The notes under the pieces: generated by a model
What the model was told of the DNA's origin: nothing
Seen by the model: only the letters and a program-made list of their open reading frames with translations
Database searches by the model: none
Assembly (NCBI GenBank): GCA_001819495.1
Contig: MHMW01000021.1
Location: forward strand, 10,706-74,705
Direction: 5' to 3'
From: Candidatus Portnoybacteria bacterium RBG_19FT_COMBO_36_7
Lineage (GTDB): Bacteria; Patescibacteriota; Minisyncoccia; Portnoybacterales; GWB1-42-6
Length of the DNA: 64,000 bases
Shown here: piece by piece, positions 1-64,000 of the stretch
How the letters are laid out: each line of letters begins with the position of its first letter
Numbering within the stretch: the first letter of the stretch is position 1
Translations under genes and position numbers: made by a program

Positions 1-2
1 CC

Positions 3-1205
3 TGCGACGAAACTAGCATCGCCGTCTTACAAACAAAGGAGGACGGCGATTTTAGTATTCTCTCAAACATCGTTTCCTCGCAGGTTGCCATCCATGCACC
101 TTTTGGAGGAGTGGTACCAACTCTCGCCAAGAGAGAACATCAGAAAAATTTAACTCTCATTTTAAAACAGGGTCTTGCTGAAGCTAAGCTTTTAAAAGTT
201 CAAAGTTCAAAGTTCCCGCCCGCCTCGCAAGCGAGAGCGTTGCGGGCAGGCAAAGTTCAAAGTAACAGTGCAAAATTCAAAGTTTTAAAACAAATTCTTA
301 ATCGAGAAGAAACGCTTTTTAAAAAATTAATGCCGTTCCTTAAAAAGTACGCCAAACCCGATATTGACGTAATTGCTGTTACTGTCGGTCCGGGTCTTGA
401 GCCAGCGCTTTGGGTAGGCGTTAATTCTGCCAAAGCGCTCGCCTGCTTCTGGGATCTGTCGATAATTCCTGTCAATCACGTTGAAGCCCATATTATCGCT
501 AATTGGCTCAAGCCAATTAGCGGAGCTCAAAACTCAAATGCCAGAACTCAAAACTTATTTCCGGCGGATTGCTTAATTGTGAGCGGCGGGCACACACAAT
601 TGGTTCTGATGCGCGATTTTGGAAAATACGAGATTCTGGGCGAAACGCGGGATGACGCGGCAGGAGAGGCATTTGATAAACTGGCTAAAATGTTAAATAT
701 TGGATATCCAGGTGGTCCTATAGTTTCAAAACTCTCAGCCCAAGCCAAGAAACAAAAGCTTGCCCCGAGCGTAGTCGAGGGGTTAAAAGTTAAATTACCG
801 AGGCCGATGATAAATTCAAAAGACTATGATTTTTCTTTTTCTGGTCTTAAAACAGCCGCTCTTTATTTTGTCAAAACGCTGAATAAAAAAACACTTAAAA
901 AATTAACTCCAGCAATTTGTGCTGAATTCCAGCAAGCTGCAATAGACGTCCTGGTTTCCAAAACCATCCGCGCGGCCAAAGAATATAATGTAAAATCTGT
1001 CTTGCTCTCCGGCGGCGTCGCGGCCAATGACCTCTTACGCACGTCACTAGAAAAAGAATTCAAACGATTTGGCTTAGTTTTTTCCGTTCCGCCCAAAAAA
1101 TTCTGCACCGATAACGCCGCTATGATAGCGCTGACAGCGGCTAAAAAAACAAAAAAATATAATTGGCAGGAAATCACAACTGAGGCAAATTTGCGAATAG
1201 CTTAA
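3..1205 (+). CDS. tsaD: tRNA N6-adenosine threonylcarbamoyltransferase TsaD (Kae1/Gcp family). It is 5'-partial: the reading frame continues from the window edge upstream of the listed ORF start at 111
   Basis: Translation from nt 3 gives CDETSIAVL...HAPFGGVVPTLAKREH, then VTVGPGLEPALWVGV, VSGGHTQL, DDAAGEAFDK, PGGP, DFSFSGLKT, CTDNAAMIA. These are the canonical TsaD motifs. Confidence 0.85.
   Translation, partial: CDETSIAVLQTKEDGDFSILSNIVSSQVAIHAPFGGVVPTLAKREHQKNLTLILKQGLAEAKLLKVQSSKFPPASQARALRAGKVQSNSAKFKVLKQILNREETLFKKLMPFLKKYAKPDIDVIAVTVGPGLEPALWVGVNSAKALACFWDLSIIPVNHVEAHIIANWLKPISGAQNSNARTQNLFPADCLIVSGGHTQLVLMRDFGKYEILGETRDDAAGEAFDKLAKMLNIGYPGGPIVSKLSAQAKKQKLAPSVVEGLKVKLPRPMINSKDYDFSFSGLKTAALYFVKTLNKKTLKKLTPAICAEFQQAAIDVLVSKTIRAAKEYNVKSVLLSGGVAANDLLRTSLEKEFKRFGLVFSVPPKKFCTDNAAMIALTAAKKTKKYNWQEITTEANLRIA
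178..292. repeat. In-frame insertion of a short-period AT-rich repeat (caaagtt units) flanking a GC-rich palindrome (cccgcccgcctcgcaagcgagagcgttgcgggcagg). It is translated as LKVQSSKFPPASQARALRAGKVQSNSAKFKVLKQ inside TsaD
   Basis: Tandem caaagttcaaagtt units on both sides of a GC palindrome. The segment is a multiple of 3 and interrupts the otherwise conserved TsaD N-terminal region. Related motifs occur at 20815-20850, 57736-57762 and 63940-63990. Confidence 0.5.
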
Positions 1206-1226
1206 TAAAGCTGTTATAATCAAGCT

Positions 1227-3401
1227 ATGGAAAATAACGGAAATAAAGCTTATAATCCCCGCGAAATCGAGCCTGAAATCTACAAATTATGGGAATATTC
1301 GGGTTATTTTAATCCCGACAATTTACCTGTTTCAAAAATTAAAAATTCAAAAATTAAAAATTTTTGCATTATAATGCCCCCTCCCAATGCCAACGAAGCC
1401 CTGCATATGGGCCACGCACTTGATTTTACTATCCAGGACGCGCTTATCCGTTTTAACCGAATGCAGGACAAAAAAACACTCTGGCTGCCTGGTGCCGACC
1501 ATGCCGGCTTTGAAACCCAGGTTGTTTTTGAGAAAAAACTTGAGAAAGAAGGTAAAAGCAGGTTCCAGTTTGAACGTAGCACTCTCTATAAAATGATCTG
1601 GGATTATGTCCAGCAGAACAAGCATATTATGGAAGAGCAGGCCAGGAGCTTAGGTGCTTCCTGCGACTGGTCAAGAGAAAAATTTACTCTTGACCCAAAA
1701 ATAGTGGAGATTGTCTATGATACTTTTAAAAAACTTTACGACGATAAACTTATCTATCGGGGCAAAAGAATAATCAATTGGTGCCCAAAACATCAGACTG
1801 GCTTGTCCGACCTGGAAGTCAAATACGAAGAACGGGAAGATAAGCTCTGGTATTTTAAATACCCCCTCTCCTCGGGTGAAGGATTTATAGTCGTGGCGAC
1901 GACCCGCCCCGAAACTATGCTTGGCGACACGGCTGTAGCTGTTAATCCGAAAGATAACCGCTACAAAAAATTGATCGACCAAAAAGTTAAACTGCCTCTG
2001 ACAAATAGAGAAATTCCGATCATTACCGACAGTGCGGTTGAGCTGGAATTTGGCACCGGCGCGGTCAAGGTAACGCCTGCGCATGATCCGGTTGACTTTG
2101 ATATCGCGGATAGACACAAACTGGAGTTCATCGAGGTCATCGGCAAAGACGGAAAAATGACCAACGAGGTGCCAGAAGCCTATCAAGGATTAAAGGTTGA
2201 TGATGCCCGCGCCAAGGTAGTGGTAGATCTAAACGCACTGGGCCTGATGGAAAAAGAAGAACCTTATAAACATTCTGTCGGCGCCTGCTATAAATGCGGC
2301 CGGACAATCGAGCCCTTAGCAATGGAGCAATGGTTCGTCAAAATAAAACCGCTGGCCGAAAAAGCAATTGAAGCGGTCAAAAAAGGCAAGACAAGGTTCG
2401 TCACAAAAAAGTACGAAAAGACATTTATGCACTGGATGAGGAATATCAAAGATTGGAATATTTCCCGCCAAATAGTCTGGGGCATCCGCATCCCGGCTTG
2501 GTATAAAAATGACCAGATTCATATCGGCAAAGAGCCCCCAAAAGAAGATGGCTGGGTTCAAGATACCGATGTTTTTGACACTTGGTTCTCTTCGGGCCAG
2601 TGGCCCTTCGTCACTTTGATGACCAGCGGCCAAAATGACTTAAAAGAATTTTATCCAACATCAGTAATGGTCACTGCCTGGGATATTTTATTTTTCTGGG
2701 TGGCACGCATGATAATGATGGGAATTTATTGCACAGGTAAAGAACCATTCAAACAAGTTTACATTCACGGACTCCTCAAAGACAAATACGGCAAAAAAAT
2801 GAGCAAATCAAAAGGCAATGTTATCAATCCTCTGGCAGTAGTAGAGCAGCGCGGAGCAGACGCCTTGCGCATGTCTCTCCTGTTTGGTTCTGAAGCTGAC
2901 AGTGATACTCCAATTTCTGAAGAAAAAATTATCGCCCAGCAGAGGTTTGCCAATAAGATCTGGAATGCTTCAAAGTTCGTGATGAATGCACTCGGGCCAG
3001 ACTACAAGCCAACCAAACCCGCCCGAGGCGCCCAGTCCGCCGACGGGTGGAGGTCCGCCATGGATGGATACACCAAAGAAGACAAATGGATATTGAAAGA
3101 ACTTGAAAAAGCGACTAAAAAGATCACGACAGATATCGAAAAATATAAATTCCACGAAGCGGCACAGGAAGCATATCACTTCTTCTGGCACAAGTTTTGC
3201 GACAAAACTATAGAAGATGTTAAAATAAGGATACAGAAAAATTCCAAAGACGCTGACGCTGGCAAACTCGTGGTTTGGACTGTTTTATATAATTCCCTGA
3301 AGCTTCTCCATCCTTTTATGCCCTTTGTCACTGAAGCTATCTATCAGAAGCTCCCCTCCCGGCCAAAAGAACTCTTGATGATTGAAAAATGGCCAAAATA
3401 A
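1227..3401 (+). CDS. valS: Valine--tRNA ligase, short form (724 aa). It lacks the long C-terminal coiled-coil domain
   Basis: PPPNANEALHMGHAL (HIGH region), LWLPGADHAGFETQ, CDWSREKFTLD, INWCPKHQTGLSDLEV, KMSKSKGN (KMSKS). Confidence 0.85.
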   Translation: MENNGNKAYNPREIEPEIYKLWEYSGYFNPDNLPVSKIKNSKIKNFCIIMPPPNANEALHMGHALDFTIQDALIRFNRMQDKKTLWLPGADHAGFETQVVFEKKLEKEGKSRFQFERSTLYKMIWDYVQQNKHIMEEQARSLGASCDWSREKFTLDPKIVEIVYDTFKKLYDDKLIYRGKRIINWCPKHQTGLSDLEVKYEEREDKLWYFKYPLSSGEGFIVVATTRPETMLGDTAVAVNPKDNRYKKLIDQKVKLPLTNREIPIITDSAVELEFGTGAVKVTPAHDPVDFDIADRHKLEFIEVIGKDGKMTNEVPEAYQGLKVDDARAKVVVDLNALGLMEKEEPYKHSVGACYKCGRTIEPLAMEQWFVKIKPLAEKAIEAVKKGKTRFVTKKYEKTFMHWMRNIKDWNISRQIVWGIRIPAWYKNDQIHIGKEPPKEDGWVQDTDVFDTWFSSGQWPFVTLMTSGQNDLKEFYPTSVMVTAWDILFFWVARMIMMGIYCTGKEPFKQVYIHGLLKDKYGKKMSKSKGNVINPLAVVEQRGADALRMSLLFGSEADSDTPISEEKIIAQQRFANKIWNASKFVMNALGPDYKPTKPARGAQSADGWRSAMDGYTKEDKWILKELEKATKKITTDIEKYKFHEAAQEAYHFFWHKFCDKTIEDVKIRIQKNSKDADAGKLVVWTVLYNSLKLLHPFMPFVTEAIYQKLPSRPKELLMIEKWPK

Positions 3402-3403
3402 TT

Positions 3404-3520
3404 CCCAATTACCAATAACCAATTCCCAATAAAATTTCTAATGTCCAAATGTCCAAAAATGCCCCACAAGGCGGGGCATGGATTGGAAATTGGAAATTGG
3501 AAATTGGAAATTTTACGTGA
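3404..3520. terminator. GC stem (gccccacaaggcggggc) embedded in a long imperfect inverted repeat of ccaat/attgg-type pentamer units. Probable bidirectional terminator or insulator between valS and the next gene
   Basis: ccaattaccaataaccaattcccaat ... gccccacaaggcggggc ... tggattggaaattggaaattggaaattggaaatt. The two flanks are imperfect reverse complements. Confidence 0.4.
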
Positions 3521-4296
3521 TTTATCTTCTCTACGCCATTTTCGGCCTCTTGCCCAGCGTTATCTGGCTTCTTTTTTATCTGCGAAAAGACAAACATCCT
3601 GAACCAAACAGAATGGTCGTCAAAATTTTTCTCTGGGGAATGCTGATGGGGCCGCTGGCCATTTTAGCTGAACTTTTCATAAAATGGCTGATGAACCCCG
3701 TAGATCTGGCAAATTTTATTGATATTTTGAGAACGAACGCAAAGGATAGCTATCTTTTTATCGGCATAGTTTTTGTTGCCCCGGTAGTTGAGGAAATCGT
3801 AAAATACGCGGTGGTTCACTTTGCCGTGCTTAAAAATCCTGATTTTGATGAACCGATTGATCTTATGCTCTATATGATTATCGCTGCTCTTGGCTTTGCG
3901 GCTATCGAAAATCTATTGCTTATTTTCCAAACTCCCCTGCCTGCTCTAGATAAAGTTATCACCCTGGCCGCGTTGCGATTCGTCTCGGCCACTTTTTTGC
4001 ATGCGTTAAGCTCCGGGCTTTTGGGATACTGGCTGGCCAAATCCATGCGTGACCCGGCCAAAAAAATCCAGTATCTGGCTCGAGGCTTTGGCCTTGCCAT
4101 TTTTTTCCATGCCAGTTACAATTATCTTACCTGGATCATTTCTGATAACCAGCCCTATGGTTCTGTTATTGCAATAGTTATGACCGTTCTTCTTCTTTCT
4201 TTCATGGCAGTCGCTGCATCTTATAATTTTTCGCTTTTGAAAAAAATGCATTCTGTCTGCAAAATCTGTAAGCCCCGTCCCAGCTTTTGGTCTTAA
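3478..4296 (+). CDS. Multi-pass membrane protein, PrsW-like intramembrane metalloprotease family (putative). The true start may be downstream, at MVVKIF
   Basis: About 7 hydrophobic helices. VVEEIVKYAVV (EExxK motif), FLHALSSG and FFHASYNY histidine motifs are typical of PrsW/CPBP-like proteases. Confidence 0.4.
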   Translation: MDWKLEIGNWKFYVIYLLYAIFGLLPSVIWLLFYLRKDKHPEPNRMVVKIFLWGMLMGPLAILAELFIKWLMNPVDLANFIDILRTNAKDSYLFIGIVFVAPVVEEIVKYAVVHFAVLKNPDFDEPIDLMLYMIIAALGFAAIENLLLIFQTPLPALDKVITLAALRFVSATFLHALSSGLLGYWLAKSMRDPAKKIQYLARGFGLAIFFHASYNYLTWIISDNQPYGSVIAIVMTVLLLSFMAVAASYNFSLLKKMHSVCKICKPRPSFWS

Positions 4297-4403
4297 ACAT
4301 TTCAACACCGTTATCTCTCTTGCGCGCTTTTTCAATAAGAGTTAAAATATAAAAAACATAAACAAATTCATAAGGCGGCACCCTCGCCGTCAATTAAATC
4401 AAT

Positions 4404-4892
4404 ATGGCAAAAAAACCTAATTTTCTTGAAAGATTAACGGGCGCGTCTTCGGACAACGATTCTATTGGGCCGCCAGAAATCAAATCCCGAGACAAACAAA
4501 TTGAAAAGCCAAAGGTCCATGAACCAATTGAGCCCGAAGGCGACGAGTGGCTTCCAGAATCAGAAGGCCAGCTGACCATTGATGTCTATCAGTCCCCTAA
4601 TCATATTATCATCAAATCCACCATTGCCGGAGTAAAGCCCGAAGATCTGGATATTACAATAACCAACGATATGGTTACGATCCGGGGCAAACGCGAGAAG
4701 GACGAAGAAATTCAGACTGACGATTATTACTATCAGGAATGTTACTGGGGCTCTTTTTCCCGGTCGGTCATTCTGCCCGTTGACGTTGAAGCAGATGCCG
4801 CCGAGGCCAGCCTTAAAAACGGAATTCTTACAATCAAACTGCCCAAGATTGAAAAAATAAAGACGAAAAAGATCAAAATCGCTACCGATTAA
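4404..4892 (+). CDS. Hsp20/alpha-crystallin family small heat-shock protein
   Basis: Alpha-crystallin domain: LTIDVYQSPNHIIIKSTIAGVKPEDLDITI ... SFSRSVILPVDVEADAAEASLKNGILTIKLPK. Confidence 0.8.
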   Translation: MAKKPNFLERLTGASSDNDSIGPPEIKSRDKQIEKPKVHEPIEPEGDEWLPESEGQLTIDVYQSPNHIIIKSTIAGVKPEDLDITITNDMVTIRGKREKDEEIQTDDYYYQECYWGSFSRSVILPVDVEADAAEASLKNGILTIKLPKIEKIKTKKIKIATD

Positions 4893-4917
4893 GTCGCCAG
4901 CTGAATTTAAAAACACA

Positions 4918-4949
4918 AAAACAATCCCGCCATGGCGGGATTGTTTTTT
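4918..4949 (+). terminator. Rho-independent terminator after the hsp20 gene
   Basis: acaatcccgccatggcgggattgttttttc: perfect 11-bp stem followed by a T-run. Confidence 0.6.
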
Positions 4950-4982
4950 CACCACCAATAAGCTTATAATATAAAATAGACA

Positions 4983-6659
4983 ATGCCACAAAAAATGAAA
5001 AAATTAATATTTTTTATAATCGCCCTTGCGGCCGGCTTATTTTTCTTTTTTTTATATATCGGGTCTATCAACCACAACAAAGTTTCTTACGGGGTGAGCG
5101 TCGCCGGAACAAATATTTCCGGCTCAAACTATGAAACTGCTAAAAATAAAATAAAGGATCTGGCAGATCAGAAAGAAAAACAGACGATAGAAATAAAATA
5201 TGAAGATAAAAAATGGCTGGTTTTGCCCCAAATTTTGGGAATAAGCATAGAAGAGAAAATGACAGCCGAAACAGTCTATTTGGTTGGACACGGAAAAAAT
5301 ATTTTTATCGCCTTGGTCCAACAGATCGATTCCTTTATCAGGGGCAGAAATATCGGATTCATTTTTTCATTGGACGATAAAAAATTCAGTAATTTTATTC
5401 AGGAAAACTTATCAGAGTCTGAGAAACCCGCTATAAACGCGACTTTAAAATACGATAAAGGCACAGACGATTTTTTGCTTGTCAGAGCGCAGGAAGGTCA
5501 AGTTTTTGATAGAGACAACTTCAAAGAACAGCTCGATGAATATTTGTCTTCTGCCGACCCTAAACCAATAGAACTTAAAAAAATTACTGACAATCCTGTT
5601 CTAACAGAAGATAAAAACAACACGGCCAGAAATAAAGCGAAATCTTTGATCAGCTTAGCTCCTTATCTTTTGAAAAATAGCGGCCAAAACTGGCAGATAG
5701 ACAAACAAATCATATTAGACTGGCTAGATTTTATTCCTTCGATCAATCAAAGCGGAACAATGACCGCCGTTATTTCCGAAACTGACATAAAAGACTTTTT
5801 GTCTCAGCTCGCTCCAAGCATAAATAAACAGCCCATTAACGCAAAACTGATGGCCCAAGACGGTAAAATTGTTGCCTTTGATCTTTCTCAACAGGGTCTG
5901 GAACTGCAAATAGACGAAAGTGCTAAAAAAATTAGCGAACAAATTGAAACAGGACAAAAAGAAATTTATTTGGTTGTACTTATCGTTGAGCCGGAGATTT
6001 CTGCTCAGACAATTGATACTCTTGGCTTAAACAGTCTTTTGGGCATTGGCAGCTCTTCATATGCAGGCTCTCCCAGTAACAGAATCCATAACATTTCCGT
6101 TGGCTCAGCCAAATTGAATGGCATTTTAGTCAAACCTGGCCAGGAATTTTCTTTTGTTGAAAATATCGGTGAAATTGAAGCTGAACAAGGTTATTTGCCT
6201 GAGCTTGTCATCAAAAATAACAAAACTATTCCTGAATACGGGGGCGGCCTATGCCAAATTTCAACCACTCTTTTCCGGGCGGCGGTTAACGCCGGCTTAA
6301 AAATAACAGAACGCTTTCCCCACGCTTTTCCTGTTAAATACTACAATCCTCAGGGTTTTGACGCAACGATCTATCCACCGCATCCTGACCTGCGTTTTTT
6401 GAATGATACGCCAAACAATATTTTACTCCAGCCAAAAATCAGAGGCACCCAAATTACATTTGAAATTTACGGTACGAAAGATGGCCGCCAAGTCAAAGTA
6501 ATTGGTCCGGCCATTTTAGAATCAAATACAGACGGTTCGATGAAAACGGTGCTTTATCAGGAAGTCTGGCGAGAGGGCATTATGGAAAGAAGAGATACTT
6601 TCCGTTCAAACTATCGATCTCCGGCCCTTTATCCGGTCCAGCGCAATCCGCTGGAATAA
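4983..6659 (+). CDS. VanW-domain protein (vancomycin-resistance-W-like), N-terminally membrane anchored
   Basis: N-terminal TM helix. C-terminal VanW-like region GSSSYAGSPSNRIHNISVGSAKLNGILVKPGQEFSFVENIG ... GGGLCQISTTLFRAAVNAGL. Confidence 0.7.
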   Translation: MPQKMKKLIFFIIALAAGLFFFFLYIGSINHNKVSYGVSVAGTNISGSNYETAKNKIKDLADQKEKQTIEIKYEDKKWLVLPQILGISIEEKMTAETVYLVGHGKNIFIALVQQIDSFIRGRNIGFIFSLDDKKFSNFIQENLSESEKPAINATLKYDKGTDDFLLVRAQEGQVFDRDNFKEQLDEYLSSADPKPIELKKITDNPVLTEDKNNTARNKAKSLISLAPYLLKNSGQNWQIDKQIILDWLDFIPSINQSGTMTAVISETDIKDFLSQLAPSINKQPINAKLMAQDGKIVAFDLSQQGLELQIDESAKKISEQIETGQKEIYLVVLIVEPEISAQTIDTLGLNSLLGIGSSSYAGSPSNRIHNISVGSAKLNGILVKPGQEFSFVENIGEIEAEQGYLPELVIKNNKTIPEYGGGLCQISTTLFRAAVNAGLKITERFPHAFPVKYYNPQGFDATIYPPHPDLRFLNDTPNNILLQPKIRGTQITFEIYGTKDGRQVKVIGPAILESNTDGSMKTVLYQEVWREGIMERRDTFRSNYRSPALYPVQRNPLE

Positions 6660-6740
6660 AAAAGTGTTGAAGGAGAGATTTGCCCCAGTACCAGATCCCG
6701 CTTTGCGGGAACGGTACGGGGTAAAAACTCTCAAAAACAG

Positions 6741-6823
6741 TGTCCTCGGTGGGAGTTGAACCCACAACCCTTTCGGGATACGGTCCTAAGCCGTACGCGT
6801 ATGCCAAATTCCGCCACGAGGAC
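6741..6823 (-). tRNA. tRNA-Leu (anticodon TAG) with a long variable arm
   Basis: Reverse complement folds as a cloverleaf: acceptor GTCCTCG/CGAGGAC, anticodon arm TACGG-CTTAGGA-CCGTA, variable arm TCCCGAAAGGGTT, T arm GTGGG-TTCAACT-CCCAC. Confidence 0.8.
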
Positions 6824-6886
6824 AAAAATGCCAATCCCTGCCTGCCGGCAGACAGACGCCACTCAGACATATTCAAATTTTACGCC

Positions 6887-8332
6887 ATGGATAATCTAAA
6901 ATCAATCTTTCAAGAAAAGAACAGAGCCCTGATTTTTGCCGTTATAGGCCTTTTTTTGATATTTTTTATCGCTTTGCAGGCCCCGACTGATCCTGATTTT
7001 GGCTGGCATTTGCACAATGGGAGCGAAATAATAAAAAATCGCGCCATCGCTCATTTTGACCAGGATTCGTTTACCATGAACGATTATCCATGGATCTGCT
7101 TCTCATGGATATCCGATATATTCATAGTGTTATTACAAAAATTGTTCGGGCTTTTCGGACTATCAATGTTTTTTTCGATAATAGCGGGAACGGCTTTTTT
7201 CTTGGCAGCCCGAGCTTTTAAATCGGAAGTTGTCTATCAGGTAATAATAGCGATGTTTGGCACAATCTTGAGCGTTTCAACTTTGGGCGTAAGAGATCAA
7301 ATGTGGGGTATTCTTGGTTTAGCTGTGCTGATATACATTCTAATTCGGTGGCGCGACAACCCTCAAAACAAAATAATCTGGTATCTTCCTTTATTATTCG
7401 CGGTCTGGACTAATCTGCACGCTGGCATTATTGTGGGAATAGGTACTATGTTATTGTTTTTTTTAATAGAATCCTGGAAGAAAAAAACTGTGTCGAAAAA
7501 TTTGATCCTGGTCTTTTTTTTGTCAATCCTGGCCACCTTCGTTAACCCTTACGGCCCGCGGATGTATCAAGAAACATGGATGACGCTGATAGATTTTTCC
7601 GGCCGTTTTCAATTGATAGAATGGCGGCCTTTATTTTTTGCCGGCCGGGATATCCTTCTGCCGGCTTTTATTTATGCTGCCTGTCTGCTGGTCGCACAGT
7701 TTTACATCAAAAAGCGTGATCTGACATTAATAATTATATCTGCCTTGTTTTTTGCTTTCGCGTTGGCTGCCTGGCGGAATCTGCCGCTTTTTTTTATTGT
7801 CAGTTCACCCCTAGCCGTTATGACGCTCAAAGACCTTATTGGCAAAAATCTATTAGATTTGATAAAAATGCCGGCAATTTTATTGACATTTTTTATCCTG
7901 ACATTCTATATTGGCTGGCAAGATATAAAATCAGTCTGGGCGATAGACACCGATCAGAAGCTCTTAGCCCAAGAAGCTGATTTCCCCTATTATGCCGTAG
8001 CATTTATTCGCGATAAAATGCCTAAAGCTGAAAGCTACCGACTTTTTAATGAGTATAACTGGGGCGGCTATATCCTTTGGCAAATACCGGATCAAAAAGT
8101 CTTTATTGACGGGAAAATGCCCCATTGGAAATTGCCCGACAGAAATATTTTTGCTGATTATTTAACTTTTCAGCAAGCACAAAATTTAAGCGATTTGGCT
8201 TTGTTGATTAAAAAATACGATTTAAATTTTGCTTTGATTCGCCGCAATTCTCCTATTGTCTTTAAGCTTTCCTTTTTTGGCTGGCATAATATCTATGAGG
8301 ACGATATGGCTATAATCCTAAAAAGGCCGTAG
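6887..8332 (+). CDS. Large polytopic membrane protein, possibly a GT-C-type (ArnT/PMT/YfhO-like) glycosyltransferase. The track ORF start at 6740 is rejected because it overlaps the tRNA-Leu
   Basis: At least 12 predicted TM helices, with a periplasmic-loop aromatic-rich segment and a C-terminal soluble domain. Neighbour of a GT2 polyprenol-phosphate glycosyltransferase. Confidence 0.35.
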   Translation: MDNLKSIFQEKNRALIFAVIGLFLIFFIALQAPTDPDFGWHLHNGSEIIKNRAIAHFDQDSFTMNDYPWICFSWISDIFIVLLQKLFGLFGLSMFFSIIAGTAFFLAARAFKSEVVYQVIIAMFGTILSVSTLGVRDQMWGILGLAVLIYILIRWRDNPQNKIIWYLPLLFAVWTNLHAGIIVGIGTMLLFFLIESWKKKTVSKNLILVFFLSILATFVNPYGPRMYQETWMTLIDFSGRFQLIEWRPLFFAGRDILLPAFIYAACLLVAQFYIKKRDLTLIIISALFFAFALAAWRNLPLFFIVSSPLAVMTLKDLIGKNLLDLIKMPAILLTFFILTFYIGWQDIKSVWAIDTDQKLLAQEADFPYYAVAFIRDKMPKAESYRLFNEYNWGGYILWQIPDQKVFIDGKMPHWKLPDRNIFADYLTFQQAQNLSDLALLIKKYDLNFALIRRNSPIVFKLSFFGWHNIYEDDMAIILKRP

Positions 8333-8367
8333 ATTGCCAATTTATCAGAAAATTAAATTTAATTTAA

Positions 8368-9087
8368 CTAATCTCTGTAAAAAATTTTCATCAGCGTCCA
8401 TAATGCCTTAACTGAAACAGAAACCATTTTCACGCTACTTTTACGCTCGTTATATCTTTGTTCAATCCATTGCATAGGCACCTCTTTGATGCGCAAACCC
8501 GCTCTTTTTGTTTGTGTCAGAAGCTCGCCATCAATAAAAAAGCCATTCTCCCTGCATCGCTCAATCATGATATCGGAGGCTTTTTTATTCATCGCTTTAA
8601 TGCCGCTTAAAGCATCTCTTACTTTCAGACCAAAAAAAATGTAAAGTATCTTAGCCAGACATATCGTTAATAGACGCCTGTGCCAAGGCCTTCTGCCCCC
8701 TATTCTTTTCCCGACTATCAAATCTGCTTCTCCATCTTCAAGCGGATTAAAAAAATTGATAATTCCCTCTGGCGGCAAAGGAATGTCAGAATCAACATAA
8801 AGATAAAATTTTGAGTTGATTTTTTTTATCGTTTCTCTTAAAGCATTGCCTTTTCCGGCCTGCGGGACATAGAAATAAGAAATCCTGCCGTTGCTTCTCT
8901 GGGCTATTTCTCGGCCAATTGTTTCGGTGGCGTCAGAAGAACAATTATCGGCTAAAATGATCCGCCAGGATTTTTTATCCCAACTGTCAAATACACCCAG
9001 CAACAAATCGACCGAATTTCGTAAAATTTTGGCATCGTTATAAAGCGGGATTATAATAACGTAGTCAATTGGACCGATTTTATCCAT
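8368..9087 (-). CDS. Family-2 glycosyltransferase (Dpm1/GtrB-like polyprenyl-phosphate sugar transferase)
   Basis: IIIPLYND ... ILADNCSSDATE ... YVDSDIPLPPEG (DxD-like motifs), with a C-terminal amphipathic segment. Confidence 0.65.
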   Translation of the reverse strand: MDKIGPIDYVIIIPLYNDAKILRNSVDLLLGVFDSWDKKSWRIILADNCSSDATETIGREIAQRSNGRISYFYVPQAGKGNALRETIKKINSKFYLYVDSDIPLPPEGIINFFNPLEDGEADLIVGKRIGGRRPWHRRLLTICLAKILYIFFGLKVRDALSGIKAMNKKASDIMIERCRENGFFIDGELLTQTKRAGLRIKEVPMQWIEQRYNERKSSVKMVSVSVKALWTLMKIFYRD

Positions 9088-9162
9088 AATTTAATACTTT
9101 TAGCATAATTGTTTATCTTTATTTAAGCAAGCGTCTTTTCGCTTCAAAATCTTGTTCGCCAT

Positions 9163-9195
9163 AATAAAAACCCGACTTTTTGTCGGGTTTTTATT
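9163..9195. terminator. Bidirectional rho-independent terminator between the 16S trailer and the GT2 gene
   Basis: aaaaacccgactttttgtcgggtttttatt. Confidence 0.55.
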
Positions 9196-9662
9196 ATAAT
9201 CTCTTTAAGCTGTCTCGGAGAGGGCTTTTTGGTTTACCTTTGTTAAATCCCGCAAAGCGGGAGCTGCAAAGCAGCTATTTAACAGGGTGACTACTCTCGT
9301 CAACCGACATTTTAGGTCTTGCCTGACCCACTCCGACCCAAGGTCGGAGCAATCGACACTACTTCCTCTTATATTAAAAAATATAAGAAAGGAGGTGATC
9401 CATCCACAGCTTCCGCTACGGATGCCTTGTTACGACTTCGTCCCTGTCACCGAGCCTACCTTGAAACCAATAAATTGGCGCTTCCGGTATTCCCGGCTTC
9501 CTTGACGTGACGGGCGGTGAGTACAAGACTTGAGAACGTATTCACCGCGCCATGGCTGATGCGCGATTACTAGCGATTCCGGCTTCATGAGGTCGGGTTG
9601 CAGACCTCAATCCGAACTGGGACCGGCTTTGATGGGATTAGCTCCATGTTACCATTTCGCTT

Positions 9663-9693
<31 letters not shown>

Positions 9694-10332
9694 AGCCCAG
9701 GTCATCAAAGGATCACGCTGATTTGACGTCATCCCCGCCTTCCTCCCCATTGTCTGAGGCAGTCTGCTGCGACACTTGTAACGCAGCATAAGGGTTGCGC
9801 TCGTTTCCTCACTTAAGAGAACAGCTCACGCCACGAGCTGACGACAACCGTGCAATACCTGACCCATCTGTCCTTGTGAGACATCGGCTGTTTCCAGCAG
9901 ACTTCAGATGGATGTCTAGACCTGGTAAGGTTCCTCGCTTGTCGTCGAATTGAACCACATGCTCCACCGCTTGTGCAAGTCCCCGTCTATTTCTTTGAGT
10001 TTTAGCCTTGCGGCCGTACTTCCCAGGCGGCAAACTTAACGCGTTAGCTTCGCCACCTGAAGGGTCGATACTTCAAATGGCTAGTTTGCATAGTTTAGGG
10101 CGTGGACTACAAGGGTATCTAATCCTTTTTGCTCCCCACGCTTTCGTCTCTCAGGGTCAGAGTAGCGCTAGCTGAATGCCTTCGCTTTTGGTGTTCCCTA
10201 CGATATCAACGGATTTCACCCCTACACCGTAGGTTCCATCAGCCTCTCGCACTCTCTAGTTTTGACGTTTCTTGCGCGGCGTTGGAGTTGAGCCCCAACA
10301 TTTAACACAAGACTATCAAAACCCCCTACAGA

Positions 10333-10363
<31 letters not shown>

Positions 10364-10454
10364 TGGGGTACTCGTCTTACCGCTCCTGCTGGCACGAGTT
10401 TAGGAACCCCTTATTCTTAGGGTACGCTCATTACGCTCCTCGCTTTCGCTCGTC

Positions 10455-10600
10455 GCTCAAATTAAAATTTTAAAGTTAAAAGTGTGAAATCATTGTATCG
10501 CTACGCAATGATTTATATATAATCATCCCGCGAAGCGGGGCACCTTAATTTTTAACTTTTCATTTTCCATTTTTAACTTAGCTCCGAACGTAAGTGAGGA
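10455..10600 (-). repeat. Insertion (~150 nt) in the V3 hairpin of 16S, built from the genome-wide AT-rich repeat family (aaagttaaaa / aatttttaac arms) around a GC palindrome
   Basis: Flanking 16S sequence aligns to E. coli ~430-500. The inserted segment is caaattaaaattttaaagttaaaagtgtgaaatc - core with cccgcgaagcgggg - ccttaatttttaacttttcattttccatttttaactt. The arms are inverted repeats. Confidence 0.5.
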
Positions 10601-10989
10601 GCGCATTGCTCCCCTATAAAAGAGTTTTACACCCCGAAGGGCTTCTTCACTCACGCGGCGTCGCTCGATCACGCTTTCGCGCATTGTCGAAGATTCTCGA
10701 CTGCAGCCTCCCGTAGGAGTCCGGACAGTTTCTCAGTTCCGATGTTGGGGGCCGACCTCTCAGTCCCCCTACCCGTCATCGCCTTGGTGGGCCGTTACCT
10801 CACCAACTAGCTGATAGGACGCAGGCCTCTCCTGAAGCAACCCTTGCGGGTCTTTAAATGAGAATGACATAAGTCCCCTCATTACTATCTTGTATTAGTC
10901 CCGATTTCTCGGGATTATTCAAAACTTCAGGGTAAGTTACCTACGCGTTACTAACCCGTTTGCCACTACCGCTCGTGCTTCGCTATCGC

Positions 10990-11045
10990 TCATCACTCGC
11001 TCAAATTAAAAGTTTAAATTTTCATTTTTAATTTTTAACTTAAGT
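10990..11045 (-). repeat. Insertion (~55 nt) in the V1 hairpin of 16S from the same AT-rich repeat family
   Basis: caaattaaaagtttaaattttcatttttaatttttaactt lies between CAAGTCGAACG...GCACAAAC and the GAGCGGTAGTGGCAAACGGGT region. Confidence 0.4.
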
Positions 11046-11726
11046 TTGTGCTGAACATAGTGAAGCACAAACGATCGTTCGACTTGCATGCCCGTATCCA
11101 CGCCGCCAGCGTTCATCCTGAGCTAGAATCAAACTCTCATTGTAAATGTTAGAACTAAAATTGCTGAATCGATCTTCGACCGTCCCACAAAATGCGGGGC
11201 AGTAAAGCGACTCAACACCTCTAGAATCCAACAAGTTTTTTCGAGACAACTTAAAAAGATTATCTCATCTCGCCGAAGCTCCGAATGGAGCATAGGCGGA
11301 TTAGCTCAAAAAAAATCTGGTTTATCCCGTTACATCCGCCAAAAAGACGGAAGTATTTATTACATCCCTTATAGTAGGATGCAATGGGATTTATTTAACC
11401 TTACTTTTTGTCTGTATTTTGTTGTTAAAGTTCAATCAAGTTTATCCATTTATACCCTCTTTCGCCCTGCAGGCTACGGACGGGTTATTCTCTTACGAGA
11501 ATAAAAAATACAACTAGTCAGACCTCTTAACTAATATTTAATTAAGAACCCCTCAAGTTGTATTTTCTAACTAACAAACTGATAACTGACAAACTGATTT
11601 TTTTTAATGGGTTCTTCTACATAGGCGTATTTTTCCTTTCCGCCCCGCAACTGCAGGGCTCTATGCAATGTCTATTTTACTCCTCTCAGTTAGCTTGTCA
11701 AGTGCTTAAATTTTACTTATCAAAAA

Positions 11727-12011
11727 CTACGATTTTTTATTATTTCTTTTATATTTTATATAGATAATTACGACTGCAATTCCAAAAATTAATGGGACTA
11801 AAAATAGAATATCAATCATACAACTACTCGAGCAATAGCCCCAAAAACCGTATGAATACATTTCTATAAACAACAATATTATGAAAACAACTAAACCAGA
11901 TAATAATCCAAATAGAATTCCAATTAAATTTTTCATTATATAGAGTACGTCTATTACAATGCCTTTGCCACATATTCTGTCATTTCTGCCAAGCGACACG
12001 CATAACCCCAT
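11727..12011 (-). CDS. Small hydrophobic protein (2 TM helices). The probable true start is at the internal MKNLIGILFG; the listed N-terminus is an out-of-frame read of a gap 3'-end remnant
   Basis: Hydrophobic segments GILFGLLSGLVVFIILLF and ILFLVPLIFGIAVVIIYI. The first 17 codons overlap the gap-fragment copy. Confidence 0.3.
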   Translation of the reverse strand: MGLCVSLGRNDRICGKGIVIDVLYIMKNLIGILFGLLSGLVVFIILLFIEMYSYGFWGYCSSSCMIDILFLVPLIFGIAVVIIYIKYKRNNKKS

Positions 12012-12030
12012 TCATTATCATACCAAGCCA
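11954..12030 (-). other. Degenerate duplicate (copy C) of the gap gene 3' end, encoding LAWYDNEWGYACRLAEMTEYVAKAL*
   Basis: Reverse complement ttggcttggtatgataatgaatggggttatgcgtgtcgcttggcagaaatg... matches the real gap C-terminus (WYDNEWGYACRLAEMTDFVANSF*) at protein level, with many synonymous differences. Confidence 0.55.
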
Positions 12031-12037
12031 AAATATA

Positions 12038-12331
12038 TTATTTATGCCGCACGCCGACTTTCTTTTCCAAAACATCAACACGTTTTTGTAATTCAACCAG
12101 CTCAAAACGATACGCGACGTTATGTAATCGCAACATAATTGCTTCGTGCTCACGCGCATTCGTTTCTCCTATGCTCTTTATTTCTTTTTTCAATCCTTTC
12201 TCTATTCCTTCAATTTTCTCTCCCGTTTCATCAAAACCGTTTTTAACCATAACGGCCAAATCATTCATTGTAATTTTCTTATTCGCTTTTTTCATGCCTT
12301 TATTATATTTATTGTCAAATTTTTGAGACAT
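12038..12331 (-). CDS. Hypothetical coiled-coil protein (~97 aa). Its start codon lies inside gap-fragment copy B
   Basis: MSQKFDNKYNKGMKKANKK ... AIMLRLHNVAYRFELVELQKRVDVLEKKV. No recognisable family. Confidence 0.35.
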   Translation of the reverse strand: MSQKFDNKYNKGMKKANKKITMNDLAVMVKNGFDETGEKIEGIEKGLKKEIKSIGETNAREHEAIMLRLHNVAYRFELVELQKRVDVLEKKVGVRHK

Positions 12332-12380
12332 ACTCCGCCATTTCAGCCAGCCGACACGCGTAGCCCACATTCGTATCGCT
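12315..12380 (-). other. Degenerate duplicate (copy B) of the gap 3' end, encoding ...DTNVGYACRLAEMAEYVSKI*
   Basis: ggctacgcgtgtcggctggctgaaatggcggagtatgtctcaaaaatttga; GYACRLAEM is conserved with different codons. It is preceded by two hairpins (gagcacat..atgtgctc; caagaaacc..ggtttcttg). Confidence 0.5.
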
Positions 12381-12535
12381 CCTCACGGCAGAGCTCCCAA
12401 GAAACCATCGGTTTCTTGCGCTCCCGAGCACATAAAACGTCATGTGCTCGGTCGCTGATTTCCTCCGCGGGGAAACACCCAGTTTCCTCATCCCCCTTCT
12501 GATGAATGGGGCCCGGCTGAAAGGACTTAAATTTA

Positions 12536-13546
12536 TTAGAAAGAATTAGCCACAAAGTCGGTCATCTCAGCTAATCTACACGCATAACCCCACTCATTAT
12601 CATACCAGGCCAAGACCTTGACCAAGGTTTCATCCATCACCATCGTGTAATTTGCGTCAACGATGGAAGAATAGGTATTGCCTTTGTAATCTATAGAAAC
12701 CAGAGGTGCGTCTTCGATGCCCAGAATACCATCCAGTTCCTTTGTCTGAGACATTTTTTTGAATGTCATATTTATTTCTTCAGCCGAGGTCGGGGTTTTG
12801 ACAACGCAGACAAAATCGGTAATCGAAACGACCGGTGTCGGCACTCTTAGCGAAATTCCATCCAGTTTTCCCTCAAGCTCGGGTATTGTTTTTGTGACGG
12901 CAGTAGCCGCGCCGGTGGTTGTCGGAATAATGGAAAGTGCGGCGGCACGGGCTCTTCGCAGATCCTTATGCGGCAAATCCAGAAGGCGCTGGTCGTTGGT
13001 ATAGCTGTGAGCAGTGGTCATAAAACCGTGCAAAATCTTGAATTTATCGTTCAAAACCTTGACCACCGGGGCCAGGCAATTGGTGGTACAAGATGCCATT
13101 GATATAATATCGTCTTTTTCTGAATCGTACTTTTCTTCGTTCACGCCGAGAACATATGTCTGGATTTCCCTGCTTTTTGTCGGCGCGGAAATTATCACTT
13201 TTTTGGCGCCGGCCTCAAGATGTTTTTTGGCACCTTCATATTCTGTAAAAACCCCAGAACATTCAAGCACGATATCAACGCCCATTTCTTTCCAGGGCAA
13301 GCGAGCGGGCTCTTTTTCTGCCAGTATTTTAATTTTTTTGCCGCCAATTTCCAATCCCCCGTCTTTTCCTTTAACGATTTTATCATAAACCCCATACATG
13401 GAATCATACTTTAACAAATGAGCTAAAGTTGGCGCATCGGTCAAGTCATTGATAGCCACAATTTCCAATCCAGGAAAATGGCTTAAAATTCGCTTTAATG
13501 TTGGACGCCCTATTCTCCCAAATCCATTTATAGCTATTTTGGTCAT
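12536..13546 (-). CDS. gap: Type I glyceraldehyde-3-phosphate dehydrogenase
   Basis: MTKIAINGFGRIGR, ASCTTNCLAP, WYDNEWGY. Full-length, 336 aa. Confidence 0.9.
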   Translation of the reverse strand: MTKIAINGFGRIGRPTLKRILSHFPGLEIVAINDLTDAPTLAHLLKYDSMYGVYDKIVKGKDGGLEIGGKKIKILAEKEPARLPWKEMGVDIVLECSGVFTEYEGAKKHLEAGAKKVIISAPTKSREIQTYVLGVNEEKYDSEKDDIISMASCTTNCLAPVVKVLNDKFKILHGFMTTAHSYTNDQRLLDLPHKDLRRARAAALSIIPTTTGAATAVTKTIPELEGKLDGISLRVPTPVVSITDFVCVVKTPTSAEEINMTFKKMSQTKELDGILGIEDAPLVSIDYKGNTYSSIVDANYTMVMDETLVKVLAWYDNEWGYACRLAEMTDFVANSF

Positions 13547-13659
13547 ATCTTTTTGGCCGGACTACTTGCCCCGTACAGAGCCGCCAGGAGGCGGATCTGG
13601 TTCGGGGTGCGGCCGAAACCGTTAATGGCAATTTTAGGCATAAGTGTCTATTTACTATT

Positions 13660-13893
13660 TTAACACTCTAGTTTTAGCAATTGACAGATTTTTTCCTTGT
13701 CAAAACCAATGACAATTTCTCCGTCAATATCCGAAACCGGCACCCCCATCTGCCCAGATTTTTCTATCATTTCTTCCGCTGCTTTGCTGTCGCTGCTCAC
13801 GTCAATATCATTAAATTCAATCCCTTTTTCTTTCAAAAAAGCTTTAAGAGTATGACAATAAGGACACGTTGGTGTTGAATAAATTTTGATCAT
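13660..13893 (-). CDS. Glutaredoxin-like (NrdH/YruB-type) thioredoxin-fold protein
   Basis: MIKIYSTPTCPYCHTLKAFLKEKGIEFNDIDV ... GVPV..IDGEIVIGFD. CPYC active site. Confidence 0.65.
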   Translation of the reverse strand: MIKIYSTPTCPYCHTLKAFLKEKGIEFNDIDVSSDSKAAEEMIEKSGQMGVPVSDIDGEIVIGFDKEKICQLLKLEC

Positions 13894-13919
13894 TTTTAAC
13901 GCGACTCTAATATCCGAAT

Positions 13920-13985
13920 ACATCCGAATTACTCTAATTTTATTCGTGTCATTCGGGTGTCAATTCGTGTCATTCGTGTCGCTAT
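13920..13985. repeat. Tandem decamer repeats (cattcgtgtc / cattcgggtg) with a catccgaatta motif, immediately upstream of the glutaredoxin gene. The same family occurs at 53125-53225
   Basis: catccgaattactctaattttattcgtgtcattcgggtgtcaattcgtgtcattcgtgtcgc. Confidence 0.5.
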
Positions 13986-14935
13986 TATCTATTCTTTAAA
14001 TAATTGTATGCAGAAAGGGCGGATTTTGCGCCTTCGCCAGCGGAAATTATTATCTGTTTTTCCAATATATCCGTCACGTCACCGGCCGCAAAGATCCCCG
14101 GCACGGATGTAACACAACTATTATGATCAACGATAATCTCTCCTTTCTCGTTACATCTGAGCAATCCCTTAACAAACGAAGACGCGGGCGTTGAACCGAT
14201 TTCAACGAAAATTCCGTTGACCTCTATCTGTTTTTCTTCTTTGGACCTGAAATTCCGATAAACAAGAGCTGTGACGAATTTATCTCCCAGTATTTTAATC
14301 AGCTCTACCTCTGATAAAGTTTGAACTTTCGGCTCTTTTTTTAATTTTTCCTGCAGATTTTTATCATCACCTCTTAGCTCATTATACCGATTTAAAAGAT
14401 AAATTTTTGAAGCGTATTTCGTCAACTGCCAGACAGTATCCTGCCCGGAATCTCCCGCTCCAATTACTGCCACTATTTTATCACGAAAAAGAGGCGCATC
14501 ACAAGTTGCACAATAAGTGATGCCTTTACCCTCAAATTCTTTAGTACCAGGCACTTCTAATTTTCGTTCGGCACGGCCGGTCGCGATAATAATTGACTTT
14601 GTTATATAAATTCTTCTGTCTGAACAGACCTCAAATTCTCCGCTGTCTGGCGCCATTTTTATGTTTTTTACTTCTTCTCCTTCTTTTATTTCCAAATCAA
14701 AAATTCCCTGGCCTGAGTTTTTTTCAAATTTTTTTAAATGCTCGGCAAATTTTTTGGTCAAATCAGCTCCCATAAGGCCGGGCACGCCCAGATAATTTTC
14801 AATTTGATAACCTTCCATCATCTGGCCGCCCAAGATTTTGGCAACAAGCAAAGTTTTTATCTTTTTGCGGGCTGCATAAATGGCTGCTGACATCGCGCCC
14901 GGCCCGCCGCCGATAATGATTAATTCGTAATTCAT
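13985..14935 (-). CDS. trxB: Thioredoxin-disulfide reductase
   Basis: IIIGGGPGAMSAAIYAARK (FAD GxGxxG), CATCDAPLF (redox-active CxxC), VIGAGDSGQD (NADPH site), GIFAAGDV. Confidence 0.85.
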   Translation of the reverse strand: MNYELIIIGGGPGAMSAAIYAARKKIKTLLVAKILGGQMMEGYQIENYLGVPGLMGADLTKKFAEHLKKFEKNSGQGIFDLEIKEGEEVKNIKMAPDSGEFEVCSDRRIYITKSIIIATGRAERKLEVPGTKEFEGKGITYCATCDAPLFRDKIVAVIGAGDSGQDTVWQLTKYASKIYLLNRYNELRGDDKNLQEKLKKEPKVQTLSEVELIKILGDKFVTALVYRNFRSKEEKQIEVNGIFVEIGSTPASSFVKGLLRCNEKGEIIVDHNSCVTSVPGIFAAGDVTDILEKQIIISAGEGAKSALSAYNYLKNR

Positions 14936-15975
14936 AATAGAAAATCTTTTATCTGTTTTTTTATATTGCATCCTATGATTTTACAGCTTTTTTGGCATTT
15001 TTGCAATCTTTTTCTTTCCAAGCCTGCCTTCTCTCCTTGCCACACCTCTCGAACGCTAGAATTTGAAATATTGCCTAAAACATTGCTCCGGAAGCATAAG
15101 GCGACATCACCGTTTGGCCAAACGACCAGATTATTATAAGGCGCAAGACATTGCCTTTTTTTAAATGAATCAGGGTCAAGATAATATTGATAAATCAATT
15201 TTAAATAAAATGGCGGATTTTTTATAATTTTTGACCTTTGTTCGGTCAGTGGCTTCAGATATTTTATAACCTGATCTTTTTCCGGCCACAGATCGCTTTT
15301 GGTTTGCCAATTATTTTTATAATCGGCATCGATATTAAAATCAAGCGGCTGGAAGATCAAATCAAGTCCCTTTAATGAGGCGTAGCTAATAATTTCATCA
15401 ATTTCTTTGATGTTTTGCCTAGTCAGAAGCATCCCTATTTCTACGCGCGTACCTTTGCCCTGCCGCAATTCATTTAGACAATCAAGCGCCTGCTTGGTTT
15501 TTTCAAAAGTTCCTGCCAAGCCTCTTAATTCATCGTGAACCAACGGATTCAAACTATACAAAGAAATTTTGACGCTTTTTAAATTCCATTTTAATAATTC
15601 TTGCGTCGCATCCCTGTCAATCATCGTTCCGTTAGTGTTTAAGCTAACAGGTAAATTAAGCTGATTACATTTTTCTATTATTTTAAAAACTAATTCTTTT
15701 TTCAGAAGCGGCTCTCCGCCATTTATCTCTATTTCCTGTGCGCCAAGCCAGTTTTTTATATCTTCAAGCGCCCGAAGCCATTTTTCATCTTCCAGTTCCC
15801 GGCCTGAATCTTCGTTTTTCCAGATATCGCAATGGCGGCATCTTAAGTTGCATTTTTTTGTAATAACTAAACTGACATACCGCGGCCGGCTAAAAGATGT
15901 GCCAAAACCCGAGTCCGATGCATTTGTTAAATATCTGATTGCTGATTTTAATTTCATGCTATTTTTCTCCTTCAA
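14932..15975 (-). CDS. Radical SAM enzyme with a C-terminal SPASM/twitch-like cysteine cluster
   Basis: VITKKCNLRCRHCDIW (CX3CX2C) ... GGEPLL ... C-terminal C..17..C, CQKSCKIIGC. It overlaps the upstream hypA-like gene by 17 nt and trxB by 4 nt. Confidence 0.7.
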   Translation of the reverse strand: MKEKNSMKLKSAIRYLTNASDSGFGTSFSRPRYVSLVITKKCNLRCRHCDIWKNEDSGRELEDEKWLRALEDIKNWLGAQEIEINGGEPLLKKELVFKIIEKCNQLNLPVSLNTNGTMIDRDATQELLKWNLKSVKISLYSLNPLVHDELRGLAGTFEKTKQALDCLNELRQGKGTRVEIGMLLTRQNIKEIDEIISYASLKGLDLIFQPLDFNIDADYKNNWQTKSDLWPEKDQVIKYLKPLTEQRSKIIKNPPFYLKLIYQYYLDPDSFKKRQCLAPYNNLVVWPNGDVALCFRSNVLGNISNSSVREVWQGEKAGLERKRLQKCQKSCKIIGCNIKKQIKDFLL

Positions 15976-16201
15976 TTTCCTTCAGTTTCCAAGCGCTACC
16001 CTTAATCCGGTGAATTTTAACCTTGATATTTGGCATCAATAAATTAATATTGTATTTCAAATTTTTGGGAGATACGCTTTCGCCGTGCTCAATAATATTG
16101 CCAAGTTCCACCACTATCTCCTTAATTTTTGAAAGCCCGTTTTGGCGGGCCTCCTCTTGAGCTACCTTGACTATTTCGTTGGCCAAATGAAAATCATGCA
16201 T
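15959..16201 (-). CDS. hypA: HypA-like hydrogenase nickel-incorporation protein, truncated (80 aa). It keeps the N-terminal MH(D/E) Ni-binding motif but lacks the CxxC...CxxC zinc finger
   Basis: MHDFHLANEIVKVAQEEARQNGLSKIKEIVVELGNI aligns with the HypA N-terminal domain. ...GSAWKLKEI aligns with the segment that normally follows the first CxxC. Confidence 0.5.
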   Translation of the reverse strand: MHDFHLANEIVKVAQEEARQNGLSKIKEIVVELGNIIEHGESVSPKNLKYNINLLMPNIKVKIHRIKGSAWKLKEIEGEK

Positions 16202-16202
16202 G

Positions 16203-17474
16203 TTAGTGTGTAGCGCAGGTCAGACAGGGGTCATAGGCCCGAATAAGCATTTTTATCAGGTCTTCACATTCTTCCTTGCATAAAGCTTTACCCCCATTGG
16301 TCAGCTGCGGAAGATAAGAAATCATATCCTCTTCCAGGCGCGCCAGGTTCTGGGCGGTCGGAGTAATAATATTGACGTTTTTTATCAAACCGTCTTCGCC
16401 GACCTCATAGTAATAAAAAAGTGTGCCGCGCGGCGCCTCTATCGCGCCAAAACCTTTACCAGCCTTGGGCTCAAAAGGATGGGACTGGACTGATTCAAAA
16501 TCAATATCTCGGGCTTTTTCCAAAAACAGTTGGGTTTCTTCCACGCAATCAACCATTTCAATCGCCTGGGCCAGAATGTTATAAAAAGGATTACCAATCG
16601 GCAGGATTAAATCCGTTTCCCGAAACAAGGATTTGGCCTTGGGGTTTAAATACTTTGCATTCAGATTCAGCCTAGCCAGAGCCCCTACCATAAATGGCTT
16701 TCCTTTAAATTCGGAACGTTTTGCCGCCGGATTTTCTTTAACCTGAAATTCCTGGATTTGAGGCATAAATTCACCAACCGGTTCTGTTTCTTTCTGCCTC
16801 TTGACCAAGCCATCATAAATCGCGTATTCGTCCGGCAGGCTCAAAGCGACAAAATCACACTCCCTATTAAATAAAGGATATTTAAGCGAACTGAAAAATT
16901 TTGCCAAAGAAACAGCGGAAGCCAAAGCCTTAACGCTCGCTTTTTCAATTTCTTTCAATTTTTCTTTGTCTGGCGCTTTTGTGAATCCGCCGACAATCGG
17001 CGTTAAAGGATGAATGCTTCTGCCGCCGATGATCTCAATTGTCTTGTTGCCAAAATCTCGCAGGACCAGCGCGTCGGCCGCCCGGCCCGGATATTTTTTT
17101 ATCAGCGCCAGATCATTTTTAATCCCGAAAAAATCGGAAAGTGAAAAGAAAAAAAGGTGCAAGGCATGACTGTTTAAAATCTGCCCCATCATCATCAGCC
17201 GCCTGAGCAAAATCGTCTGCTCGGAAGGAAAAATACCCAAAGCCGCTTCCAGTGCCTTTAAACTCGTCAAATTATGGACCACCGGACAGACCCCGCAGAT
17301 GCGGGAAGTGATTTGGGAAACTTCGTTATGGCTGCGGCCTTGTAAAATTCCTTCCAGCAACCTGGCTCCTTCATATAAATTCAGCCTGGCTTTGACAACA
17401 TTACCGTCAACTATATCGGCGACAAATCCGGCATGCCCCTCAATTTTTGCGATATGGTCTATTTTAATCTTCAT
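16203..17474 (-). CDS. [NiFe]-hydrogenase large (alpha) subunit, short group-3b/sulfhydrogenase type
   Basis: N-terminal RICGVCPVVH (L1 motif) and C-terminal DPCLTCATH (L2 motif). 423 aa. Confidence 0.85.
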   Translation of the reverse strand: MKIKIDHIAKIEGHAGFVADIVDGNVVKARLNLYEGARLLEGILQGRSHNEVSQITSRICGVCPVVHNLTSLKALEAALGIFPSEQTILLRRLMMMGQILNSHALHLFFFSLSDFFGIKNDLALIKKYPGRAADALVLRDFGNKTIEIIGGRSIHPLTPIVGGFTKAPDKEKLKEIEKASVKALASAVSLAKFFSSLKYPLFNRECDFVALSLPDEYAIYDGLVKRQKETEPVGEFMPQIQEFQVKENPAAKRSEFKGKPFMVGALARLNLNAKYLNPKAKSLFRETDLILPIGNPFYNILAQAIEMVDCVEETQLFLEKARDIDFESVQSHPFEPKAGKGFGAIEAPRGTLFYYYEVGEDGLIKNVNIITPTAQNLARLEEDMISYLPQLTNGGKALCKEECEDLIKMLIRAYDPCLTCATH

Positions 17475-18259
17475 TTTTTTATAATTTTATTTTTTGGTAT
17501 TACCGGTGGCGACGGGTACATATCGTCCAGCATACCAAATCTCTGCATAATCAAATCTATTTCCTGCTGCGAAAATCCGTAAACTTCTTTTAATTTATTA
17601 TTGAAATTATTGATGGCAGCGCCCTTAAGCGGGCCTCGGCAGCCGTCGCACGGATACGCAGAAGAAGGGCAGGGCGCGCCGCAGCCGCCCAAAATCATGG
17701 GCCCGAGGCATGGCTCGCCTTTTTGCAGAAGACATTCGTTTCGTTTCAGTTGGCATTCATAGCAGACCGGCCTTTGCGGAATTTTTGGAATAACGCCGGC
17801 TATCAACTCCTTTGCCGCCCACAAAAATTCTTCTTTGTTGATGGGACAGCCCGGAATTTCCAAATCCACTTTAACGTAATATCTGACCGGCCTGATATCC
17901 GGATTGGCAATGCCTTCAAAGTTTTTATAAACATAGCGCAGGCGCTGTTCTTTGTTCTGGTAATTTTTAAGCTCGGCGATACCGCCCAAACAAGCACAGG
18001 CACCAATCGTTACAAGAAGCTTCGTTCGCGCGCGCAGATCCTTGACCCTGGCCACATTCTGAGAGGTAATCGGTGTTCCTTCGACAAAAACCACATCGTA
18101 ATTTTCCGGCTCTGCCCGATCTTCTATCAGCGCAAAATCACCTATTTTTATCTTTTCGGTCAGCTCCAGCAATCTCTCTCCCAAATCTAAAATCGCCACC
18201 TGGCAGCCTTCGCAGCAGGTCAAAGAAACAATCGCGATACTCGGCTTTTTGTTAGACAT
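17471..18259 (-). CDS. [NiFe]-hydrogenase small (delta) subunit with C-terminal Fe-S cysteine clusters
   Basis: IAIVSLTCCEGCQVAILD ... GACACLGG ... CYECQLKRNECLLQKGEPCLGP..GGCGAPCPSSAYPCDGC. Confidence 0.75.
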   Translation of the reverse strand: MSNKKPSIAIVSLTCCEGCQVAILDLGERLLELTEKIKIGDFALIEDRAEPENYDVVFVEGTPITSQNVARVKDLRARTKLLVTIGACACLGGIAELKNYQNKEQRLRYVYKNFEGIANPDIRPVRYYVKVDLEIPGCPINKEEFLWAAKELIAGVIPKIPQRPVCYECQLKRNECLLQKGEPCLGPMILGGCGAPCPSSAYPCDGCRGPLKGAAINNFNNKLKEVYGFSQQEIDLIMQRFGMLDDMYPSPPVIPKNKIIKK

Positions 18260-19034
18260 ATAAGGAATCTAAACTATTTTTTGTGTACTTATACAGATTC
18301 GTGATGTTCTCTTCGTTTAAAATCTGAATGGCATAATTCCAATGAAACGAAATCCAATCCCCCACTTCAACATTTGGCAACATTGTTTTATCCCAATTAA
18401 TTTCTTTTTCTTTCATGCTTCCAAACTTTATTTTCTTTCTCCCGATTAATGGGTTATATTCAACAATAATTTTTAACTTTTCATTTTTAAATTTTAACTT
18501 TTTAACCCTCCCCCAGCCAACCCGGCAGATATCTTTTAGATCCGTCCTGCCTGCAAAATCAATGCTGCCGGTTACCGCCCCCAGAACCAGAACATGAAAA
18601 CTGTGGTGCGGTTTGGAAGAAACTGGAATTGCATCAGATTTTTCTTTCGCGGCTTTTCTTGATAATAAACCGGGGCCAGAAAATCTTTTAACAATCAATT
18701 CGCGCAAATCATTAAAAGTTACCTTTTCCAATAACTCATTGCCGAGCCAATAAGCTTCAATTACTTTTTTGTTCAAAGACCCTGTTTTAATTCTGTTTTT
18801 CTTGGCAATCAATTCGTAATAAGGATAGGCTGCCTGAAATCTTTTTAGGGCCGGGATTATATCGGGTATGCCCAATTTCCCCCTGATAAATTCTCTTAAG
18901 TTTTTCTGGTCTTCCGACAGCCCGCAAAGACCCATCTCATTTGGAATCAAGCCATATAGCGCCGCGATTTTAGGCCCTGACATTGATTTTTTCTCCCAGC
19001 AGTTTAATTTTTTCCAATATAAAACGGTACCCAA
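18252..19034 (-). CDS. Hypothetical protein with a C-terminal HypC/HupF-like domain. The alternative start MSGPKIAALYG at 18983 gives a shorter overlap with the upstream gene
   Basis: C-terminal DICRVGWGRV...VGDWISFHWNYAIQIL resembles HypC MC(L/I)(A/G)(I/V)PG...VGDWVLVHVGFAI. The N-terminal ~185 aa have no recognisable family. An in-frame AT-rich repeat insertion (KKLKFKNEKLK) is at 18440-18500. Confidence 0.4.
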   Translation of the reverse strand: MGTVLYWKKLNCWEKKSMSGPKIAALYGLIPNEMGLCGLSEDQKNLREFIRGKLGIPDIIPALKRFQAAYPYYELIAKKNRIKTGSLNKKVIEAYWLGNELLEKVTFNDLRELIVKRFSGPGLLSRKAAKEKSDAIPVSSKPHHSFHVLVLGAVTGSIDFAGRTDLKDICRVGWGRVKKLKFKNEKLKIIVEYNPLIGRKKIKFGSMKEKEINWDKTMLPNVEVGDWISFHWNYAIQILNEENITNLYKYTKNSLDSLYV

Positions 19035-19881
19035 GAATCATTATCAGACCTCCGGTTATCAGGCCGCTTGAAACAATCTCGCCAAAATTTATTTTTCCCG
19101 TTGAAGCGAATGCCAGCAAAGTGGTAATGGGAGATCCTAAAAGCAGAATTGCGGCTGCTGTAGAAACAGGAATATGCCTCAAACCGCTGTACCATGTTAT
19201 GACATAACCGAACAAGATAAAAGAAGCAATCTGGATCCAGAAAACCTGTTCAAAGTTAAGCTGGCTGATTATCGTCAATTGTCCGCTACCGGCCAGAAAA
19301 ATCAAAATCAGAATGGCGCCAAAAAACATTCTGCCCCAGGCAACGATCTTGGGTGACAGGCCTGCCAGCGCGTATTTTGATATAACGCTTTCAACCGCCC
19401 AAAGCAATGTGGCCAAAAATACATAAAAATCGCCGCGGTTAAAAGACAAATGAAGCGCTTTTAGGGCAATCAGATTTCCTGCCAATATCATCAGAGCTCC
19501 AATCAGCATTTCTTTTCTTATTTTTTCGCGCAAAAATATCGAGGCCAAAATCATAGTGTATATAAACATCGTTTTGTGGATAAAAGAACCTTGAGCGGCT
19601 GAGGTAATGGATAAACCTTTGAAAAATAACAAGAATGCGGCGCCGCCGCCCACAAATCCGATTACCAAAAGCATCAGCCACTGCTTTTTTGTCAGCTTGG
19701 CCAGCTGGCGCCATTCTTTGGCCAGCAGCACAAATCCGCTAAAAGCCAAAGCGACCATCACATTTTTTAAAAAAGCAAATAAGTACGGATTGACTCCGCC
19801 AACACCGTATTTGTTGATAAAAATCGAAAATCCCGAAATAATGGCGGTGATAAAAACTAATAATAATCCTTTTTTATTCAT
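18970..19881 (-). CDS. EamA/DMT-family 10-TM transporter
   Basis: Two duplicated 5-TM EamA-like halves. Confidence 0.7.
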   Translation of the reverse strand: MNKKGLLLVFITAIISGFSIFINKYGVGGVNPYLFAFLKNVMVALAFSGFVLLAKEWRQLAKLTKKQWLMLLVIGFVGGGAAFLLFFKGLSITSAAQGSFIHKTMFIYTMILASIFLREKIRKEMLIGALMILAGNLIALKALHLSFNRGDFYVFLATLLWAVESVISKYALAGLSPKIVAWGRMFFGAILILIFLAGSGQLTIISQLNFEQVFWIQIASFILFGYVITWYSGLRHIPVSTAAAILLLGSPITTLLAFASTGKINFGEIVSSGLITGGLIMILGYRFILEKIKLLGEKINVRA

Positions 19882-19990
19882 ACCAGGTAGTGAAAATTCG
19901 ACTTGTTATTGATAGATTATCAATAGCTTAGTCTTTTAATAAAATTACAGATGCCATATAGTAAAATCCGCATTATTTTTTATCCTGCTT
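19873..19990. repeat. Miniature inverted-repeat element, family B. The 21-bp terminal inverted repeats GCCAGGTAGTGAAAATTCGAC / GTCGAATTTCTACTACCTGGC enclose a core with the palindrome ttgatagattatcaa
   Basis: accaggtagtgaaaattcgac ... ggtcgaatttctactacctggc. Other copies are at 32903-32992, 47968-48045 and 48128-48192. Confidence 0.55.
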
Positions 19991-20231
19991 CGCGGGACGG
20001 TCGAATTTCTACTACCTGGCATGTTTTTTTCTTCGCACTTTTAAATAATTTATTAATTTCTTGCGCCTGTTTTTTGCTGATCTTCTGCACTATCACATTA
20101 TTTTGGGTCAGAACCCAGTCGCCTTTTTTGACAGAAATTATGGCGCCGACCTCCTGCGGCCCTTTTTGCGATTTCACCGTCGCAACGCCTTTTTTTAATC
20201 CGATAACTTGTTTTGGAATTGTCAGACACAT
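19980..20231 (-). CDS. hypC: Hydrogenase assembly chaperone HypC/HupF
   Basis: MCLTIPKQVIGL ... GDWVLTQNNVIVQKI; about 83 aa. Confidence 0.7.
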   Translation of the reverse strand: MCLTIPKQVIGLKKGVATVKSQKGPQEVGAIISVKKGDWVLTQNNVIVQKISKKQAQEINKLFKSAKKKTCQVVEIRPSREAG

Positions 20232-20249
20232 ATTCACTGTCGTTCAATT

Positions 20250-20320
20250 TAAAAAATGAAAATGAAAATGAAAATGTAAAAAAGTCATCCAGTTTTTAGT
20301 TTTTAAATTTTAATTTTTAA
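20250..20320. repeat. AT-rich short-period repeat block (aaaatg x4, then ttttaaatttt units)
   Basis: aaaatgaaaatgaaaatgaaaatgtaaaaaagtcatccagtttttagtttttaaattttaatttttaaatt. Confidence 0.4.
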
Positions 20321-20321
20321 A

Positions 20322-21185
20322 TTAAATTGCTCCCTGCACATTTTTTATCTGGTCATATCTGAACACCGGGCCCTGCTTGCAAACATAATGGCTTCCTATC
20401 CCGCAATGCTGGCAGACTCCGACTCCGCAGTGCATCCGCCGTTCAAACGAAAGATAAATATCTTCGTCAGCAAATCCGTATTTTTTCAATTTCTCCAAAA
20501 CGGCTTTATACATCACCGGCGGCCCACAGACAAATGCTCTGGCATCGGCAACAACAGAAACAACCTCAAATAACTTTGTAACCAAGCCAACGCACCCCTT
20601 CCAGTCTTCACAAACTTTATCTATGCTTAATTGAAGATTGACGCCGTCTTTCTGCCAAGATTCGTATTCATTGCGAAATAACATTTCCGAAGGATGCTTG
20701 GCGCCGTAAAATATCTGAATCTTGGCGTCTTTACCTAAAAATTCATTCTTGCCCAAAATCAAAGTCCTTAAAGGTATTAAGCCCAGTCCCCCGACAACTA
20801 TTAATAAATTCTTTTTTTCTTCATTTTTAACTTTAAACTTTGAACTTTGAACTTGAGCGCCAGCAATGGGCCAGCCGATGCCAAAAGGTCCTCTGATGCC
20901 GATTTTATCCCCCACTTTCAAAATATGCATTCTATTGGTCAGTTTCCCTATCGCTCTTATGCAAAGTTCTAAATTTTTTCCTGGCTTGTTGCAGGGCGCA
21001 AAGGGCGCTTCGCCAAACCCAGGCAAAGACAGCATAATGAATTGGCCTGGATAAATTCTGGCATCTTCATCAAATCTTAATTGAAAATGCATCTTGTCAA
21101 AGCCCAATTCAAACAGTTTGATGCCCGGCACATGGTCGGAAATCTTCAGAATTTTTGCCGTTTTGGTCTCGTAAAGATTAAACAT
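20322..21185 (-). CDS. Hydrogenase gamma subunit / AsrB-like FAD-NAD(P)-binding oxidoreductase with a C-terminal [2Fe-2S] cluster
   Basis: FNR-like fold motifs (GPFG, LLIVVGGLGLIPL) and C-terminal RRMHCGVGVCQHCGIG. It carries an in-frame repeat insertion QVQSSKFKVKNEEKK at 20815-20850. Confidence 0.75.
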   Translation of the reverse strand: MFNLYETKTAKILKISDHVPGIKLFELGFDKMHFQLRFDEDARIYPGQFIMLSLPGFGEAPFAPCNKPGKNLELCIRAIGKLTNRMHILKVGDKIGIRGPFGIGWPIAGAQVQSSKFKVKNEEKKNLLIVVGGLGLIPLRTLILGKNEFLGKDAKIQIFYGAKHPSEMLFRNEYESWQKDGVNLQLSIDKVCEDWKGCVGLVTKLFEVVSVVADARAFVCGPPVMYKAVLEKLKKYGFADEDIYLSFERRMHCGVGVCQHCGIGSHYVCKQGPVFRYDQIKNVQGAI

Positions 21186-21195
21186 ATATCCTCCA

Positions 21196-21224
21196 TTGAC
21201 AAATTAAAATAATAGTTTTAATAT
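21196..21224 (+). promoter_or_regulatory. Sigma-70-like promoter for the plus-strand zinc-ribbon gene
   Basis: ttgaca - 17 nt - taatat/tataat, followed by the RBS aaaaggagggtaag. Confidence 0.4.
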
Positions 21225-21251
21225 AATAAAAACGAATAAAAGGAGGGTAAG

Positions 21252-21386
21252 ATGGAAAAGGAGTACTGTGTGAAATGCGGAAAAGAAACACCATACACAA
21301 AGGACGTTCCTATCGACCAAAGAGATTGCTATATTGAAGGAGCTGGTCAGCTCTGTGACGACTGTTTTATCGAGATTTACGGCTAA
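21252..21386 (+). CDS. 44-aa zinc-ribbon protein (CxxC...C..CxxC) on the strand opposite to the hydrogenase operon. It is absent from the supplied ORF track (<60 aa)
   Basis: MEKEYCVKCGKETPYTKDVPIDQRDCYIEGAGQLCDDCFIEIYG*. Strong RBS 8 nt upstream, own promoter and a downstream hairpin terminator. Confidence 0.45.
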   Translation: MEKEYCVKCGKETPYTKDVPIDQRDCYIEGAGQLCDDCFIEIYG

Positions 21387-21389
21387 TAC

Positions 21390-21425
21390 CATCAGCGTTA
21401 TGCGCTATTTTAAAATAAAATAGCG
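21390..21425. terminator. Hairpin terminator (bidirectional) between the hydB 3' end and the zinc-ribbon gene
   Basis: ttatgcgctattttaaaataaaatagcgcattttatttt. Confidence 0.5.
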
Positions 21426-21447
21426 CATTTTATTTTAACAAATGATC

Positions 21448-22485
21448 TTAAGAATTTTCTATGTTTTTTAAAACTTCCGCAATATCAATACCCACAGGGC
21501 AAACGGCCGCACAGCGGCCGCATCCCACGCATCCCATAAAATTGAATTCTTCCGGAATCCTGGCGAATTTATGATAATACCAGAAATGAATCCGCTTGGC
21601 GGTGTCGTTCAGAAACTTATGCCCCAAGGCCACTTCGGAAAATTCCTGATAAAAGCAGGAGTCCCAGCAGCGCTGGCGCTCGCCCTCGCTATTTTCCAGT
21701 CCGGCTTTATCGTCAATCCGAAAACAAAAACAGGTCGGGCAGACTATTGTGCATTTGCCGCATTCAATGCATCGAGCCCCCAGCTCGTCCCAGATTTTTT
21801 GATTGTGCTTATTTTTCAGCTTATCCTGAATCTTTATCATCCGTTCGTCCAGTTTGCCTTCCTTGACCGGCCCGCTGAATTGAATATTAATATAGTCTTT
21901 ATAGCCAAAGTCATTTAAGATTTTTTGCCCAAGCAGGGAGCCGGTAAAAACTGCGTATTCGCCGTTATCCTTTTCTTCATTTATCAGTTTTGCTTTTTTT
22001 GTTCTTATGGCCGGCACCTTGGCAAAACTCATCTCGGCCAAAAAAATATCAAAGCTTAAATGCTCCAAAATATCCTCTTCCAGCGTCATCTCAAAGATAT
22101 TCTGGGACATGTCGGGGATGAGGCTATGGCCGACAATGAGCAGATTGCGTCTCCGCGCCTGATAATAGGGGTCTTTTTCAAAAACCTGGTCATAAAGCAA
22201 AACAGATTTCAAATCCAATAAATTCATGCCTAAAATCGCCGTTTTTTTTGGAGCCAATTCTTCAGCTTTTAAGATATGCCCTTTATATTCAAAAAGTTTT
22301 TCTTTTTCCGGGATAAAAAAGCGCTTAAAGGAATAAAAAGGCACGCCTTTCTCCAGCTTCAAATCTGCGGGGTATTTCAAGTGGTCAACTTCCAGCAGAT
22401 TTTCGCGCTTTTGTGTGCCAAAAACATCCCATCCGTTTTTTTGAAGGAATAAAATAAAATCTTCCAACTTATGTCTGGTTAGCAT
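21448..22485 (-). CDS. Hydrogenase beta subunit / AsrA-like iron-sulfur protein
   Basis: C-terminal CIECGKCTIVCPTCFC and CVGCGRCAAVCPVGID (2x 4Fe-4S ferredoxin motifs). About 345 aa, like sulfhydrogenase HydB. Confidence 0.75.
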   Translation of the reverse strand: MLTRHKLEDFILFLQKNGWDVFGTQKRENLLEVDHLKYPADLKLEKGVPFYSFKRFFIPEKEKLFEYKGHILKAEELAPKKTAILGMNLLDLKSVLLYDQVFEKDPYYQARRRNLLIVGHSLIPDMSQNIFEMTLEEDILEHLSFDIFLAEMSFAKVPAIRTKKAKLINEEKDNGEYAVFTGSLLGQKILNDFGYKDYINIQFSGPVKEGKLDERMIKIQDKLKNKHNQKIWDELGARCIECGKCTIVCPTCFCFRIDDKAGLENSEGERQRCWDSCFYQEFSEVALGHKFLNDTAKRIHFWYYHKFARIPEEFNFMGCVGCGRCAAVCPVGIDIAEVLKNIENS

Positions 22486-22685
22486 TATCCAAATTTTAAC
22501 ATAAAATCACAGCCGAACAAATAGTCAAAACTGTGAATAACTAAAAAGTCCCAAGCAATAAATCTTAGGGCTTTTTTACAGGAACCTTTTAATTTCCTGC
22601 TGTCTATTTCATTATCCTGAATACAAGCTTTTTCTTATGTTCAAAAGAATGAAGGAGAGAGTGATTTTTCACTCTCTCCTGATTT

Positions 22686-23582
22686 TTAACGAGGGACTGA
22701 CCACCTATAATTTGGCCTCTTGGTCGGATAAGACTTTGAAGGATACCGAGAAGTCTTATGCCTGTACTGAGACCGAGGTTGGCTATGATTATAGCTATAA
22801 CTTCTACTATAACCGTAGTTTCTATACTTAGAATAACTTCTGTACTCGTAATATCCGCCGTTGATAATTATCGGCGGAGGCAAGGGTATGGAACCCCACC
22901 AAGAACGTTGCCCTGGTGGAACTTGTACCGTGACTTCAACGGGCACTTCCACCGGGACCTCCACCAGAACCTCTTTTTCTACAATTTGAGTCTGTGGAGG
23001 CGGAGCCGGCCTAACAGCTGGCGGCTGAAAAGCTTGTGGCTGAAGGGGTTGTGTCTCAGAAACAACTTCATTTTTCCGAGGAATCCCGTTACCGCACTTC
23101 TTTATAATGGTAATCCAGAATTCCTCTTCATTATAAGGAAACTTGACCTCTAACGCTTCTAAGGTCTGTTTCCCTAACCACTCAACCGGCCTGCTGTCAT
23201 AAAACACTCCCTTTCTGGGTTTGAAAAACATCCCATCAGGGAATATTGCCCCCGGTTGATAAGATGACTGCGTTACATCGGAACATTCCACAGCCATTTG
23301 GAAGACAACAAATAATTCTTCCGCATCGTACTCCGGGTAGGCTTGCTCGAGTGCCCTTACGAAATCCTCCTGAATTCCAGGATCACCCAATTTATTTATT
23401 AGGTCATCCTGATTCCTGACTCCCCCTTTAATCATGGGTGCACCGCCTAACTTCGTCCATTTAAATGTCGGAGTACCGGCGTAAGCGTGAGACAGAAAGG
23501 GAGTCACTGCCAACAAAAACAAAATAAAGAATAAAACCAACACAATTAATCCCCAGATAAACATTTTCTTGTTCTTTTCCAT
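22686..23582 (-). CDS. N-terminally anchored extracytoplasmic protein with a Pro-rich linker and a Tyr/Ser/Arg-rich low-complexity C-terminal tail
   Basis: TM helix IWGLIVLVLFFILFLLAV, globular domain, PQAFQPPAVRPAPPPQTQ, (EVPV)3, then YYEYRSYSKYRNYGYSRSYSYNHSQPRSQYRHKTSRYPSKSYP. Confidence 0.5.
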   Translation of the reverse strand: MEKNKKMFIWGLIVLVLFFILFLLAVTPFLSHAYAGTPTFKWTKLGGAPMIKGGVRNQDDLINKLGDPGIQEDFVRALEQAYPEYDAEELFVVFQMAVECSDVTQSSYQPGAIFPDGMFFKPRKGVFYDSRPVEWLGKQTLEALEVKFPYNEEEFWITIIKKCGNGIPRKNEVVSETQPLQPQAFQPPAVRPAPPPQTQIVEKEVLVEVPVEVPVEVTVQVPPGQRSWWGSIPLPPPIIINGGYYEYRSYSKYRNYGYSRSYSYNHSQPRSQYRHKTSRYPSKSYPTKRPNYRWSVPR

Positions 23583-23774
23583 ATTTCCCTCCTTTGATAG
23601 TTTTTTGTTTTTTTTAAAAGAACCTTTTTTCTCGTAAATCTGCCGATTTCAGAATTTAGCATTATATATTAATTCTATAATTTTGTCAAGTGATTATGCT
23701 AGTCGGCGCGCAAATCAAAAAAGAGCCCATTTGGGACTCTTTTTTAAAATTTACGGAAGCGATTAAAATACAGC

Positions 23775-23924
23775 CTATTGCTGAATATTTGCCGCGACAT
23801 TACCGATGTCCAGACCGCTGGGCTGGTTAATGGAGCTCCAGATTAATAAAGTGAAGACCAGTCCGGTCAGAAAAATTAGCGCTATCGCCAGATACGGATT
23901 GATTTTTTGTTTTGGGTCTAGCAT
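23775..23924 (-). CDS. Possible 49-aa single-TM small protein immediately downstream of dsbA (not in ORF track)
   Basis: MLDPKQKINPYLAIALIFLTGLVFTLLIWSSINQPSGLDIGNVAANIQQ*. Its start is 5 nt after the dsbA stop. Confidence 0.25.
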   Translation of the reverse strand: MLDPKQKINPYLAIALIFLTGLVFTLLIWSSINQPSGLDIGNVAANIQQ

Positions 23925-23928
23925 TTTT

Positions 23929-24552
23929 TTATTGAAGCTTGCTGTCTATTGCCTTTTGAAAATCCTCATAGGGCACGGCGCCGACGACTTCCTCGCCGTT
24001 GATGAAAAATGTTGGCGTTCCTTCAACTCCCTTTTCACCCGCCTTATTATACCAATCCTGACCTGCTGTTTTAGCCGCATCCGAATTATAGCATTGTTCA
24101 AAATTATCGCCCAGCTCTAATGTTTTTGCCGCGTCAAGCACGTCCTGCTCTCCCTTTATGTCGGCCTGGTGATTGAACATATAGTCCTGGAATTGATTGA
24201 ATTTTCCTGCCTGATTGGCGCAATAGCTGGCTCTGGCCAGCTCGTAAGGTGGCAAAATATAAATAATCATTTTAACCTTGCCTTTTGCAATATAATCCTG
24301 CTCTATCTTGGGCAGGGTCTGCAGGGCAAAATTTGCGCAATGAGAGCATAAAAAATTGGTGTATTCTTCTATGACCACGGATGCGTCATCAATTCCCAAA
24401 ACTATTCCCGGCGTCCCCTGGCTAGAAGTGGTTGCCGAATTTGAAATTGAGGCCGGGTTTTCATTTGGTTTTTTTTCGCTGAAATACCAACCCGCGCCTA
24501 TCAAAATCAACGCCAAGATTACCGCGATTATAATAATTCTTTTGTCTGACAT
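23929..24552 (-). CDS. DsbA-family thiol:disulfide oxidoreductase, membrane anchored
   Basis: N-terminal TM helix; FLCSHCANF (CxxC) in a thioredoxin fold. Confidence 0.7.
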   Translation of the reverse strand: MSDKRIIIIAVILALILIGAGWYFSEKKPNENPASISNSATTSSQGTPGIVLGIDDASVVIEEYTNFLCSHCANFALQTLPKIEQDYIAKGKVKMIIYILPPYELARASYCANQAGKFNQFQDYMFNHQADIKGEQDVLDAAKTLELGDNFEQCYNSDAAKTAGQDWYNKAGEKGVEGTPTFFINGEEVVGAVPYEDFQKAIDSKLQ

Positions 24553-24639
24553 ATCATTGATTTAATGGTTAAAACTGACTTTACTTTAACAAGATATCAA
24601 ATAATTTAAAAACAGTCAAATAGCTACGCTAACCTTTGC

Positions 24640-24834
24640 CTATAGTTCGCGTACTTTTTTAAAAGCTTCCTTAGCCGCTTTATCCTTTTTTTCTTTTGAA
24701 ATCGGTACGCCTCCCTCTAGCCCTGTCAATTCTTCATCCTCTTCCGGCGTCGGCAATCTTCCTTTAAATGTTTTGCCGATCATTTTTTTCTCATCTTCTT
24801 CTTTTTTAAACGGAAATTTATATTGCTCGTTCAT
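24640..24834 (-). CDS. Small acidic/basic hypothetical protein (64 aa) with an LTGLEGG motif
   Basis: MNEQYKFPFKKEEDEKKMIGKTFKGRLPTPEEDEELTGLEGGVPISKEKKDKAAKEAFKKVREL. Confidence 0.3.
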   Translation of the reverse strand: MNEQYKFPFKKEEDEKKMIGKTFKGRLPTPEEDEELTGLEGGVPISKEKKDKAAKEAFKKVREL

Positions 24835-25080
24835 ATATTGTTATGAAAATATAATTTATTTTTTATCCAATAAATTTTTTAACAGTGATAAAACATCAAT
24901 AATTTTATAAATCCAGGTCAATTCCCCTGTCTTTTGCCTGCCTGTTTATGACGGCTGTGGAAGTATAGTTCTTGGGATCGGAAACAAACTTATCATAGAT
25001 ATGAAGCAAATAAAAAAGGCTGATAATCTCGAGCACGATGACTGCCAGCAACGTCGGTTTAATAATGGTTAGCATGTTTT

Positions 25081-25746
25081 TTATGGGGCGACGTATTCTA
25101 TCCAGAGTCCGTAAAGCTCGGCTGTGGCGCGCGTGTCTGCCAGACAATAACGGGCAATTTCCAGATATTTTCCTTCTTTGAAATATTGGGCCACTTTTTC
25201 CCCGCTGATTCCACTGATTTTTGGGCTTTCTATGCCCAGCGACCGGCAATAAAAATCCAAGCTGAATTTTCTGAACGCGCCGTAAAAAGTCAACTGGTCT
25301 AAGAGATCAATATGAAAATCGGCTGAATATCGTGGTGGCATAAGATTCCTTGTCGGCCTTACCTTTAGCGCCGCGCTTCGCAGCATAAGATATGGGCAGT
25401 CAAAACCACGGCCGTTAAATGTGATAAACTGATGATAATTTTTTATATTCTGCCAAAATTTTTCCAGAATTTTCTTTTCGGTGCTTATTTCAAAATCTAT
25501 TCCGTCTTCGGAAAAATTTTCTATTTTTCCGTCCGGGCCCTGAAAAAAAACTTTTCCCTTGCCAGATTCGGGATTCAAAAGACTGATGGCGACGATTTCG
25601 CCGCTAAACGGCCAAAAATTGACATTCTTTTTTATTTCTTCAATATCTCTTTCGTCTTTGGCGTTTTTTAAAAAATAATCCTGGGATTCCTTATCCAAGC
25701 TATCAAAATCGCCCGCTGTCTCTATGTCAAAAACAATCCTGCTCAT
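25081..25746 (-). CDS. PolB-type 3'-5' exonuclease domain protein (RNase H-like, COG3298-like)
   Basis: IVFDIETAG (Exo I, DxE), FITFNGRGFDCPYL (Exo II), YCLADTRATAELY (Exo III, YxxxD). Confidence 0.6.
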   Translation of the reverse strand: MSRIVFDIETAGDFDSLDKESQDYFLKNAKDERDIEEIKKNVNFWPFSGEIVAISLLNPESGKGKVFFQGPDGKIENFSEDGIDFEISTEKKILEKFWQNIKNYHQFITFNGRGFDCPYLMLRSAALKVRPTRNLMPPRYSADFHIDLLDQLTFYGAFRKFSLDFYCRSLGIESPKISGISGEKVAQYFKEGKYLEIARYCLADTRATAELYGLWIEYVAP

Positions 25747-25776
25747 AATTAGTGAGTTATTTGTTCTGAGGATTTT

Positions 25777-26016
25777 TTATTTCCCCTTTACGCCTTTAAA
25801 TCTGCTCATCTTTCCCATGCTGGTTTTGTTATCCATAAAACGGCCGCTTTCGGTGGTGGCTTTTATGAAAAGCTTTGTGCGGGGGTTTTTGTATTGGACA
25901 CGGCGGCGAACCATGCCTTTTCTCCCCGTTCCTTTTGGAGGATTAGTAGCCATATTAAATAAATTAACATTTTTGCCCTCTGGATACATTTTAATCTTTT
26001 TTTCTTTTTTTGACAA
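25777..26016 (-). CDS. Small basic protein, possibly ribosomal protein bL32-like. The likely start is MATNPPKGTGRKGMVRRR at 25953
   Basis: MATNPPKGTGRKGMVRRRVQYK resembles the bL32 N-terminus (MAVQQNKPTRSKRGMRRSH). 58 aa from the internal start. Confidence 0.3.
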   Translation of the reverse strand: MSKKEKKIKMYPEGKNVNLFNMATNPPKGTGRKGMVRRRVQYKNPRTKLFIKATTESGRFMDNKTSMGKMSRFKGVKGK

Positions 26017-26291
26017 ATGAAAAGGGCTGTCCGCTCGACAGCCCCAAAATTACTTCATTTCCTTGAATATCTTTAAAAGAACTCCCAGAATCAATGGATA
26101 CCTGCATGCTTTTGTCCAAAATTTAGCCACCCAATTCGGCCATTTTCTAACCAAAATCTCTTCGGCTTTTACTGCAAACTTTCTTGTTCCCATGTCTATC
26201 CCCTCCTCTTTTTTGATTGATAAAAAAGAAAAAAATAAATATCCCTTATCAGAAATAAAGGACATTTATTTTATCCCTAAACTGAATAAGC

Positions 26292-26849
26292 TTAGAATTT
26301 CACCTGAACGGGTTCTTTTTCTGCCTCACCTTTTATTTCAAAAAATTCTGCTGATTTGAAACTAAAGATTTTGGCGACTATATTGGAAGGAAAAACCTCC
26401 AAAGCAGTGTTTAAATCCCTGACATTGCCGTTGTAAAATCTCCTGGCTGCCTGAATTTTATTCTCTGTGTCGGCCAACTCTTCCTGAAGTTTTGAAAAAT
26501 TCTCAGAGGCTCTCAGCTGGGGATATGCTTCCGCTACCGCAAACAGGGATTTTAGCGCGCCTGACAGCATATTCTCGGCTTCTGCTTTTTGAGCCGCGCC
26601 TTGCGCCGAAATCGCCTGAGCGCGGGCACGAGTCACGTTTTCAAAAGCTTCCCGCTCGTGAGTCGCGTAACCCTTGACTGTTTCTACCAGATTGGGAATC
26701 AAATCATAGCGCCTTTTCAGCTGGACATCAATATCTGACCAGGCTTCTTCTGTCCTCTTTTTTAACCTGATGAAACGGTTATAAGCGACGACAAGCCACA
26801 AAATGATAGCAGCTAACGCCGCTATGATGACTGAAGTGTATATTGGCAT
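26292..26849 (-). CDS. LemA-family membrane protein
   Basis: N-terminal TM helix, then NRFIRLKKRTEEAWSDIDVQLKRRYDLIPNLVETVKGYATHE. Confidence 0.8.
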   Translation of the reverse strand: MPIYTSVIIAALAAIILWLVVAYNRFIRLKKRTEEAWSDIDVQLKRRYDLIPNLVETVKGYATHEREAFENVTRARAQAISAQGAAQKAEAENMLSGALKSLFAVAEAYPQLRASENFSKLQEELADTENKIQAARRFYNGNVRDLNTALEVFPSNIVAKIFSFKSAEFFEIKGEAEKEPVQVKF

Positions 26850-26929
26850 AGGTTTTAAAAATTTAATTATTAAAAATCTGCCTGATTAAATTATAATTTT
26901 ATTTACTGGTAAAGTCAATGTTTTAAATC

Positions 26930-27769
26930 TTAAAGTTTTTGGCATTTTGGACAAAAATGAGCCGAGCGGCCGCTGATTTTTAAGCGCTGGACAAAACCGG
27001 AACATTTTTTGCATCTTTGCCCTTCCCGGCCGTAAACTTTAAGATGCGACACATATTCCCCTTCTTGGCCTCGCGCGTCTAGATAATCGTTGTCCGAAGA
27101 ACCCCGAAGCGTCAGTGCTTCGGACAAAATTTTTTTTATGCCTTGAAAGATTTTTTTGATTTCGTCTGATTTTAAATCTTCTACGCGGTGCAACGGATGA
27201 ATTCTGGCAAAAAATAAAATCTCATCTGAATAGATGTTGCCGATGCCCGCGATATTTTTCGGGTCCATCAAGAACTGTTTTATTTTTGCCTTAGGCCGCT
27301 TTCTCAGAATTGCCGCAAAATCGTCAAGAGCGAAATCTTTATCCAGTGGCTCGGGCCCCAATTTTTCTTTTTCAAAGAAATCCACCAACTTATCCGTTTT
27401 TACTGCTTTGACATAGCCGAACTGCCGAAGATCGTTGTGAAAAAGCCGGCTGCCGTCGGAAAACCAATAAATCAGGTGATTCCACTTTTTGTCCTGGTCC
27501 TGCAGTTTCTCGTTTTTTTGGCGGAAAATCAGTCGGCCAGACAGTTTTAAGTGTATAAGCAAGCTCCAACCGTTTGATAATTCAATTATTAAAATTTTGG
27601 CGCGTCGCGCCAAGCATTTTATTTTTGCGCCTAATATGATTTTTTTAAATTCAACCAAAGAAAGCTTAACCATTTTTGGCAAGCTAACCTGGACTTTTTT
27701 GATTTTTTTACCCGCCATCAATCTGTTAAGCTGGGTTCGGATTGTCTCGACTTCCGGAAGCTCAGGCAT
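26930..27769 (-). CDS. mutM: Formamidopyrimidine-DNA glycosylase (Fpg/Nei family)
   Basis: MPELPEVETIR (catalytic P2/E3), H2TH region, C-terminal zinc finger CKKC...CPKC. Confidence 0.85.
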   Translation of the reverse strand: MPELPEVETIRTQLNRLMAGKKIKKVQVSLPKMVKLSLVEFKKIILGAKIKCLARRAKILIIELSNGWSLLIHLKLSGRLIFRQKNEKLQDQDKKWNHLIYWFSDGSRLFHNDLRQFGYVKAVKTDKLVDFFEKEKLGPEPLDKDFALDDFAAILRKRPKAKIKQFLMDPKNIAGIGNIYSDEILFFARIHPLHRVEDLKSDEIKKIFQGIKKILSEALTLRGSSDNDYLDARGQEGEYVSHLKVYGREGQRCKKCSGFVQRLKISGRSAHFCPKCQKL

Positions 27770-27779
27770 ATTTGGCAGT

Positions 27780-28292
27780 TTAAAAATAATATCCTTTTAT
27801 TTTACGCTTCAATTTTTCCGGCGAAGGCACAAACATCCATTCATAATAAATGCGCCTGGCGTTCTTAATATGCGGACCTTCAAAATCAAACCAGACTTTT
27901 TTGAAAGCCTCAATCAGGATCTTTCTGGCCCGCCCTATCTCCGGATCGGCTAAATATATATGCTGCCTGTCTATGCCGATTATTACAGAATAATGGCCTT
28001 CATAATGTTCGCCGTACAAAGAGAACCAGTCCACCAAAACCGGCTTTCTTTTTTTCAAAAAATATCTGATATCGCCAATCGTAGAATTCTCTTTCCAGAA
28101 ACCATGCCAGCCCAAAGATTTGACCGCCCCAATTAAACTTTCGGGAGACGCCCCTTCCCGGGCGCTGGTTCCACTTTTTCTGCCTAAGCCCTGTTCGCTG
28201 ATTTTAAATCCGTAAAAATTCAAAATCGTCCGAAGGGCGGCTGGCCCGCAATATCCCGTTTTTGTTTGTTCAAAAATTTTAAGTTTGATCAT
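27780..28292 (-). CDS. Standalone peptidase C39-like (papain-fold) domain protein
   Basis: FEQTKTGYCGPAALRTILNFYG (C39 Q...CGPAAL signature with catalytic Cys) and GHYSVIIGID...DP (catalytic His/Asp). Confidence 0.6.
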   Translation of the reverse strand: MIKLKIFEQTKTGYCGPAALRTILNFYGFKISEQGLGRKSGTSAREGASPESLIGAVKSLGWHGFWKENSTIGDIRYFLKKRKPVLVDWFSLYGEHYEGHYSVIIGIDRQHIYLADPEIGRARKILIEAFKKVWFDFEGPHIKNARRIYYEWMFVPSPEKLKRKIKGYYF

Positions 28293-28362
28293 TTTTTATA
28301 AGCACTTATGTTTTTATTCTTCCCATAAACTTGGATTTTATCATAGCACCAAAAATAAAAAA

Positions 28363-28392
28363 ATAAAAGAGCTTCTTTTAAAAGAAGCTCTC
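28363..28392. terminator. Hairpin terminator
   Basis: aaaagagcttcttttaaaagaagctctc. Confidence 0.45.
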
Positions 28393-28519
28393 GCTAATTA
28401 TCTTTCAATATCTTCTCCGAATTATTTGTGCTTTAGATATTTCATCGCCTGTTCTACCCTTTCTTTACGCGAGCCGGCAATAATAAAGAATTTTATTCCC
28501 ATTTTTTAAGGCAAATAAA

Positions 28520-29758
28520 TTATTCGTATCGCAACGCTTCTATCGGGTTTAATTTTGAGGCACGGCGGGCTGGATAAATGCCGAAAACAATGCCGATGAA
28601 GGCAGCAATGCCAAGGCCAAGCGCTATCCCGAGCAAAGAAATGCCGGTCGGCCAGTCCTGTCCCAGGAAATAACTTATTGTAATCGCCGACAATACAGAT
28701 AATACGATTCCGAGAAATATACCGATTGCCCCGCCAAGACAGGTCAGAATCACTGATTCAAACAAAAACTGCGTCAAAATGTCGCTGTTTTTGGCGCCGA
28801 CTGCTTTGCGCAGGCCAATCTCACGGGTGCGCTCGGTTACCGAAACCAGCATAATATTCATGATGCCGATGCCGCCGACTAACAGAGAAATGGCCGCCAC
28901 CGCTGCCAAAAAATAAGTCATGATGTTCGTAATGGTCTTGACCTGCTCCATTGCGCTGGCTTGAGTGCCAACGCTAAAATCGTCTTTTTCCGGATCGGTT
29001 ATATTATGAGAATTTCTCATCGTTATTTTTATATCCTCTGCCGTCCGATTAACTAAATCTTCTGATTCGGCTTCAACCAAAATATGCTGAAAATATTTTG
29101 TGCCAAAGATATACTGCTGAGCTGTTGTCCAGGGAATAAGGACAACATCATCAAAATTAACCATTGAAACCTGTCCTTTTTCAGATAATATTCCAATCAC
29201 CCTGTAATTCTTGCTGTTTATTTTTATTTTTTGTCCCATTGCCTCCGAAGAGCCGAAAAGCTCTTCTTTTACCTTTGAGCCTATAACAACTACATCGGCA
29301 AGATTTTTCACGTCATCATCATCCAGGGCTCTTCCTTTATCAATTTCTATGTCATATATCCTTATAAAACCGCTCCCGATTCCATAGATATTGACACTGT
29401 AAGTATCGGTCTGCGAAATAGCATTGGCGCTGCCAAACAACAAAGGCTCTACGTTTATAGCATAAGGAACATTCTCTTTTTTCTTCAGGGCAATCAGATC
29501 TTTTTCTTTCAAAGAGTCGCTGAATATCTGCATAACATCGTTAAACCCCTTGGGTTCGCGGCCTGGAGCTATCTCAATAACCTTGGCGCCCATTCCCTGG
29601 ATCTGTCCCAAAATTAAGTTTTGCGCTCCCTGCCCCAGCGACATAACAAAAATTATAGACATGATGCCTATTACAATTCCCAGCATAGTCAAAGCTGTCC
29701 TGCCTTTATTGACCTTGAGGGCCCTGGTGGCGCTTTTAAGAATATCTTTTGATGACAT
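28520..29758 (-). CDS. ABC transporter permease, MacB/FtsX family with a periplasmic MacB_PCD domain
   Basis: N-terminal TM helix, large periplasmic domain, three C-terminal TM helices (FtsX-type). Confidence 0.8.
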   Translation of the reverse strand: MSSKDILKSATRALKVNKGRTALTMLGIVIGIMSIIFVMSLGQGAQNLILGQIQGMGAKVIEIAPGREPKGFNDVMQIFSDSLKEKDLIALKKKENVPYAINVEPLLFGSANAISQTDTYSVNIYGIGSGFIRIYDIEIDKGRALDDDDVKNLADVVVIGSKVKEELFGSSEAMGQKIKINSKNYRVIGILSEKGQVSMVNFDDVVLIPWTTAQQYIFGTKYFQHILVEAESEDLVNRTAEDIKITMRNSHNITDPEKDDFSVGTQASAMEQVKTITNIMTYFLAAVAAISLLVGGIGIMNIMLVSVTERTREIGLRKAVGAKNSDILTQFLFESVILTCLGGAIGIFLGIVLSVLSAITISYFLGQDWPTGISLLGIALGLGIAAFIGIVFGIYPARRASKLNPIEALRYE

Positions 29759-29767
29759 TTTTTACTT

Positions 29768-30328
29768 TTATCTTTTTACCAGTTTGCGCTTTGCGTTAAA
29801 ATAAGTTACTAAATGTTTTCTCTTGTTCTTGGTGATGTATAAAGCGAAGTAAATAACCGCCAAAACACAAAAATTTATAGCCAAAATATAATTATTGTCT
29901 CCCCAGTTAATGGAATCAATACTAAAAGAAGACAGAGGATATAGAAATGGTGTAGCGAAATATTTGACGCTGTGAAAAGGAATATCAACTAAAATATGAA
30001 TGCCCCAGGCAGCCAGCGGCCACCATGGTTTTTTCAGGATCAGCCAAACAGCGATAAAAGCGATGGCAAAAAAAACAAGACTATGGCTAAAAGAATAAAG
30101 AGTCGGAATTATTTCTGGTCCCACCGGATTCAAATGTACCCTCGTGCTGTCAACGAAAGAAATACCCTTGAATATGGAAATTACGACATAAATGCCGTTT
30201 GAAAAAAGATCCGGCGCCACGGAAAAAATTATCGGCCACCAGATTTTTTTCTCTTTTCTATAAATTAAGCCTGTCCAGAGGCTGTGAGAAAAAATATCCA
30301 CAATATTAATGTAAAATTTAAAATGCAA
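29768..30328 (-). CDS. Hypothetical polytopic membrane protein inserted between the ABC permease and ATPase genes
   Basis: 5-6 hydrophobic helices; no recognisable motifs. Confidence 0.45.
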   Translation of the reverse strand: MHFKFYINIVDIFSHSLWTGLIYRKEKKIWWPIIFSVAPDLFSNGIYVVISIFKGISFVDSTRVHLNPVGPEIIPTLYSFSHSLVFFAIAFIAVWLILKKPWWPLAAWGIHILVDIPFHSVKYFATPFLYPLSSFSIDSINWGDNNYILAINFCVLAVIYFALYITKNKRKHLVTYFNAKRKLVKR

Positions 30329-30440
30329 AAATTAAAATGACAGATCAAAATTAAAAATTAGCTAATGCTAAAATCATTTTAAATTTTGCCCATTTTGCAT
30401 TTTACATTGTCGTTTTTAATTTTGATATTTGATTCTTGAA

Positions 30441-31151
30441 TTATTTAAGCTTTCCATCTCCTGCCCTGCGCCTGTGATTGACTATTTCATCTCCGATAAC
30501 GCAACCGTCTTTCATCTTAATGATCCGCTTGGCAAAACGCGCGGTTTCTGTTTCGTGGGTGACGACAACAATCGTGTGGCCTTTTTCGTTCAATTCCTCC
30601 AAAACCTGCATTATCTGCTCGCCTCCCTTTGAATCTAGGTTGCCGGTCGGCTCATCCGCCAAAATAAGCAAAGGATTATTGACCAGAGCCCTGGCAATCG
30701 CCACTCTCTGCTGTTCACCGCCGGACAACTGACTTGGCATATGATTTGCCCGATGCGACAAGCCAACAGCCGCAATCGCTGACTTAGCCGTATCCCCAAT
30801 CTTTTGTTTGTTCTCCTTATAAAAAAGAGGTAGCATAACGTTATCAAACACGCTGGTCCGCGGCAACAGATTATAGCTTTGAAAAACAAATCCAATTTTT
30901 TCATTCCTGATTTCAGCCAGCTGATCATCAGAAAATCTGGCAAAATTCTGGCCCTCAAACAAATACTGGCCGTATGTCGGCCGGTCTAAAAATCCTAATA
31001 TATGCATCAAAGTTGATTTTCCGCATCCCGAAGGCCCCATGATTGCGACAAATTCGCCTTTCTCAATTCTAAGGCTGATGCCGCAAAGGGCTTTGGTGAC
31101 TATTCCATCGCCGTATTCTTTGATAATATCCTTTGTCTCAATTATGACCAT
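30441..31151 (-). CDS. ABC transporter ATP-binding protein (MacB/LolD-like)
   Basis: GPSGCGKSTL (Walker A), LSGGEQQRVAIARAL (signature), LILADEPTGNLD (Walker B). Confidence 0.85.
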   Translation of the reverse strand: MVIIETKDIIKEYGDGIVTKALCGISLRIEKGEFVAIMGPSGCGKSTLMHILGFLDRPTYGQYLFEGQNFARFSDDQLAEIRNEKIGFVFQSYNLLPRTSVFDNVMLPLFYKENKQKIGDTAKSAIAAVGLSHRANHMPSQLSGGEQQRVAIARALVNNPLLILADEPTGNLDSKGGEQIMQVLEELNEKGHTIVVVTHETETARFAKRIIKMKDGCVIGDEIVNHRRRAGDGKLK

Positions 31152-31157
31152 CCTATT

Positions 31158-32819
31158 TTATTTGCTTATGGCAACGGCCTGTCCTTCAATAAGGCCGGAA
31201 ATTATTTCTACTTCTCCCTCGTTGTTTCTAATGCCGGTCTGAACCTCTTTTTCTTTTATCTGACCATTTTCCATGATTTTTACGATTTTGACATTGTTAT
31301 TTTGCTCAATTGCCCGCAAAGGAATAATTAAAGCGTTCTCGTGCCGGCTCGTTTCAATTTCAAGATTAGCCGTCATGCCTGCCTTTACTTTTGAATCGGT
31401 GCCGGACAAGCCGATAGTTATTTTGTAATAGACAACTCCCTGCACGACTGTCTGTGCCGGGTCAATTTTTATCACCTTGCCCTGCCACTTTTCATTTTCT
31501 CTGAAAGCGTCAAAAGTTATCTCTGCCGGGTTCCCCGCGATTATTTTAGCAATGTCTGATTCAGCGATATCTGATTTAATCTCAAAATCAGACAAACTGT
31601 TCATGGAAACAGCTGTCTGGCTGGAAAGCGCCATTTCTCCTTTTTCAAAAGGGATATCGGTGATTATGCCGTTGATGGGAGCGGTCAGACTTTTTTGGGC
31701 AACTTGATTTCTAGCCTGATTCAAATTGGCTTGCGCCTGCTTGACCTGCGCAGTGTAAAGGTCAATATCGGATTGACGAGGACTGGCCAGCTTGAGCGCC
31801 AGCTGACTTTGCGCAGTTGCCAAAGTTCCTTCTGCGCTGCTAAAAGCCGCCTGAGCCGTGTTTATGTTTGTTTGATTTGTGTTTTTTTGAGAAATGATCG
31901 TCTGCTGGGCAGCAACAAGGTTGGTCAAAGCGGTGTTCAAATTTGTCCGCGCAGCTGATATACTTGTTTTAAAAGCGTCCAGCTCTGTCTGGGTCAAGCT
32001 TGAAGATATTACCACCGAAAGCAAAACGTCATAAGTTCGGTTAAGCGCATTTATGGAAAAAGTGGCAGTCGTTTTTAATCTTTCCAGCGCGCTGTCGATG
32101 TCAGATTCGTTATAAGTTGAAGCTGCTGCGTTGATTGTCGGCAAAACCGAATTATAATCAAGCTCAGCCAGATATTTAAGATTTCTTGCATCTATCAAAG
32201 CCTGCGCATTAGAAGCTGTCTGATTAATATTCAATTCGGTAGAATCCAAAGTGTCTTTGTTTGTCTGTAAAGATGTCTGTGTTGTCAGCAAAGAAGAGCT
32301 CAACGTTCTTTGAGCATCCTCGTATACATGAGTGAGAGAAGCGGCCGCGGTTGCCTGCGCATTGGCTAAAGTTTTTTGCGCTTCTTCCAGATTTTTCTGG
32401 GCGTTGGCAACTGCAGTTTGCGCCACAGCGATGTCTTCGGCCGAAGCGCCGGCCAAAAGTTGAGAAAACTTTGCCTGGACAATTGCCAAAGCCGCTTCGT
32501 AGTTTTGAATCTGAAAAGCCAAATCGCTTGAATCCTGCGACATCAGAACCTGGCCGGCAGAAACTTTGTCGCCGACATTGGCTTTTATTTCTGTAATGCG
32601 GCCGGAGGCGACAAATTGAAGATTGATCTGGCTGGCCGGCTGGGCCGAGCCGGTGGCCGAAACCGTCTGAGCAATATCCCCTTTTTTGACCTTCACGAAA
32701 TCATAATCCGGTTCTTTCCCGCTTTGGTAACTCTGATAAAGCAAACCCAAATCGATTGCCAGCAATATAAAAAGACCGAGAATTATCAATTTTCTATGCT
32801 GCATAATGAAGTTTTTCAT
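31158..32819 (-). CDS. HlyD/MacA-family periplasmic adaptor (membrane fusion protein) with a long coiled-coil hairpin
   Basis: N-terminal TM helix, long Q/A-rich coiled coil, C-terminal beta-barrel/MP domain. Confidence 0.7.
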   Translation of the reverse strand: MKNFIMQHRKLIILGLFILLAIDLGLLYQSYQSGKEPDYDFVKVKKGDIAQTVSATGSAQPASQINLQFVASGRITEIKANVGDKVSAGQVLMSQDSSDLAFQIQNYEAALAIVQAKFSQLLAGASAEDIAVAQTAVANAQKNLEEAQKTLANAQATAAASLTHVYEDAQRTLSSSLLTTQTSLQTNKDTLDSTELNINQTASNAQALIDARNLKYLAELDYNSVLPTINAAASTYNESDIDSALERLKTTATFSINALNRTYDVLLSVVISSSLTQTELDAFKTSISAARTNLNTALTNLVAAQQTIISQKNTNQTNINTAQAAFSSAEGTLATAQSQLALKLASPRQSDIDLYTAQVKQAQANLNQARNQVAQKSLTAPINGIITDIPFEKGEMALSSQTAVSMNSLSDFEIKSDIAESDIAKIIAGNPAEITFDAFRENEKWQGKVIKIDPAQTVVQGVVYYKITIGLSGTDSKVKAGMTANLEIETSRHENALIIPLRAIEQNNNVKIVKIMENGQIKEKEVQTGIRNNEGEVEIISGLIEGQAVAISK

Positions 32820-32902
32820 TAAAGTTAATTAAAACAAAAAATGCTCAATATTTATGGCTCATATTGCCTTTAAATCATAATCTTTTTGCTCAAATAAGTC
32901 AA

Positions 32903-32992
32903 ACCTTGCCCGGTAGTGAAATTTCGGCATATTTTTTGAATTTAGCCCCGCCAGGCGGGGCCAGCCGAAATTCTACTACCGGGCTTGACATT
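32903..32992. repeat. Family-B inverted-repeat element, divergent copy (cccggtagtgaaatttcggc ... ccgaaattctactaccgggc), with core palindrome ccccgccaggcgggg
   Basis: See 19873-19990. Confidence 0.5.
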
Positions 32993-33015
32993 TCTTATAA
33001 ATCTGCTATAATATA
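32982..33015 (+). promoter_or_regulatory. Sigma-70-like promoter (TTGACA - 17 nt - TATAAT), followed by a ~240-nt structured leader
   Basis: cttgacatttcttataaatctgctataatatacc. Confidence 0.45.
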
Positions 33016-33258
33016 CCATTGTCCTCTCCCAAGCGGACTATAGCTCTATTTTGACCCCGTAATACAACTTTGGCTGTCGCGAAGCGACAATCAAATAAAT
33101 GCCGAAGTTGATATACGGGGTTGAGCCGAATAAGCTGAACAATCAGGCTTAAAAACCTGTTTAAATAATATCTTCTTTAAAAACTTAATAAGGGAAAATG
33201 ATCCCAAAAAATACAGAAAATTCAGATATGGCCGGAAAAGGCCGAAAGGAGGAAGAAA

Positions 33259-34353
33259 ATGACAGGTTTATTATTTTTTTTAGCGATTGTTGTATTTCTT
33301 TTAGGCGGAGCGATTCTGCAAGGATTAAGAAAGATCCCAGCCGAGCCGCCCCATATAGCCGTCGTAACTCGTTTTGGAAAAAGAACCGGCAAGGTGGAAA
33401 AGGAAGGGTGGCGATTTTTTCCGGGGTATCCATATTTTTATGGGTTCATTCTGGTTGATGTGACTAAAAAAAACCAGGATATGCCCAATGAAGTAGTCAG
33501 AACCCCTGATCTGGCGGAAATTAAAATTCCCGTCAGCATCACCTGGACGCCGCTGTCGAAAAATTTAATTGACTTCTTGAACTCCGGCGGAGAAAAAGGA
33601 GTCAAAGCGATCCTTGAAGATATTGTCAGGGAGCGCATCCGTGAATGGGCCATATCAGACGAAGAAGGCCCGGGCACATGGGAAGACGCCCTTAAATCAC
33701 GAGGGGATGCCGTAGCCATTTTGGTTAAGGCAATCATCGGGGAACAGTTACCACGCGTCCCTTCTTCAATTCCCACCTCGATTCTCTTAAAATATTTTGA
33801 CGAACCCCAGAAAAGTCCTATAAAATCGGAGTTAAAAAAATGGGGGCAAAATTGGGAGACAGTCACAAAAAAAATCGAGGAGGATTACAATAATCTTCCT
33901 CAGGATCAAAAAAGAACCCTGCAAGAATTTAATGCGGGGCTAAAAGAAAAAATTGAAGAAAGGAGAAAAATAATAAATAATATACGCCAAGGTAAGGGCG
34001 AACAAGAGATGCCTCAGCTGGGCATTATCCTCAATCGCCTCAACATCGGCGAAATGGCGGTCACCGGAGAAGTAGCCAAGGCCGCTGAATTCCGGGCTAA
34101 GGAAGAAAAAGAAAGAGAGGGAGAAATCCTGGAACTGGAGCATATCGCCAAAAGAGTCAATAAGTTGAAAAAAACCGGATTCTCGGGCGAGCAGTCCATC
34201 GAAATCCTCCAGACAGAAAGAGGCAAAGTAAAGAAACAAATCAACGAGAACAAGCTGAATATCTCGGAGGAAACCAGAAAGACTATTGAAAATATCGCGT
34301 CAGTACTGGGTTCTTTGCTAAAAAAAGGGGGTGACAAAAATGGCGGAAACTGA
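33259..34353 (+). CDS. SPFH/band-7 (stomatin/prohibitin/flotillin-like) membrane protein with a C-terminal coiled coil
   Basis: N-terminal TM helix, then IAVVTRFGKRTGKVEKEGWRFFPGYPYFYGFILVDVTKKNQDMPNEVVRTPDLAEIKIPVSITWTP (SPFH core pattern); K/E-rich C-terminus. Confidence 0.5.
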   Translation: MTGLLFFLAIVVFLLGGAILQGLRKIPAEPPHIAVVTRFGKRTGKVEKEGWRFFPGYPYFYGFILVDVTKKNQDMPNEVVRTPDLAEIKIPVSITWTPLSKNLIDFLNSGGEKGVKAILEDIVRERIREWAISDEEGPGTWEDALKSRGDAVAILVKAIIGEQLPRVPSSIPTSILLKYFDEPQKSPIKSELKKWGQNWETVTKKIEEDYNNLPQDQKRTLQEFNAGLKEKIEERRKIINNIRQGKGEQEMPQLGIILNRLNIGEMAVTGEVAKAAEFRAKEEKEREGEILELEHIAKRVNKLKKTGFSGEQSIEILQTERGKVKKQINENKLNISEETRKTIENIASVLGSLLKKGGDKNGGN

Positions 34354-34777
34354 GAAAGCGCCCAAATGGCTTTGGACAGGGTTAATTGTTGTTGTCGCTC
34401 TTCTGTTTATTGGCGGAATAATTAGTCTTATTCCTTCGCCTGAAGATAGAAAAGAGACTGACCGGTCTCCGCAAAGAGAAGCCGAAAAAAAGATTCAGGG
34501 AGAAGAGATAATTTCTGTCTCTCTCTCCTCGTCCACCTGGTCAAGCCCTGTGTATCTCAGAGCTTGCCGAAGCTTTGACATCGTCGGCCCAATCGGATCT
34601 TTATTCCGTCTGGACGCCGACGGTTTTGTGGGAAGGGTCGGAGAAGGCCACTTCCCTAATGATACCCGCTTTCAAGCGGGTATCAGGTTCAAAGGCCTTC
34701 CGGGAATGGAAGGCAGAAAAGTCTATATCAGGACATTCCCAATGAGGAATAATCCTGATATTGAAAAAATGCAATGA
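34340..34777 (+). CDS. Hypothetical membrane-anchored protein, translationally coupled to the SPFH gene (possible NfeD-like partner)
   Basis: It overlaps the SPFH stop by 14 nt. TM helix WLWTGLIVVVALLFIGGIISLI and a C-terminal beta-rich domain. Confidence 0.35.
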   Translation: MAETEKAPKWLWTGLIVVVALLFIGGIISLIPSPEDRKETDRSPQREAEKKIQGEEIISVSLSSSTWSSPVYLRACRSFDIVGPIGSLFRLDADGFVGRVGEGHFPNDTRFQAGIRFKGLPGMEGRKVYIRTFPMRNNPDIEKMQ

Positions 34778-35059
34778 GTTCAGGCCAGCGAAAAGATTCA
34801 AAAAAGAATCAATTCGCTGGCTTTTTTTTATTTGTCTGTCAAAAATTCCAAGTCGTAGGCGCTGGATTTTTTGGTACAGACAAATAACCCCGCACTTATT
34901 TTGACTCTCTTGAAATCATCTTTTTAAAGGTTAACTTAGTCTATCTAAAAATTTTGCAGACCGCGTGGCCGAATAGACCAAACTTTTTTGGGCGAAGCGG
35001 TCTGCCATGGGTTATTTTGCAAAATAAGTGCCGGGGCAATCTCCGAATAAAATCAAAAG

Positions 35060-35095
35060 CTAACGAAAGCAATTCCGTTAGCTTTTTAATTCAAA
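35060..35095. terminator. Bidirectional hairpin terminator
   Basis: aaaagctaacgaaagcaattccgttagcttttt. Confidence 0.5.
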
Positions 35096-35110
35096 TTTAT
35101 AAATTGTATT

Positions 35111-35443
35111 TTATGCCTGTAAGAAGCTTGCCACCAATTCCCAGATTCCAAAGGCCAATATCGCAACGCCAACACCCACCAAGCCGTAAATGAAAGCTCT
35201 TTTAGCTTTTCCGATTTTTTCCTCATCTCCCGCAGCAGTCATATAAAGAAATGCGGCATAAAGTATTACGAAAATACCTACTATAAAGATAATCGCAGCA
35301 AACCATGTTAAAATGGTATTTAACAAATCTAGAATTCCCCCTCTGGTCAAAGTAACACTCGGTAACGTGCCTGTCTGAGCCAAAGCAACTGCCGGCAGAA
35401 TTTGAGCTGCCAAAATCGCTCCCAGATATTTAATTTTTCTCAT
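35111..35443 (-). CDS. TrbC/VirB2-like pilin paralog 1 (signal peptide plus two TM helices)
   Basis: Signal peptide MRKIKYLGAILAAQILPAVALAQ; conserved LYAAFLYMTAAGDEEKIGKAKRAFIYGLVGVGVAI. Confidence 0.5.
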   Translation of the reverse strand: MRKIKYLGAILAAQILPAVALAQTGTLPSVTLTRGGILDLLNTILTWFAAIIFIVGIFVILYAAFLYMTAAGDEEKIGKAKRAFIYGLVGVGVAILAFGIWELVASFLQA

Positions 35444-35522
35444 TTTCTATCTCACCTCCTTTCAAATAAAAATTTTAATACTAATATTTATCAATTGGTA
35501 AAATTGCGATGTTTTTTTATCG

Positions 35523-35864
35523 TCAAGTCAGCAAGCTCTCAACCGCGTCCCAAATTCCATAAGCAAGCATGGCGACAATAATACCGACAATACCATAAAT
35601 AAAGGTTTTTTTAGCTTTCTCAATTCTGCTGTCGTCCCCTCCTGATGTCATGTATAAAAATGCGGCGTAAAGAATACAGGCAATACCTAGTATAAAAATA
35701 ATTTGGGCAAACCATGTTTTAATCTGATCAAATAACTCAACAAGTCTATCTGCCGTTAAATCAATCTGCGGCGGCTCATTGCCTTGGGCTGAAGCAATCA
35801 CGGGCAGCATTAGAATCGTTATGACAGAAATTATTAATAAATATCTTAAAATTTTTTTCTTCAT
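35523..35864 (-). CDS. TrbC/VirB2-like pilin paralog 2
   Basis: LYAAFLYMTSGGDDSRIEKAKKTFIYGIVGIIVAM. Confidence 0.5.
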   Translation of the reverse strand: MKKKILRYLLIISVITILMLPVIASAQGNEPPQIDLTADRLVELFDQIKTWFAQIIFILGIACILYAAFLYMTSGGDDSRIEKAKKTFIYGIVGIIVAMLAYGIWDAVESLLT

Positions 35865-35899
35865 ATGTTTATTGTTTCCTTCTTATTATTTATTATTTT

Positions 35900-36313
35900 T
35901 TAGTTTACCTCTAAAATACTTTTAATTAAAGTGATGAAACCGGCGCCAATCACAATTATCGCCACTCCGACAATCGTATAAGTGATGGCTTTTTTGGCTT
36001 TTTTAATCTTTTCTTCATCGCCGCCGGAAGTCAAAAAGAGAAATCCGGCGTATAAAACCATAATGGCTGCCAAAGGAACCATAATTTTATAAAACCATTC
36101 GGCTATCTTTTTGACTAAACCCTCAAAAGAATCAGTGTTTATGGGATTAGGAATTTCATATTTTCCCGTGCTACCTTGCTGCGCTAAAATAGGCTGCATA
36201 ATTAGTGCGCAGCCAAGTAGAGATAGAAATAATATTATAAAAATTTTTATCGATTTATTCAAATTCATAAAAATTAAATTTTTAATTTTTATCCGCTGCA
36301 TGTAAACTTCCAC
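35900..36313 (-). CDS. TrbC/VirB2-like pilin paralog 3
   Basis: LYAGFLFLTSGGDEEKIKKAKKAITYTIVGVAIIV. Confidence 0.5.
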   Translation of the reverse strand: MEVYMQRIKIKNLIFMNLNKSIKIFIILFLSLLGCALIMQPILAQQGSTGKYEIPNPINTDSFEGLVKKIAEWFYKIMVPLAAIMVLYAGFLFLTSGGDEEKIKKAKKAITYTIVGVAIIVIGAGFITLIKSILEVN

Positions 36314-36768
36314 CAGCTCTGGGGATTAAAGTCCCCGACGCTTTTGCCGATAACCTGAATGATGCTGTTGACAATCAGCCATGAAGCAAAAACAAAAATC
36401 AAGCCGATTACAACATTAATAAATATCTTTTTTGCCTGGGTAACCCTTTCCTCGGATCCGCCCGAAGTAAGAAAAATTGCTCCGGCAAAAACAATCAGAA
36501 GCCCGGCCACCGGCGGCGCCAGTCTGAAGGCAATAAAAGCGAAAATGTTTACGACAAGCGAGAAAAAAGCGCAAAGGTCGCATCCCTTATCGCCACATAC
36601 CGGCACAATCCGACAATTGGTGGTTAATTTAGTCATTACATCTTTGCATTCCGGCGTCTGGGCGTTTGCTAAAGAAGGATATAAAAATAATGAAAATCCG
36701 ATGATCAATAACAATGGCAATATTATAATAATTTTTTTCTTCATTAAGGTCTGCCTCATGAATTTCAA
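36289..36768 (-). CDS. TrbC/VirB2-like pilin paralog 4 with an extra Cys-rich insertion (7 Cys). The probable start is MKKKIIIIL at 36744
   Basis: VFAGAIFLTSGGSEERVTQAKKIFINVVIGLIFV plus TPECKDVMTKLTTNCRIVPVCGDKGCDLCAF. Confidence 0.45.
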   Translation of the reverse strand: MKFMRQTLMKKKIIIILPLLLIIGFSLFLYPSLANAQTPECKDVMTKLTTNCRIVPVCGDKGCDLCAFFSLVVNIFAFIAFRLAPPVAGLLIVFAGAIFLTSGGSEERVTQAKKIFINVVIGLIFVFASWLIVNSIIQVIGKSVGDFNPQSWWKFTCSG

Positions 36769-36782
36769 TTTTATATCTTAAA

Positions 36783-38225
36783 TCATTTCTTTAATTTCTT
36801 CTCGATTAAGTTGCTTACTTGGCTGGCCGCCTGGCTGATTGCCCGCGAAGCTTCCAGCTGTCCGTTATTGACCGCGTTTATCATTTCGTCAAAAATCGCG
36901 GAAATCGCCAGGTTGTCAACCTGATACCAGGAACGAGCTGATAACGATTGCTTGGCATAAACACCAAGCTCAAGGCCTTTTTGCTGATAATCAACCAGGT
37001 CCCGCCGGGCGGTCGGCCGCTCGGTCTTGTCCAGATATTGCTGGGCTTGCGTCTTTTGGGTCAGCCACTTAAGAAAAACCCAGGCGTATGTTTGTTTATT
37101 TGCGTCGGCGCTGGCCGAAACCGTCACCCCCCAATAATTGGGGTATGTCACATCAATTTGCGAGTCTTTGGGCTGGGGAACGGGAGCAATGCCGAATCGC
37201 AGATGCGGCTGCTTGGCTTTGATAGTTGAAATATGAAAAGAATAATTGATCATCATCGCCGATTTTCCCTGCGAAAATGCGTCAATTGAATAATCCAGAT
37301 TGTTATTCCAAGTATAGCTCTTTTTGCTCGGGTCGGCAAAATTTGTGTAAAATTGCAGCGAATTCAAACCCGGCTGATAAAGCTGGCCTTGGGCAAGCAC
37401 TGATTTGGCAAAAGTCGCTTCATCTTTTTTTTCATTGACCATCTCCGCCCCTGTTTGCAACATCAGCATCATCAGGATATCGGAGCCGCGATTGATATTT
37501 TTGACCGTGCCGATGCTGGCACCCGACATTAAAATATTATTGCTCTCATCTTTTTTCGTTAATTTCTCCACTGTCTCATTAAATTCATTCCAGTCTTTGG
37601 GCGGAGTGGATATCCCTGCAGAATTGAATATGTCTTTATTCCAGTAAAGAGCCAGTGTGTCAACAAAAAGTGGCAAAGCATAAATTCTTTCAGGCAAGGC
37701 ATTGCCCTTTTCGTCTGCTCCTCCATAAATAAAATCTTGCGCCGCCACATCAACGAAAGAATCCTTGAATTCTCTGACGGTCAAAGAATCTTCTCCGCTG
37801 TACTTTGAGGCGGACGGAATCGGAGCTGTTTTATCAACGTGCTTTGGCAGCCAGGAATTTTCAATCATAAAAATATCCGGTCCCCTGCCTGCCGCCAAGG
37901 CATCAACTAAATCTCTTTCGTAATCTGCGTAGGTTTTTTTATAATAAGTTATCTTAACTTTTCCGTAAGTCTGGTTAAAACTTTCAATCAGGGGCTTAAA
38001 AGCGTCGGAATCATCAAAAACGCCCCAAAACACAAGCTCTTCCTTTCCTTTTGTCAGGTCTTCTTTGCAGCCTGGCAAAGCAGCGCTTAAGCTCCCCAGA
38101 AGGCTCAATGCCACAACCGGAGCCACAATATTTAAAACAATTTTTTTGTTCGCTGCGTTTTTTTTAATTTTACGGAAAAGTCCCATTTTATTCGTAGTTA
38201 TTCGCGAGCTCGCCCGCCTTGTCAT
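36783..38225 (-). CDS. ABC transporter extracellular solute-binding protein (family 1, sugar/oligosaccharide type), lipoprotein-like
   Basis: N-terminal signal/lipobox-like LSAALPGC; typical SBP length and alternating alpha/beta composition. Confidence 0.65.
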   Translation of the reverse strand: MTRRASSRITTNKMGLFRKIKKNAANKKIVLNIVAPVVALSLLGSLSAALPGCKEDLTKGKEELVFWGVFDDSDAFKPLIESFNQTYGKVKITYYKKTYADYERDLVDALAAGRGPDIFMIENSWLPKHVDKTAPIPSASKYSGEDSLTVREFKDSFVDVAAQDFIYGGADEKGNALPERIYALPLFVDTLALYWNKDIFNSAGISTPPKDWNEFNETVEKLTKKDESNNILMSGASIGTVKNINRGSDILMMLMLQTGAEMVNEKKDEATFAKSVLAQGQLYQPGLNSLQFYTNFADPSKKSYTWNNNLDYSIDAFSQGKSAMMINYSFHISTIKAKQPHLRFGIAPVPQPKDSQIDVTYPNYWGVTVSASADANKQTYAWVFLKWLTQKTQAQQYLDKTERPTARRDLVDYQQKGLELGVYAKQSLSARSWYQVDNLAISAIFDEMINAVNNGQLEASRAISQAASQVSNLIEKKLKK

Positions 38226-38300
38226 CGGAATATCACAAAGACTGGACAGCGAGCAAAATTCGTATTAATTCATAACCCAACTCAGAATACCGCTAATCAT
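38196..38300. repeat. Family-D repeat (attcgcgagctcgcccgcc ... cagaataccgctaat); the second copy is at 43955-44075
   Basis: Shared blocks gagctcgcccgcct and cagaataccgctaat(c/t)at, in the same orientation at both loci. Confidence 0.4.
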
Positions 38301-38842
38301 TAAAATTTTCTGAAAATCAAACCATAATGAAAATTTCCGGCGTCAAATTCTCTGTCAAAAGTGAATTTTTTTTCAGTTGCCGCCTGGCTTGCCTCGCCCT
38401 GCGAAATCCGCCAGCCGCTGTCAGAAGTTAAAGTCTTGCCAGAGGGCTGCCAGTCTATAATCACCATTTTGCCGCCGCTTTTTAAAACCCGCCTGGCTTC
38501 TCTGATAATATCAGCTTTTTTATTGGACTGGAAAAGGACATTTGCCAGTAAAGCCATATCGCATGAATTATCAGGCAGCTTTGAGCCGCCGGGAATTTCC
38601 AGATTCCCGCGCAAAGTTTCAATATTGGCAAGCTCCGCCTGAACCGCTTTTCCTTTCACTTCCTCAAGCGCTTCGTTCAAGATATCTACCGCAAAGACCT
38701 GCCCTTCTTTACCAACCATTTTGGCCAAAGGAATAGAAAAATAGCCGTGGCCGCAGCCAAAATCGGCAATCCTTGAAGGAGTCTGAATTTCAAGCTGATC
38801 TAAAACTTTTTGAGGGTTAAGAAATCCTCCTGTTCCTGCCAT
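38300..38842 (-). CDS. Class I SAM-dependent methyltransferase
   Basis: IADFGCGHGYFSIPLA (motif I), VFAVDI (motif II). Confidence 0.75.
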   Translation of the reverse strand: MAGTGGFLNPQKVLDQLEIQTPSRIADFGCGHGYFSIPLAKMVGKEGQVFAVDILNEALEEVKGKAVQAELANIETLRGNLEIPGGSKLPDNSCDMALLANVLFQSNKKADIIREARRVLKSGGKMVIIDWQPSGKTLTSDSGWRISQGEASQAATEKKFTFDREFDAGNFHYGLIFRKF

Positions 38843-38990
38843 TGTTGTTGAAATTTATGAATGAGGCTCAATGCCGAATGAAATATTTTATAAAAAATTT
38901 ACGAAGTAAATTTTTGAGTGAAGGAACAAAGGTTTTGTTACTAAATTTTCATCTCCGCCCTGGGCGGATCAAAAATTTGGACAAAGCCCT

Positions 38991-41474
38991 TTAGATACAC
39001 GTAATCGTCGCCACTTTGTCGCCTGGCTCAAGCTTCATAATTCTGACTCCCTGAGTGGCGCGGCCGAGAAGAGAAACGCTGGACAAAGCTATCCGGATGG
39101 TCTGGCCTTTATCGGACATAGCAATCAAATCCTGTTCGTCAGGCTCCAAAATCTTTGCTATGACCAGCTTTCCGGTTTTGCTTGTCACCTGTGCCGCTTT
39201 GATGCCTGAACCGCCCCGGTGCTGGACCTTGAATTGTTTGACATCCGTCTTTTTGCCATATCCGTTTTGCGCCACCACGAGCAGCTCCAGTCTTGCATTC
39301 TTAATTTTCCATTTGGCGTCGATTATTTCCATACTGACCAGCTCATCGTCCTTTTTTATTAATATACCCTTCACTCCGGCTGCTGAACGACCCATTGGCC
39401 GTACGTCTTTTTCTTTAAAATGGATGCTTTGACCCTTAGCCGTAACCAAAATTATTTCGTCTTGCCCGCTGGTTGCTCTTGCCCAACGTAATTCATCCCC
39501 CTTTTTTAAAGTAATGGCAATAAGGCCGGAGCGGCGAACATTCGCAAAATCTTCAATCTCTGTTTTTTTAATTATACCATTTTTGGTCGCCATGACCAGA
39601 AAGTTATCCTCAAGGGATTGATTGTTTGCCTGCGAAGTGTTTTTTTTCAGATTTTTGAAAGATTCTTTGGCCGGCACCAGCGCTGTCACCCGTTCGCCCG
39701 GAGCCAACTGCAAGAAATTGACGATTGCCTGGCCTCTGGCCACCCGGCTGCCTTCGCCTATCTCATAGGCCTTTGTCTGGAAAACCCGGCCAGTATTGGT
39801 AAAAAACAGCAGATTGTCATGCGTAGACACAACAGCCAGATATTTCACCGCGTCTTCTTCTCTGGTTGTCATGCCAATCATGCCTTTGCCGCCGCGTTTC
39901 TGGGCTTTATAATTTTTTGGGTTTATCCTTTTGATATAACCGCCCTGCGTCAGGGTTATAATACATTCTTCTTGGGGCACTAAATCTTCTTCTTTGAATT
40001 CTCCGATAGGCGAGACAAAAACTTTTGTTTTTCGTTCATCGCCGTATTTTTCTTTTATCGCCGAAAGTTCATTGCCAATGACTTCCAGCACCTTTCTTGC
40101 GTCTTTCAAAATTGCCTCAAGCTCTTTTATCAATTTTAATTTTTCTTTAAGCTCGTCTTCTATTTTTTGGCGTTCAAGGCCGGCCAGCGCCTGCAGGCGC
40201 ATTTCCAAAATAGCGGAGGCTTGGGCATCGGAAAATTTAAAACGGACGCACAGATTCTTGTGAGCTTCTTCTTTGGTCGCTGATTTTTTAATCGTTGAAA
40301 TTATCGCGTCAATATGGTCAAGCGCTTTTTTCAGGCCTTCCAAAACATGAGCTCGTTCGCGCGCGCGTTTCAGATCAAACTGGGTCCGCCGCGTCACAAC
40401 CTCTTTTCGGTGACTTATATAATGCCCCAGAATATCTTTCAACGGAAGCACCTGGGGCTGCAAGCCGTCGGTCAAAGCCAGCAGATTAAGGTGGAAAGTT
40501 TTTTGCAAGTCGGTTAGTTTATACAGACGATTCAGAATCTTCTGCGGATAGGCTTCTGATTTAAGCTCAATAACAACCCTCATTCCTTCTCTGGAAGATT
40601 CATCCCTGATATCTTTTATCCCTTCAAGTTTTTTCTCTTTTACCAGTTCTGCTATTTTTTCAAGCAAATTGGCTTTGTTGACCTGATAAGGAATCTCGGT
40701 AATCAAAATATAAAAATTACCCTTCTTTGTTTCTTCAACCTTGGCGATACCGCGATTGATGATGCCGCCCTTGCCTGTTGAATATGCCTGAGTGATGGCT
40801 GAGCGGTCGTAGATTGCGCCGCCAGTTGGAAAGTCCGGGCCTTTGATAAATTTCAATAAGTCTTCTGTTGTGGCCTTGGGATGGTCTATTAAATGAACTA
40901 AACCGTCAACCAATTCGGTTAGATTGTGGGGCGGAATGCTGGTAGCCATGCCAACGGCAATGCCCAGAGAGCCGTTCAGCAGAAGCTGAGGTAATCTGGC
41001 CGGAAGAACCGTCGGCTCCTGGCGCGTACCGTCGTAATTGTCTATCCAATTGACAGTGTCTTTATCAATATCAATCAGCATCTCTTCGGCCAACGGAGTC
41101 AGGCGGCATTCGGTATAGCGCATGGCCGCCGGCGCATCACCGTCAATTGAACCAAAATTTCCCTGACCCTGTATCAGGGGGTATCGCATTGAAAAATCCT
41201 GGGCCAGACGGACTAAAGTGTCATAAACCGCCATGTCGCCGTGCGGATGATATTTACCCAATGTTTCTCCGACCACTGTGGCGGATTTTCTCAATTTTGC
41301 ATTTGACCTCAAGCCCATGTCCCACATCGCATACAAAATCCGGCGGTGAACGGGCTTTAATCCGTCTCTTACATCGGGCAGGGCGCGGCCCACGATAACC
41401 GACATCGCATAATCCAGATAGGAATCTTTCAGTTCATCGGTTATTTCTATCGGCTTAATATTTCCTAATTCCAT
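38991..41474 (-). CDS. gyrA: DNA gyrase subunit A
   Basis: AAMRYTECRL (active-site Tyr), HPHGD, C-terminal beta-pinwheel repeats; 827 aa. Confidence 0.9.
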   Translation of the reverse strand: MELGNIKPIEITDELKDSYLDYAMSVIVGRALPDVRDGLKPVHRRILYAMWDMGLRSNAKLRKSATVVGETLGKYHPHGDMAVYDTLVRLAQDFSMRYPLIQGQGNFGSIDGDAPAAMRYTECRLTPLAEEMLIDIDKDTVNWIDNYDGTRQEPTVLPARLPQLLLNGSLGIAVGMATSIPPHNLTELVDGLVHLIDHPKATTEDLLKFIKGPDFPTGGAIYDRSAITQAYSTGKGGIINRGIAKVEETKKGNFYILITEIPYQVNKANLLEKIAELVKEKKLEGIKDIRDESSREGMRVVIELKSEAYPQKILNRLYKLTDLQKTFHLNLLALTDGLQPQVLPLKDILGHYISHRKEVVTRRTQFDLKRARERAHVLEGLKKALDHIDAIISTIKKSATKEEAHKNLCVRFKFSDAQASAILEMRLQALAGLERQKIEDELKEKLKLIKELEAILKDARKVLEVIGNELSAIKEKYGDERKTKVFVSPIGEFKEEDLVPQEECIITLTQGGYIKRINPKNYKAQKRGGKGMIGMTTREEDAVKYLAVVSTHDNLLFFTNTGRVFQTKAYEIGEGSRVARGQAIVNFLQLAPGERVTALVPAKESFKNLKKNTSQANNQSLEDNFLVMATKNGIIKKTEIEDFANVRRSGLIAITLKKGDELRWARATSGQDEIILVTAKGQSIHFKEKDVRPMGRSAAGVKGILIKKDDELVSMEIIDAKWKIKNARLELLVVAQNGYGKKTDVKQFKVQHRGGSGIKAAQVTSKTGKLVIAKILEPDEQDLIAMSDKGQTIRIALSSVSLLGRATQGVRIMKLEPGDKVATITCI

Positions 41475-41487
41475 AAAAATAATTTAT

Positions 41488-41907
41488 TTAAGGCAAAACT
41501 GATGGCGGCACTGTTTTTTCATCACTTGTCTGCGGCACAACTTCTATATTTGTTTCCGGCTCTTTATCTATTTCTTCATTGACCGACTCAAATAATCCTG
41601 AAATGCTGGCTTTCAAGCTCTGCCAGAGACTCGGAATTTCTTCTTTCGCTTCTGAAAAAGATTGGACCTGCTGCTCAAATTGGTACTCGCTCGCCAGGTC
41701 TTTAGCGCTTTGGCCAGAACTTTCAGAACCTATTGTCGCCACCCACAAAATTAAAAAAAAGGTCATAAAAATGGCCACTCCAACCCACATTATTATCACT
41801 CTGACCGGTCGCGGTTTATTTTGAATTTTTTCAAGATAATCGCCTAAGCTCATTGTATTTACTGACCAGATAAGGATTAACGGCAGATAAATTTTTATAA
41901 TCATCAA
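41488..41907 (-). CDS. Hypothetical membrane protein
   Basis: Two TM helices, acidic C-terminus. Confidence 0.4.
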   Translation of the reverse strand: MMIIKIYLPLILIWSVNTMSLGDYLEKIQNKPRPVRVIIMWVGVAIFMTFFLILWVATIGSESSGQSAKDLASEYQFEQQVQSFSEAKEEIPSLWQSLKASISGLFESVNEEIDKEPETNIEVVPQTSDEKTVPPSVLP

Positions 41908-41924
41908 TCTCCGGCCGCCAGTTT

Positions 41925-42599
41925 CTATATTTTCATCACCACTACATCAGGCCCTTCTTCCGGCAGATCTTTTTTCTTAATAGTCAATCTTTCAACTGCC
42001 TCTTTTTTGCTTACACCCATTTCCTCTAAAAAATCTTCCAACCCTTCAAGCTTGATGGCCAGGCCAGGAATTTTGTAATGCATGGGGATAACAATCTTAG
42101 GTTCGATCTGATTAATGATATCAGCCGCCTCTTCTCCGTTAACAGTATAAATGCCGCCTACCGGAATCATCAAAATATCAATACCGTCAATGATTTCTAT
42201 CTGAGTGTTATCCAGCTTAACTTGTCCGATGTCTCCTAAATGACATATTTTTATGCCTTCCATTTCAATCACATAAGAAGTGCTTTTACCTCGTTCTTTT
42301 CCTTCTTTTTGATCATGAAAAGTTTCAAGACCAATGATATTAACGCCTTTTACTTCATACTCTCCTGGTCCCTCAATAACAAGAGGATTTGAGGCGGCCA
42401 GCGCTTCCATATTATTATGGTCGTAATGCTGATGGGAAATAGTAACGATATTTGCCTGGCCGCGAGGCGGAGTAAGGCCAATCCCTTTATCAAAAGGGTC
42501 GGTCACCAAAACCGTTTCTCCGCTCTGTATTTTGAAACAAGATTGTCCGTACCAAGTAATGACCATAGAAAACCAAAATATCAATTGCCCAATGGACAA
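41925..42599 (-). CDS. MBL-fold metallo-hydrolase
   Basis: TISHQHYDHN (HxHxDH motif). Confidence 0.75.
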   Translation of the reverse strand: MSIGQLIFWFSMVITWYGQSCFKIQSGETVLVTDPFDKGIGLTPPRGQANIVTISHQHYDHNNMEALAASNPLVIEGPGEYEVKGVNIIGLETFHDQKEGKERGKSTSYVIEMEGIKICHLGDIGQVKLDNTQIEIIDGIDILMIPVGGIYTVNGEEAADIINQIEPKIVIPMHYKIPGLAIKLEGLEDFLEEMGVSKKEAVERLTIKKKDLPEEGPDVVVMKI

Positions 42600-42761
42600 T
42601 TGGCTGATTAATTATATTTTCACTATTTAATCCTATCATAAATAACAGCTCCTGCCAATACCAAAATCATACACAAGCTATTGCAAATTTTTAAAAAACA
42701 AGCTATATTATATCTGCTAGCAATCGGCAAAAAACGCTGAACGCTTTATTAATAATTAAAT

Positions 42762-43940
42762 ATGAAAAAAATAGAGAAAGAAACACCAATGAATAATCTT
42801 CTGTTAAAATCCCCTGTTTTGCCAAAGATTAATCAGATTGTTTCGGGCACGGTCATTGAAATCGGCAAAAATACAATATTTATTGACCTGGGCGCTTTTG
42901 GCACCGGCGTAATTTTGGGCCGCGAAATTAAAGAGAACCAACAGATAATAAAAAGCTTAAAAATGGACGAAGAAATCAGTGCTATGATTGTTGAGCTGGA
43001 AAACGACGACGGGTTCATTGAATTGTCTTTAAAAGCCGCCAACAAACAGAATACTTGGGAGCAATTAAACGAACTTATGCAAAAAATGGAGCCGATTTCC
43101 ACCAAAATAATAAAAGCCAACAAGGGCGGATTAATAGTTGAACTAAAAGGCGTTCAGGGCTTTCTTCCTGTTTCCCAGCTTTCCTACGAACATTATCCTC
43201 GGGTTGAGGACGCGGACAAAATGAAAATATTGAGCGAACTTAATAAATTCGTCGGAAAAGAACTCGCTGTCAGAATAATTGATTTATCGCAGGAACAACA
43301 AAAATTGATAGTATCGGAAAAAGCTCTGCAGGAAATCAAACTTAAAGAAGTGCTAAAAAATTTCCAGGTTGGCGACATGGTAAAAGGCGTAATTTCGGGA
43401 GTGGTTGATTTTGGCGCTTTTGTCAGAATTAATTTGCCCAAGGCCCAAGAGCAAAAAAGCACAGAAGCAGAAATTGAAACCGAGCACTCTTCCAAATCTG
43501 ACGTTATCGAAGGCTTGATTCATATTTCCGAAATTGACTGGCAGCTCATCGACGACCCGCGTGAATTCTTAAAGGTTGACCAGGAAATCCAGGCAAAAAT
43601 CATCGGCATTGAAGGCGACCGACTATCTCTTTCCTTGAAAGCTCTTAAAAAAGACCCTTGGATGGAAATTGATGAAAAATATAAAAAAGAACAGACAGTC
43701 AAAGGCCAAGTGACCAAGTTTAATCCGTTCGGCGCCTTTGTTCAGCTGGATAAAGACATCCATGGTTTGGTTCATGTCTCTGAATTCGGCAACGAAACCA
43801 CTATGAAACAAGCGCTTGAAATAGCCAAAGAATACGAATTCAAAATTCTCTCAATAGAACCCAAGGTCCATAAAATGGCATTGGGCCTCATTAAACCAGA
43901 AGCTCAAAAAAAAGAGACAAAAACAGAAGAACAAAAATAA
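42762..43940 (+). CDS. rpsA: 30S ribosomal protein S1 (four S1 domains)
   Basis: Repeated S1-domain pattern G..V.G.V..I...GAFV.L; a sigma-70-like promoter (ttgcaa-17-tatatt) lies about 60 nt upstream. Confidence 0.8.
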   Translation: MKKIEKETPMNNLLLKSPVLPKINQIVSGTVIEIGKNTIFIDLGAFGTGVILGREIKENQQIIKSLKMDEEISAMIVELENDDGFIELSLKAANKQNTWEQLNELMQKMEPISTKIIKANKGGLIVELKGVQGFLPVSQLSYEHYPRVEDADKMKILSELNKFVGKELAVRIIDLSQEQQKLIVSEKALQEIKLKEVLKNFQVGDMVKGVISGVVDFGAFVRINLPKAQEQKSTEAEIETEHSSKSDVIEGLIHISEIDWQLIDDPREFLKVDQEIQAKIIGIEGDRLSLSLKALKKDPWMEIDEKYKKEQTVKGQVTKFNPFGAFVQLDKDIHGLVHVSEFGNETTMKQALEIAKEYEFKILSIEPKVHKMALGLIKPEAQKKETKTEEQK

Positions 43941-43954
43941 CATTGGAATACGAA

Positions 43955-44075
43955 ACCTGTGTATTCGTATATATTCGTGAGCTCGCCCGCCTCGCTGCTG
44001 GAACATCGAAAAATCTTGATGGAGACCAAAATCTATATTAATCAATAGCTCAAAACAGAATACCGCTAATTATGA
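43955..44075. repeat. Family-D repeat copy overlapping the ftsH 5' UTR and start codon
   Basis: attcgtgagctcgcccgcctcgctgc ... aacagaataccgctaattATG. Confidence 0.4.
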
Positions 44076-45898
44076 AAAACCTAGCCAAAAATATATTCAT
44101 TATATTAATCATTTTTCTTGCCATATCACTGATTTTTTCGCTTTTCTCCGGACAAAGCCAGGAATTAAAAGGCGTTACTTTAACCGGATTGGTTCAGCAA
44201 ATTAATGAAGAACAGGTGTCCAAAATAGTGATAAAAGGTCAAGATGTCAATATCACGCTCAGAGACGGCACATTCGAAAAAACCACCAAGGAAGACGCAG
44301 CTCCTTTAAGCACGACATTAAAGGATCTGGGAGCCGACCCTTCAAAGATCCAAGCAGTGCCAATCGAGGTTTCGCAGGAATCAGTTCTGTCATACTGGCT
44401 GATAAACTTACTGCCGTTTTTGCTTCCTTTAATCTTTATCGGCCTTTTCCTCTGGTTCATGCTTCGCCAAGCCCAGCGCGGCGCCAACCAAGCCTTTGGC
44501 TTTACACGCTCTCTGGTCAGAATGCTTTCTCCCCAAGACAAAAAGAACCAGCGCACCACATTCAAAGATGTGGCTGGCCTGCAGGAAGCAAAAGACGAGC
44601 TAAAAGAAGTCGTTGAGTTCTTAAAACAGCCGGAAAAATTTAAAGCAGTCGGCGCCCGCATTCCCAAAGGCGTTCTCCTTGTCGGGCCGCCCGGCACGGG
44701 AAAAACTCTTCTGGCTCGGGCGGTTTCGGGCGAAGCCAATGTTCCATTTTTCCATATTTCTGGTTCGGAATTTGTAGAGCTTTTTGTCGGAGTCGGCGCT
44801 TCTCGCGTCCGCGACACTTTTGCCCAAGCTAAAAAAACAGCGCCTGCGATTTTATTCGTTGACGAACTTGACGCCATCGGCCGCCACCGGGGAGCCGGCC
44901 TGGGCGGCGGGCATGATGAAAGAGAACAAACATTAAATCAAATCCTGGTTGAGATGGACGGCTTTGAACCAGATACCAGAGTAATCGTTATTTCAGCCAC
45001 CAACCGTCCTGATATTCTGGACCCGGCACTTTTAAGACCTGGCAGATTTGACCGCAGAATAATTCTCGATCTGCCCGATATTAACGATCGCGAACAAATC
45101 TTAAAAATCCACGCCAAAGGCAAGCCGCTGGCAAAAAAAATTGATTTGCGCCAGATTGCCGAGCGGACGCCGGGCTTTTCGGGCGCCGACCTTTCAAATC
45201 TGATGAACGAAGCGGCTATCTTTGCGGCCAGAAGGAACAAAAAAGAAGTTTCCATGGAAGAGCTCATCCCTTCGGTTGAAAAAGTTCTGCTCGGCCCGGA
45301 AAGAAAAAGTCATATCTTGTCTGATAAAGAAAAAAAAATAGCGGCTTGGCACGAAGCCGGACACGCGCTGGTCAATGCTTCCCTCCCCCATACCGACCCG
45401 GTCAGAAAAGTTTCAATTATTGCCAGAGGTCGCGCTGCCGGATATACCTTAAAATTACCGACCCAGGACAGACATTTAACAAGTAAAACAGAATTCGTTG
45501 AAGAGCTGGCGGTTTTGATGGGCGGCTACGCAACTGAAAAGCTGGTTTTCGGCGAAATGACCACTGGTTCTTCCAATGATCTGGAACAAGCAACAGACCT
45601 GGCTAGAAAACTTGTCACCAGATTTGGCATGAGCGATAAGCTCGGCCCGCGCACTTTCGGCGAACAGGAAGAACTGATATTTTTAGGCAAGGAAATAGTA
45701 ACGGAAAAAGATTATTCGGAAAAAATCGCCGCCCAAATTGACGAGGAAGTAACCAAATTCATTACCGATGCCCAAAAAACCGCCCAAAATATCGTCACAG
45801 AAAAAAGAGCTTTGCTGGACAGAATCGCCGAACGCCTGATTGAAAAAGAAACAATTGAAAAAGAAGAATTTGAAAAAATAATGGCGGGTGAAGCATAA
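44072..45898 (+). CDS. ftsH: ATP-dependent zinc metalloprotease FtsH
   Basis: [13 protein letters not shown] (Walker A), second region of homology, HEAGHAL (zinc site). Confidence 0.9.
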
Positions 45899-45938
45899 AG
45901 AAGGGTTTAAATTTTTTTCCTAACTTGAGCGCGCCTCT

Positions 45939-45967
45939 CTTGAAAAGGTGCGTTCTTATTTATATAC
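45939..45967 (+). promoter_or_regulatory. Sigma-70-like promoter for the tRNA cluster
   Basis: ttgaaa - 17 nt - tatact. Confidence 0.4.
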
Positions 45968-46007
45968 TGATTATAAAAGAAGTAAATCAGCAACCCTGCT
46001 AAATTTT

Positions 46008-46049
46008 GGGCGCGTAGCTCAGCGGTTAGAGCACCGCCCTTACCCGCCT
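46008..46049 (+). other. tRNA 5'-half-like fragment (acceptor plus D arm) directly upstream of tRNA-Ile. It cannot be folded into a complete cloverleaf
   Basis: GGGCGCGTAGCTCAGCGGTTAGAGCAC resembles the 5' half of the following tRNA (GCGCCCGTAGCTCAGTGGTAGAGCAC). Confidence 0.4.
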
Positions 46050-46059
46050 GCCAAAGCCT

Positions 46060-46131
46060 GCGCCCGTAGCTCAGTGGTAGAGCACGACTCTTATAAAGTC
46101 GGGGTCCTTGGTCCGATCCCAAGCGGGCGCA
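46060..46131 (+). tRNA. tRNA-Ile (anticodon TAT as encoded). An unusual UAU isoacceptor if unmodified
   Basis: GCGCCCG-TA-GCTC-AGTGGTA-GAGC-A-CGACT-CTTATAA-AGTCG-GGGTC-CTTGG-TCCGATC-CCAAG-CGGGCGC-A; 72 nt. Confidence 0.55.
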
Positions 46132-46201
46132 CTAAAATAGCCTAAAGCATATGGCTTATAGCACATAATCCGCTAAAAGCTATCTGCCAAAAGCTATTAT
46201 C

Positions 46202-46278
46202 GGGCGGTTAGCTCAGCTGGCTAGAGCGTCACATTGACATTGTGAAGGTCAGTGGTTCAAGTCCACTACCGCCCACCA
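46202..46278 (+). tRNA. tRNA-Val (anticodon GAC), CCA encoded
   Basis: GGGCGGT...TCACA-TTGACAT-TGTGA...ACCGCCC-A-CCA. Confidence 0.8.
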
Positions 46279-46279
46279 A

Positions 46280-47068
46280 ATGAAGTCAAAAAAATCGGCC
46301 ATTTTTATTTTATTGCTTTTTACCGCCCTCGTTTTGGCGGGTGTTTTTTATTGGTCCTTCATAAAGACTCAGGACAAGCTAAATAATCTGCCGAATGAAT
46401 CAGCCCAAAATTATTCCAATCTGCCAAATACAGAGAAAGAGATTTCAACCTCCACTCCCCCGTTTGTAATCAAAGACGAAATTTCGCGCGGCAATCCCGC
46501 TAAAAAACAGATTATTTTTACTTTTGACGCCGGCGCCGGATCAAATTCTTTGCAAAAAATTCTTGAAGTGACCAAAGCACATAATTTAAAATTAACTTTT
46601 TTTAGTACCGGGAAATTTGCCCAGAAGTATCCAGATTTAATAAAACAAATTGCCGCGGAAGATCACGAAATTTTCAATCACACGTATTCTCATCCGCATT
46701 TGACCCAAATAACGGACGAACAAATAAAAGAAGAACTTGATAAAACGGAACAAATTATCATCGGCCTGACCGGCCAAACCACCAAACCATATTTCCGTCC
46801 TCCATATGGCGACCGCAATTCTTATGTGCTTGAATTAGCCAAAGAGGAAGGCTACCAATCTGTCTATTGGACCATCGATGCATGGGATTGGATGACCGAT
46901 AAAACCGAAGAACAAGTCAAAAACAGAATTTACTCAAATTTAAAAAATGGCTCAATAATCCTGATGCATATTGGTGATAATATCACGGGGAATATCCTAG
47001 AAGAAGTTTTTACAAAAATAAAAAATGACGGATACAAAATAGTCAGCTTAACCGAAGGATTAAAATGA
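46280..47068 (+). CDS. Polysaccharide deacetylase (NodB-homology, CE4) family protein, secreted
   Basis: FTFDAG, HTYSHPHL, RPPYGDRN motifs; N-terminal signal/anchor. Confidence 0.8.
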   Translation: MKSKKSAIFILLLFTALVLAGVFYWSFIKTQDKLNNLPNESAQNYSNLPNTEKEISTSTPPFVIKDEISRGNPAKKQIIFTFDAGAGSNSLQKILEVTKAHNLKLTFFSTGKFAQKYPDLIKQIAAEDHEIFNHTYSHPHLTQITDEQIKEELDKTEQIIIGLTGQTTKPYFRPPYGDRNSYVLELAKEEGYQSVYWTIDAWDWMTDKTEEQVKNRIYSNLKNGSIILMHIGDNITGNILEEVFTKIKNDGYKIVSLTEGLK

Positions 47069-47976
47069 AATTCATAGCCAAAAAAGAAAACGTTGGCCGG
47101 CGGCTCGATAAACTTATTGCCGGGTATTGGCCGCAATATTCGCGCGCCTATATTCAAAAACAGGTCAAAGGCGGCGCGGTTCTGGTCAACGGCCAGATAA
47201 AAAAATCTAGTTATTTATTGAAAGAAAACGACGAAATTGAGGCAAATATTTTACCACTTCCTGAAATTTCTCTTGAGCCTGACCAAACAATTGAACTAAA
47301 AATTATTTATGAGGACGATGACGTGATAGTGATTGATAAGCCTGCCGGTTTAATTGTTCATCCAAGCGCCACCCAGAAAAGCGGCACGCTTGTGAACGGC
47401 TTGCTCGCCCACTATCCCCTGCTCAAAGGCGTCGGAGAGGACCCAGTCAGACCAGGCATTGTCCATCGCCTTGATAAAGACACTTCTGGCCTGATGATTG
47501 TCTCTAAAAACAACGAATCGTTTGGATTCTTAAAAGACCAGTTCAAGAACAAAAAGGTTGAAAAAAAATATCTGGTTTTGGTGGCTGGCCGGCCGAAAGA
47601 ATCATCCGGCAAAATTAAAACTTTCATCAGCCGCAGCAAATCAGATCCGACCAGACAAAAAATTTCACAGCACGGAGCAAAAGAAGCAATCACTTTTTAC
47701 AAAACCATACGCGAATTTCGTAATTTTACTTTAATTGAGGCCGTTCCAAAAACCGGGCGCATGCATCAGATAAGAGTGCAGCTAGCTTGGCTGGGCAATC
47801 CAGTGACCTGCGACAATAAATACGGGCTAAAAAAGCGCGCCTGCCCCGAAGGCCTGACCAGGCAATTTCTGCACGCGGCAAAGCTGACAGTAGTCTTGCC
47901 CGACGGTCAAAAGAAATCTTTCATCAGCCATCTGCCGCCTGATCTCGATATAATATTAGCTAGCCTTGCCAGGTAG
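47065..47976 (+). CDS. RluA-family 23S rRNA pseudouridine synthase (RluD/RluC-like) with an S4 domain
   Basis: RLDKLIAG (S4), VIVIDKPAGLIVHP, HRLDKDTSGLMIV (catalytic Asp). Confidence 0.85.
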   Translation: MKFIAKKENVGRRLDKLIAGYWPQYSRAYIQKQVKGGAVLVNGQIKKSSYLLKENDEIEANILPLPEISLEPDQTIELKIIYEDDDVIVIDKPAGLIVHPSATQKSGTLVNGLLAHYPLLKGVGEDPVRPGIVHRLDKDTSGLMIVSKNNESFGFLKDQFKNKKVEKKYLVLVAGRPKESSGKIKTFISRSKSDPTRQKISQHGAKEAITFYKTIREFRNFTLIEAVPKTGRMHQIRVQLAWLGNPVTCDNKYGLKKRACPEGLTRQFLHAAKLTVVLPDGQKKSFISHLPPDLDIILASLAR

Positions 47977-48045
47977 TGAAAATTCGACATTTTTTTTGAT
48001 TTTTGATCGCCTTCGGCGATCAGTCGAATTTCTACTACCTGGCTT
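47968..48045. repeat. Family-B inverted-repeat element, copy 3 (core palindrome gatcgccttcggcgatc)
   Basis: gccaggtagtgaaaattcgac ... gtcgaatttctactacctggc. Confidence 0.55.
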
Positions 48046-48127
48046 GAAATAAAATGATATTTGTGCTAAAATTTCAAAGTTAATATAATTAAGACAGTAT
48101 TTCACCGAAAGACTGTTTTTATATACT

Positions 48128-48192
48128 TTGCCAGGTAGTGAAATTCGACTGCTGCCTGGCAACCATTTAATTTTAAATTGTCGAATTTCTAT
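48128..48192. repeat. Family-B inverted-repeat element, copy 4 (short core)
   Basis: gccaggtagtgaaattcgac tgctgcctggcaaccatttaattttaaattg tcgaatttctattacctagc. Confidence 0.5.
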
Positions 48193-48200
48193 TACCTAGC

Positions 48201-48587
48201 ATGAAAATGACAGAAGAACAACTGAAAAAAGATCTGCCGGAAATTAAGCCCGGCTATACCGTTATTGTCCACCAAAAAATTAAGGAAGGCGACAAAGAAA
48301 GAATCCAGCATTTTCAGGGACTGGTTATTGCTCAAAAACATGGCTCTGGAATAAACGCTACTTTTACCGTGCGCAAAATTTCCGCCGGCGTGGCGGTTGA
48401 ACGAATTTTCCCGCTTCATTCTCCAAACATCCAAAAAATTGAAGTAGTCAAAAAATCAAAAGTGCGGCGGGCCAAACTCTATTATCTTCGCGGCCGTTTT
48501 GGCAAACAGGCAAAGATGAAAAAGACAGAGGCGGTGGTGCCCGAAACCGTTTTGCCGGAGCAAACGCCTGACCAAACTGCTGAATAA
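48201..48587 (+). CDS. rplS: 50S ribosomal protein L19
   Basis: [34 protein letters not shown]...[21 protein letters not shown]. Confidence 0.9.
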
Positions 48588-48591
48588 AAAC

Positions 48592-48673
48592 GCGCGGGTG
48601 GCGGAATTGGTATACGCGTATGCTTGAGGTGCATATGCCGCAAGGCTTGGAGGTTCGAGTCCTCTCCCGCGCA
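48592..48673 (+). tRNA. tRNA-Leu (anticodon GAG)
   Basis: GCGCGGG...TATGC-TTGAGGT-GCATA, long variable arm, GGAGG-TTCGAGT-CCTCT, CCCGCGC-A. Confidence 0.75.
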
Positions 48674-48718
48674 CAATAGTGAGCTTGCGGCGACTCGTTT
48701 ATTCACCCCGTTAGATTA

Positions 48719-48790
48719 GGGCAATTAGCTCAATGGCAGAGCGTCTGCTTTACACGCAGAAGGCTGTAGGTTCAATCCCTACATTGCCCA
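48719..48790 (+). tRNA. tRNA-Val (anticodon TAC)
   Basis: GGGCAAT-TA-GCTC-AATGGCA-GAGC-G-TCTGC-TTTACAC-GCAGA-AGGCT-GTAGG-TTCAATC-CCTAC-ATTGCCC-A. Confidence 0.75.
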
Positions 48791-48850
48791 CGAGGTACCC
48801 TTATCTAACGGGGTAGGCCGCAGGCGCGCCCCGTACCGAGCTTTGCTTTG

Positions 48851-48880
48851 GTACTGGGGTTCAATCCTTACATCGCCCAC
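48851..48880 (+). other. Partial duplicate of the tRNA-Val(TAC) 3' end, ~65 bp downstream of the intact gene
   Basis: ggggttcaatccttacatcgcccac versus the tRNA 3' end ggttcaatccctacattgcccac. The 65-bp spacer contains the palindrome cggggtaggccgcaggcgcgccccg. Confidence 0.45.
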
Positions 48881-48958
48881 AATTCTGGCTTATAGCATAT
48901 AGCTTATGGCAAATAGCAATTTACTATTGGCTATAAGCGATTAGTGATAAGCCAAATC

Positions 48959-49034
48959 GCCGGGGTAGCCAAGGTGGTTACGGCGCGGCTCTGAAAAAGC
49001 TGAGATGTCGGTTCAACTCCGACCCCCGGCACCA
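48959..49034 (+). tRNA. tRNA-Phe (anticodon GAA), CCA encoded
   Basis: GCCGGGG-TA-GCCA...CGGCT-CTGAAAA-AGCTG...GTCGG-TTCAACT-CCGAC-CCCCGGC-A-CCA. Confidence 0.8.
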
Positions 49035-49155
49035 AACTAAGTTAAAAGTTTAAAATTAAAAATGAAAAATTTAGGTATCGCTTCGCGATAAAATATAAAT
49101 TACACACGGAGCACATACCTTTATTTTTAACTTTTCACTTTTAATTTTTAACTAT
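49035..49155. repeat. AT-rich repeat element with inverted arms (ttaaaattaaaaatgaaaaatt / aacttttcacttttaattttt) around the palindrome tatcgcttcgcgata, between tRNA-Phe and tRNA-Gly
   Basis: Same arm motifs as the 16S V3 insertion and the 59150-59300 element. Confidence 0.5.
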
Positions 49156-49159
49156 TTCT

Positions 49160-49231
<72 letters not shown>

Positions 49232-49574
49232 CCCATCCTCCGCCGAGGCTACGGAATGGTACGCTTTGACGGAAAACAATAAATGCGGATGTATGGTATT
49301 CCGTATCCGTCAGCCGACGGAGAAGGATACCATCGCCCGCTCTTTATTTTATTTTTTATGTTTTACATTTATGTTTTAAAAGGTCTCAAAGATAAACGGA
49401 CATATTTAATAGCAAACTGAAAAAACATTGTATTGGACAGGTTAAATCAACAAAACATAGACTTCCTGTTCAATTATTATTTACTGAAATGTATTTAACA
49501 TCAAAAGAAGCAAAAAGACACGGATTGTGGTGGAAAAGTGGAGCGGGCAGAAGGAAATTAAAAGAAATATACAG

Positions 49575-49608
49575 ATAAAACAAAAAACCCTTCCAAAATC
49601 GGGGGTTT
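49575..49608. terminator. Bidirectional rho-independent terminator (serves the hup gene on the minus strand)
   Basis: caaaaaacccttccaaaatcgggggttttttgtttt. Confidence 0.6.
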
Positions 49609-49636
49609 TTTGTTTTATGAGAAATTTCTTACAAAT

Positions 49637-49909
49637 TTACCTTACTGCATCCTTCAGCGCTTTGCCAGCTTTGAATTTAGGAACTTTCATGGCCGGGATC
49701 TGAATTTTGGCGCCGGTCTTTGGATTAACGCCTTTGCGGGCGGCACGCTTTGAAACCTGAAAAGCGCCAAAACCGGTCAGAACAACCTTATCCCCTTTTT
49801 GTATGGCTTTGGTTATGGTTTCAAGCGTTCCTTCCAGACATTCGGCTGCCGCTTTTTTTGAACAAGCACATTTGGAAGCGATTGCTTCAATTAATTCGTC
49901 TTTTGTCAT
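49637..49909 (-). CDS. hup: HU-family DNA-binding protein
   Basis: MTKDELIEAIA ... VLTGFGAFQVSKRAARKGVNPKTGAKIQIPAMKVPKFKAGKALKDAV. Confidence 0.85.
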   Translation of the reverse strand: MTKDELIEAIASKCACSKKAAAECLEGTLETITKAIQKGDKVVLTGFGAFQVSKRAARKGVNPKTGAKIQIPAMKVPKFKAGKALKDAVR

Positions 49910-49931
49910 AATGATTTAATAGTCTTAATAA

Positions 49932-50747
49932 TCAAACATCGACCTTTGTGACTAATTTTATCTTCTCTATATTTTGAGCCAAACCTGTTTTATCGTCAAT
50001 AGTGATAAGCACTGCATTAACTAAAACCGGCCCTTCTGCCACTTCCATATGATAAGGCATCTGCGTTAAAAATCTTTTTATTATTATATCTTTATCTACG
50101 CCAAGCACTGAATTCTCCACCCCGACCATGCCCACATCGGAAACATAGGCAGTGCCGCCGGGCAAAACCCTGGCATCATCTGTTCCGATATGGGTATGCG
50201 TACCAACAACAGCCGAAACTTTTCCGTCCAAATACCAGCCCATGGCCATTTTTTCTGAAGTCGCCTCGGCATGCCAGTCAATGATTATGGCAGACACCTT
50301 TTCCTTGCCCGATTCTTTTTTCAGCGAGTAGTCTTCCAAAATTTCTTTGACGCAGACAAACGGATTATCAAACTGCTGCTGCATGAAAACACGGCCAATT
50401 AGATTAGCCAAAAGAATTTTTTTTGACCTGATATTGATTTGAAAAAATCCTTTTCCAGCAATTTCTGGTGCCCAATTAGCCGGCCTTAAAATCGGCAGTT
50501 TTTTCTCTTCAAGAATATCCATGGTACCTTTTTTGGCAAAAGCGTGGTTTCCCAAGGTCAACCAGTCAATTCCCGCATCAGCCATTTCTTTGACGCTGTC
50601 GCCTGAAATTCCTTTACCGTGCGCTAAATTCTCTCCGTTGGCCAAGATCAAATCGGGATCGTATTGCTTTTTCAATTCCGGTAGGACTTTTTTTATGGCC
50701 GACCTCCCCGGCTTCCCAACTATATCTCCAAAAAATAAGACTTTCAT
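49932..50747 (-). CDS. YmdB-family metallophosphoesterase (TIGR00282, 2',3'-cNMP phosphodiesterase-like)
   Basis: MKVLFFGDIVGKPGR ... ANGENLAHGKGI ... GNHAF. Confidence 0.8.
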   Translation of the reverse strand: MKVLFFGDIVGKPGRSAIKKVLPELKKQYDPDLILANGENLAHGKGISGDSVKEMADAGIDWLTLGNHAFAKKGTMDILEEKKLPILRPANWAPEIAGKGFFQINIRSKKILLANLIGRVFMQQQFDNPFVCVKEILEDYSLKKESGKEKVSAIIIDWHAEATSEKMAMGWYLDGKVSAVVGTHTHIGTDDARVLPGGTAYVSDVGMVGVENSVLGVDKDIIIKRFLTQMPYHMEVAEGPVLVNAVLITIDDKTGLAQNIEKIKLVTKVDV

Positions 50748-50754
50748 TTAATTC

Positions 50755-50885
50755 AAACTGCAAAGCGCAAAAATCAAAATGACAGTTCAAAATTTAAAAT
50801 TTTACATTTTGCATTGCTCGCCTCGCTGTAACTTTGGCGAAGCGGGTCATTTTGCACTTTGATTTTTTATTTTTGAATTAAGCAA
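50755..50885. repeat. AT-rich repeat block homologous to 30320-30430 (gcaaaaat[ct]aaaatgacag[at]tcaaaatt) plus the GC palindrome gctcgcctcgctg...cgaagcgggtc
   Basis: About 30/35-nt identity to the 30330-30365 segment. Confidence 0.45.
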
Positions 50886-50888
50886 ACG

Positions 50889-52418
50889 TTAGCGAGCATA
50901 TTCTACCACTCTTGTTTCCCTTATCACATTAACCTTTATCTCTCCCGGATATTTCAGTTCTTCCTGAATTCGGTCCGCAATCTGACGGGCCAGTTTTCGC
51001 GCGGCTAAATCGTCAAGTTTTTCTGGATGAATAAAAACCCTGATTTCGCGGCCAGCCTGAATGGCAAAAGTTTTTTCCACCCCTTCAAATGAATTAGCGA
51101 TCTTTTCCAGCTCCTCGAGTCTTTTCAAATAAGCTTCTAAAGTGTCTTTTCTGGCACCCGGCCTGGCTCCGGAAATTGCATCAGCTACCTGAATAATGAC
51201 CGATTCTAAGCTTTCATGAGGATATTCTTCATGGTGTGATATTACTGCTTTGATAATGTCTGGCGAAATATTGAATTTTTCTAGAATCATTTTACCGATC
51301 TCGGTGTGCGAACCCTGGATTTCGTGGTCAATTGCTTTGCCAATATCATGAAGCAGGCCGGCCTTTTTCGCCACCGAAACATCCGCGCCGATTTCAGCCG
51401 CAATGGCCGCTGCCAAATGCGCTACTTCAACCGAATGAAGCAGAACATTCTGGCCGTAACTGGTTCGGAATCTCAAGCGGCCCAGAATTTTAACTAGCTT
51501 TGGGTCAAGCCCGGCGATTCCTGTGTCAAAAGCTGCTGCCTCGCCCGCTTCCTGGATTTTATTACCAATCTCGTCTCTGGCTTTTTCAACTGCTTCCTCG
51601 ATTCTGGCTGGCTGAATTCGGCCATCGCTCATTAATTTTTCCAAAGCCAGCTTGGCAACCTGGCGCCTGACCGGATCAAAACCCGATATGACAATGGCGC
51701 CTGGCGTATCATCCACTATCACCTCAACGCCCGTTAATTTCTCCAATGTTTTAATATTACGGCCTTCTTTGCCGATAATCCTGCCTTTTAAGTCATCGGA
51801 AGGAAGTTCAACAGTGGTCGTTGAAATTTCGGCCGCCTGAGAAGCGGCGTAGCGCTGCATAGCGAGCGTAATGATATCTCGGGCTTTCTTTTCTAATTCC
51901 TGCCTTCCATCATCTTCCAATTTCTTGATTCTTTCAAGCAGAACCTGCTGGTGGTCTTTCTCTATTAAATCCAGTAGCTCTTTTTTTGCTTCTTCCTGGG
52001 AAAGCCCTGATATTCTTTCTAGATTTTCTCTCTGTTTCTGGCCGAATCCCTCCAGCTCCTGCTTGATTTGTTTCACTTTGTCTATTTTTTCTGTTAATTC
52101 CTGGAATTTTTTGTCTGTTTCTTCGGTTTTTCTATCCAGGTTTTCTTCTCTTTTTTCCAGCCGCTCTTCCATTTTAATCACCTGTTGTTTTCTTTCTTTT
52201 TCTTCTTTCTCCGCTTCTTCAATTATCTGCACTGCTCTGTCTTTGGCCTTAAAAAGTGTTTCTTTCGCTTCTTGTTTTGCATCTTCAATCAATTTATTTA
52301 ATTTAGATTCAACCGTTCCCAATTGTTTTTTGGCGATTGTCTGGCGAGCCAAATAACCTAAAAATGACCCAAGAGACAGGGCCACAATAACGACAATTAT
52401 ATATCCTAAGTATTCCAT
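50889..52418 (-). CDS. rny: Ribonuclease Y
   Basis: N-terminal TM helix, coiled coil, KH domain (IGKEGRNIKTLEKLTGV), HD domain (HSVEVAHLA...LLHDIGK). Confidence 0.85.
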   Translation of the reverse strand: MEYLGYIIVVIVALSLGSFLGYLARQTIAKKQLGTVESKLNKLIEDAKQEAKETLFKAKDRAVQIIEEAEKEEKERKQQVIKMEERLEKREENLDRKTEETDKKFQELTEKIDKVKQIKQELEGFGQKQRENLERISGLSQEEAKKELLDLIEKDHQQVLLERIKKLEDDGRQELEKKARDIITLAMQRYAASQAAEISTTTVELPSDDLKGRIIGKEGRNIKTLEKLTGVEVIVDDTPGAIVISGFDPVRRQVAKLALEKLMSDGRIQPARIEEAVEKARDEIGNKIQEAGEAAAFDTGIAGLDPKLVKILGRLRFRTSYGQNVLLHSVEVAHLAAAIAAEIGADVSVAKKAGLLHDIGKAIDHEIQGSHTEIGKMILEKFNISPDIIKAVISHHEEYPHESLESVIIQVADAISGARPGARKDTLEAYLKRLEELEKIANSFEGVEKTFAIQAGREIRVFIHPEKLDDLAARKLARQIADRIQEELKYPGEIKVNVIRETRVVEYAR

Positions 52419-52472
52419 AGTTAGAGCGTTTTTTGGCTCTAACCACTAATTAGCGCTAGTTTGCAATAGCAA

Positions 52473-53057
52473 TTAATCTTTGGCTTTGATAATCTTATCT
52501 ATCAGCCCATAAGCTTTTGCTTCCTCGGCCGACATATAAAAATCACGGTCCGTGTCTTTTTCAACCTTTTTTATCTCCTGCCCAGTGTGTTTTGCTAAAA
52601 TTTGATTCAGTTTATCTTTGACTTTGATTATCTGGCGCGCCGCAATGTCAACGTCAACTGCTTGACCTTCGGCGCCGCCCATCACCTGATGCAGAAGCGC
52701 CTGGGAATTTGGCAGCATATAACGTTTCCCTTTCGTGCCGGCTGTCAGAAGAACCGCACCCATTGAAGCGGCCACACCCACGCAGACGGTTGAGACGTCC
52801 GCTTTGACAAACCGCATCGTATCATAAATCGCCAAGCCGGAATAAACCACTCCGCCAGGCGTGTTTATATACATCGTGATATCTTTTTTGGGATCTTGAC
52901 TGTCTAAAAACAGGAGCTGGGCAACGACCGTGTTGGCCACCGCATCAGTAATCGGACTGCCCAAAAATATAATCCTTTCTTTCAGGAGCCGGGAGTAGAT
53001 ATCATAGGCGCGCTCGCCAAATTGAGATTTTTCTATGACCGTAGGAATCAAATTCAT
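52473..53057 (-). CDS. clpP: ATP-dependent Clp protease proteolytic subunit
   Basis: [18 protein letters not shown] ... [11 protein letters not shown] (catalytic Ser), HQVMGG (His). Confidence 0.9.
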
Positions 53058-53124
53058 TGAAGCCTAAATTCTTAATTAATGGTTAGATAGAAAAACATTT
53101 AAATTACTTTTTTTAATAACCTGA

Positions 53125-53225
53125 ATAAAATTTATTCGGGTCATTCGGGTCTCATTCGGGTTATTCGGGTCTGTCTAAAAGCGACACGAATATACAAATG
53201 CATCCGAATTATCCGAATAGATTTA
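53125..53225. repeat. Tandem nonamer/decamer repeats (tcattcgggt x4) plus cgacacgaat / catccgaatta motifs upstream of clpP. Same family as 13920-13985
   Basis: ttattcgggtcattcgggtctcattcgggttattcgggtctg...gcgacacgaatatacaaatgcatccgaattatccgaatag. Confidence 0.5.
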
Positions 53226-53232
53226 TAAATTA

Positions 53233-54513
53233 TCACTCCTCAAGCAATTTAAAAACTTTTTCGTTTTTCAGGATATCTTGAGTATATTGTGAAAGTTGTT
53301 CTTTGTCAATCTGATGATCGGTCTGATCGGCCGTCTCAAAATGGCTCAGGGTCTTATTCATTTCCTGTTTAAGTTCTTCTTCGGTCACTTCAATTTTTTC
53401 CTGCTTGGCCATTTCCTGCAAAACCAAAAAGTTTTTCACATTCTGCTGGGCTTTCTCCCTAAATTCCTTTAATAATTCCGGCTCTGTTTTGTTGAATTTT
53501 TCAAGATATTTTTCGTATTCAAGTCCAATCTGGCTAACTTTGCTTTTTAGGTCATCCAACAATCTTTGTATTTCTCCCTGGATTAAAACCTCGGGAATTT
53601 CCATCCCAGACTTTTCTGCGATTTTTTCTATCAGAGCCGTTCGCCATCTCTCTTTTTCCTGTTCTTTCTTTTCGGCTACTAAACCCTCTTTAATGCTGTC
53701 TTTCAACGCCGAAGCATCCTTAAAATTGCCGACTCTCTTTGCGAATTCATCATTGAATTCGGCCGCTTCTATTTCTTGCACCAAATTCATTTTTGTTTTG
53801 AAATCCACATTTTTGCCGGCCAAATTTTTGGCTGAGAAACCAGCCGGGAAAGAAACTTTAAATTCCTTCTTTTCACCTTCTTTCATACCCAAAATATTTT
53901 CTTCAAATTCAGGCATAAAATAACCTCTGCCCAGAATCGCCGGATGGTTTTTGCTTGTTAATTCCGCTAAATTTTGACCTTCGCACTGACCTTCAAAATC
54001 GATCTCAATCCTGTCTCCAGCGGCGCAGGCCCGGGCCACGGTTATGTATTTGGCCCGCGATTTTAAAAGCCAGTCAATCGCTTTTTTTATTTCCTCCTCA
54101 CTGACCGAAACTTCCTTCAGGTCTTTTTTAAATGATCCGGCGATTTTTTTGTAATCGGGCAAATTAATTTCAGGCATCACCGCCACCTTTGCTTTAAATT
54201 CAAAAGGGTTATCCTTGGCTATTTTTGTTACCGATATTTCCGGCTTGCTGACCGGCTCAAGTTTATAATCCATCACCGTGCGCACATAGGATTTACGCAC
54301 GCAATGCTCGGCCGCGTGTTCCAAAATATGGTCGGCCCCGATCTTTTCTTCCACCATTTTGGCCGGCACATGCCCCGGCCTGAATCCCTCAATTTTCAAA
54401 TCGGCTGCTAGTTCTCGCGTCGCCTCATCTATAAATTCGTGCCACTCTTGAGTTGGCACTTCTATTTTCAACTCTATTTCTGATTTGGGAAGTTTTGTGA
54501 TATCTACTTTCAT
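53233..54513 (-). CDS. tig: Trigger factor
   Basis: N-terminal ribosome-binding domain (GFRPGHVP), PPIase-like middle domain, C-terminal arm; 426 aa. Confidence 0.85.
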   Translation of the reverse strand: MKVDITKLPKSEIELKIEVPTQEWHEFIDEATRELAADLKIEGFRPGHVPAKMVEEKIGADHILEHAAEHCVRKSYVRTVMDYKLEPVSKPEISVTKIAKDNPFEFKAKVAVMPEINLPDYKKIAGSFKKDLKEVSVSEEEIKKAIDWLLKSRAKYITVARACAAGDRIEIDFEGQCEGQNLAELTSKNHPAILGRGYFMPEFEENILGMKEGEKKEFKVSFPAGFSAKNLAGKNVDFKTKMNLVQEIEAAEFNDEFAKRVGNFKDASALKDSIKEGLVAEKKEQEKERWRTALIEKIAEKSGMEIPEVLIQGEIQRLLDDLKSKVSQIGLEYEKYLEKFNKTEPELLKEFREKAQQNVKNFLVLQEMAKQEKIEVTEEELKQEMNKTLSHFETADQTDHQIDKEQLSQYTQDILKNEKVFKLLEE

Positions 54514-54596
54514 TTATTTTTGACAAAATTTGTGATTATGATAAATTTATGTATCAGCTAAAATCTAGCTGAAATAGTTCCTAAAAGGAGGACAAA

Positions 54597-55079
54597 ATGA
54601 GCCAAAAAAAGAAAGCTAAACCAAAACCTATCGCAAGATTATATTCCCGCCATATATCTTTAGGCATTCTTGTTCCAGAAAATTATGCCCGAGATCTTGT
54701 TGAACTTATCCAAATCGGCATCCCTTTTAGTTTTAAAGGATATCGCAATCCAAATGAAAAAGGATATGTCGTTCTTGAATTCGAAATTATAGGAACAGCG
54801 GAGACAAGATTCAATGAGGATCTGGAATCATTCTTCAAAGAAAAAGGTGTTACCTTTGATAAACCATCTACCCTCCGGCCCAAAGACGAAATAAAGCAGG
54901 TCCTTCAACGGGCCGAAAAAGCAGCTGAAACATCCAAAAAAGAAGTAGATAATGCTCATGCTCTCTTACGAGACGAAAAGGCAATTATTGTTAAAAGAAT
55001 GGGCATCCATCATGGAGTGATTCATGCTCTTTCTTGGGTTATGAACCAAAAAGGTATCGGCGAAATTGCGCCTGTTTAA
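54597..55079 (+). CDS. Hypothetical protein (160 aa)
   Basis: Good RBS (aaaaggaggacaaaATG); no recognisable family. Confidence 0.45.
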   Translation: MSQKKKAKPKPIARLYSRHISLGILVPENYARDLVELIQIGIPFSFKGYRNPNEKGYVVLEFEIIGTAETRFNEDLESFFKEKGVTFDKPSTLRPKDEIKQVLQRAEKAAETSKKEVDNAHALLRDEKAIIVKRMGIHHGVIHALSWVMNQKGIGEIAPV

Positions 55080-55099
55080 TTAAACCAAATCTTAATCAT

Positions 55100-55135
55100 C
55101 CCGACCAGTCCGCACGACTGGTCTTTTTTTTGTTT
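55100..55135 (+). terminator. Rho-independent terminator
   Basis: ccgaccagtccgcacgactggtcttttttttgtttc. Confidence 0.6.
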
Positions 55136-55162
55136 CTTGAATTTTCCTCCCCTCCTCAGATG

Positions 55163-55628
55163 AGGAGGGGCTGGGGGTGGTGTTGATTTTTTAACTTCAA
55201 CACCTCACCTCTATCTCCTATCCTCAACTGAGGAGAGGAGAATAATTTGAAATTATTTTAAATTTTCAAAGATTTTTAACAAAACTCCGTCTAAATTATT
55301 ATTCACATCATTATCCCAAAATCTTAAAACTTTGAAGTCTAAGTTTTCTAAATACCCATCGCGTTTCTTGTCGTATTCTGAATCTATGTGCTGGCTACCG
55401 TCTATTTCAATAATTAGACGCTTCTTCGGACAGTAAAAATCTACAATATATTTACCAATGGAATGTTGCCTTCTAAATTTATAACCCAATCGGCTACTTC
55501 TTAAGCGCAACCAGAGAATAATTTCTTGAGGGGTTGATGATTTTCGCAACTTTTTACGAAACTCTTTTTTATTTTTTAAATTATGGACAGTGCGCATTAA
55601 ATCAACACCCCACCCTACCCCTCCCCTC
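55163..55628. mobile_element. About 466-bp mini-element: a DUF559 endonuclease gene bounded by ~26-bp G/C-rich imperfect terminal inverted repeats, each embedded in a hairpin
   Basis: Left gaggaggggctgggggtggtgttgat (55163-55188). Right atcaacaccccaccctacccctcccctc (55601-55628), reverse complement gaggggaggggtagggtggggtgttgat. Confidence 0.45.
55253..55597 (-). CDS. DUF559 / Vsr-like (PD-(D/E)xK) endonuclease-domain protein
   Basis: STPQEIILWLRLRSSRLGYKFRRQHSIGKYIVDFYCPKKRLIIEIDGSQH...KRDGYLENLDFKVLRFW; start taken at MRTVHNL. Confidence 0.6.
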   Translation of the reverse strand: MRTVHNLKNKKEFRKKLRKSSTPQEIILWLRLRSSRLGYKFRRQHSIGKYIVDFYCPKKRLIIEIDGSQHIDSEYDKKRDGYLENLDFKVLRFWDNDVNNNLDGVLLKIFENLK

Positions 55629-55684
55629 AACCGAAGGGAGGGAAAAAAAGTAAATTCTCAATCGAGTAAAGGGAATAAAAAAAT

Positions 55685-57766
55685 TTACATAAACAACGCC
55701 GCCAAGGCCAGCGTCAAAGTTCCTAACAATTTGACCAATACGTGCAGAGAGGGACCGGCTGTGTCTTTAAACGGATCACCGACCGTGTCGCCGGTGACCG
55801 AAGCCGCGTGAGCCGCGCTGCCTTTGCCACCGTAATTTCCCGCTTCAATGAATTTCTTGGCATTATCCCAAGCGCCGCCGGCATTATTCATCAATGTTGC
55901 CAAAAGTACGCCAACGATCGTACCAATCATAATTAATCCTGCTTCTGCTTCCGCTCCCATTAATAGCCCTGTGGCCACCGGAATAACAACAGCGAGCAAT
56001 CCGGGTAATATCATCTGTTTCAGCGCCCCTTTGGTCGTGATATCAACACACATGGAATAATTCGGCTTGCTCGTGCCGGCCATAATGCCTTTATCTTCTT
56101 TGAACTGTCGCCTGACTTCATTAATAATGTAGGAAGCCGCTTTACCAACCGCCCTCATCGCTAAAGAAGAAAAAAGGAAAACCAGCATGGCGCCGATAAA
56201 TCCACCAATAAAAACTTCCACTTTGGCCAAGTCCACTATTTTTAATTGTACTTCTTCCAAAAAAGCCGAAAAAAGCAGGAAAGCGGCTAGAGCCGCACTG
56301 CCCATGGCGTATCCTTTGGTGAGCGCCTTGGTCGTGTTGCCGGCTGAATCCAATTTGTCGGTCACTTTACGTGTTTCCTCTGCTCCGCCTGACATCTCAA
56401 CAATGCCGCCGGCGTTATCGGTTATTGGGCCAAAAGTATCCATAGCCAAAACATAGGCGGCTGTGGCTAACATTCCCATAGTTGCCACTGCTGTGCCAAA
56501 AAGCCCGCCGCCTTCAAAACCGCTCATAGCGCCCAATTTGTAAGAACCAATTAAAGCCAGCGAAATTGTCACAACTGTCGCGGCTGTTGATTCCATGCCA
56601 ACTGAAAACCCGGCAATAATATTGGTCGCATGGCCGGTAGCCGAGCTTCTGACGATTTCTTTGACTGGCCGGTATTTTGCTTCAGTATAGTATTGAGTAA
56701 TGTAAACAAAAGCGATGCTGGTTACAATACCGACAAGCCCCGCCCAAAAAAACCAGATACTGCCCAGCATTTCCATAGTAATAAAGTAAAAAGAGACAGC
56801 TGCCAGAAAACTGGCCACCAAATATCCTCTGTTCATCGCCTTCATCGGCTCATCAATTTCTTTCGGCCTGACCACCATTATTCCCGCGATGCTTGAAAAA
56901 AGCCCAAATGCCCGGGCAACCAAAGGAAATAAAATACCGCTGATGCCAAAATGAGGGAAAAGAGCTACGCCCAGGATCATCGCGCCAATGTTCTCGGCCG
57001 CCGTTGATTCAAAAAGATCAGCGCCACGGCCTGCGCAATCGCCGACGTTATCGCCGACCAGATCGGCGATAACGGCCGGGTTTCTGGGGTCGTCTTCTGG
57101 AATCCCCGCTTCAATTTTGCCGACCAGATCCGCGCCCACGTCAGCCGCTTTAGTATAAATTCCGCCGCCCAACTGCGCAAATAGCGCCACCAATGAGGCG
57201 CCAAATCCGAATCCCACGATCAAAGAAGGAATACTGGCCGCTGTATAGCCTAAAAAAGTATAGACAAGATAAAGACCGGAGATACCGATTAAGCTCATGG
57301 CTACTATCGCAATACCAGAAACCGCGCCCCCGCGCAAAGCCAAAACCAAAGCCCGAGCAAAACTAGACTGAGCCGCATGTGCGACCCTGATATTTGAACG
57401 GGTGGCACTCCACATCCCAATCCAGCCAGATAACAAAGAACAGGCTGCGCCAAACACAAAAGCAATGGAAACTTGATAACCATAGACCCAGCTGCCGGTA
57501 AACCCGTAGGTGCCCAACAATAACAAAGCCAAAATAACGGCAATTCCCCCGATTGTCAGATATTGTCTTTTTAAAAATGCGTTGGCGCCTTCTTTGATAT
57601 ACCTGGCGATATCAACCATTTTTCCTTGACCGGTTTGCTCTTCACCTACTTTTCTAGCCAGATAAAAAGCGAAAAAGATACCCAGCAGACTGGCAACGAT
57701 AGAGATAATGATTCCTATGTGCACGGCAATAGTTTCAAAGTTCAAGTTCAAAGTTGAATCTGCCAA
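55685..57766 (-). CDS. hppA: K+/Na+-stimulated membrane-bound H+/Na+-translocating pyrophosphatase
   Basis: GDNVGDCAGRGADLFES, DNAGG, 15-16 TM helices; 693 aa. The N-terminal LNLNFE is encoded by caaagtt-type repeat units. Confidence 0.9.
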   Translation of the reverse strand: MADSTLNLNFETIAVHIGIIISIVASLLGIFFAFYLARKVGEEQTGQGKMVDIARYIKEGANAFLKRQYLTIGGIAVILALLLLGTYGFTGSWVYGYQVSIAFVFGAACSLLSGWIGMWSATRSNIRVAHAAQSSFARALVLALRGGAVSGIAIVAMSLIGISGLYLVYTFLGYTAASIPSLIVGFGFGASLVALFAQLGGGIYTKAADVGADLVGKIEAGIPEDDPRNPAVIADLVGDNVGDCAGRGADLFESTAAENIGAMILGVALFPHFGISGILFPLVARAFGLFSSIAGIMVVRPKEIDEPMKAMNRGYLVASFLAAVSFYFITMEMLGSIWFFWAGLVGIVTSIAFVYITQYYTEAKYRPVKEIVRSSATGHATNIIAGFSVGMESTAATVVTISLALIGSYKLGAMSGFEGGGLFGTAVATMGMLATAAYVLAMDTFGPITDNAGGIVEMSGGAEETRKVTDKLDSAGNTTKALTKGYAMGSAALAAFLLFSAFLEEVQLKIVDLAKVEVFIGGFIGAMLVFLFSSLAMRAVGKAASYIINEVRRQFKEDKGIMAGTSKPNYSMCVDITTKGALKQMILPGLLAVVIPVATGLLMGAEAEAGLIMIGTIVGVLLATLMNNAGGAWDNAKKFIEAGNYGGKGSAAHAASVTGDTVGDPFKDTAGPSLHVLVKLLGTLTLALAALFM

Positions 57767-57864
57767 CTGGCGGAGGAAATTGTCCCGATAGTTAAGCTAT
57801 CGTGGATCCCCGATTGAATAGCGTTCAATCGGGAAAAATTGAAAATTGAAAAATTTAGTTATTA

Positions 57865-59139
57865 TTATTTTTTCTTTTTGGTTTTTTTCTTTTTTGGCTC
57901 TTTTTCCTCATTTTTTTCTTCTTTCGCTTCTTTTTTGTCTTCTTTCGTCTCCGCTATTTCCGATTCTTTAGATTTCCCTTCTTCATTTTGAACAGCTTTG
58001 CCTTGACCAGTCAAAACATCTATTTTCCAACCAGTCAGCCGAGCCGCCAGCCTGACATTCTGTCCTTTTTTGCCAATAGCCAAAGAAAGCTGGTCTTCGG
58101 GCACTTCAACTTGGGCAATTTTTTGTTCTACATTAATATCTACGTTCAAAACTTTTGCCGGCGCCAGAGCATTTGAAATAAATTTTGCCGGATTTTCTGA
58201 CCATTCTATTATGTCTATCTTCTCTCCGCCAAGCTCATTAATGACTGCCTGAACTCTTGTACCCCGCTGGCCGACACACGAACCTATCGGATCTACTCCT
58301 TCTTCGGTTGAAACAACTGCTATTTTTGAACGCGATCCGGCTTCTCTGGCTATTAACTTTATTTCAACCGTCCCAGCGGCGATTTCGGGCACCTCTAGTT
58401 CAAAAAGCTGAGCAATCATCTTGGGATGTGAACGCGAAAGCAGGACGCCCGAACCCTTGGGGTCTTTCTGAACTTCTAAGATCAAGAAACGCAGCCGCTG
58501 ACCGGGCCGGTAAAATTCGCCCTGGATCTGTTCTTCAGAAAAAATCACGCCGATGGTGCGGCCGATATCCACAAATACCGCTCCTCTCTCAAGCCGCTGG
58601 ACAATGCCCGAAACAACCTGACCTTCTTTATTCTTATATTCGTCATAAACTGCTTCTCTTTCGGCTTCGCGAATCCGCTGGATAATTACCTGCTTGGCTG
58701 TCTGCGCCGCGATCCGGCCAAAATCCTGATGGGCTTCAATGTCCATCTGCGTTTCTTCGCCTGGTTTTATTTTTTTACTGATTTTCTTGGCCTCATCAAT
58801 CATAATATGTTTTTCGGGATTAAAACGCACTTTTCTTATTTCGCCTTCAGCCAATTCTTTCTCTTCAATTTCACGTTCTGTCTGACCAGCTTCCATTTCT
58901 CTGACAATCTCTTCTTCTGACTTAATCATTGATTCATCTACCACCAGCTTTATCTGGTACATCTTGACTTTACCTGTTCTCAGGTCAAAATGAGCCCTGA
59001 TATTTTGGCCTTTATGTCCATAGTCTTTTTTATAAGCAGCCGCAACCGCCATCTCAATGGTTTCAATTACCTTTTCTTTTGAGATGCCTTTTTCCTCACA
59101 AATCTGATCAATGGCTGATGAAAATTGTTGTAAATCCAC
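57865..59139 (-). CDS. nusA: Transcription termination/antitermination factor NusA with a K/E-rich C-terminal tail
   Basis: N-terminal domain, S1 domain, two KH domains (GSCVGQRGTRVQAV; IGKKGQNVRLAARLTGWKIDV). Confidence 0.85.
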   Translation of the reverse strand: MDLQQFSSAIDQICEEKGISKEKVIETIEMAVAAAYKKDYGHKGQNIRAHFDLRTGKVKMYQIKLVVDESMIKSEEEIVREMEAGQTEREIEEKELAEGEIRKVRFNPEKHIMIDEAKKISKKIKPGEETQMDIEAHQDFGRIAAQTAKQVIIQRIREAEREAVYDEYKNKEGQVVSGIVQRLERGAVFVDIGRTIGVIFSEEQIQGEFYRPGQRLRFLILEVQKDPKGSGVLLSRSHPKMIAQLFELEVPEIAAGTVEIKLIAREAGSRSKIAVVSTEEGVDPIGSCVGQRGTRVQAVINELGGEKIDIIEWSENPAKFISNALAPAKVLNVDINVEQKIAQVEVPEDQLSLAIGKKGQNVRLAARLTGWKIDVLTGQGKAVQNEEGKSKESEIAETKEDKKEAKEEKNEEKEPKKKKTKKKK

Positions 59140-59149
59140 GTTCGCTTAC

Positions 59150-59300
59150 GCTCAAGTTAAAAATTAAAAGTGACAACTTTGTTGTCATCCTGAGGGCGAA
59201 GCCCGAAGGATCCTGCTGAATTTCCATAAAGTCCTCCCTTAACGCTCAGGATGGCGCCATGCGCCAGTTTTTAATTTTTAATTGTCGTTTTTACTTTTTA
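59150..59300. repeat. AT-rich inverted-arm element (ttaaaaattaaaagtgacaa ... ttgtcgttaattaaaaattaaaaa-type arms) with core inverted repeat catcctgagggcgaag / cgctcaggatgg
   Basis: Arms are reverse complements sharing TTAAAAATTAAAA; the core has a 9-bp inverted repeat. Confidence 0.5.
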
Positions 59301-59393
59301 TATTTTACTCTTTAAATTTATAAATAGGCCCGCTCACGCGGACCCATAAACCTACCTATCTGTATCTATACTATTATATAGCACGCTTTCTTG

Positions 59394-59831
59394 TCAATAT
59401 CCGTACACGGCCCGCTCCAAATGCCGGATAATGTGCCGATTCGCGGCTCGGTCAAATTCAATCGCGATGACGTCAATCTGCCAAGGAATCTCCGGGCTGA
59501 CTTTATTGAATTTAAGATAGCATTCAGCGGATTTTATCAAGTGCTTTTGTTTAAAATAATCCACATTCTGCTCGGCTTGGCCGATAAATTGCGCATCAGC
59601 CATGTCAATCGTTTTGACCTCAACAAAAACAATGGCTTTTGTTTTTTTAAAAATTTTGCCCGAGGTTTTTGCCGCCACAATATCAAGCTCGCCCAATTTG
59701 CATTTCCAGTTACGGCTCAGAATCCGGTAGCCTTTTTGCTTCAAAAAATTCTCCGCTATTTTTTCGCCTTCGGCCCCCAAAATTTGATTTTCCCTGCGCA
59801 TCAGATTATATTTAAATATAGTCCTTTTCAT
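59394..59831 (-). CDS. YraN/UPF0102-family endonuclease-like protein
   Basis: GAEGEKIAENFLKQKGYRILSRNWKCKLGELDIVA...VFVEVKT. Confidence 0.7.
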   Translation of the reverse strand: MKRTIFKYNLMRRENQILGAEGEKIAENFLKQKGYRILSRNWKCKLGELDIVAAKTSGKIFKKTKAIVFVEVKTIDMADAQFIGQAEQNVDYFKQKHLIKSAECYLKFNKVSPEIPWQIDVIAIEFDRAANRHIIRHLERAVYGY

Positions 59832-59897
59832 TCTATCATAAAGGGTTCTACTTCGTCCCGCTGAGCGGGACTACGGACGACCAAAGGAGGTGATCAA

Positions 59898-60476
59898 ATG
59901 AACGCTTGGTATAAAATTGCCAGGTTTTTGGGTAAAATCATCTTGTTTTTTGGGCCACCGGTTCTGGTTTTTGGCAGCCTGCCAGAGAATCCAGCCGTCA
60001 TCTTTTCTAACCATTACAGCTTTCTTGACCCGCCGCTGCTGGCCATAATGCTTAACCGCCGATTATGGTTTCTGGCCTTGCCCGAGGTATTGGAATGGAA
60101 ATTCATCGGCTGGCTTATCAGAAAATCTCGTTCGGCTATATCTATTTCTTCTACTGGTCCGTTCGGCTTAAAAGGCGCTATTAAGATTTTGAAAAGTGGC
60201 GGGACAATCGTCATTTTTCCAGAAGGCACAAGATCCGAGACTCGTGAGGTTCAGGATTTCAAACCTGGTCTGGCTATGCTAACCAAATTTGCCAAGGCAG
60301 TTCCAATTGCGATTGACGGCACTTTTGAAGCCTGGCCCCGCGGCAGACGGCTGCCCAGACGATACAAAATTAAGATCTTAATCGGCAAGCCGATTGAATT
60401 TTCTCCTGAACAGGAAAACGAAGAAATCGTCAGAATCGCAAAAAAAGAAATCTCATTGCTCCTTCGCCAGGGATAA
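59898..60476 (+). CDS. plsC: 1-acyl-sn-glycerol-3-phosphate acyltransferase
   Basis: NHYSFLDPP (HX4D), FPEGTRS. The RBS AAAGGAGGTGATC is a perfect complement of the 16S 3' end. Confidence 0.75.
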   Translation: MNAWYKIARFLGKIILFFGPPVLVFGSLPENPAVIFSNHYSFLDPPLLAIMLNRRLWFLALPEVLEWKFIGWLIRKSRSAISISSTGPFGLKGAIKILKSGGTIVIFPEGTRSETREVQDFKPGLAMLTKFAKAVPIAIDGTFEAWPRGRRLPRRYKIKILIGKPIEFSPEQENEEIVRIAKKEISLLLRQG

Positions 60477-60551
60477 AATCCCTGGCTTATTTTTTTCAAC
60501 CAAAAAAGTCCCTGACGGGCTTTTTCATACGGCAATAAATTTTATCCACAA

Positions 60552-61601
60552 TCATTCTGCCAGCGATGCCTGAAAGCTATTGCTGATACTGATTTTGACC
60601 GGTTCAATACTTTTTACATCCTTGCTCTCCAAAATTACTTTTAACATCATCCCTTCCATTGTTTCTTTTGAAAAACTCTGGTCAAAAATGAAATTGCCCA
60701 GGCTATAGGCGATAAAGCCATCTTTGTATTGTTCAATTTCCTGGACCACATGCGGATGATGGCCGACAACAAGATTGGCACCCGCGTCAATCGCGCTCCG
60801 AGAAACATCTTTTTGAAAATTATTTGCGGCCTGCTTGTATTCATCGCCAAAGTGCAGCGAGACGACCACAAAATCCGATATTTTTTTGGCGTCTGAAATA
60901 TCTTGAGCTATTCTTTCTTTGCTCGACCAGGCAATGCCCGAGCTGCTCGCAACTGCTTCAGTGTATTTTGCGCCCAAAGCCGTATAGGCTAAAAATCCCA
61001 ATTTAACTCCGCTAATTTCTATAATTTTTGCGTTGTGCGCTTCCTGCTCATTCAGCCCGCCGCCGGCAATTTCAATGCCGTTGTCTTGCAAAATTTTAAA
61101 TGTATCGTCCATGGCGATTTTTCCCCAATCGCCGATGTGATTATTGGCCACGGATAAAATATCAAAACCCGCATGCTTCAGTCCTTCAACAACTTTCGGG
61201 TCCGCCCGAAAAGAATAAATACTACCAACATTCCTGCCCCGTTCCGAAATTGCACCTTCTAAATTCCCGAAAGTCAGATCTGCTCCGGCCAGATACTCAC
61301 CAATCTTTTCAAACGGCCAAATCCAATTATCTAATTTTTCCATCTTATCCCCTACTGCGCGCGCCAGCATGATATCGCCGACAAACATCATGGTAATTAC
61401 TTTTTTTATTTCTTCCGTGGCAGTAACTGCGGCTGGCGAAGCAGTTTGGACAACATTTTTTTGCTCTCCTTGCTCAAAAACAAAAAAAGTGGCCGGTTTC
61501 AAAAATCTAAACCAAGCCACTGCGCCTGCCGCTAATATTAAAACAAGTGCTAAAACCGCCAGAATAATATTGCGATTCCTTATGCTTTTCTCTTCAGTCA
61601 T
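60552..61601 (-). CDS. CapA/PGA_cap-family metallophosphoesterase-like protein (poly-gamma-glutamate capsule synthesis family)
   Basis: MMFVGDIMLAR...GNLE...ANNH...GHHPHVVQ...SLGNFIFDQ. Confidence 0.7.
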   Translation of the reverse strand: MTEEKSIRNRNIILAVLALVLILAAGAVAWFRFLKPATFFVFEQGEQKNVVQTASPAAVTATEEIKKVITMMFVGDIMLARAVGDKMEKLDNWIWPFEKIGEYLAGADLTFGNLEGAISERGRNVGSIYSFRADPKVVEGLKHAGFDILSVANNHIGDWGKIAMDDTFKILQDNGIEIAGGGLNEQEAHNAKIIEISGVKLGFLAYTALGAKYTEAVASSSGIAWSSKERIAQDISDAKKISDFVVVSLHFGDEYKQAANNFQKDVSRSAIDAGANLVVGHHPHVVQEIEQYKDGFIAYSLGNFIFDQSFSKETMEGMMLKVILESKDVKSIEPVKISISNSFQASLAE

Positions 61602-62226
61602 GAATTATAATTTGAGTGCCCGCATCCGCCCAGTTATAAAGACCTTCCATGTTGGCATAAGAAACATTGATGCATCCGTGGCTCATCGGCTGGCCAAAAT
61701 TATTATGCCAATAAGCGCCGTGGATGTAGTAACGCGGTAAAAACTGCAGATTCCATTTGGTATTGGGAAAATAATAATCCGGCCCTACATATAACACCAC
61801 CGGCCTCTTTACCTGAACTTTAAATGTGCCTTTTGGCGTCGGCATCCACCTGACGCCAGAACTGATCAAAAAACTGCCAACTTCTAATCCGTCCGGATTA
61901 TAATACCTGAGTTTCTGCTCGCTCAAATCAATATCTATTAATTTATGGGGTCCAGTATCCTCGACCACAACAGGAGGCGTGCTGCTCGCAGAGTTGCCAT
62001 CTGCCTCTGTTTCTAATTCCTGCTTTTTTGGAGCGTCTTCTGCGATCGGTAGCGCTTGCACCGGAACAACACTCATCTTTTTCGCGCTGACTGTTGCCAA
62101 AGAATTATCCGGCATCACCTTTTTAGCGGCAGTGTTTTCAATCCTGGCCCAAGCATAAAAGCCAGCCCCTGCCAGAATAAACAGACCCAGGCTACAAATA
62201 ACTATAATTTTATAAATTTTCTTCAT
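61594..62226 (-). CDS. L,D-transpeptidase (YkuD domain), membrane anchored
   Basis: C-terminal HGAYWHNNFGQPMSHGCINVSYANM (catalytic His/Cys). Confidence 0.75.
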   Translation of the reverse strand: MKKIYKIIVICSLGLFILAGAGFYAWARIENTAAKKVMPDNSLATVSAKKMSVVPVQALPIAEDAPKKQELETEADGNSASSTPPVVVEDTGPHKLIDIDLSEQKLRYYNPDGLEVGSFLISSGVRWMPTPKGTFKVQVKRPVVLYVGPDYYFPNTKWNLQFLPRYYIHGAYWHNNFGQPMSHGCINVSYANMEGLYNWADAGTQIIIHD

Positions 62227-62280
62227 ATCTTTAAGATAAATCTTTTTCTGGATTAATACGATTCAAAAGCCCAAAAGTTA

Positions 62281-62866
62281 CTATTCCTGTTCCCCTGCTA
62301 TTTCAAGCACGGCCTCAAGCGCCGACGGCAATTCTTTGATGCCGTCGTTTCCCGAAAAATGTCCTTTTTGATGTTCAACGATAATTTTTGCTCCTACCCT
62401 TTCTTTCCATGACTCTTTATTTTTCGGATTGACAAACGGGTCGTTGTCAGAAAAAATGGCAATGGCGCGATTAACTGCCTGGCGAATTTTTTTGTCGTCT
62501 CTGGACTCGTTGACCCAAGGCCCGACAATCCGCTTTTCCTCTTCGGTTTCAAGATTCCGCAGATTATACCAGCCGGCGACAAAAACCGCGCCGCCGATTT
62601 TGATGCCTTCAGGCAGAGTCTGCAAATACCTAATAATAGTCTGGCAGCCGATGGAATGACCGACCAAAAAAGTGTTCTCATCCGGCTGGCCGACAAGTTT
62701 TGACAAATAAGGGATCCAGGTTTCAATTTTGGGATTTTCGGTGTCCGGCATGGCCGGAACTTGCACCACAAAACCCCGTTTTTTCAGCTCGGCCTTAAGC
62801 CAAGGAAACCACCCTTCTTTTGGATTTCCTCCCCAGCCGTGGATTATAAAGACTCGTTTTGACATA
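62281..62866 (-). CDS. Alpha/beta hydrolase, RBBP9/YdeN-like serine hydrolase. The start is set at MSKRVFIIHGW because the longer track ORF runs over the tRNAs
   Basis: VFIIHGWGGNP ... LVGHSIGCQ (GHSxG nucleophile elbow). Confidence 0.65.
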
Positions 62867-62868
62867 TG

Positions 62869-62896
62869 TGGACCCACCGGGAATTGAACCCGGACC
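62869..62896 (-). other. tRNA 3'-end-like fragment (T arm plus acceptor) adjacent to tRNA-Ala; not a complete tRNA
   Basis: Reverse complement CCGGG-TTCAATT-CCCGG-TGGGTCCA resembles the tRNA-Ala 3' end AGGGG-TTCAAAT-CCCCT-TCGGTCCA. Confidence 0.4.
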
Positions 62897-62922
62897 TTAG
62901 CAACCCGCCTCCGCCGTAATCG

Positions 62923-62994
62923 TGGACCGAAGGGGATTTGAACCCCTGACCCCTGCAATGCGAATGCAGTGCTCTACCGCTGAGCTATCGGCCC
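62923..62994 (-). tRNA. tRNA-Ala (anticodon CGC)
   Basis: Reverse complement GGGCCGA-TA-GCTC-AGCGGTA-GAGC-A-CTGCA-TTCGCAT-TGCAG-GGGTC-AGGGG-TTCAAAT-CCCCT-TCGGTCC-A. Confidence 0.75.
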
Positions 62995-63113
62995 ACGGCT
63001 ACGGCGGGCGCAGTGCGAATGCTTGCCCACCAAAGCATTGGCGACAATGGGCAATGTATTACCACTATACTACAGGCCCTTATTTATTTTTTGAATTTAT
63101 TGACAGCTATAAT

Positions 63114-63551
63114 TCATTCCCTTTTATTAGCCAGAAAATGAACCAATGATTCTGTGTCGTCGAAAACTTTAGCATAGATAGACTCTATCCATCCTTGAAC
63201 TTTTTCTCCAAAACCTTTCAAATTATTTGTTCTTACACCATATAAGGGTTTACCCAAACCCTTAGCATAGCCGCTTTCAGCATAAATCCCCGGCGTGTTG
63301 CCCAGCAAAACAATTACACCCTTAGCTTTTTTGATTAACTCAAACTCTTTTCTGCACAACCAACCCCCAGACCTACTTTGAGGTAAATCGCGCAATGCGA
63401 CCACAATTCTTAAACCGCTTTCTTCAAGCTGGTTTACGATGTTACGCCATTCTTTATGCATTTTTCTATCCCACCGCAATCTCCTACCGTTCCAAGAATA
63501 AAGCGGAGTACATAGAAAATAATAAGGTTTTCTTTCGGTAGTTTTTTTCAT
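63114..63551 (-). CDS. Hypothetical protein, possibly nucleoside 2-deoxyribosyltransferase-like Rossmann-fold
   Basis: GVIVLLGNTPGIYAESGYAKGLGKPLYGV resembles the N-deoxyribosyltransferase-family glycine-rich segment. Weak. Confidence 0.3.
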   Translation of the reverse strand: MKKTTERKPYYFLCTPLYSWNGRRLRWDRKMHKEWRNIVNQLEESGLRIVVALRDLPQSRSGGWLCRKEFELIKKAKGVIVLLGNTPGIYAESGYAKGLGKPLYGVRTNNLKGFGEKVQGWIESIYAKVFDDTESLVHFLANKRE

Positions 63552-63604
63552 ATCTTCATCATTTTTATTCCCCCTGCCTCATGGCACCTCTTAAACTAAA
63601 TCAC

Positions 63605-63907
63605 TTAATCACTAAACACTTTCTTTATTATCCCTGCCTCTTTTTGCAAAACTTCGTTCTCTTCGTATTCGCCGGAATGGGCGGGCGAACCAGAATACGA
63701 TGGCTCTTTCTGGTCTAAATGCAAATTCACAAAAACAAAATCCCCTTCTCTTTTGATATAAACGTGGAATTTCGGATAATCGCCCGAACTTAGGCGGCGC
63801 TCATATGCCTCCTCCTCTATCCGCTCGTCACGCCCAACATAGCTATAACCCGCTTGTCTCATTAGATTCAAAGGAGAGTCTTTTATATTTTTGAAATTCA
63901 ATCGCAT
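63605..63907 (-). CDS. Hypothetical protein (100 aa)
   Basis: Intact ORF with plausible start; no recognisable family. Confidence 0.35.
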   Translation of the reverse strand: MRLNFKNIKDSPLNLMRQAGYSYVGRDERIEEEAYERRLSSGDYPKFHVYIKREGDFVFVNLHLDQKEPSYSGSPAHSGEYEENEVLQKEAGIIKKVFSD

Positions 63908-64000
63908 AAACTATAAAATCTAAAACGTTTTGACATTTGAGCTTTGGACTTGATTTAAAATTTGAACTTTGACATTTTTTAATTCAGTCTTTTCTGCACT

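Follow-up and report, generated by a model that had tools for sequence, protein, structure and literature searches.

Gene content and organization of the locus

The window, that is, the whole stretch of 64,000 nucleotides that was analysed, comes from Candidatus Portnoybacteria RBG_19FT_COMBO_36_7 (CPR/Parcubacteria) and carries a [NiFe] hydrogenase gene cluster of the four-subunit NAD(P)H type. The Portnoybacteria host is a tiny bacterium of groundwater. A preliminary description had listed eleven minus-strand genes; all of them are present, and their family assignments are borne out by the open reading frames and by HMM matches whose E-values are far beyond chance, in a gene order also found in other species. 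The same-strand run extends past the last of the eleven, grx, into a type I GAPDH gene outside the range described earlier, while a terminator-like hairpin marks the upstream limit of the cluster. The features are the following:

22653..22680, minus strand: terminator-like hairpin of the upstream gene (12-bp stem, then a T-rich tail)
21448..22485, minus strand: beta subunit, AsrA/HydB-like, two [4Fe-4S] motifs (Fer4_22, E 1e-32; ShyB, 130 bits)
20322..21185, minus strand: gamma subunit, AsrB/HydG-like (ShyC-like), with FAD, NAD(P)-binding and [2Fe-2S] domains (PF00970 FAD_binding_6, PF00175 NAD_binding_1, PF10418 DHODB_Fe-S_bind; ShyC, 177 bits)
19980..20231, minus strand: hypC (PF01455, 44 bits; cutoff 28.5)
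18970..19881, minus strand: EamA/DMT-family transporter (PF00892, 126 bits, two repeats)
18252..18983, minus strand: DUF6390 protein (PF19927, 116 bits)
17471..18259, minus strand: delta (small) subunit (PF01058; ShyD and HydD, 155 bits each)
16203..17474, minus strand: alpha (large, [NiFe]) subunit (ShyA and HydA, 257 bits each; RICGVCPVVH ... DPCLTCATH, then stop)
15959..16201, minus strand: mini-HypA (PF01155, 26 bits, below cutoff, N-terminal 38 residues only)
14932..15975, minus strand: radical SAM/SPASM enzyme (PF04055, 85 bits; SPASM, 34 bits)
13985..14935, minus strand: trxB, low-molecular-weight thioredoxin-reductase-like flavoprotein, CATC (TIGR01292, 278 bits, and AhpF C-terminal region, 289 bits, both below cutoff)
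13660..13893, minus strand: grx, YruB/Cp9-type glutaredoxin-like redoxin, CPYC (TIGR02196 GlrX_YruB, 102 bits, cutoff 88.55; PF00462, 67 bits)
12536..13546, minus strand: type I GAPDH (TIGR01534, 417 bits; cutoff 367)

Several starts lie inside longer reading frames. The hypC frame (19980-20237) opens at GTG 20237, and its likely real start is ATG 20231, giving MCLTIP; the DUF6390 frame covers 18252-19034, and an identical public database entry starts at 18983 (243 aa). Likely starts are ATG 14935 for trxB (frame 13985-14971) and 13893 for grx (frame 13660-13923), and ATG 15957 is an alternative start for the radical-SAM gene.

The overlaps noted earlier between delta and alpha (4 nt) and between DUF6390 and delta (8 nt) are found again, as is the 4-nt overlap between the radical-SAM gene and trxB when the internal ATG 14935 is used. 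The reported 17-nt overlap between the hypA-like and radical-SAM genes exists only with a TTG start, and becomes a gap of 1 nt with ATG 15957. EamA and DUF6390 overlap by 14 nt, and 1 nt separates alpha from the hypA-like gene. Near-zero spacing, described for most junctions, holds for six of ten; it does not hold for gamma/hypC (about 90 nt), hypC/EamA (98 nt), trxB/grx (61-91 nt) and beta/gamma (262 nt). This last gap contains an antisense 44-aa reading frame with promoter-like and terminator-like signals of its own, which means that the cluster may comprise more than one transcription unit.

The structural subunits

The four structural genes had been taken for a group 3b-type [NiFe] hydrogenase, and this assignment stands: the best NCBIfam models are ShyB/ShyC/ShyD/ShyA and HydB/G/D/A, and the PDB matches are to sulfhydrogenase I. 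Across the subunits the top-matching PDB sequences are 9nez (chains A-D) and 9e1j, and beta, gamma, delta and alpha pair one-to-one with the chains of Pyrococcus furiosus sulfhydrogenase I, likewise four in number. For beta, the P. furiosus sulfhydrogenase I beta chain is the sole PDB sequence match (9nez_B, E 2e-26); gamma and delta find the corresponding chains as best matches (9nez_C, E 2e-44, and E 2e-41, respectively). The alpha subunit scores 245 bits against P. furiosus SH-I alpha and 239 against T. kodakarensis HyhL, versus 176 against MvhA and 153 against Hox. Its Ni-binding cysteine pairs (C60, C63, C417 and C420) are invariant, and so is H423. The protein terminates at the His of DPCLTCATH, and the same His is found in 80 of 80 full-length relatives, window included. 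As this large subunit has no C-terminal extension, it presumably needs no maturation protease. The subunit scores lie far under the NCBIfam equivalog cutoffs (257 versus 700-880 bits), which indicates a distant clade. This region of the Portnoybacteria genome is a locus of the "hyd1" type and encodes a four-subunit group 3b [NiFe] hydrogenase.

A cassette between gamma and delta, and a short HypA

We compared the window with loci from 80 related genomes (GTDB species loci), which makes 81 loci in all. The order beta-gamma-hypC-EamA-DUF6390-delta-alpha-miniHypA is found in about 20 of them, with alpha identities of 46-71%; in about 20 species, gamma and delta are thus separated by a cassette of hypC, the EamA/DMT transporter and DUF6390. 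Cluster c4 of hypC occurs in 34 loci, and a short HypA-like gene lies downstream of alpha in 64 of 81. In many lineages of Parcubacteria, the three cassette genes and mini-HypA accompany the genes of the small and large subunits. The neighbourhoods of three further DUF6390 proteins all read hypC-EamA-DUF6390-small subunit ... large subunit-HypA-GAPDH.

The protein described earlier as having a HypC-like C-terminus is DUF6390 (PF19927), for which we found no mention in the literature searched. In the structural model, a new helical, Cys/His-rich N-domain precedes a C-domain with a complete HypC fold, in which the functional Cys and His of HypC appear to be retained. H214 aligns to the HypC His in "GDWV.VH". 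The sequence around C153, a residue that would open the HypC-like domain, is ICRVGWGRV and is reminiscent of MC(L/A)xIPxxV, the N-terminus of HypC. Two cysteines of DUF6390 are invariant. None of the loci retrieved combines DUF6390 with hypD or hypE, genes that fill the same slot. No hypB, hypD, hypE or hypF lies within the 64-kb window.

EamA is present in 23 loci, in each of them immediately upstream of DUF6390 or c40, and a natural EamA-DUF6390 fusion exists (P0354). Its conserved residues are K24, K39, H102/K103, E164, K169 and R184. The EamA-DUF6390 pair also occurs in loci with NuoE/NuoF/HoxU-like genes in place of beta and gamma. The company EamA keeps, its fusion to DUF6390 and its presence without beta and gamma point to hydrogenase maturation over thiol export, against the earlier suggestion that it handles a thiol or cofactor; it tracks hypC and DUF6390, not trxB and grx.

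These observations also bear on a sulfur-handling reading, according to which a sulfhydrogenase would reduce S0 or polysulfide, with the DUF6390 cysteines as persulfide carriers and EamA as the transporter of a sulfur compound. The AsrA/AsrB-like beta and gamma subunits and the two invariant cysteines would fit, and passages of PMC7304191 and PMC10811913 propose polysulfide reduction for CPR group 3b enzymes. However, EamA-DUF6390 persists where beta and gamma are replaced and hence follows hypC and the two hydrogenase subunits, small and large, rather than the sulfite-reductase-like pair, and the modelled C-domain carries HypC's own Cys and His. We regard this explanation as very improbable.

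Mini-HypA comprises HypA's nickel-binding domain and lacks its zinc-finger domain; the window copy has 80 aa and no Cys. The family profile matches residues 1-66 of T. kodakarensis HypA (E 6e-10). The family has an invariant MHD start and conserved G34, H39 and E41, and 47 of its 64 members have no Cys. We infer that hypC, EamA, DUF6390 and mini-HypA are the local maturation set of the hydrogenase; for the last three, this role is read from position, fold and fusion.

The downstream genes

The radical-SAM gene has a single ortholog, at 45% identity (L001), and so occurs in 2 of 81 loci, window included. Its protein reaches the cutoff of no NCBIfam subfamily, and its nearest metagenomic relatives (26-33% identity) are found in tandem arrays of radical-SAM genes that include neither hydrogenase nor trxB. 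These unrelated contexts speak against the membership in a module that had been supposed for it. The gene looks like a recent lineage-specific insertion, and its function is probably unrelated to the hydrogenase.

The adjacency of trxB and grx to the hydrogenase is real and recurrent: besides the window, 13 related species-level genomes carry the pair on the same strand, 5-180 nt past the hypA-like gene. All belong to one Portnoybacteria-like clade, and they cluster together in an NJ tree of alpha. The active site is CATC in 12 of the 14 linked TrxBs, and CAVC and CTTC in the remaining two. At the position of E. coli HRRDGFR these proteins have N[KR]Y..L[RK]; without a full HRRxxxR NADPH motif, the electron donor is uncertain. 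By sequence, both proteins fall into the families that make up the clostridial Cp34/Cp9 thioredoxin system.

GAPDH is the most widely conserved downstream neighbour, linked in 45 of 81 loci, which is wider than the linkage of trxB. In other clades, the glycolysis genes TPI, FBA, PGK, enolase and iPGM stand beside the hydrogenase.

The preliminary description offered, as one reading, a dedicated module running from hydrogenase through NADPH and TrxB to Grx, with EamA and the radical-SAM enzyme perhaps handling a thiol or cofactor. The recurrent, closely spaced pair would agree with this, as would the overlap of the radical-SAM stop by the trxB start in the window and the fact that 22 Moranbacteria-type loci have a desulfoferrodoxin gene, a different antioxidant gene, at the equivalent position, between alpha and mini-HypA; the two placements suggest that the hydrogenase neighbourhood repeatedly recruits NAD(P)H-dependent redox-defence genes. 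However, the other 66 loci have no trxB or grx near the hydrogenase, among them six for which downstream sequence is available and whose alpha identity is similar. The rarity of the radical-SAM gene and the association of EamA with the cassette also argue against a single conserved module, as does the clostridial Cp34/Cp9 pair, which works without a hydrogenase partner (PMC3720550). The proposed chain from H2 to Grx is possible through a shared nucleotide pool; nothing was found that shows dedicated coupling. We consider such a module unlikely.

Alternatively, trxB-grx, the radical-SAM gene and GAPDH could lie beside the hydrogenase through mere genome compactness, in a clade-inherited order devoid of functional link. 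A single insertion event would account for trxB linkage in one clade, the 60-200 nt that separate trxB from grx and grx from GAPDH provide space for separate promoters, and in several relatives LemA and TPM genes, with no evident redox role, precede GAPDH. Against this, GAPDH remains linked across clades that otherwise differ in everything, the glycolysis genes of further clades exceed what drift alone would lead one to expect, and starts nearly touch or overlap in some relatives (the hypA-like/trxB gap is about 5 nt in L006 and L008). Neutral adjacency is thus a doubtful explanation, to which we give little weight.

Our preferred reading is that trxB-grx is a lineage-specific add-on, which a single clade acquired by insertion at the site between mini-HypA and GAPDH, and no integral part of the hydrogenase. 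The pair is probably co-expressed with the hydrogenase and most likely shares NAD(P)H with it rather than forming a dedicated H2-to-thiol module, but there could be more behind the conserved adjacency than a common cofactor pool.

Proposed function

Taken as a whole, we read the region as a group 3b locus with a local maturation set, serving NAD(P)H-linked H2 disposal, to which a trxB-grx add-on and a radical-SAM insertion were joined; we give this reading a probability of about 0.6. Work on the iron centre would fall to HypC and DUF6390, and nickel delivery to mini-HypA, while EamA may provide or clear a small compound, probably an anion, that maturation requires. The enzyme would be a reversible NAD(P)H:H+ oxidoreductase in which gamma (FAD, 2Fe-2S) feeds electrons to beta (2x 4Fe-4S), and these reach the NiFe site of alpha by way of delta (Fe-S). 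We infer the catalytic direction and the nucleotide by analogy with characterised group 3b enzymes. The main role might be to release as H2, in a fermentative cell, the reducing equivalents from the adjacent GAPDH; trxB-grx would draw on the NAD(P)H pool common to the hydrogenase.

Comparison with known systems

P. furiosus sulfhydrogenases I/II (HydBGDA, ShyBCDA) and T. kodakarensis HyhBGSL have the same four subunits, domain content and Ni-binding motifs. The large subunits of these archaeal enzymes run a few residues beyond the motif, judging by chain lengths, whereas the Portnoybacteria alpha has no extension; moreover, its structural genes are interrupted by hypC-EamA-DUF6390 and its HypA lacks the zinc domain. 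The CPR "hyd1" clade of Jaffe et al. 2020 (passages of PMC7304191 and PMC10811913) is the same lineage with the same large/small/beta/gamma architecture, already published as group 3b with hypC nearby; beta and gamma are there sometimes not directly upstream of the small subunit (PMC7304191). The account of hyd1 in section 9 and the keyword passages of PMC7304191 does not name EamA, DUF6390, mini-HypA, an adjoining trxB/grx or the GAPDH linkage. The kind of enzyme is thus already known, while the set of helper genes is conserved and unstudied.

In HypC/HupF/HybG the Cys is at the free N-terminus; in DUF6390 it is internal (residue 153), behind a 150-residue domain with invariant Cys20 and His126/127/130. 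The Pfam HypC score of DUF6390 is under the cutoff, and a canonical hypC is also present in its cluster. Mini-HypA shares with the HypA metallochaperone (T. kodakarensis HypA-HyhL, PDB 5yxy) the N-terminal MH(D/E) nickel motif and the alpha/beta nickel-binding domain, and its gene is placed directly after the large subunit gene; it differs in lacking the four-Cys zinc-finger domain, in an extra conserved H39-x-E41 and in having no hypB in the window.

In Clostridium pasteurianum, Cp9/YruB redoxins are reduced by the TrxR-like Cp34, which adjoins them, and Cp34 and Cp9 form a peroxiredoxin-reducing system with Cp20 as the peroxiredoxin (PMC3720550). No peroxiredoxin gene lies next to trxB-grx or elsewhere in the 64-kb window. 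Both systems place a low-MW TrxR-like flavoprotein beside a 75-80-aa CP[YW]C YruB-family redoxin, but the Portnoybacteria pair sits between hydrogenase maturation genes and GAPDH.

Organization of the gene cluster

All eleven minus-strand open reading frames (ORFs) of the preliminary description were found, and their families could be named with Pfam and NCBIfam. A type I GAPDH gene extends the same-strand run past the range first described.

Features of the hydrogenase cluster, in the order of transcription of the minus strand
21448-22485, minus: beta subunit, AsrA/ShyB-like, two 4Fe-4S motifs
21252-21386, plus: 44-aa ORF, antisense in the 262-nt beta/gamma gap, two CxxC pairs, zinc-ribbon-like
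20322-21185, minus: gamma subunit, AsrB/ShyC-like, with FAD, NAD(P) and 2Fe-2S domains
19980-20237, minus: hypC, HypC; likely start 20231 (MCLTIP)
18970-19881, minus: EamA, DMT-family transporter
18252-19034, minus: DUF6390 protein (Pfam 116 bits); the public entry starts at 18983
17471-18259, minus: delta, small subunit
16203-17474, minus: alpha, large subunit
15959-16201, minus: hypA-like gene, 80 aa, no Cys
14932-15975, minus: radical SAM/SPASM gene, generic SPASM enzyme
13985-14971, minus: trxB, CATC; likely start 14935
13660-13923, minus: grx-like gene, CPYC; likely start 13893
12536-13546, minus: type I GAPDH

The overlaps first reported between neighboring genes are right under the start codons which were then assumed. 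The near-zero spacing claimed for most junctions holds for six of the ten, and fails most plainly between beta and gamma, where 262 nt separate the genes; in related loci this gap is often just 70-110 nt. The 44-aa ORF lying there on the plus strand (MEKEYCVKCGKE...CDDCFIEIYG) is preceded by GGAGG and a promoter-like TTGACA-17-TAATAT and followed by a 13-bp hairpin with a T-run (signals at 21196-21224 and 21400-21428), and none of the 80 related loci has a homolog of it. A 62-aa minus-strand ORF of the same gap has weaker signals than this one and no family match. A strong hairpin (22653-22680) terminates the gene upstream of the cluster, and an Rfam scan gave no regulatory RNA within it. The consensus promoter matches inside the cluster are weak (9/12 positions) in this AT-rich DNA and were excluded from the evidence.

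Elsewhere in the window, small T4SS-pilin/TrbC-like proteins are encoded by four genes in tandem at 35111-36768 (minus), and a tRNA-Leu (tag) gene at 6740-6823 (minus) lies across the beginning of a plus-strand ORF of 530 aa (6740-8332), which has no Pfam match and whose true start is probably further downstream. The 16S rRNA gene (9388-11144, minus) spans 1757 nt, compared with 1533 nt for the model, so that insertions would account for about 220 nt, and there is no adjacent 23S gene. An enlarged 16S gene without an adjoining 23S gene is typical of CPR bacteria.

A four-subunit group 3b hydrogenase

The hydrogen metabolism of the CPR/Patescibacteria, which make up a large share of bacterial diversity, is predicted to run mainly through group 3b hydrogenases; we know of no cultured hydrogenase from these bacteria. 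The enzyme of the window had been described as a group-3b-type four-subunit [NiFe] hydrogenase, and its best matches, its subunit domains and its Ni-binding motifs agree with this. Alpha has 100% identity to a protein which Candidatus Portnoybacteria bacterium RBG_19FT_COMBO_36_7 encodes on a 96.7-kb contig. There are four subunits, including an AsrA-like Fe-S beta and an AsrB-like FAD/NAD(P) gamma, and the best solved-structure relative of each is its counterpart in Pyrococcus furiosus sulfhydrogenase I (SH-I). The assignment of alpha to group 3b rests on best matches: 245 bits with SH-I alpha and 239 with T. kodakarensis HyhL, against 176 with MvhA (3c), 153 with Hox (3d) and at most 143 with Frh (3a). 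The NCBIfam models give the same order for alpha (ShyA/HydA 257 bits, VhuA 156), and Shy/Hyd models are top-ranked for each subunit, yet far under their equivalog cutoffs. Both motifs of alpha, RICGVCPVVH and DPCLTCATH, are in place, and across 22 relatives C60, C63, C417 and C420 do not vary; among the 81 loci that we compared (80 relatives and the window), 80 have large subunits with both RxCGxCxxxH and DPCxxCxxH. Taken together, the structural best matches, the NCBIfam ranking and the invariant Ni-binding cysteines point to a four-subunit group 3b enzyme of the "hyd1" clade already described for CPR bacteria. According to PMC7304191, hypC lies nearby in this clade, and beta and gamma are sometimes away from the immediate upstream of the small subunit; group 3b hydrogenases of CPR bacteria are treated further in PMC10811913.

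All 80 full-length large subunits, that of the window included, end exactly at the histidine of DPCxxCxxH, and no C-terminal processing would therefore be expected.

Conservation of the cluster in related genomes

From GTDB genomes we collected the surroundings of alpha homologs at 80 species-level loci (numbered with an L below), mapped the proteins of the window on them by tblastn, and clustered all the ORFs (clusters numbered with a c). About 20 loci (alpha identity 46-71%) of Portnoy-, Kerfeld-, Komeili- and other Parcubacteria share the order beta-gamma-hypC-EamA-DUF6390-delta-alpha-hypA-like. The eleven genes first grouped together are not conserved as a single unit; the radical SAM gene recurs in one relative only. 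Of the 81 loci, 64 have the hypA-like gene after alpha and 45 have GAPDH on the downstream side of the hydrogenase; the latter include Moranbacteria-type loci which have nothing else in common with the window downstream of alpha. In other clades the cluster is bordered by genes for TPI, FBA, PGK, enolase and iPGM. The hydrogenase sits within a glycolysis neighborhood across Parcubacteria.

In many Moranbacteria-type loci, NuoE-, NuoF- and HoxU/NuoG-like genes replace beta and gamma upstream of hypC (L107 4184-6893, L108 4114-6795, and the loci with clusters c35, c24 and c25), which is a group 3d-like diaphorase beside a 3b-like catalytic dimer. In some longer c25 members (~467 aa) the C-terminal part may resemble an [FeFe] hydrogenase. 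In 11 loci a gene for a secreted matrixin-like M10 peptidase separates the small from the large subunit gene (L030, L042, L047, L054, L056, L060, L062, L066, L070, L076, L078). At L043, L045, L064, L069, L074 and L075 the insert is a small protein which we take to resemble the GxxExxY / rRNA intervening-sequence family, and at L036, L063 and L067 it looks to us like an Ldh_2-family dehydrogenase. The genes inserted at this place are unrelated to the hydrogenase.

Two genes upstream of beta, the window encodes a membrane-anchored DsbA/Thioredoxin_4 protein (23929-24552, minus), whose best NCBIfam match, under the cutoff, is the Rcas_1661 thioredoxin-like (seleno)lipoprotein family; homologs also lie upstream of beta in L002, L005 and L006.

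The accessory genes EamA, DUF6390 and mini-hypA

The protein first listed as unknown, with a HypC-like C-terminus, belongs to DUF6390 (PF19927, 115.8 bits where the cutoff is 25, covering positions 3-235 of the 244 in the model). This family (about 730 representatives at E <= 1e-10) comes from CPR bacteria, plus one Thermomicrobiales and one Kapaibacteriota record, and no mention of it was found in the searchable literature. Its invariant residues are C20, H126, H127 and H130 (motif PHHSFHV), C153-R154 and H214. In an AlphaFold model from 38 sequences (pLDDT 94), the C-terminal domain is predicted to have the OB-fold, the C-terminal helix and the conserved histidine of HypC/HupF, and H214 aligns with the conserved histidine of HypC. 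We read C153, at the start of the HypC-like domain, as standing in a context like that of the HypC N-terminus. The free N-terminal cysteine of HypC/HupF (position 2) is absent, the conserved cysteine being internal (C153 of 243), and the Pfam HupF_HypC score of 19.7 is under the cutoff of 28.5. The N-terminal domain was also considered as a remote HypD homolog, and this was rejected (hhalign probability 0.1%).

One Kerfeldbacteria protein is a fusion of EamA and DUF6390. Fusions with helix-turn-helix domains of XRE and ArsR type also occur (proteins P0324 and P0384), and they suggest that the DUF6390 domain may bind a ligand or metal that can be sensed. Each of three look-ups that began with a divergent DUF6390 protein gave the order hypC-EamA-DUF6390-small subunit ... 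large subunit-HypA-GAPDH, two of them with NuoE/NuoF/HoxU-like genes where beta and gamma would be. Since EamA and DUF6390 are kept in loci with such genes, they track hypC and the catalytic dimer, and not beta/gamma or trxB.

In the family of the hypA-like protein, hereafter mini-HypA, the MHD start, G34, H39 and E41 are invariant or conserved, and cysteine is missing from the protein of the window and from 47 of 64 members. Its profile matches residues 1-66 of T. kodakarensis HypA (E 5.7e-10) and stops where the zinc domain begins; the score with Pfam HypA (26.3) is under the cutoff of 28.9. The N-terminal MHE-type motif and the nickel-binding domain of HypA are both present, and the zinc site of two CxxC motifs is absent. 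Because the match covers residues 1-66, MHD is kept and there is no cysteine, mini-HypA is the nickel-binding domain of HypA without its zinc finger. A single-sequence AF2 model (pLDDT 67) was set aside, and a profile search of PDB sequences was used instead.

Alternative contents of one slot

In the Moranbacteria-type relatives, hypC is separated from the small-subunit gene by hypD and hypE (with its PRIC end), and this slot also has, on the other strand, a HypF cut down to its Kae1-like half. Where at least 6 kb of upstream sequence are available (51 loci), the slot contains the DUF6390 family (21 loci), hypD/E (13) or the unannotated clusters c40/c41 (8), and DUF6390 and hypD/E occur together in none of the 51. 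In the neighbor-joining (NJ) tree of alpha, close relatives differ from one another in which of these alternatives they carry, and the alternation is seen in both beta/gamma and NuoE/F backgrounds. Compared with hhalign, c40 and c41 give a probability of at most 5% with DUF6390, a weak signal with HypC (57-70%) and 91% with each other; c57 is a short DUF6390 relative (98%).

The Kae1-like C-terminal half of HypF (~370-450 aa, PF17788 + PF22521) was seen beside hypD-hypE, upstream of delta, in L027, L031, L038, L040, L043, L046, L066, L073 and L080, and full-length HypF (732 aa) only in L020.

Since the same slot holds either hypD-hypE or EamA-DUF6390, never both, one can imagine that EamA-DUF6390, hypC and mini-HypA form an alternative minimal Fe(CN)2CO route replacing HypD, HypE and HypF in these host-dependent bacteria, a precursor possibly being imported via EamA and assembled on the fused HypC-like scaffold. 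We consider this substitution improbable. The 64 kb of the window have no hypB, hypD, hypE, hypF, maturation protease, nickel transporter or peroxiredoxin, and in genomes of the DUF6390 type hypD, hypE and hypF may be located elsewhere. The HypD profile search that bears on this gave 7998 matches and was saturated by the Moranbacteria type, to which all 120 of the matches listed belong, with no Portnoybacteria among them. Should the accessory set replace part of the canonical Hyp machinery, it would be the smallest known [NiFe] maturation system, with a direct use in heterologous hydrogenase expression.

Redox genes downstream of the hydrogenase

In 13 related loci and in the window, trxB follows the hypA-like gene, mostly with grx, and these loci are grouped in the NJ tree of alpha; L017 has grx only, and the pair is missing from six loci of similar alpha identity with downstream sequence. 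TrxB has a CATCD redox site and GAGDSG, the FAD and NAD(P)H dinucleotide motifs both being kept, and scores 278 bits with TIGR01292, under the equivalog cutoff of 343. The HRRxxxR motif is missing from TrxB of the window and of the hydrogenase-linked relatives (NRYNELR in the window versus HRRDGFR in E. coli). By its CxxC and dinucleotide motifs, the protein is thus probably a low-molecular-weight thioredoxin-reductase-like enzyme, lacking the motif of NADPH specificity. The redoxin (CPYC, 77 aa from the ATG at 13893, with trxB directly upstream) scores 102 bits with TIGR02196 (GlrX_YruB), above the cutoff of 88.55.

YruB/Cp9 redoxins are 75-80-aa proteins with CP[YW]C, and in Clostridium pasteurianum the Cp9 gene lies between cp34 (TrxR-like) and cp20 (peroxiredoxin), the redoxin shuttling electrons between their products (PMC3720550). 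The pair in the window resembles this system in its TrxR-like protein and its YruB redoxin, and differs from it in the adjoining peroxiredoxin, of which Pfam scans of the window ORFs gave none.

In 22 Moranbacteria-type loci (L022, L026, L028, L030, L032, L035, L037, L040 and L047 among them), a desulfoferrodoxin (superoxide reductase) gene lies between alpha and mini-hypA, some 300-700 nt after alpha. This spot corresponds to that of trxB-grx in the Portnoybacteria clade, there just after mini-hypA. With trxB-grx in one clade and desulfoferrodoxin in another, the hydrogenase-GAPDH neighborhood has thus recruited different antioxidant genes by clade. A hydrogenase beside GAPDH, other glycolysis genes and clade-specific antioxidant genes offers a testable view of the NAD(P)H balance of these fermenters.

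The radical SAM protein has the motif CNLRCRHC (PF04055 85.5 bits; SPASM PF13186 34.2 bits), and none of the named SPASM subfamilies (GeoRSP, NirJ, PqqE, AhbD ...) reaches its cutoff, the best being GeoRSP with 102 bits for 400. Its only ortholog in the related loci is at the same position in L001 (45% identity); the radical SAM gene beside hypD/E in L020 was rejected as an ortholog (25% identity, different N-terminus). The nearest metagenomic relatives (26-33% identity) form tandem arrays of two or three paralogs, with no hydrogenase, trxB or grx near them. This argues against the membership of the gene in a module.

Interpretation and relation to known systems

The gene identities, the folds, the conserved residues, the fusions and the synteny have been established here. 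With a probability of roughly 0.6, we read the locus as that of a group 3b hydrogenase which works reversibly with NAD(P)H and has its own maturation genes close by (hypC, EamA, DUF6390 and mini-HypA); beside GAPDH, the enzyme would act as a redox valve of the fermentative cell. A Cp34/Cp9-type thioredoxin system would have been inserted downstream in one clade, with a nucleotide pool common to it and the hydrogenase, and the radical SAM gene would be a recent, probably unrelated insertion. For this reading we infer that the accessory genes serve maturation, which way the reaction runs, and that the genes are co-expressed. The preliminary description had proposed a dedicated module linking H2 to disulfide reduction through NADPH, TrxB and Grx: such a flow is possible via NAD(P)H, without specific support, and it is contradicted for EamA, which goes with hypC and the catalytic dimer, and for the radical SAM gene.

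Finally we must note that both the type of the enzyme and its clade were known before. In the literature searched, we found no description of the conserved accessory set, of the HypA without its zinc finger, or of the neighborhood of GAPDH and antioxidant genes. What is added to the known systems is DUF6390, in which a further Cys/His domain is joined to a HypC fold, and its transporter partner, conserved with the hydrogenase, together with a HypA reduced to its nickel domain and a large subunit which, to judge from its C-terminus, would not need proteolytic maturation.

Follow-up and report, generated by a model that had tools for sequence, protein, structure and literature searches.

Miniature mobile elements widespread in Patescibacteria: an apparently undescribed family with a parent form that encodes only a small GIY-YIG nuclease

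Four inverted-repeat units in a 64,000-nucleotide stretch of DNA from Candidatus Portnoybacteria bacterium RBG_19FT_COMBO_36_7 (MHMW01000021.1:10706-74705; hereafter the window) belong to a real, widespread and apparently undescribed family of miniature mobile elements, whose parent encodes only a small GIY-YIG nuclease. We hold with good confidence that the window repeats are gene-less, MITE-like copies of a tiny element of CPR bacteria (Patescibacteria), which we infer to be mobilised by that nuclease. At the level of sequence, the family is of mobile origin and bordered by direct repeats, its arms are linked to a nuclease gene that captures the ATG of the flank, and it keeps a conserved, mismatched hairpin. 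Literature searches of incomplete coverage, with the arm sequences and the peptide MPGSENST among their queries, brought up no prior description of the family. The copies in the window and their flanks are as follows.

Copy 1: 19883..20019, minus strand, long form of 137 bp, oriented towards EamA, right arm at 20000-20019; flanks CATA 19879-19882 (EamA start codon within CATA) and CATG 20020-20023
Copy 2: 32909..32983, plus strand, short form of 75 bp, three compensated arm changes; flanks CTTG 32905-32908 and CTTG 32984-32987
Copy 3: 47969..48042, plus strand, short form of 74 bp; flanks CTTG 47965-47968 and CTTG 48043-48046
Copy 4: 48131..48199, plus strand, short form of 69 bp, decayed, arms with one deletion and two substitutions; flanks TTTG 48127-48130 and CATG 48200-48203 (rplS start codon at 48201 within CATG)

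The initial annotation had proposed a repeat family with conserved inverted termini, and the family is genuine: the 21-mer GCCAGGTAGTGAAAATTCGAC with up to 3 mismatches has 5 matches in the window versus 0 in 100 shuffles, and a degenerate arm pattern has 7 matches versus 0.12 expected. All four of the copies it had located exist, while its end for copy 1 at 19990 misses the right arm and the other ends had to be adjusted. The GTGA-type arm is the left-hand one on the plus strand in 4/4 window copies, which thus share one orientation. The cores had been said to differ completely, which does not hold, as copies 1-3 share a common layout (arm, T-run, 5-8 bp GC hairpin, arm) and each core type recurs in other genomes. 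The core of copy 4, TGCTGCCTGGCAAC plus an A/T-rich stretch, is that of a short subfamily seen in L037, L019, L107 and L051, and present in at least five other genomes. No complete, gene-bearing copy was found in the window, where the sole GIY-YIG gene (49358-49578) is frameshifted and of another subfamily.

Insertion has left its marks on the neighbouring genes. Copy 1 lies at the co-directional hypC-EamA junction and adds a 13-aa tail, CQVVEIRPSREAG, to hypC (19980..20237, minus strand). Copies 3 and 4 are positioned between the co-directional rluD-like and rplS genes, so that the earlier idea of a placement between convergent or divergent units fails for these three copies. The left arm of copy 3 supplies the TAG stop of the RluD-like ORF 47065..47976 and replaces the last residues of the protein; with the element removed in sequence, the ending ...ASLEIK-stop is restored. 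Copies 1 and 4 sit on the start codons of EamA and rplS, and the CTTG repeats of copies 2 and 3 overlap the -35 hexamers of strong promoter-like sites: the right CTTG of copy 2 overlaps the -35 box of a perfect TTGACA-16-TATAAT at 32985-33012, and that of copy 3 overlaps TTGAAA-17-TAAAAT at 48044-48072, a site that the initial annotation had already recognised.

The arms pair into a stem that is conserved as a structure. The window elements fold into long hairpins (RNA MFE -26 to -49 kcal/mol, z -4.8 to -8.8), with the one wobble and one mismatch that had been predicted, and the termini of copy 2, rightly called divergent, carry three changes that are each compensated in the other arm. Across 77 distinct arm pairs, 92.8% of cells pair, and six stem positions show changes on both sides (at one of them, for example, A-U in 50, C-G in 11 and G-C in 9). 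These six compensated positions indicate that the hairpin is under selection. Columns 14/39 and 15/38 hold one G·U plus one A·C in 76/77 distinct arm pairs; this tandem G·T/A·C mismatch occupies adjacent positions and reads identically on either strand. A covarying stem with a fixed distortion suggests a folded single strand that is recognised by a protein. The polarity of the stem (which arm bears GA) was compared with local GC skew as an indicator of replication direction, as in single-strand transposition, and no association was detected (Fisher p 0.65) with the 8-kb skew, which is a weak proxy.

A scan of species-representative genomes placed the arms at at least 116 loci. Among the matches listed, the loci with two inverted arms lie almost all in Patescibacteria MAGs of many classes, including Parcubacteria, Portnoy-, Gottesman-, Yanofsky-, Nealson- and Moranbacteria besides automatically labelled MAGs. 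The initial annotation had conceded that it would be wrong if only its four copies existed and were parts of one duplicated segment; more than 100 further copies occur in about 1 Mb of CPR genomes. The single Parcubacteria MAG LBYG01 carries at least 14, compared with 4 in the 64-kb window. By a rough estimate, about 70 matches to the arm pattern are expected by chance in 596 Gb, and single-arm matches in Paracoccus, Massilia, Kosakonia and other genera were discounted since their number is close to that estimate. One single-arm match on a viral contig of 62% GC, lacking a partner arm, was likewise treated as chance and not as viral carriage.

Among the matches listed, 124 arm pairs were recovered, and their lengths are bimodal. 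Gene-less copies fall into classes of ~75 nt (about 70-83) and ~140 nt (about 130-150), with an overall range of 67-171 nt, and the ends read CCNGG...CCNGG. The cores form conserved subfamilies. An arrangement of arm, 5-8 bp GC hairpin and A-rich stretch is common to window copies 1-3 and many Parcubacteria-type copies, both short and long, and the long form of the Gottesmanbacteria type has a separate conserved core. In the ~75- and ~140-nt copies, the short GC hairpin and A-rich stretch take the place of the ORF. Most gene-less cores have no detectable similarity to the nuclease ORF, so that it is the arms, the repeats and a single intermediate that speak for their descent from the gene-bearing form. 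This intermediate, L012, is a 129-nt copy in which 14 nt from the start of the ORF and some 70 nt from its end are retained; it is a deletion intermediate of the nuclease gene.

The complete element measures about 315-330 bp and consists of 20-21 bp inverted arms, CCAGGTAGTGAAAATTCGAC ... GTCGAATTTCTACTACCTGG, around a single ORF. Two such elements of 320-327 bp were contained in the first locus set. Gene-bearing copies are rare: eight have the same arms and repeats (L094, L087, L033, L117, L209, L219, L220 and L221), those of L219 and L033 having diverged in their arms with compensated changes. With respect to the ORF, the arms are arranged as GA/AG in some copies and as AG/GA in others, and the two are never alike. 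The ORF encodes a single-domain GIY-YIG nuclease of ~100 aa (Pfam E 1e-15 to 2e-17), in which the PF01541 match covers residues 3-72 of 88-91 aa and no other domain is found. The GIY, YIG, R, EHN and RE motifs are intact in 25/25 homologues sampled, and a protein search returned at least 1289 homologous protein clusters.

The arm and the gene are joined at the level of the protein. An arm-encoded M(P/S)GS(E/R)... peptide, mostly MPGSENST, is present in 24/25 sampled homologues and forms the annotated N-terminus in 23; MPGSENST corresponds to the ATG of the flank plus the left arm, translated in frame. Four sampled homologues contain no internal Met, and the flank ATG must therefore be their start. 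In the gene-bearing copies, the right-hand ATG serves as the start of the host gene downstream; it follows the stop of the nuclease ORF by about 21 nt in most copies and by 43 nt in L220.

Conservation ends four bases beyond CCNGG, where a target-site duplication, which the initial annotation had proposed to look for, is indeed observed. Among the matches listed, the 4-bp flanks are identical in 39/60 strictly matched arm pairs, distributed over these flank pairs:

TATG/TATG, 26 pairs
CATA/CATA, 7 pairs
TATA/TATA, 2 pairs
CTTG/CTTG, 2 pairs (window copies 2 and 3)
TTTG/TTTG, 1 pair
CGTA/CGTA, 1 pair

The gene-bearing copy L221 is flanked by AATG/AATG. Insertion is accompanied by a direct repeat of 3-4 bp with the consensus TATG and, more generally, Y-W-T-G. 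In eight copies, CATG stands upstream and TATG on the gene side, and the reverse arrangement was never seen; this asymmetry argues against a plain 4-bp duplication from a simple 4-bp staggered cut, and the T before the right-hand ATG may belong to the element.

Two orthologous presence/absence comparisons show the insertion directly. One lies in the window, compared with its best relative, the Candidatus Portnoybacteria contig L007, which has 75-81% nucleotide identity to it:

Empty target site: 42564..42567, minus strand, a single CATA (TATG on the minus strand) where the MBL-fold hydrolase gene 41925..42566 has its start codon

In the L007 ortholog of this hydrolase (82% aa identity), a 155-bp element stands between two CATA, exactly at the start codon. 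The other comparison concerns copy 1, of which the empty site had been reconstructed beforehand as ATGA, with the stop of hypC overlapping the start of EamA. The metagenome relatives L127, L148 and L128 (EamA 78-83% identity) read uninterrupted through ...AAGAAAAAAA(C/T)ATGAATAAAAAAGG, as reconstructed, with CATG in the closest of these empty counterparts of copy 1. A nucleotide search revealed no further empty sites among the fetched loci. Besides, L083 holds family copies at about 911-1127 that are nested or abutting, one having gone into or against another, which suggests repeated activity at one site. The initial annotation had judged the units less transposon-like; the 3-4 bp repeats, the empty sites, the gene-bearing copies and the L012 intermediate speak to the contrary.

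When the elements were removed in silico, 57/109 of the reconstructed empty sites coincided with the first ATG in an ORF of 60 codons or more, compared with 10% of control YATG sites (p 3e-28). This enrichment could reflect targeting, or else selection against intragenic insertions and the survival of harmless ones. Insertion at (Y)ATG start codons and at the (C)TTG of -35 boxes accounts for the positions in the window, and the use as insulators that had been proposed finds no support. Translational coupling was considered as well and proved inconsistent: in gene-less copies, the distances from the stop of the short ORF opened by the upstream ATG to the host ATG range from -13 to +125 nt.

Are the repeats, then, primarily host RNA elements (RNase III sites, mRNA stabilisers, terminators or insulators) that are kept for regulation? 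The hairpins are very stable, their stem is maintained by compensatory changes, copies lie in transcribed operon junctions, and the orientation of the core is constant relative to the downstream gene, all of which would suit such a role. Against it, the scans found no hairpin-plus-U-tract and no terminator formed from the element stem, T-runs preceding rather than following the internal hairpins, so that the units do not answer to the definition of intrinsic terminators and the terminator use suggested earlier falls away. Moreover, orthologous genes work without the element, the sites differ between related genomes, and the mobile origin is evident from the direct repeats and the gene-bearing copies. 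Rfam has no family at the gathering threshold for these sequences, and relaxing E to 10 brought only snoRNA/miRNA noise far below the cut-offs. We therefore regard a primary host RNA function as very unlikely, and any RNA role of the element may be secondary.

The same data bear on the enzyme that moves the element. 3-4 bp target duplications with terminal inverted repeats are the classic MITE signature, IS5-like DDE transposases make 4-bp duplications, and GIY-YIG nucleases are not known transposases, so the arms might be the termini of an ordinary transposon moved in trans by an unlinked DDE-type transposase, with the GIY-YIG gene as a passenger or secondary invader. We think this unlikely: the left arm encodes the nuclease N-terminus in 24/25 sampled homologues, which makes arm and gene one unit, and no transposase is found among the 40 window ORFs scanned. 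Nor does any arm pair in 1.24 Mb lie 0.4 kb or more apart, the largest enclosure being 327 bp, so that no larger transposase-bearing partner is seen there. That the repeats are attC-like recombination sites or REP/BIME units on which a tyrosine recombinase or RAYT acts is highly improbable in our judgement. Conserved ends with variable middles, a GTAG tetranucleotide within each arm, and a conserved stem mismatch that recalls attC and IS200/IS605 hairpins favour this reading, and the earlier comparison with REP-like hairpin repeats, which are associated with a nuclease, was apt in spirit. The attC features themselves are absent, however: there is no GTTRRRY core, the ends read CCNGG/TATG, and cassette arrays are lacking. 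The unit is a split hairpin of 70-330 bp with direct repeats and not a palindrome of 20-40 bp as in REP sequences, the gene that goes with it encodes a GIY-YIG nuclease, and the search for a tyrosine recombinase or RAYT that had been advised yielded no integrase and no Y1_Tnp match among the 40 window ORFs scanned. Gene-less MITE-like copies of a nuclease-encoding element remain our preferred reading. They show all the traits of MITEs, namely terminal inverted repeats, short duplications, small non-coding multicopy units, a coding partner and presence/absence variation, while the coding partner encodes a GIY-YIG nuclease and not a recognised transposase.

Several known systems resemble the CPR element in part. 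The Correia/NEMIS elements of Neisseria and the Rickettsia palindromic elements are short non-coding MITEs with terminal inverted repeats, short target duplications and long mRNA hairpins; they insert next to or into genes, are co-transcribed with them, and are regarded as derivatives of DDE insertion sequences or have no known parent. Compared with these families, the CPR parent encodes only a GIY-YIG nuclease, and the typical target is the start codon itself. Homing GIY-YIG genes, free-standing or borne by introns, such as I-TevI and Seg are, like the CPR element, selfish and small, lie between host genes and use host expression signals, whereas the homing enzymes possess additional DNA-binding domains, recognise long and unique targets, spread by recombinational repair, and have no inverted arms, short duplications or miniature derivatives. 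With IS200/IS605 and REP/RAYT, the element shares a hairpin-dependent look, a conserved stem imperfection, a tetranucleotide target and a very small size. It lacks, however, an HUH/Y1 transposase, its protein being GIY-YIG, and it has direct repeats, while IS200/IS605 elements make no target duplication and carry a separate subterminal hairpin at each end; the IS200/IS605 definition thus does not apply. The likeness to REP/RAYT extends to a nuclease gene flanked by its own repeats (GTAG-/CGTC-tagged REPs; Di Nocera et al. 2013, PMC3733652).

Among known systems, Ssn/NTS comes closest: its single-domain GIY-YIG ssDNA nucleases are associated with NTS/SRM hairpin repeats, which they bind when the DNA is single-stranded and next to which they cut (Chenal et al. 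2025, PMC11893778). Ssn genes flanked by their own hairpin repeats were likened to insertion sequences in that paper, which gives no evidence of mobility and does not mention CPR bacteria (PMC11893778). The two systems share a GIY-YIG protein that has a single domain and measures about 95-100 aa (Ssn about 94 aa), an IS-like arrangement of a gene bracketed by inverted repeats, and repeats that are also scattered through the genome. The Ssn layout was confirmed on Rhizobium and Shinella plasmids, where the gene stands between two canonical SRM hairpins. The CPR nuclease is 40% identical to an SRM-flanked Rhizobium protein, and the UPF0213 structures 1zg2 and 1ywl show equally weak similarity. 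The repeats differ in kind: each SRM is a complete hairpin of 28-31 nt with a CGTC tag, while the CPR arm is half of a whole-element hairpin and not self-complementary. The SRM pattern (HGTCWY...) has 0 matches in the window and 4 in each of the positive controls L207 and L208. Direct repeats, empty sites, fusion to the start codon and miniature derivatives characterise the CPR element, and none of them is reported for Ssn (PMC11893778).

By analogy with the binding and cutting of hairpin repeats by Ssn nucleases, we surmise that a nuclease expressed from a complete copy elsewhere in the genome would mobilise both the complete and the gene-less forms. It probably recognises the snap-back hairpin that both arms would form in single-stranded DNA. 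GIY-YIG enzymes hydrolyse DNA, and we know of none that catalyses strand transfer; the joining step would be left to host enzymes. In about half of the copies the direct repeat is the start codon of a host gene; the upstream ATG, together with the translation signals of the host, then opens the nuclease frame, and the downstream repeat copy leaves the host gene with an intact start. The mRNA hairpin of the element probably limits the damage to the downstream gene. Only tentatively do we propose that the family represents an undescribed class of autonomous bacterial mobile elements, with an Ssn-like GIY-YIG nuclease as the only enzyme, acting on a whole-element snap-back hairpin. If this class holds, the autonomous element of ~320 bp would, to the best of our knowledge, be the smallest known.

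Other small elements and features came to light in the window and its relatives. A second unit of the type hairpin repeat, small nuclease, hairpin repeat occupies 55142-55646 and contains a DUF559/Vsr-like endonuclease ORF (55253..55597, minus strand, Pfam E 6e-36) bracketed by 48-nt inverted repeats of G/C-rich hairpins (CCTCCCCTCC...AGGAGGGG); similar GGAGGG/CCCTCC hairpins stand upstream of EamA in L130, L136 and L149. In the relatives L141 and L146, other small elements have settled at the EamA start codon, which forms a hotspot for them, with a 76-bp element in L141 (about 1410-1500, ends CCCGTTAGAAAC/GTTTCTAACGGG) where L142 is empty, and a CGTC-tagged hairpin pair in L146 (about 1330-1430) that resembles Ssn motifs and narrowly fails the SRM pattern (TGTCATTCCGTGCTTGACACGGAATCCAGG). 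The frameshifted GIY-YIG pseudogene at 49358-49578 directly follows a tRNA (49160-49231) and is preceded by a duplicated tRNA 3' end (ATCGCCCGCTC twice). Duplicated tRNA segments enclose its intact relatives in L096, L028 and L008, the insertion point in L096 being the CATA of the tRNA-Met anticodon loop. A third kind of small GIY-YIG gene, at 7295-7564 in L219, has its own inverted ends, CCCGCCCAAATTTTTT...AAAAATTTAGGCGGG, and an ORF that opens at the flank ATG (MPAQIFYYVYILR), and the arm-plus-nuclease design may represent a wider superfamily. The 16S rRNA gene of the window (9388-11144, minus strand) spans 1757 nt versus a 1533-nt model and thus contains an insertion of about 220 nt; such insertions are common in CPR bacteria. 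An AT-rich repeat, TTTAACTTTTCATTTTTAATTTTTAACT, is present in two copies within the 16S span and in others at 18463, 20817 and 49117, and is probably what the initial annotation listed as its first repeat family. Of four tandem small genes at 35111-36759 (minus strand), each matches PF18895, the pilin family of type IV secretion (E 1e-10 to 2e-13).

With its duplications and empty sites, its miniature derivatives and over 1000 variants of the gene, the CPR family offers in silico evidence of mobility, and a protein of ~100 aa together with a 20-bp stem with a fixed mismatch makes the model testable in vitro. If the model is true, GIY-YIG nucleases would be a further kind of enzyme that drives DNA transposition, besides the DDE, HUH, serine, tyrosine and Cas1 enzymes, and the element would follow a parasitic strategy in which it inserts right after a start codon, borrows the RBS and ATG of the host for a gene without a start codon of its own and returns a fresh ATG to the host gene. 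For the annotation of CPR genomes, many GIY-YIG 'putative endonuclease' genes and artefactual extensions, such as the hypC tail and the RluD end, can be corrected by means of the element. Its position on start codons also bears on translation start and coupling in the reduced genomes of CPR bacteria.

Follow-up and report, generated by a model that had tools for sequence, protein, structure and literature searches.

The window, by which we mean the whole 64-kb stretch of DNA analysed here, contains, besides a 16S rRNA gene and tRNAs, a cluster of hydrogenase genes on its minus strand (Table 1). The full-length NCBIfam best matches of the four subunits were ShyA/HydA, ShyD/HydD, ShyB/HydB and ShyC/HydG, and the Pfam domains agree with them. 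On the strength of these matches the cluster is assigned to the group 3b [NiFe] hydrogenases, with the four sulfhydrogenase-type subunits alpha, delta, beta and gamma; all the NCBIfam scores lie under the equivalog cut-offs, as is expected for distant homologs from CPR bacteria. Genes for an EamA transporter and a DUF6390 protein lie between hypC and the delta and alpha genes. The beta and gamma genes are separated by an insert that reads on the other strand, so that its small gene is convergent with hydB and divergent from hydG. An initial annotation of this DNA had described such an opposite-strand small gene between hydB and hydG, and we found all of its elements in place.

Table 1. Positions in the window of the small cassette and of the hydrogenase genes around it.
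Feature	Positions	Strand	Remarks
Insert, 262 nt	21186..21447	+	From the hydG start codon to the hydB stop codon; cassette of promoter, ORF and terminator, oriented against the operon
Predicted sigma-70-type promoter	21196..21224	+	-35 TTGACA at 21196-21201, 17-nt spacer, -10 TAATAT at 21219-21224
Shine-Dalgarno AGGAGG	21241..21246	+	5 nt before the ATG
44-aa ORF, MEKEYCVKCGKETPYTKDVPIDQRDCYIEGAGQLCDDCFIEIYG	21252..21386	+	ATG at 21252; predicted ligands C6, C9, C35 and C38
Predicted intrinsic terminator	21400..21437	+	13-bp stem ATGCGCTATTTTA/TAAAATAGCGCAT at 21400-21428, 3-nt loop, then TTTATTTT
hydB-like beta subunit gene	21448..22485	-	Convergent with the small gene; Fer4_22 dicluster domain; best full-length matches are sulfhydrogenase beta models (ShyB/HydB)
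hydG-like gamma subunit gene	20322..21185	-	Divergent from the small gene; FAD-/NAD-binding and DHODB-type Fe-S domains; best match to gamma models
hypC	19980..20237	-	Follows hydG
Delta subunit gene	17471-18259	same as hydB/hydG	Downstream
Alpha subunit gene	16203-17474	same as hydB/hydG	Downstream

The expression signals attributed earlier to this gene, namely a promoter, a ribosome-binding site and a hairpin of its own, were confirmed as a TTGACA-17 nt-TAATAT pair, an AGGAGG and a 13-bp stem followed by a T-run. The -10 element had been given as TAATAT/TATAAT. The overlapping TATAAT (21222-21227) would require a 20-nt spacer from the -35, and TAATAT, at 17 nt, is therefore the likely -10. 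Only two sites in the 64 kb have the arrangement TTGACA-N17-TAnnAT, where 0.16 would be expected, and a count of two was reached by none of 100 shuffles; the second of these sites occupies a promoter position ahead of another gene. The hydG start codon is 10 nt away from the -35 box, which directly adjoins the Shine-Dalgarno sequence of hydG (minus strand, 21190-21194). At the other end of the cassette, the terminator hairpin folds with -15 kcal/mol (z = -3.8), a value equalled by none of 200 shuffles. Its T-run is present on the plus strand only, while the hydB-strand side continues with AACGCTGATG.

The insert has a GC content of 0.345-0.365, compared with 0.38-0.52 for hydB and 0.39-0.48 for hydG, a small difference and one measured over a short stretch. 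Both the GC and the AT skews turn positive over 21100-21400, with the change of sign falling exactly on the ORF, consistent with coding on the plus strand. We found neither terminal inverted repeats nor a target-site duplication at the insert loci, where there were just AT-rich matches of 9-15 nt that are not shared between loci. An IS or a MITE was rejected as the nature of the insert, since these transposon hallmarks were not found at it.

The 44-aa product belongs to a protein family that was defined here by two alignments of our own (A2 and A4). Among 5.8 billion database proteins, homologs share 65-66% identity with the peptide (E = 1e-8 to 1e-11). When 1.84 billion cluster representatives were searched with a profile, 1,932 at 50% identity were retrieved with E <= 1e-3, 493 of them with E <= 1e-10, and most of these proteins have 45-120 aa. 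An indexed search gave 3,545 clusters at 90% identity (E <= 1e-5), most of them unnamed or hypothetical, and a Pfam domain was present in none of the 120 clusters listed among them. The spacing C-x2-C-x25-C-x2-C is fixed, with a Cys-to-Cys core of 33 residues in 270 of 270 members. C6, C9, G32, Q33, C35 and C38 are invariant, while T13, Y15, R24, Y27, E29, G30 and L34 are nearly so. The window ORF has all the invariant residues and matches the family HMM with E = 6.8e-23. Its middle cysteine, C26, had been taken as part of a CxxC...C...CxxC motif; this residue is not conserved across the family and drops out of the motif. The peptide is acidic (net charge -5, pI 4.3), and the median core charge of the family is -2.

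No significant match to Pfam, PHROG or NCBIfam was found for the peptide or for 103 relatives, for which these searches returned only generic zinc-finger matches below threshold. The best of the weak matches, DUF7685 and DZR_2, were not accepted, with 13-15 bits against a gathering threshold of 27 bits and with only 14 and 18 of the 103 members, respectively, matching at E <= 0.01. A sequence search of solved structures returned no match to the peptide. Between the alleles of two relatives, L009 and L088, dN/dS is 0.15, which indicates purifying selection within the subtype; L001 and L002 are a single strain (99.3-99.6% identity) and carry no dN/dS information. Taken together, the conservation of the protein and the expression signals of its own argue that the ORF is a genuine protein-coding gene, as had been claimed, and a member of a very large uncatalogued mini-protein family. 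Genes of fewer than 60 codons escape standard ORF lists but can be genuine, abundant and highly conserved, and the one described here leads to a family of thousands without an entry in Pfam, NCBIfam or PHROGs and without a member among 50,697 deposited phage records.

The gene had been proposed to encode a zinc ribbon. The two CxxC pairs are conserved, but the fold is different in the AlphaFold2 model (103-sequence alignment, mean pLDDT 96.3), where a strand (E3-5), a knuckle at C6/C9, a beta-hairpin (E12-16) and a helix (H36-43) follow each other, and the helix begins at C35-x2-C38. A classical zinc ribbon was rejected for this reason, as the second CxxC of the model starts a helix instead of forming a beta-hairpin knuckle. 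The structural matches of the model are weak and the best ones are all treble-clef modules. The peptide is thus predicted to be a treble-clef zinc finger, and it would bind one structural Zn through its four cysteines; the metal could be Fe instead. Like the known treble-clef modules (ClpX N-terminal, ZZ, FYVE, RING/PHD-like, eL24-type), it shows a predicted knuckle, a beta-hairpin and a helix initiated by CxxC. Unlike them, it is a stand-alone, single-domain protein with an x25 spacer and a T/Y/R/Y-E-G-x-G-Q-L-C signature specific to the mini-protein family, and neither a relationship detectable at the sequence level nor a Pfam family above threshold connects it with them. The zinc-binding domain of ClpX (zf-C4_ClpX; C-x2-C-x18-C-x2-C) was compared by hhalign and was discarded at a probability of 1.3%. 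Small C(P)xCG proteins of haloarchaea are also stand-alone, have fewer than 70 aa and two CxxC pairs, are often unannotated and have roles that are mostly unknown or regulatory. They differ from the present family in motif, spacing and taxa; the mini-proteins are shared with phages and concentrated in uncultivated lineages.

Conservation of the peptide and of its position in related genomes had been put forward as a check on the gene, and both were found. Among genomes, the nearest relative is the Candidatus Portnoybacteria MAG L009, whose HydG is 73% identical, and six further metagenomic relatives have HydG identities of 72-78%. According to the family HMM, the hydB-hydG spacers of L009, L088 and L093 each contain a member on the opposite strand, and that of L009 recurs identically in L090 and L091. 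With the window, this makes only four independent insert-bearing lineages, the three others being Portnoybacteria-like. All four have a perfect TTGACA, a 17-nt spacer and TAnnAT on the ORF strand, a -35 box 7-10 nt from the hydG start, and a short 5' UTR with [AG]GGAGG at the equivalent place, which is preceded by GTTCTTT in L088, L009 and L093. The window, L088 and L009, the three lineages whose 3' end lies on the contig, have a hairpin that is followed by a T-run on the ORF strand alone (z = -3.8, -5.9 and -5.7, respectively); L093 ends at the contig edge. The three hairpin sequences are unrelated, so that what has been preserved is termination itself. Because the hairpins have no T-run on the hydB strand, read-through from hydB to hydG would be possible. 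Within the inserts we found no conserved promoter on the hydG strand, only weak and non-conserved matches. In the close relatives L089 and L092 and in the Elusimicrobia outgroup L010, the gap between hydB and hydG measures 57, 12 and 4 nt, respectively, and no small ORF is found at the junction. These tight cassette-free junctions imply that the hydB-hydG junction was ancestrally tight.

A neighbour-joining tree of HydG and the C-terminal part of HydB, built without support values, has the topology ((window, L088), L089) and (L009, L092). Each of these clades mixes insert-bearing and insert-free members, which implies at least two gains or losses. L088 and L093 have HydG N-termini that are 91.5% identical and hydG 5' DNA that is 96.3% identical, but in the insert the promoter and UTR are 68.7% identical and the ORF core only 43.6% in DNA and 31% in protein (dS = 1.83). 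Between L088 and L009, the hydG 5' DNA is 83% identical and the ORF 69% in DNA and 59% in protein. Saturated synonymous divergence beside a nearly identical flank indicates allele replacement by recombination and not a faster evolution of the protein. Judging from these sequence comparisons, the cassette is exchanged independently of its flanks and the history of its alleles differs from that of hydG. Since L093 ends at the contig edge, the recombination boundary is visible only on the hydG side, and the breakpoint on the hydB side falls outside the sequence. The simplest mechanism would be homologous recombination, with hydB and hydG serving as conserved flanks. Alternatively, three divergent alleles may persist at this one junction under selection for a family member there, which would point to a role linked to the hydrogenase.

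Elsewhere, the family has no apparent connection with hydrogenases. In Candidatus Paceibacterota (several NCBI accessions) the gene is solitary amid secA, scpAB, fmt, def, priA and rplI, with a TTGACA/TATAAT and a terminator of its own. A member that is 67% identical to the window peptide is likewise solitary and adjoins radC on a CPR-like chromosome (L097). In IMG/VR, 76 viral contigs encode family members, and their neighbours there include thymidylate synthase (thyA), a DnaB-like helicase, QueE and a T4-gp43-like polymerase (polB) that is only about 29% identical to that of any sequenced phage; a part of these 'viral' contigs may be misclassified cellular DNA. No true member was found when the 50,697 deposited phage records were searched by tblastn with the peptide and the family consensus. 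An unannotated 46-aa cyanophage ORF has the same cysteine spacing without the core motif and was not counted as a member. We found no conserved partner gene either, as any cluster of neighbours covers at most 10 of 69 loci, in small groups of related contigs. In L094, L003 and L007 there are overlapping downstream ORFs, and inspection of their translations showed them to be mutually dissimilar. Molecular markers of the relationship between CPR bacteria and uncultivated phages are few, and the family provides a link between the two.

We consider it probable that the insert is an autonomous monocistronic accessory cassette resembling a phage moron, and that it encodes an acidic zinc finger that probably binds protein and is not dedicated to the hydrogenase. 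A moron is a single coding region with flanking promoter and terminator that lies between genes adjacent in related phages (PMC4378225). The cassette is similar in that it consists of one small gene with a strong promoter and an intrinsic terminator of its own, separates genes that are adjacent in L089, L092 and L010, is patchily present, has no transposon ends or target duplications, and belongs to a gene family also found on phage-like contigs. It differs in that its host locus is a hydrogenase operon of a CPR cell instead of a phage or prophage, that it runs against the direction of this operon, that its composition departs only slightly from that of the flanks, and that its slot is old enough for three very divergent alleles. 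Under this explanation, the cassette would have been inserted once, long ago, into the ancestrally tight hydB-hydG junction of a Portnoybacteria-like group 3b cluster. The constancy of the slot would go back to this event, after which alleles would have been replaced or lost via homologous recombination across the conserved hydB and hydG flanks. The small gene would be transcribed on its own and terminate about 10 nt before hydB, and its protein would act in trans as a small protein-binding module on a conserved cellular or phage partner other than the hydrogenase. The acidity of the peptide suggests a module that binds protein rather than DNA. The operons of L089 and L092 without the cassette, together with members at unrelated CPR sites and on phage-like contigs, argue against a tie to the hydrogenase. 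Of the two roles that the initial annotation had considered, the 'parked small gene' fits best. The other, an effect on hydB and hydG by convergent transcription or by promoter interference, is plausible on the geometry read from the sequence. Two side effects would be likely, namely that any read-through from hydB to hydG is antisense to the small mRNA, and that RNA polymerase at the strong promoter also covers the start region of hydG.

The main rival to an autonomous cassette makes of these side effects the function itself, the cassette being a local regulator of the hydrogenase operon. In cis, with a strong promoter directed at hydB, promoter occupancy, collisions with polymerases coming from hydB and RNA duplexes would throttle the expression of gamma-hypC-delta-alpha or uncouple it from beta, and in trans the zinc finger, transcribed divergently from hydG, would regulate that gene; both may operate. 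In favour of this reading, the geometry is conserved, with the -35 box 7-10 nt from the hydG start in four lineages and next to the hydG Shine-Dalgarno in the window. The terminator is unidirectional in all three visible loci, which would make read-through antisense to the whole small mRNA, no conserved hydG-strand promoter was found in the inserts, and three very different alleles share one junction. However, a single ancestral insertion explains the conserved geometry with no need of selection, and L089 and L092 have the same operon without the cassette, with gaps of 57 and 12 nt. The family, moreover, is overwhelmingly located away from hydrogenases, and an acidic protein is atypical of DNA-binding regulators. 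We regard local regulation as possible, although clearly less probable than an accessory cassette.

Many phage-encoded inhibitors of host proteins are small acidic proteins, and a second rival holds that the family is a module of phage-host conflict, with anti-defence, host-takeover or superinfection-exclusion functions. The chromosomal copies would be domesticated or act as decoys, an arms race would drive the turnover of alleles, and the hydB-hydG slot would be merely a tolerated landing site. The small acidic product and the moron-like architecture speak for this reading, and so do the sharing of the family between phage-like contigs and CPR chromosomes, the early, replication-type genes around the copies on viral contigs, a patchy presence and the replacement of alleles in discordance with the phylogeny of the flanks. 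Against it, no match to defence or anti-defence models was found outside the PADLOC library, no partner gene recurs, and the dN/dS of 0.15 within the subtype denotes purifying selection. We give it somewhat less weight than local regulation, as a tentative possibility. A wider form of it, more speculative again, is that the family serves as a currency of phage-host conflict in CPR and other uncultivated lineages, where the finger neutralises or hijacks a conserved machine, chromosomal copies are counter-measures, the slot swaps alleles and the promoter gates the hydrogenase.

That the peptide is an accessory or redox factor of the hydrogenase, either a rubredoxin-like Fe(Cys)4 carrier or a HypA-like Zn/Ni metallochaperone, appears improbable. 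It shares with the rubredoxin and HypA sites of hydrogenase clusters a four-cysteine metal site, a small polypeptide and a gene inside the cluster, here near hypC. Its four invariant cysteines in two CxxC pairs and its rubredoxin-like size also fit, and Fe and Zn are indistinguishable by sequence alone. Nevertheless, neither rubredoxin nor HypA gave a Pfam match even at E <= 10. Four members searched at E <= 10 and 103 searched at E <= 0.01 gave no rubredoxin (PF00301) match, and rubredoxin is further disfavoured by the second pair, a CDDC that starts a helix in the model, where rubredoxin has two knuckles (CxxCG/CPxCG). The HypA/HybF nickel metallochaperone, of about 110 aa with an N-terminal Ni site, was rejected for a peptide of only 44 aa without a Pfam or NCBIfam match. 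Besides lacking a family match and having another predicted fold, the small gene is dispensable in the sister lineages L089 and L092, and its distribution is unrelated to hydrogenases, as most members reside on phage-like contigs or at CPR loci without hydrogenase genes.

Finally, the reading that the ORF is not a gene, but a chance ORF of 44 codons in an AT-rich spacer or a spacer that yields only a non-coding antisense RNA, has little beyond the shortness of the ORF in its favour and is effectively refuted by the conservation of the family, with thousands of homologs that keep the invariant Cys, Gly and Gln, the HMM match of E = 6.8e-23, the dN/dS of 0.15, a confident structure model and a Shine-Dalgarno at the right distance in four lineages.

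CPR hyd1 clusters can be interrupted by an optional transcription unit on the opposite strand. The published analysis of CPR hyd1 contexts plotted same-strand families only (PMC7304191), so that such a unit would be invisible there, which may explain why this element went unnoticed. The presence or absence of the cassette and the swapping of its alleles offer natural comparison sets for the effects of a nested cassette on the expression of an operon.

The 44-aa protein of the cassette, a predicted treble-clef finger, belongs to a family of C-x2-C-x25-C-x2-C mini-proteins in which the domain also occurs in other arrangements. Two such arrangements are represented among P0005, P0006, P0009, P0021; P0066, P0102, P0110: in some family members two copies stand in tandem, and others share a conserved extension at the C-terminus with TPND-x-ELG-xx-VR, so in some lineages the finger has been joined to other modules. 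An unannotated 46-aa ORF of Synechococcus phage S-MbCM6 shares with the family the CVxCGKxTP start and the same cysteine spacing, and lacks the R...Y-EGAGQ core. It may be a distant relative. On a phage-like contig of 57.5 kb (L003), a long-arm tRNA-like sequence, judged by eye, lies at approximately 7905-7990, directly before the family gene.

At the hydB-hydG junction of L088, a relative that carries the cassette, the LGYPKG codons within the ORF recur nearly unchanged, over 15 nt and at 93% identity, in one arm of the cassette terminator (positions 1245-1259 and 1438-1452), and because of this they are complementary to the other terminator arm. Such a near-repeat might have arisen by chance or might make a different pairing possible; none of this kind was seen in the cassettes of the window and of L009, another relative. 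In L089, which has no cassette at this junction, the 57-nt spacer consists mostly of repeated TTCGTA-like units (tttcgtatattcgtaaattttcgtatttcgta), and its comparison with the cassette gave no similarity.

Besides that of the cassette, the window contains only one other perfect TTGACA-N17-TAnnAT site, which precedes the gene of a 298-aa protein. This protein, without match in Pfam or NCBIfam, has a hydrophobic segment at its N-terminus, repeats of the form (EVPV)n, and a tail rich in Tyr, Ser and Arg.

Coordinates of features in the window and in related or phage sequences
Feature	Sequence	Position	Strand	Remark
298-aa protein gene	window	22686-23582	-	
TTGACA-N17-TAnnAT site	window	23661-23689	-	perfect motif match
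Insert-free hydB-hydG spacer, 57 nt	L089	3944-4000		
Unannotated 46-aa ORF	Synechococcus phage S-MbCM6, L096 (NC_019444.1)	2501-2641 (118903-119043)		MKMWETKCVGCGKMTPANECPQVGHQAPDGSWANSLCKPCWIKSKK
EamA-family transporter gene	window	18970-19881	-	
DUF6390 gene	window	18252-19034	-	
Radical SAM/SPASM protein gene	window	14932-15975	-	
Thioredoxin-reductase-like flavoprotein gene	window	13985-14971	-	
16S rRNA gene, bacterial	window	9388-11144	-	Rfam model match
tRNA-Ile, anticodon UAU	window	46060-46132	+	

The hydrogenase cluster is broken by the EamA and DUF6390 genes, with hypC on one side and the delta and alpha subunits on the other. Their ORFs overlap by ~65 nt as listed, and the C-terminal part of the DUF6390 protein gives a weak HypC-like match. 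Directly downstream of the hydrogenase large subunit lie the radical SAM/SPASM and flavoprotein genes, whose ORF ends overlap.

The 16S rRNA gene spans 1,757 nt versus 1,533 nt for the Rfam model, which indicates an insertion of ~220 nt, and no 23S rRNA was detected within the whole 64 kb window, thus the rRNA genes are unlinked; both traits are typical of CPR bacteria. The tRNA-Ile (UAU) belongs to a tRNA gene cluster at 46060-49233, and decoding of AUA by a tRNA-Ile with this anticodon is uncommon among bacteria.
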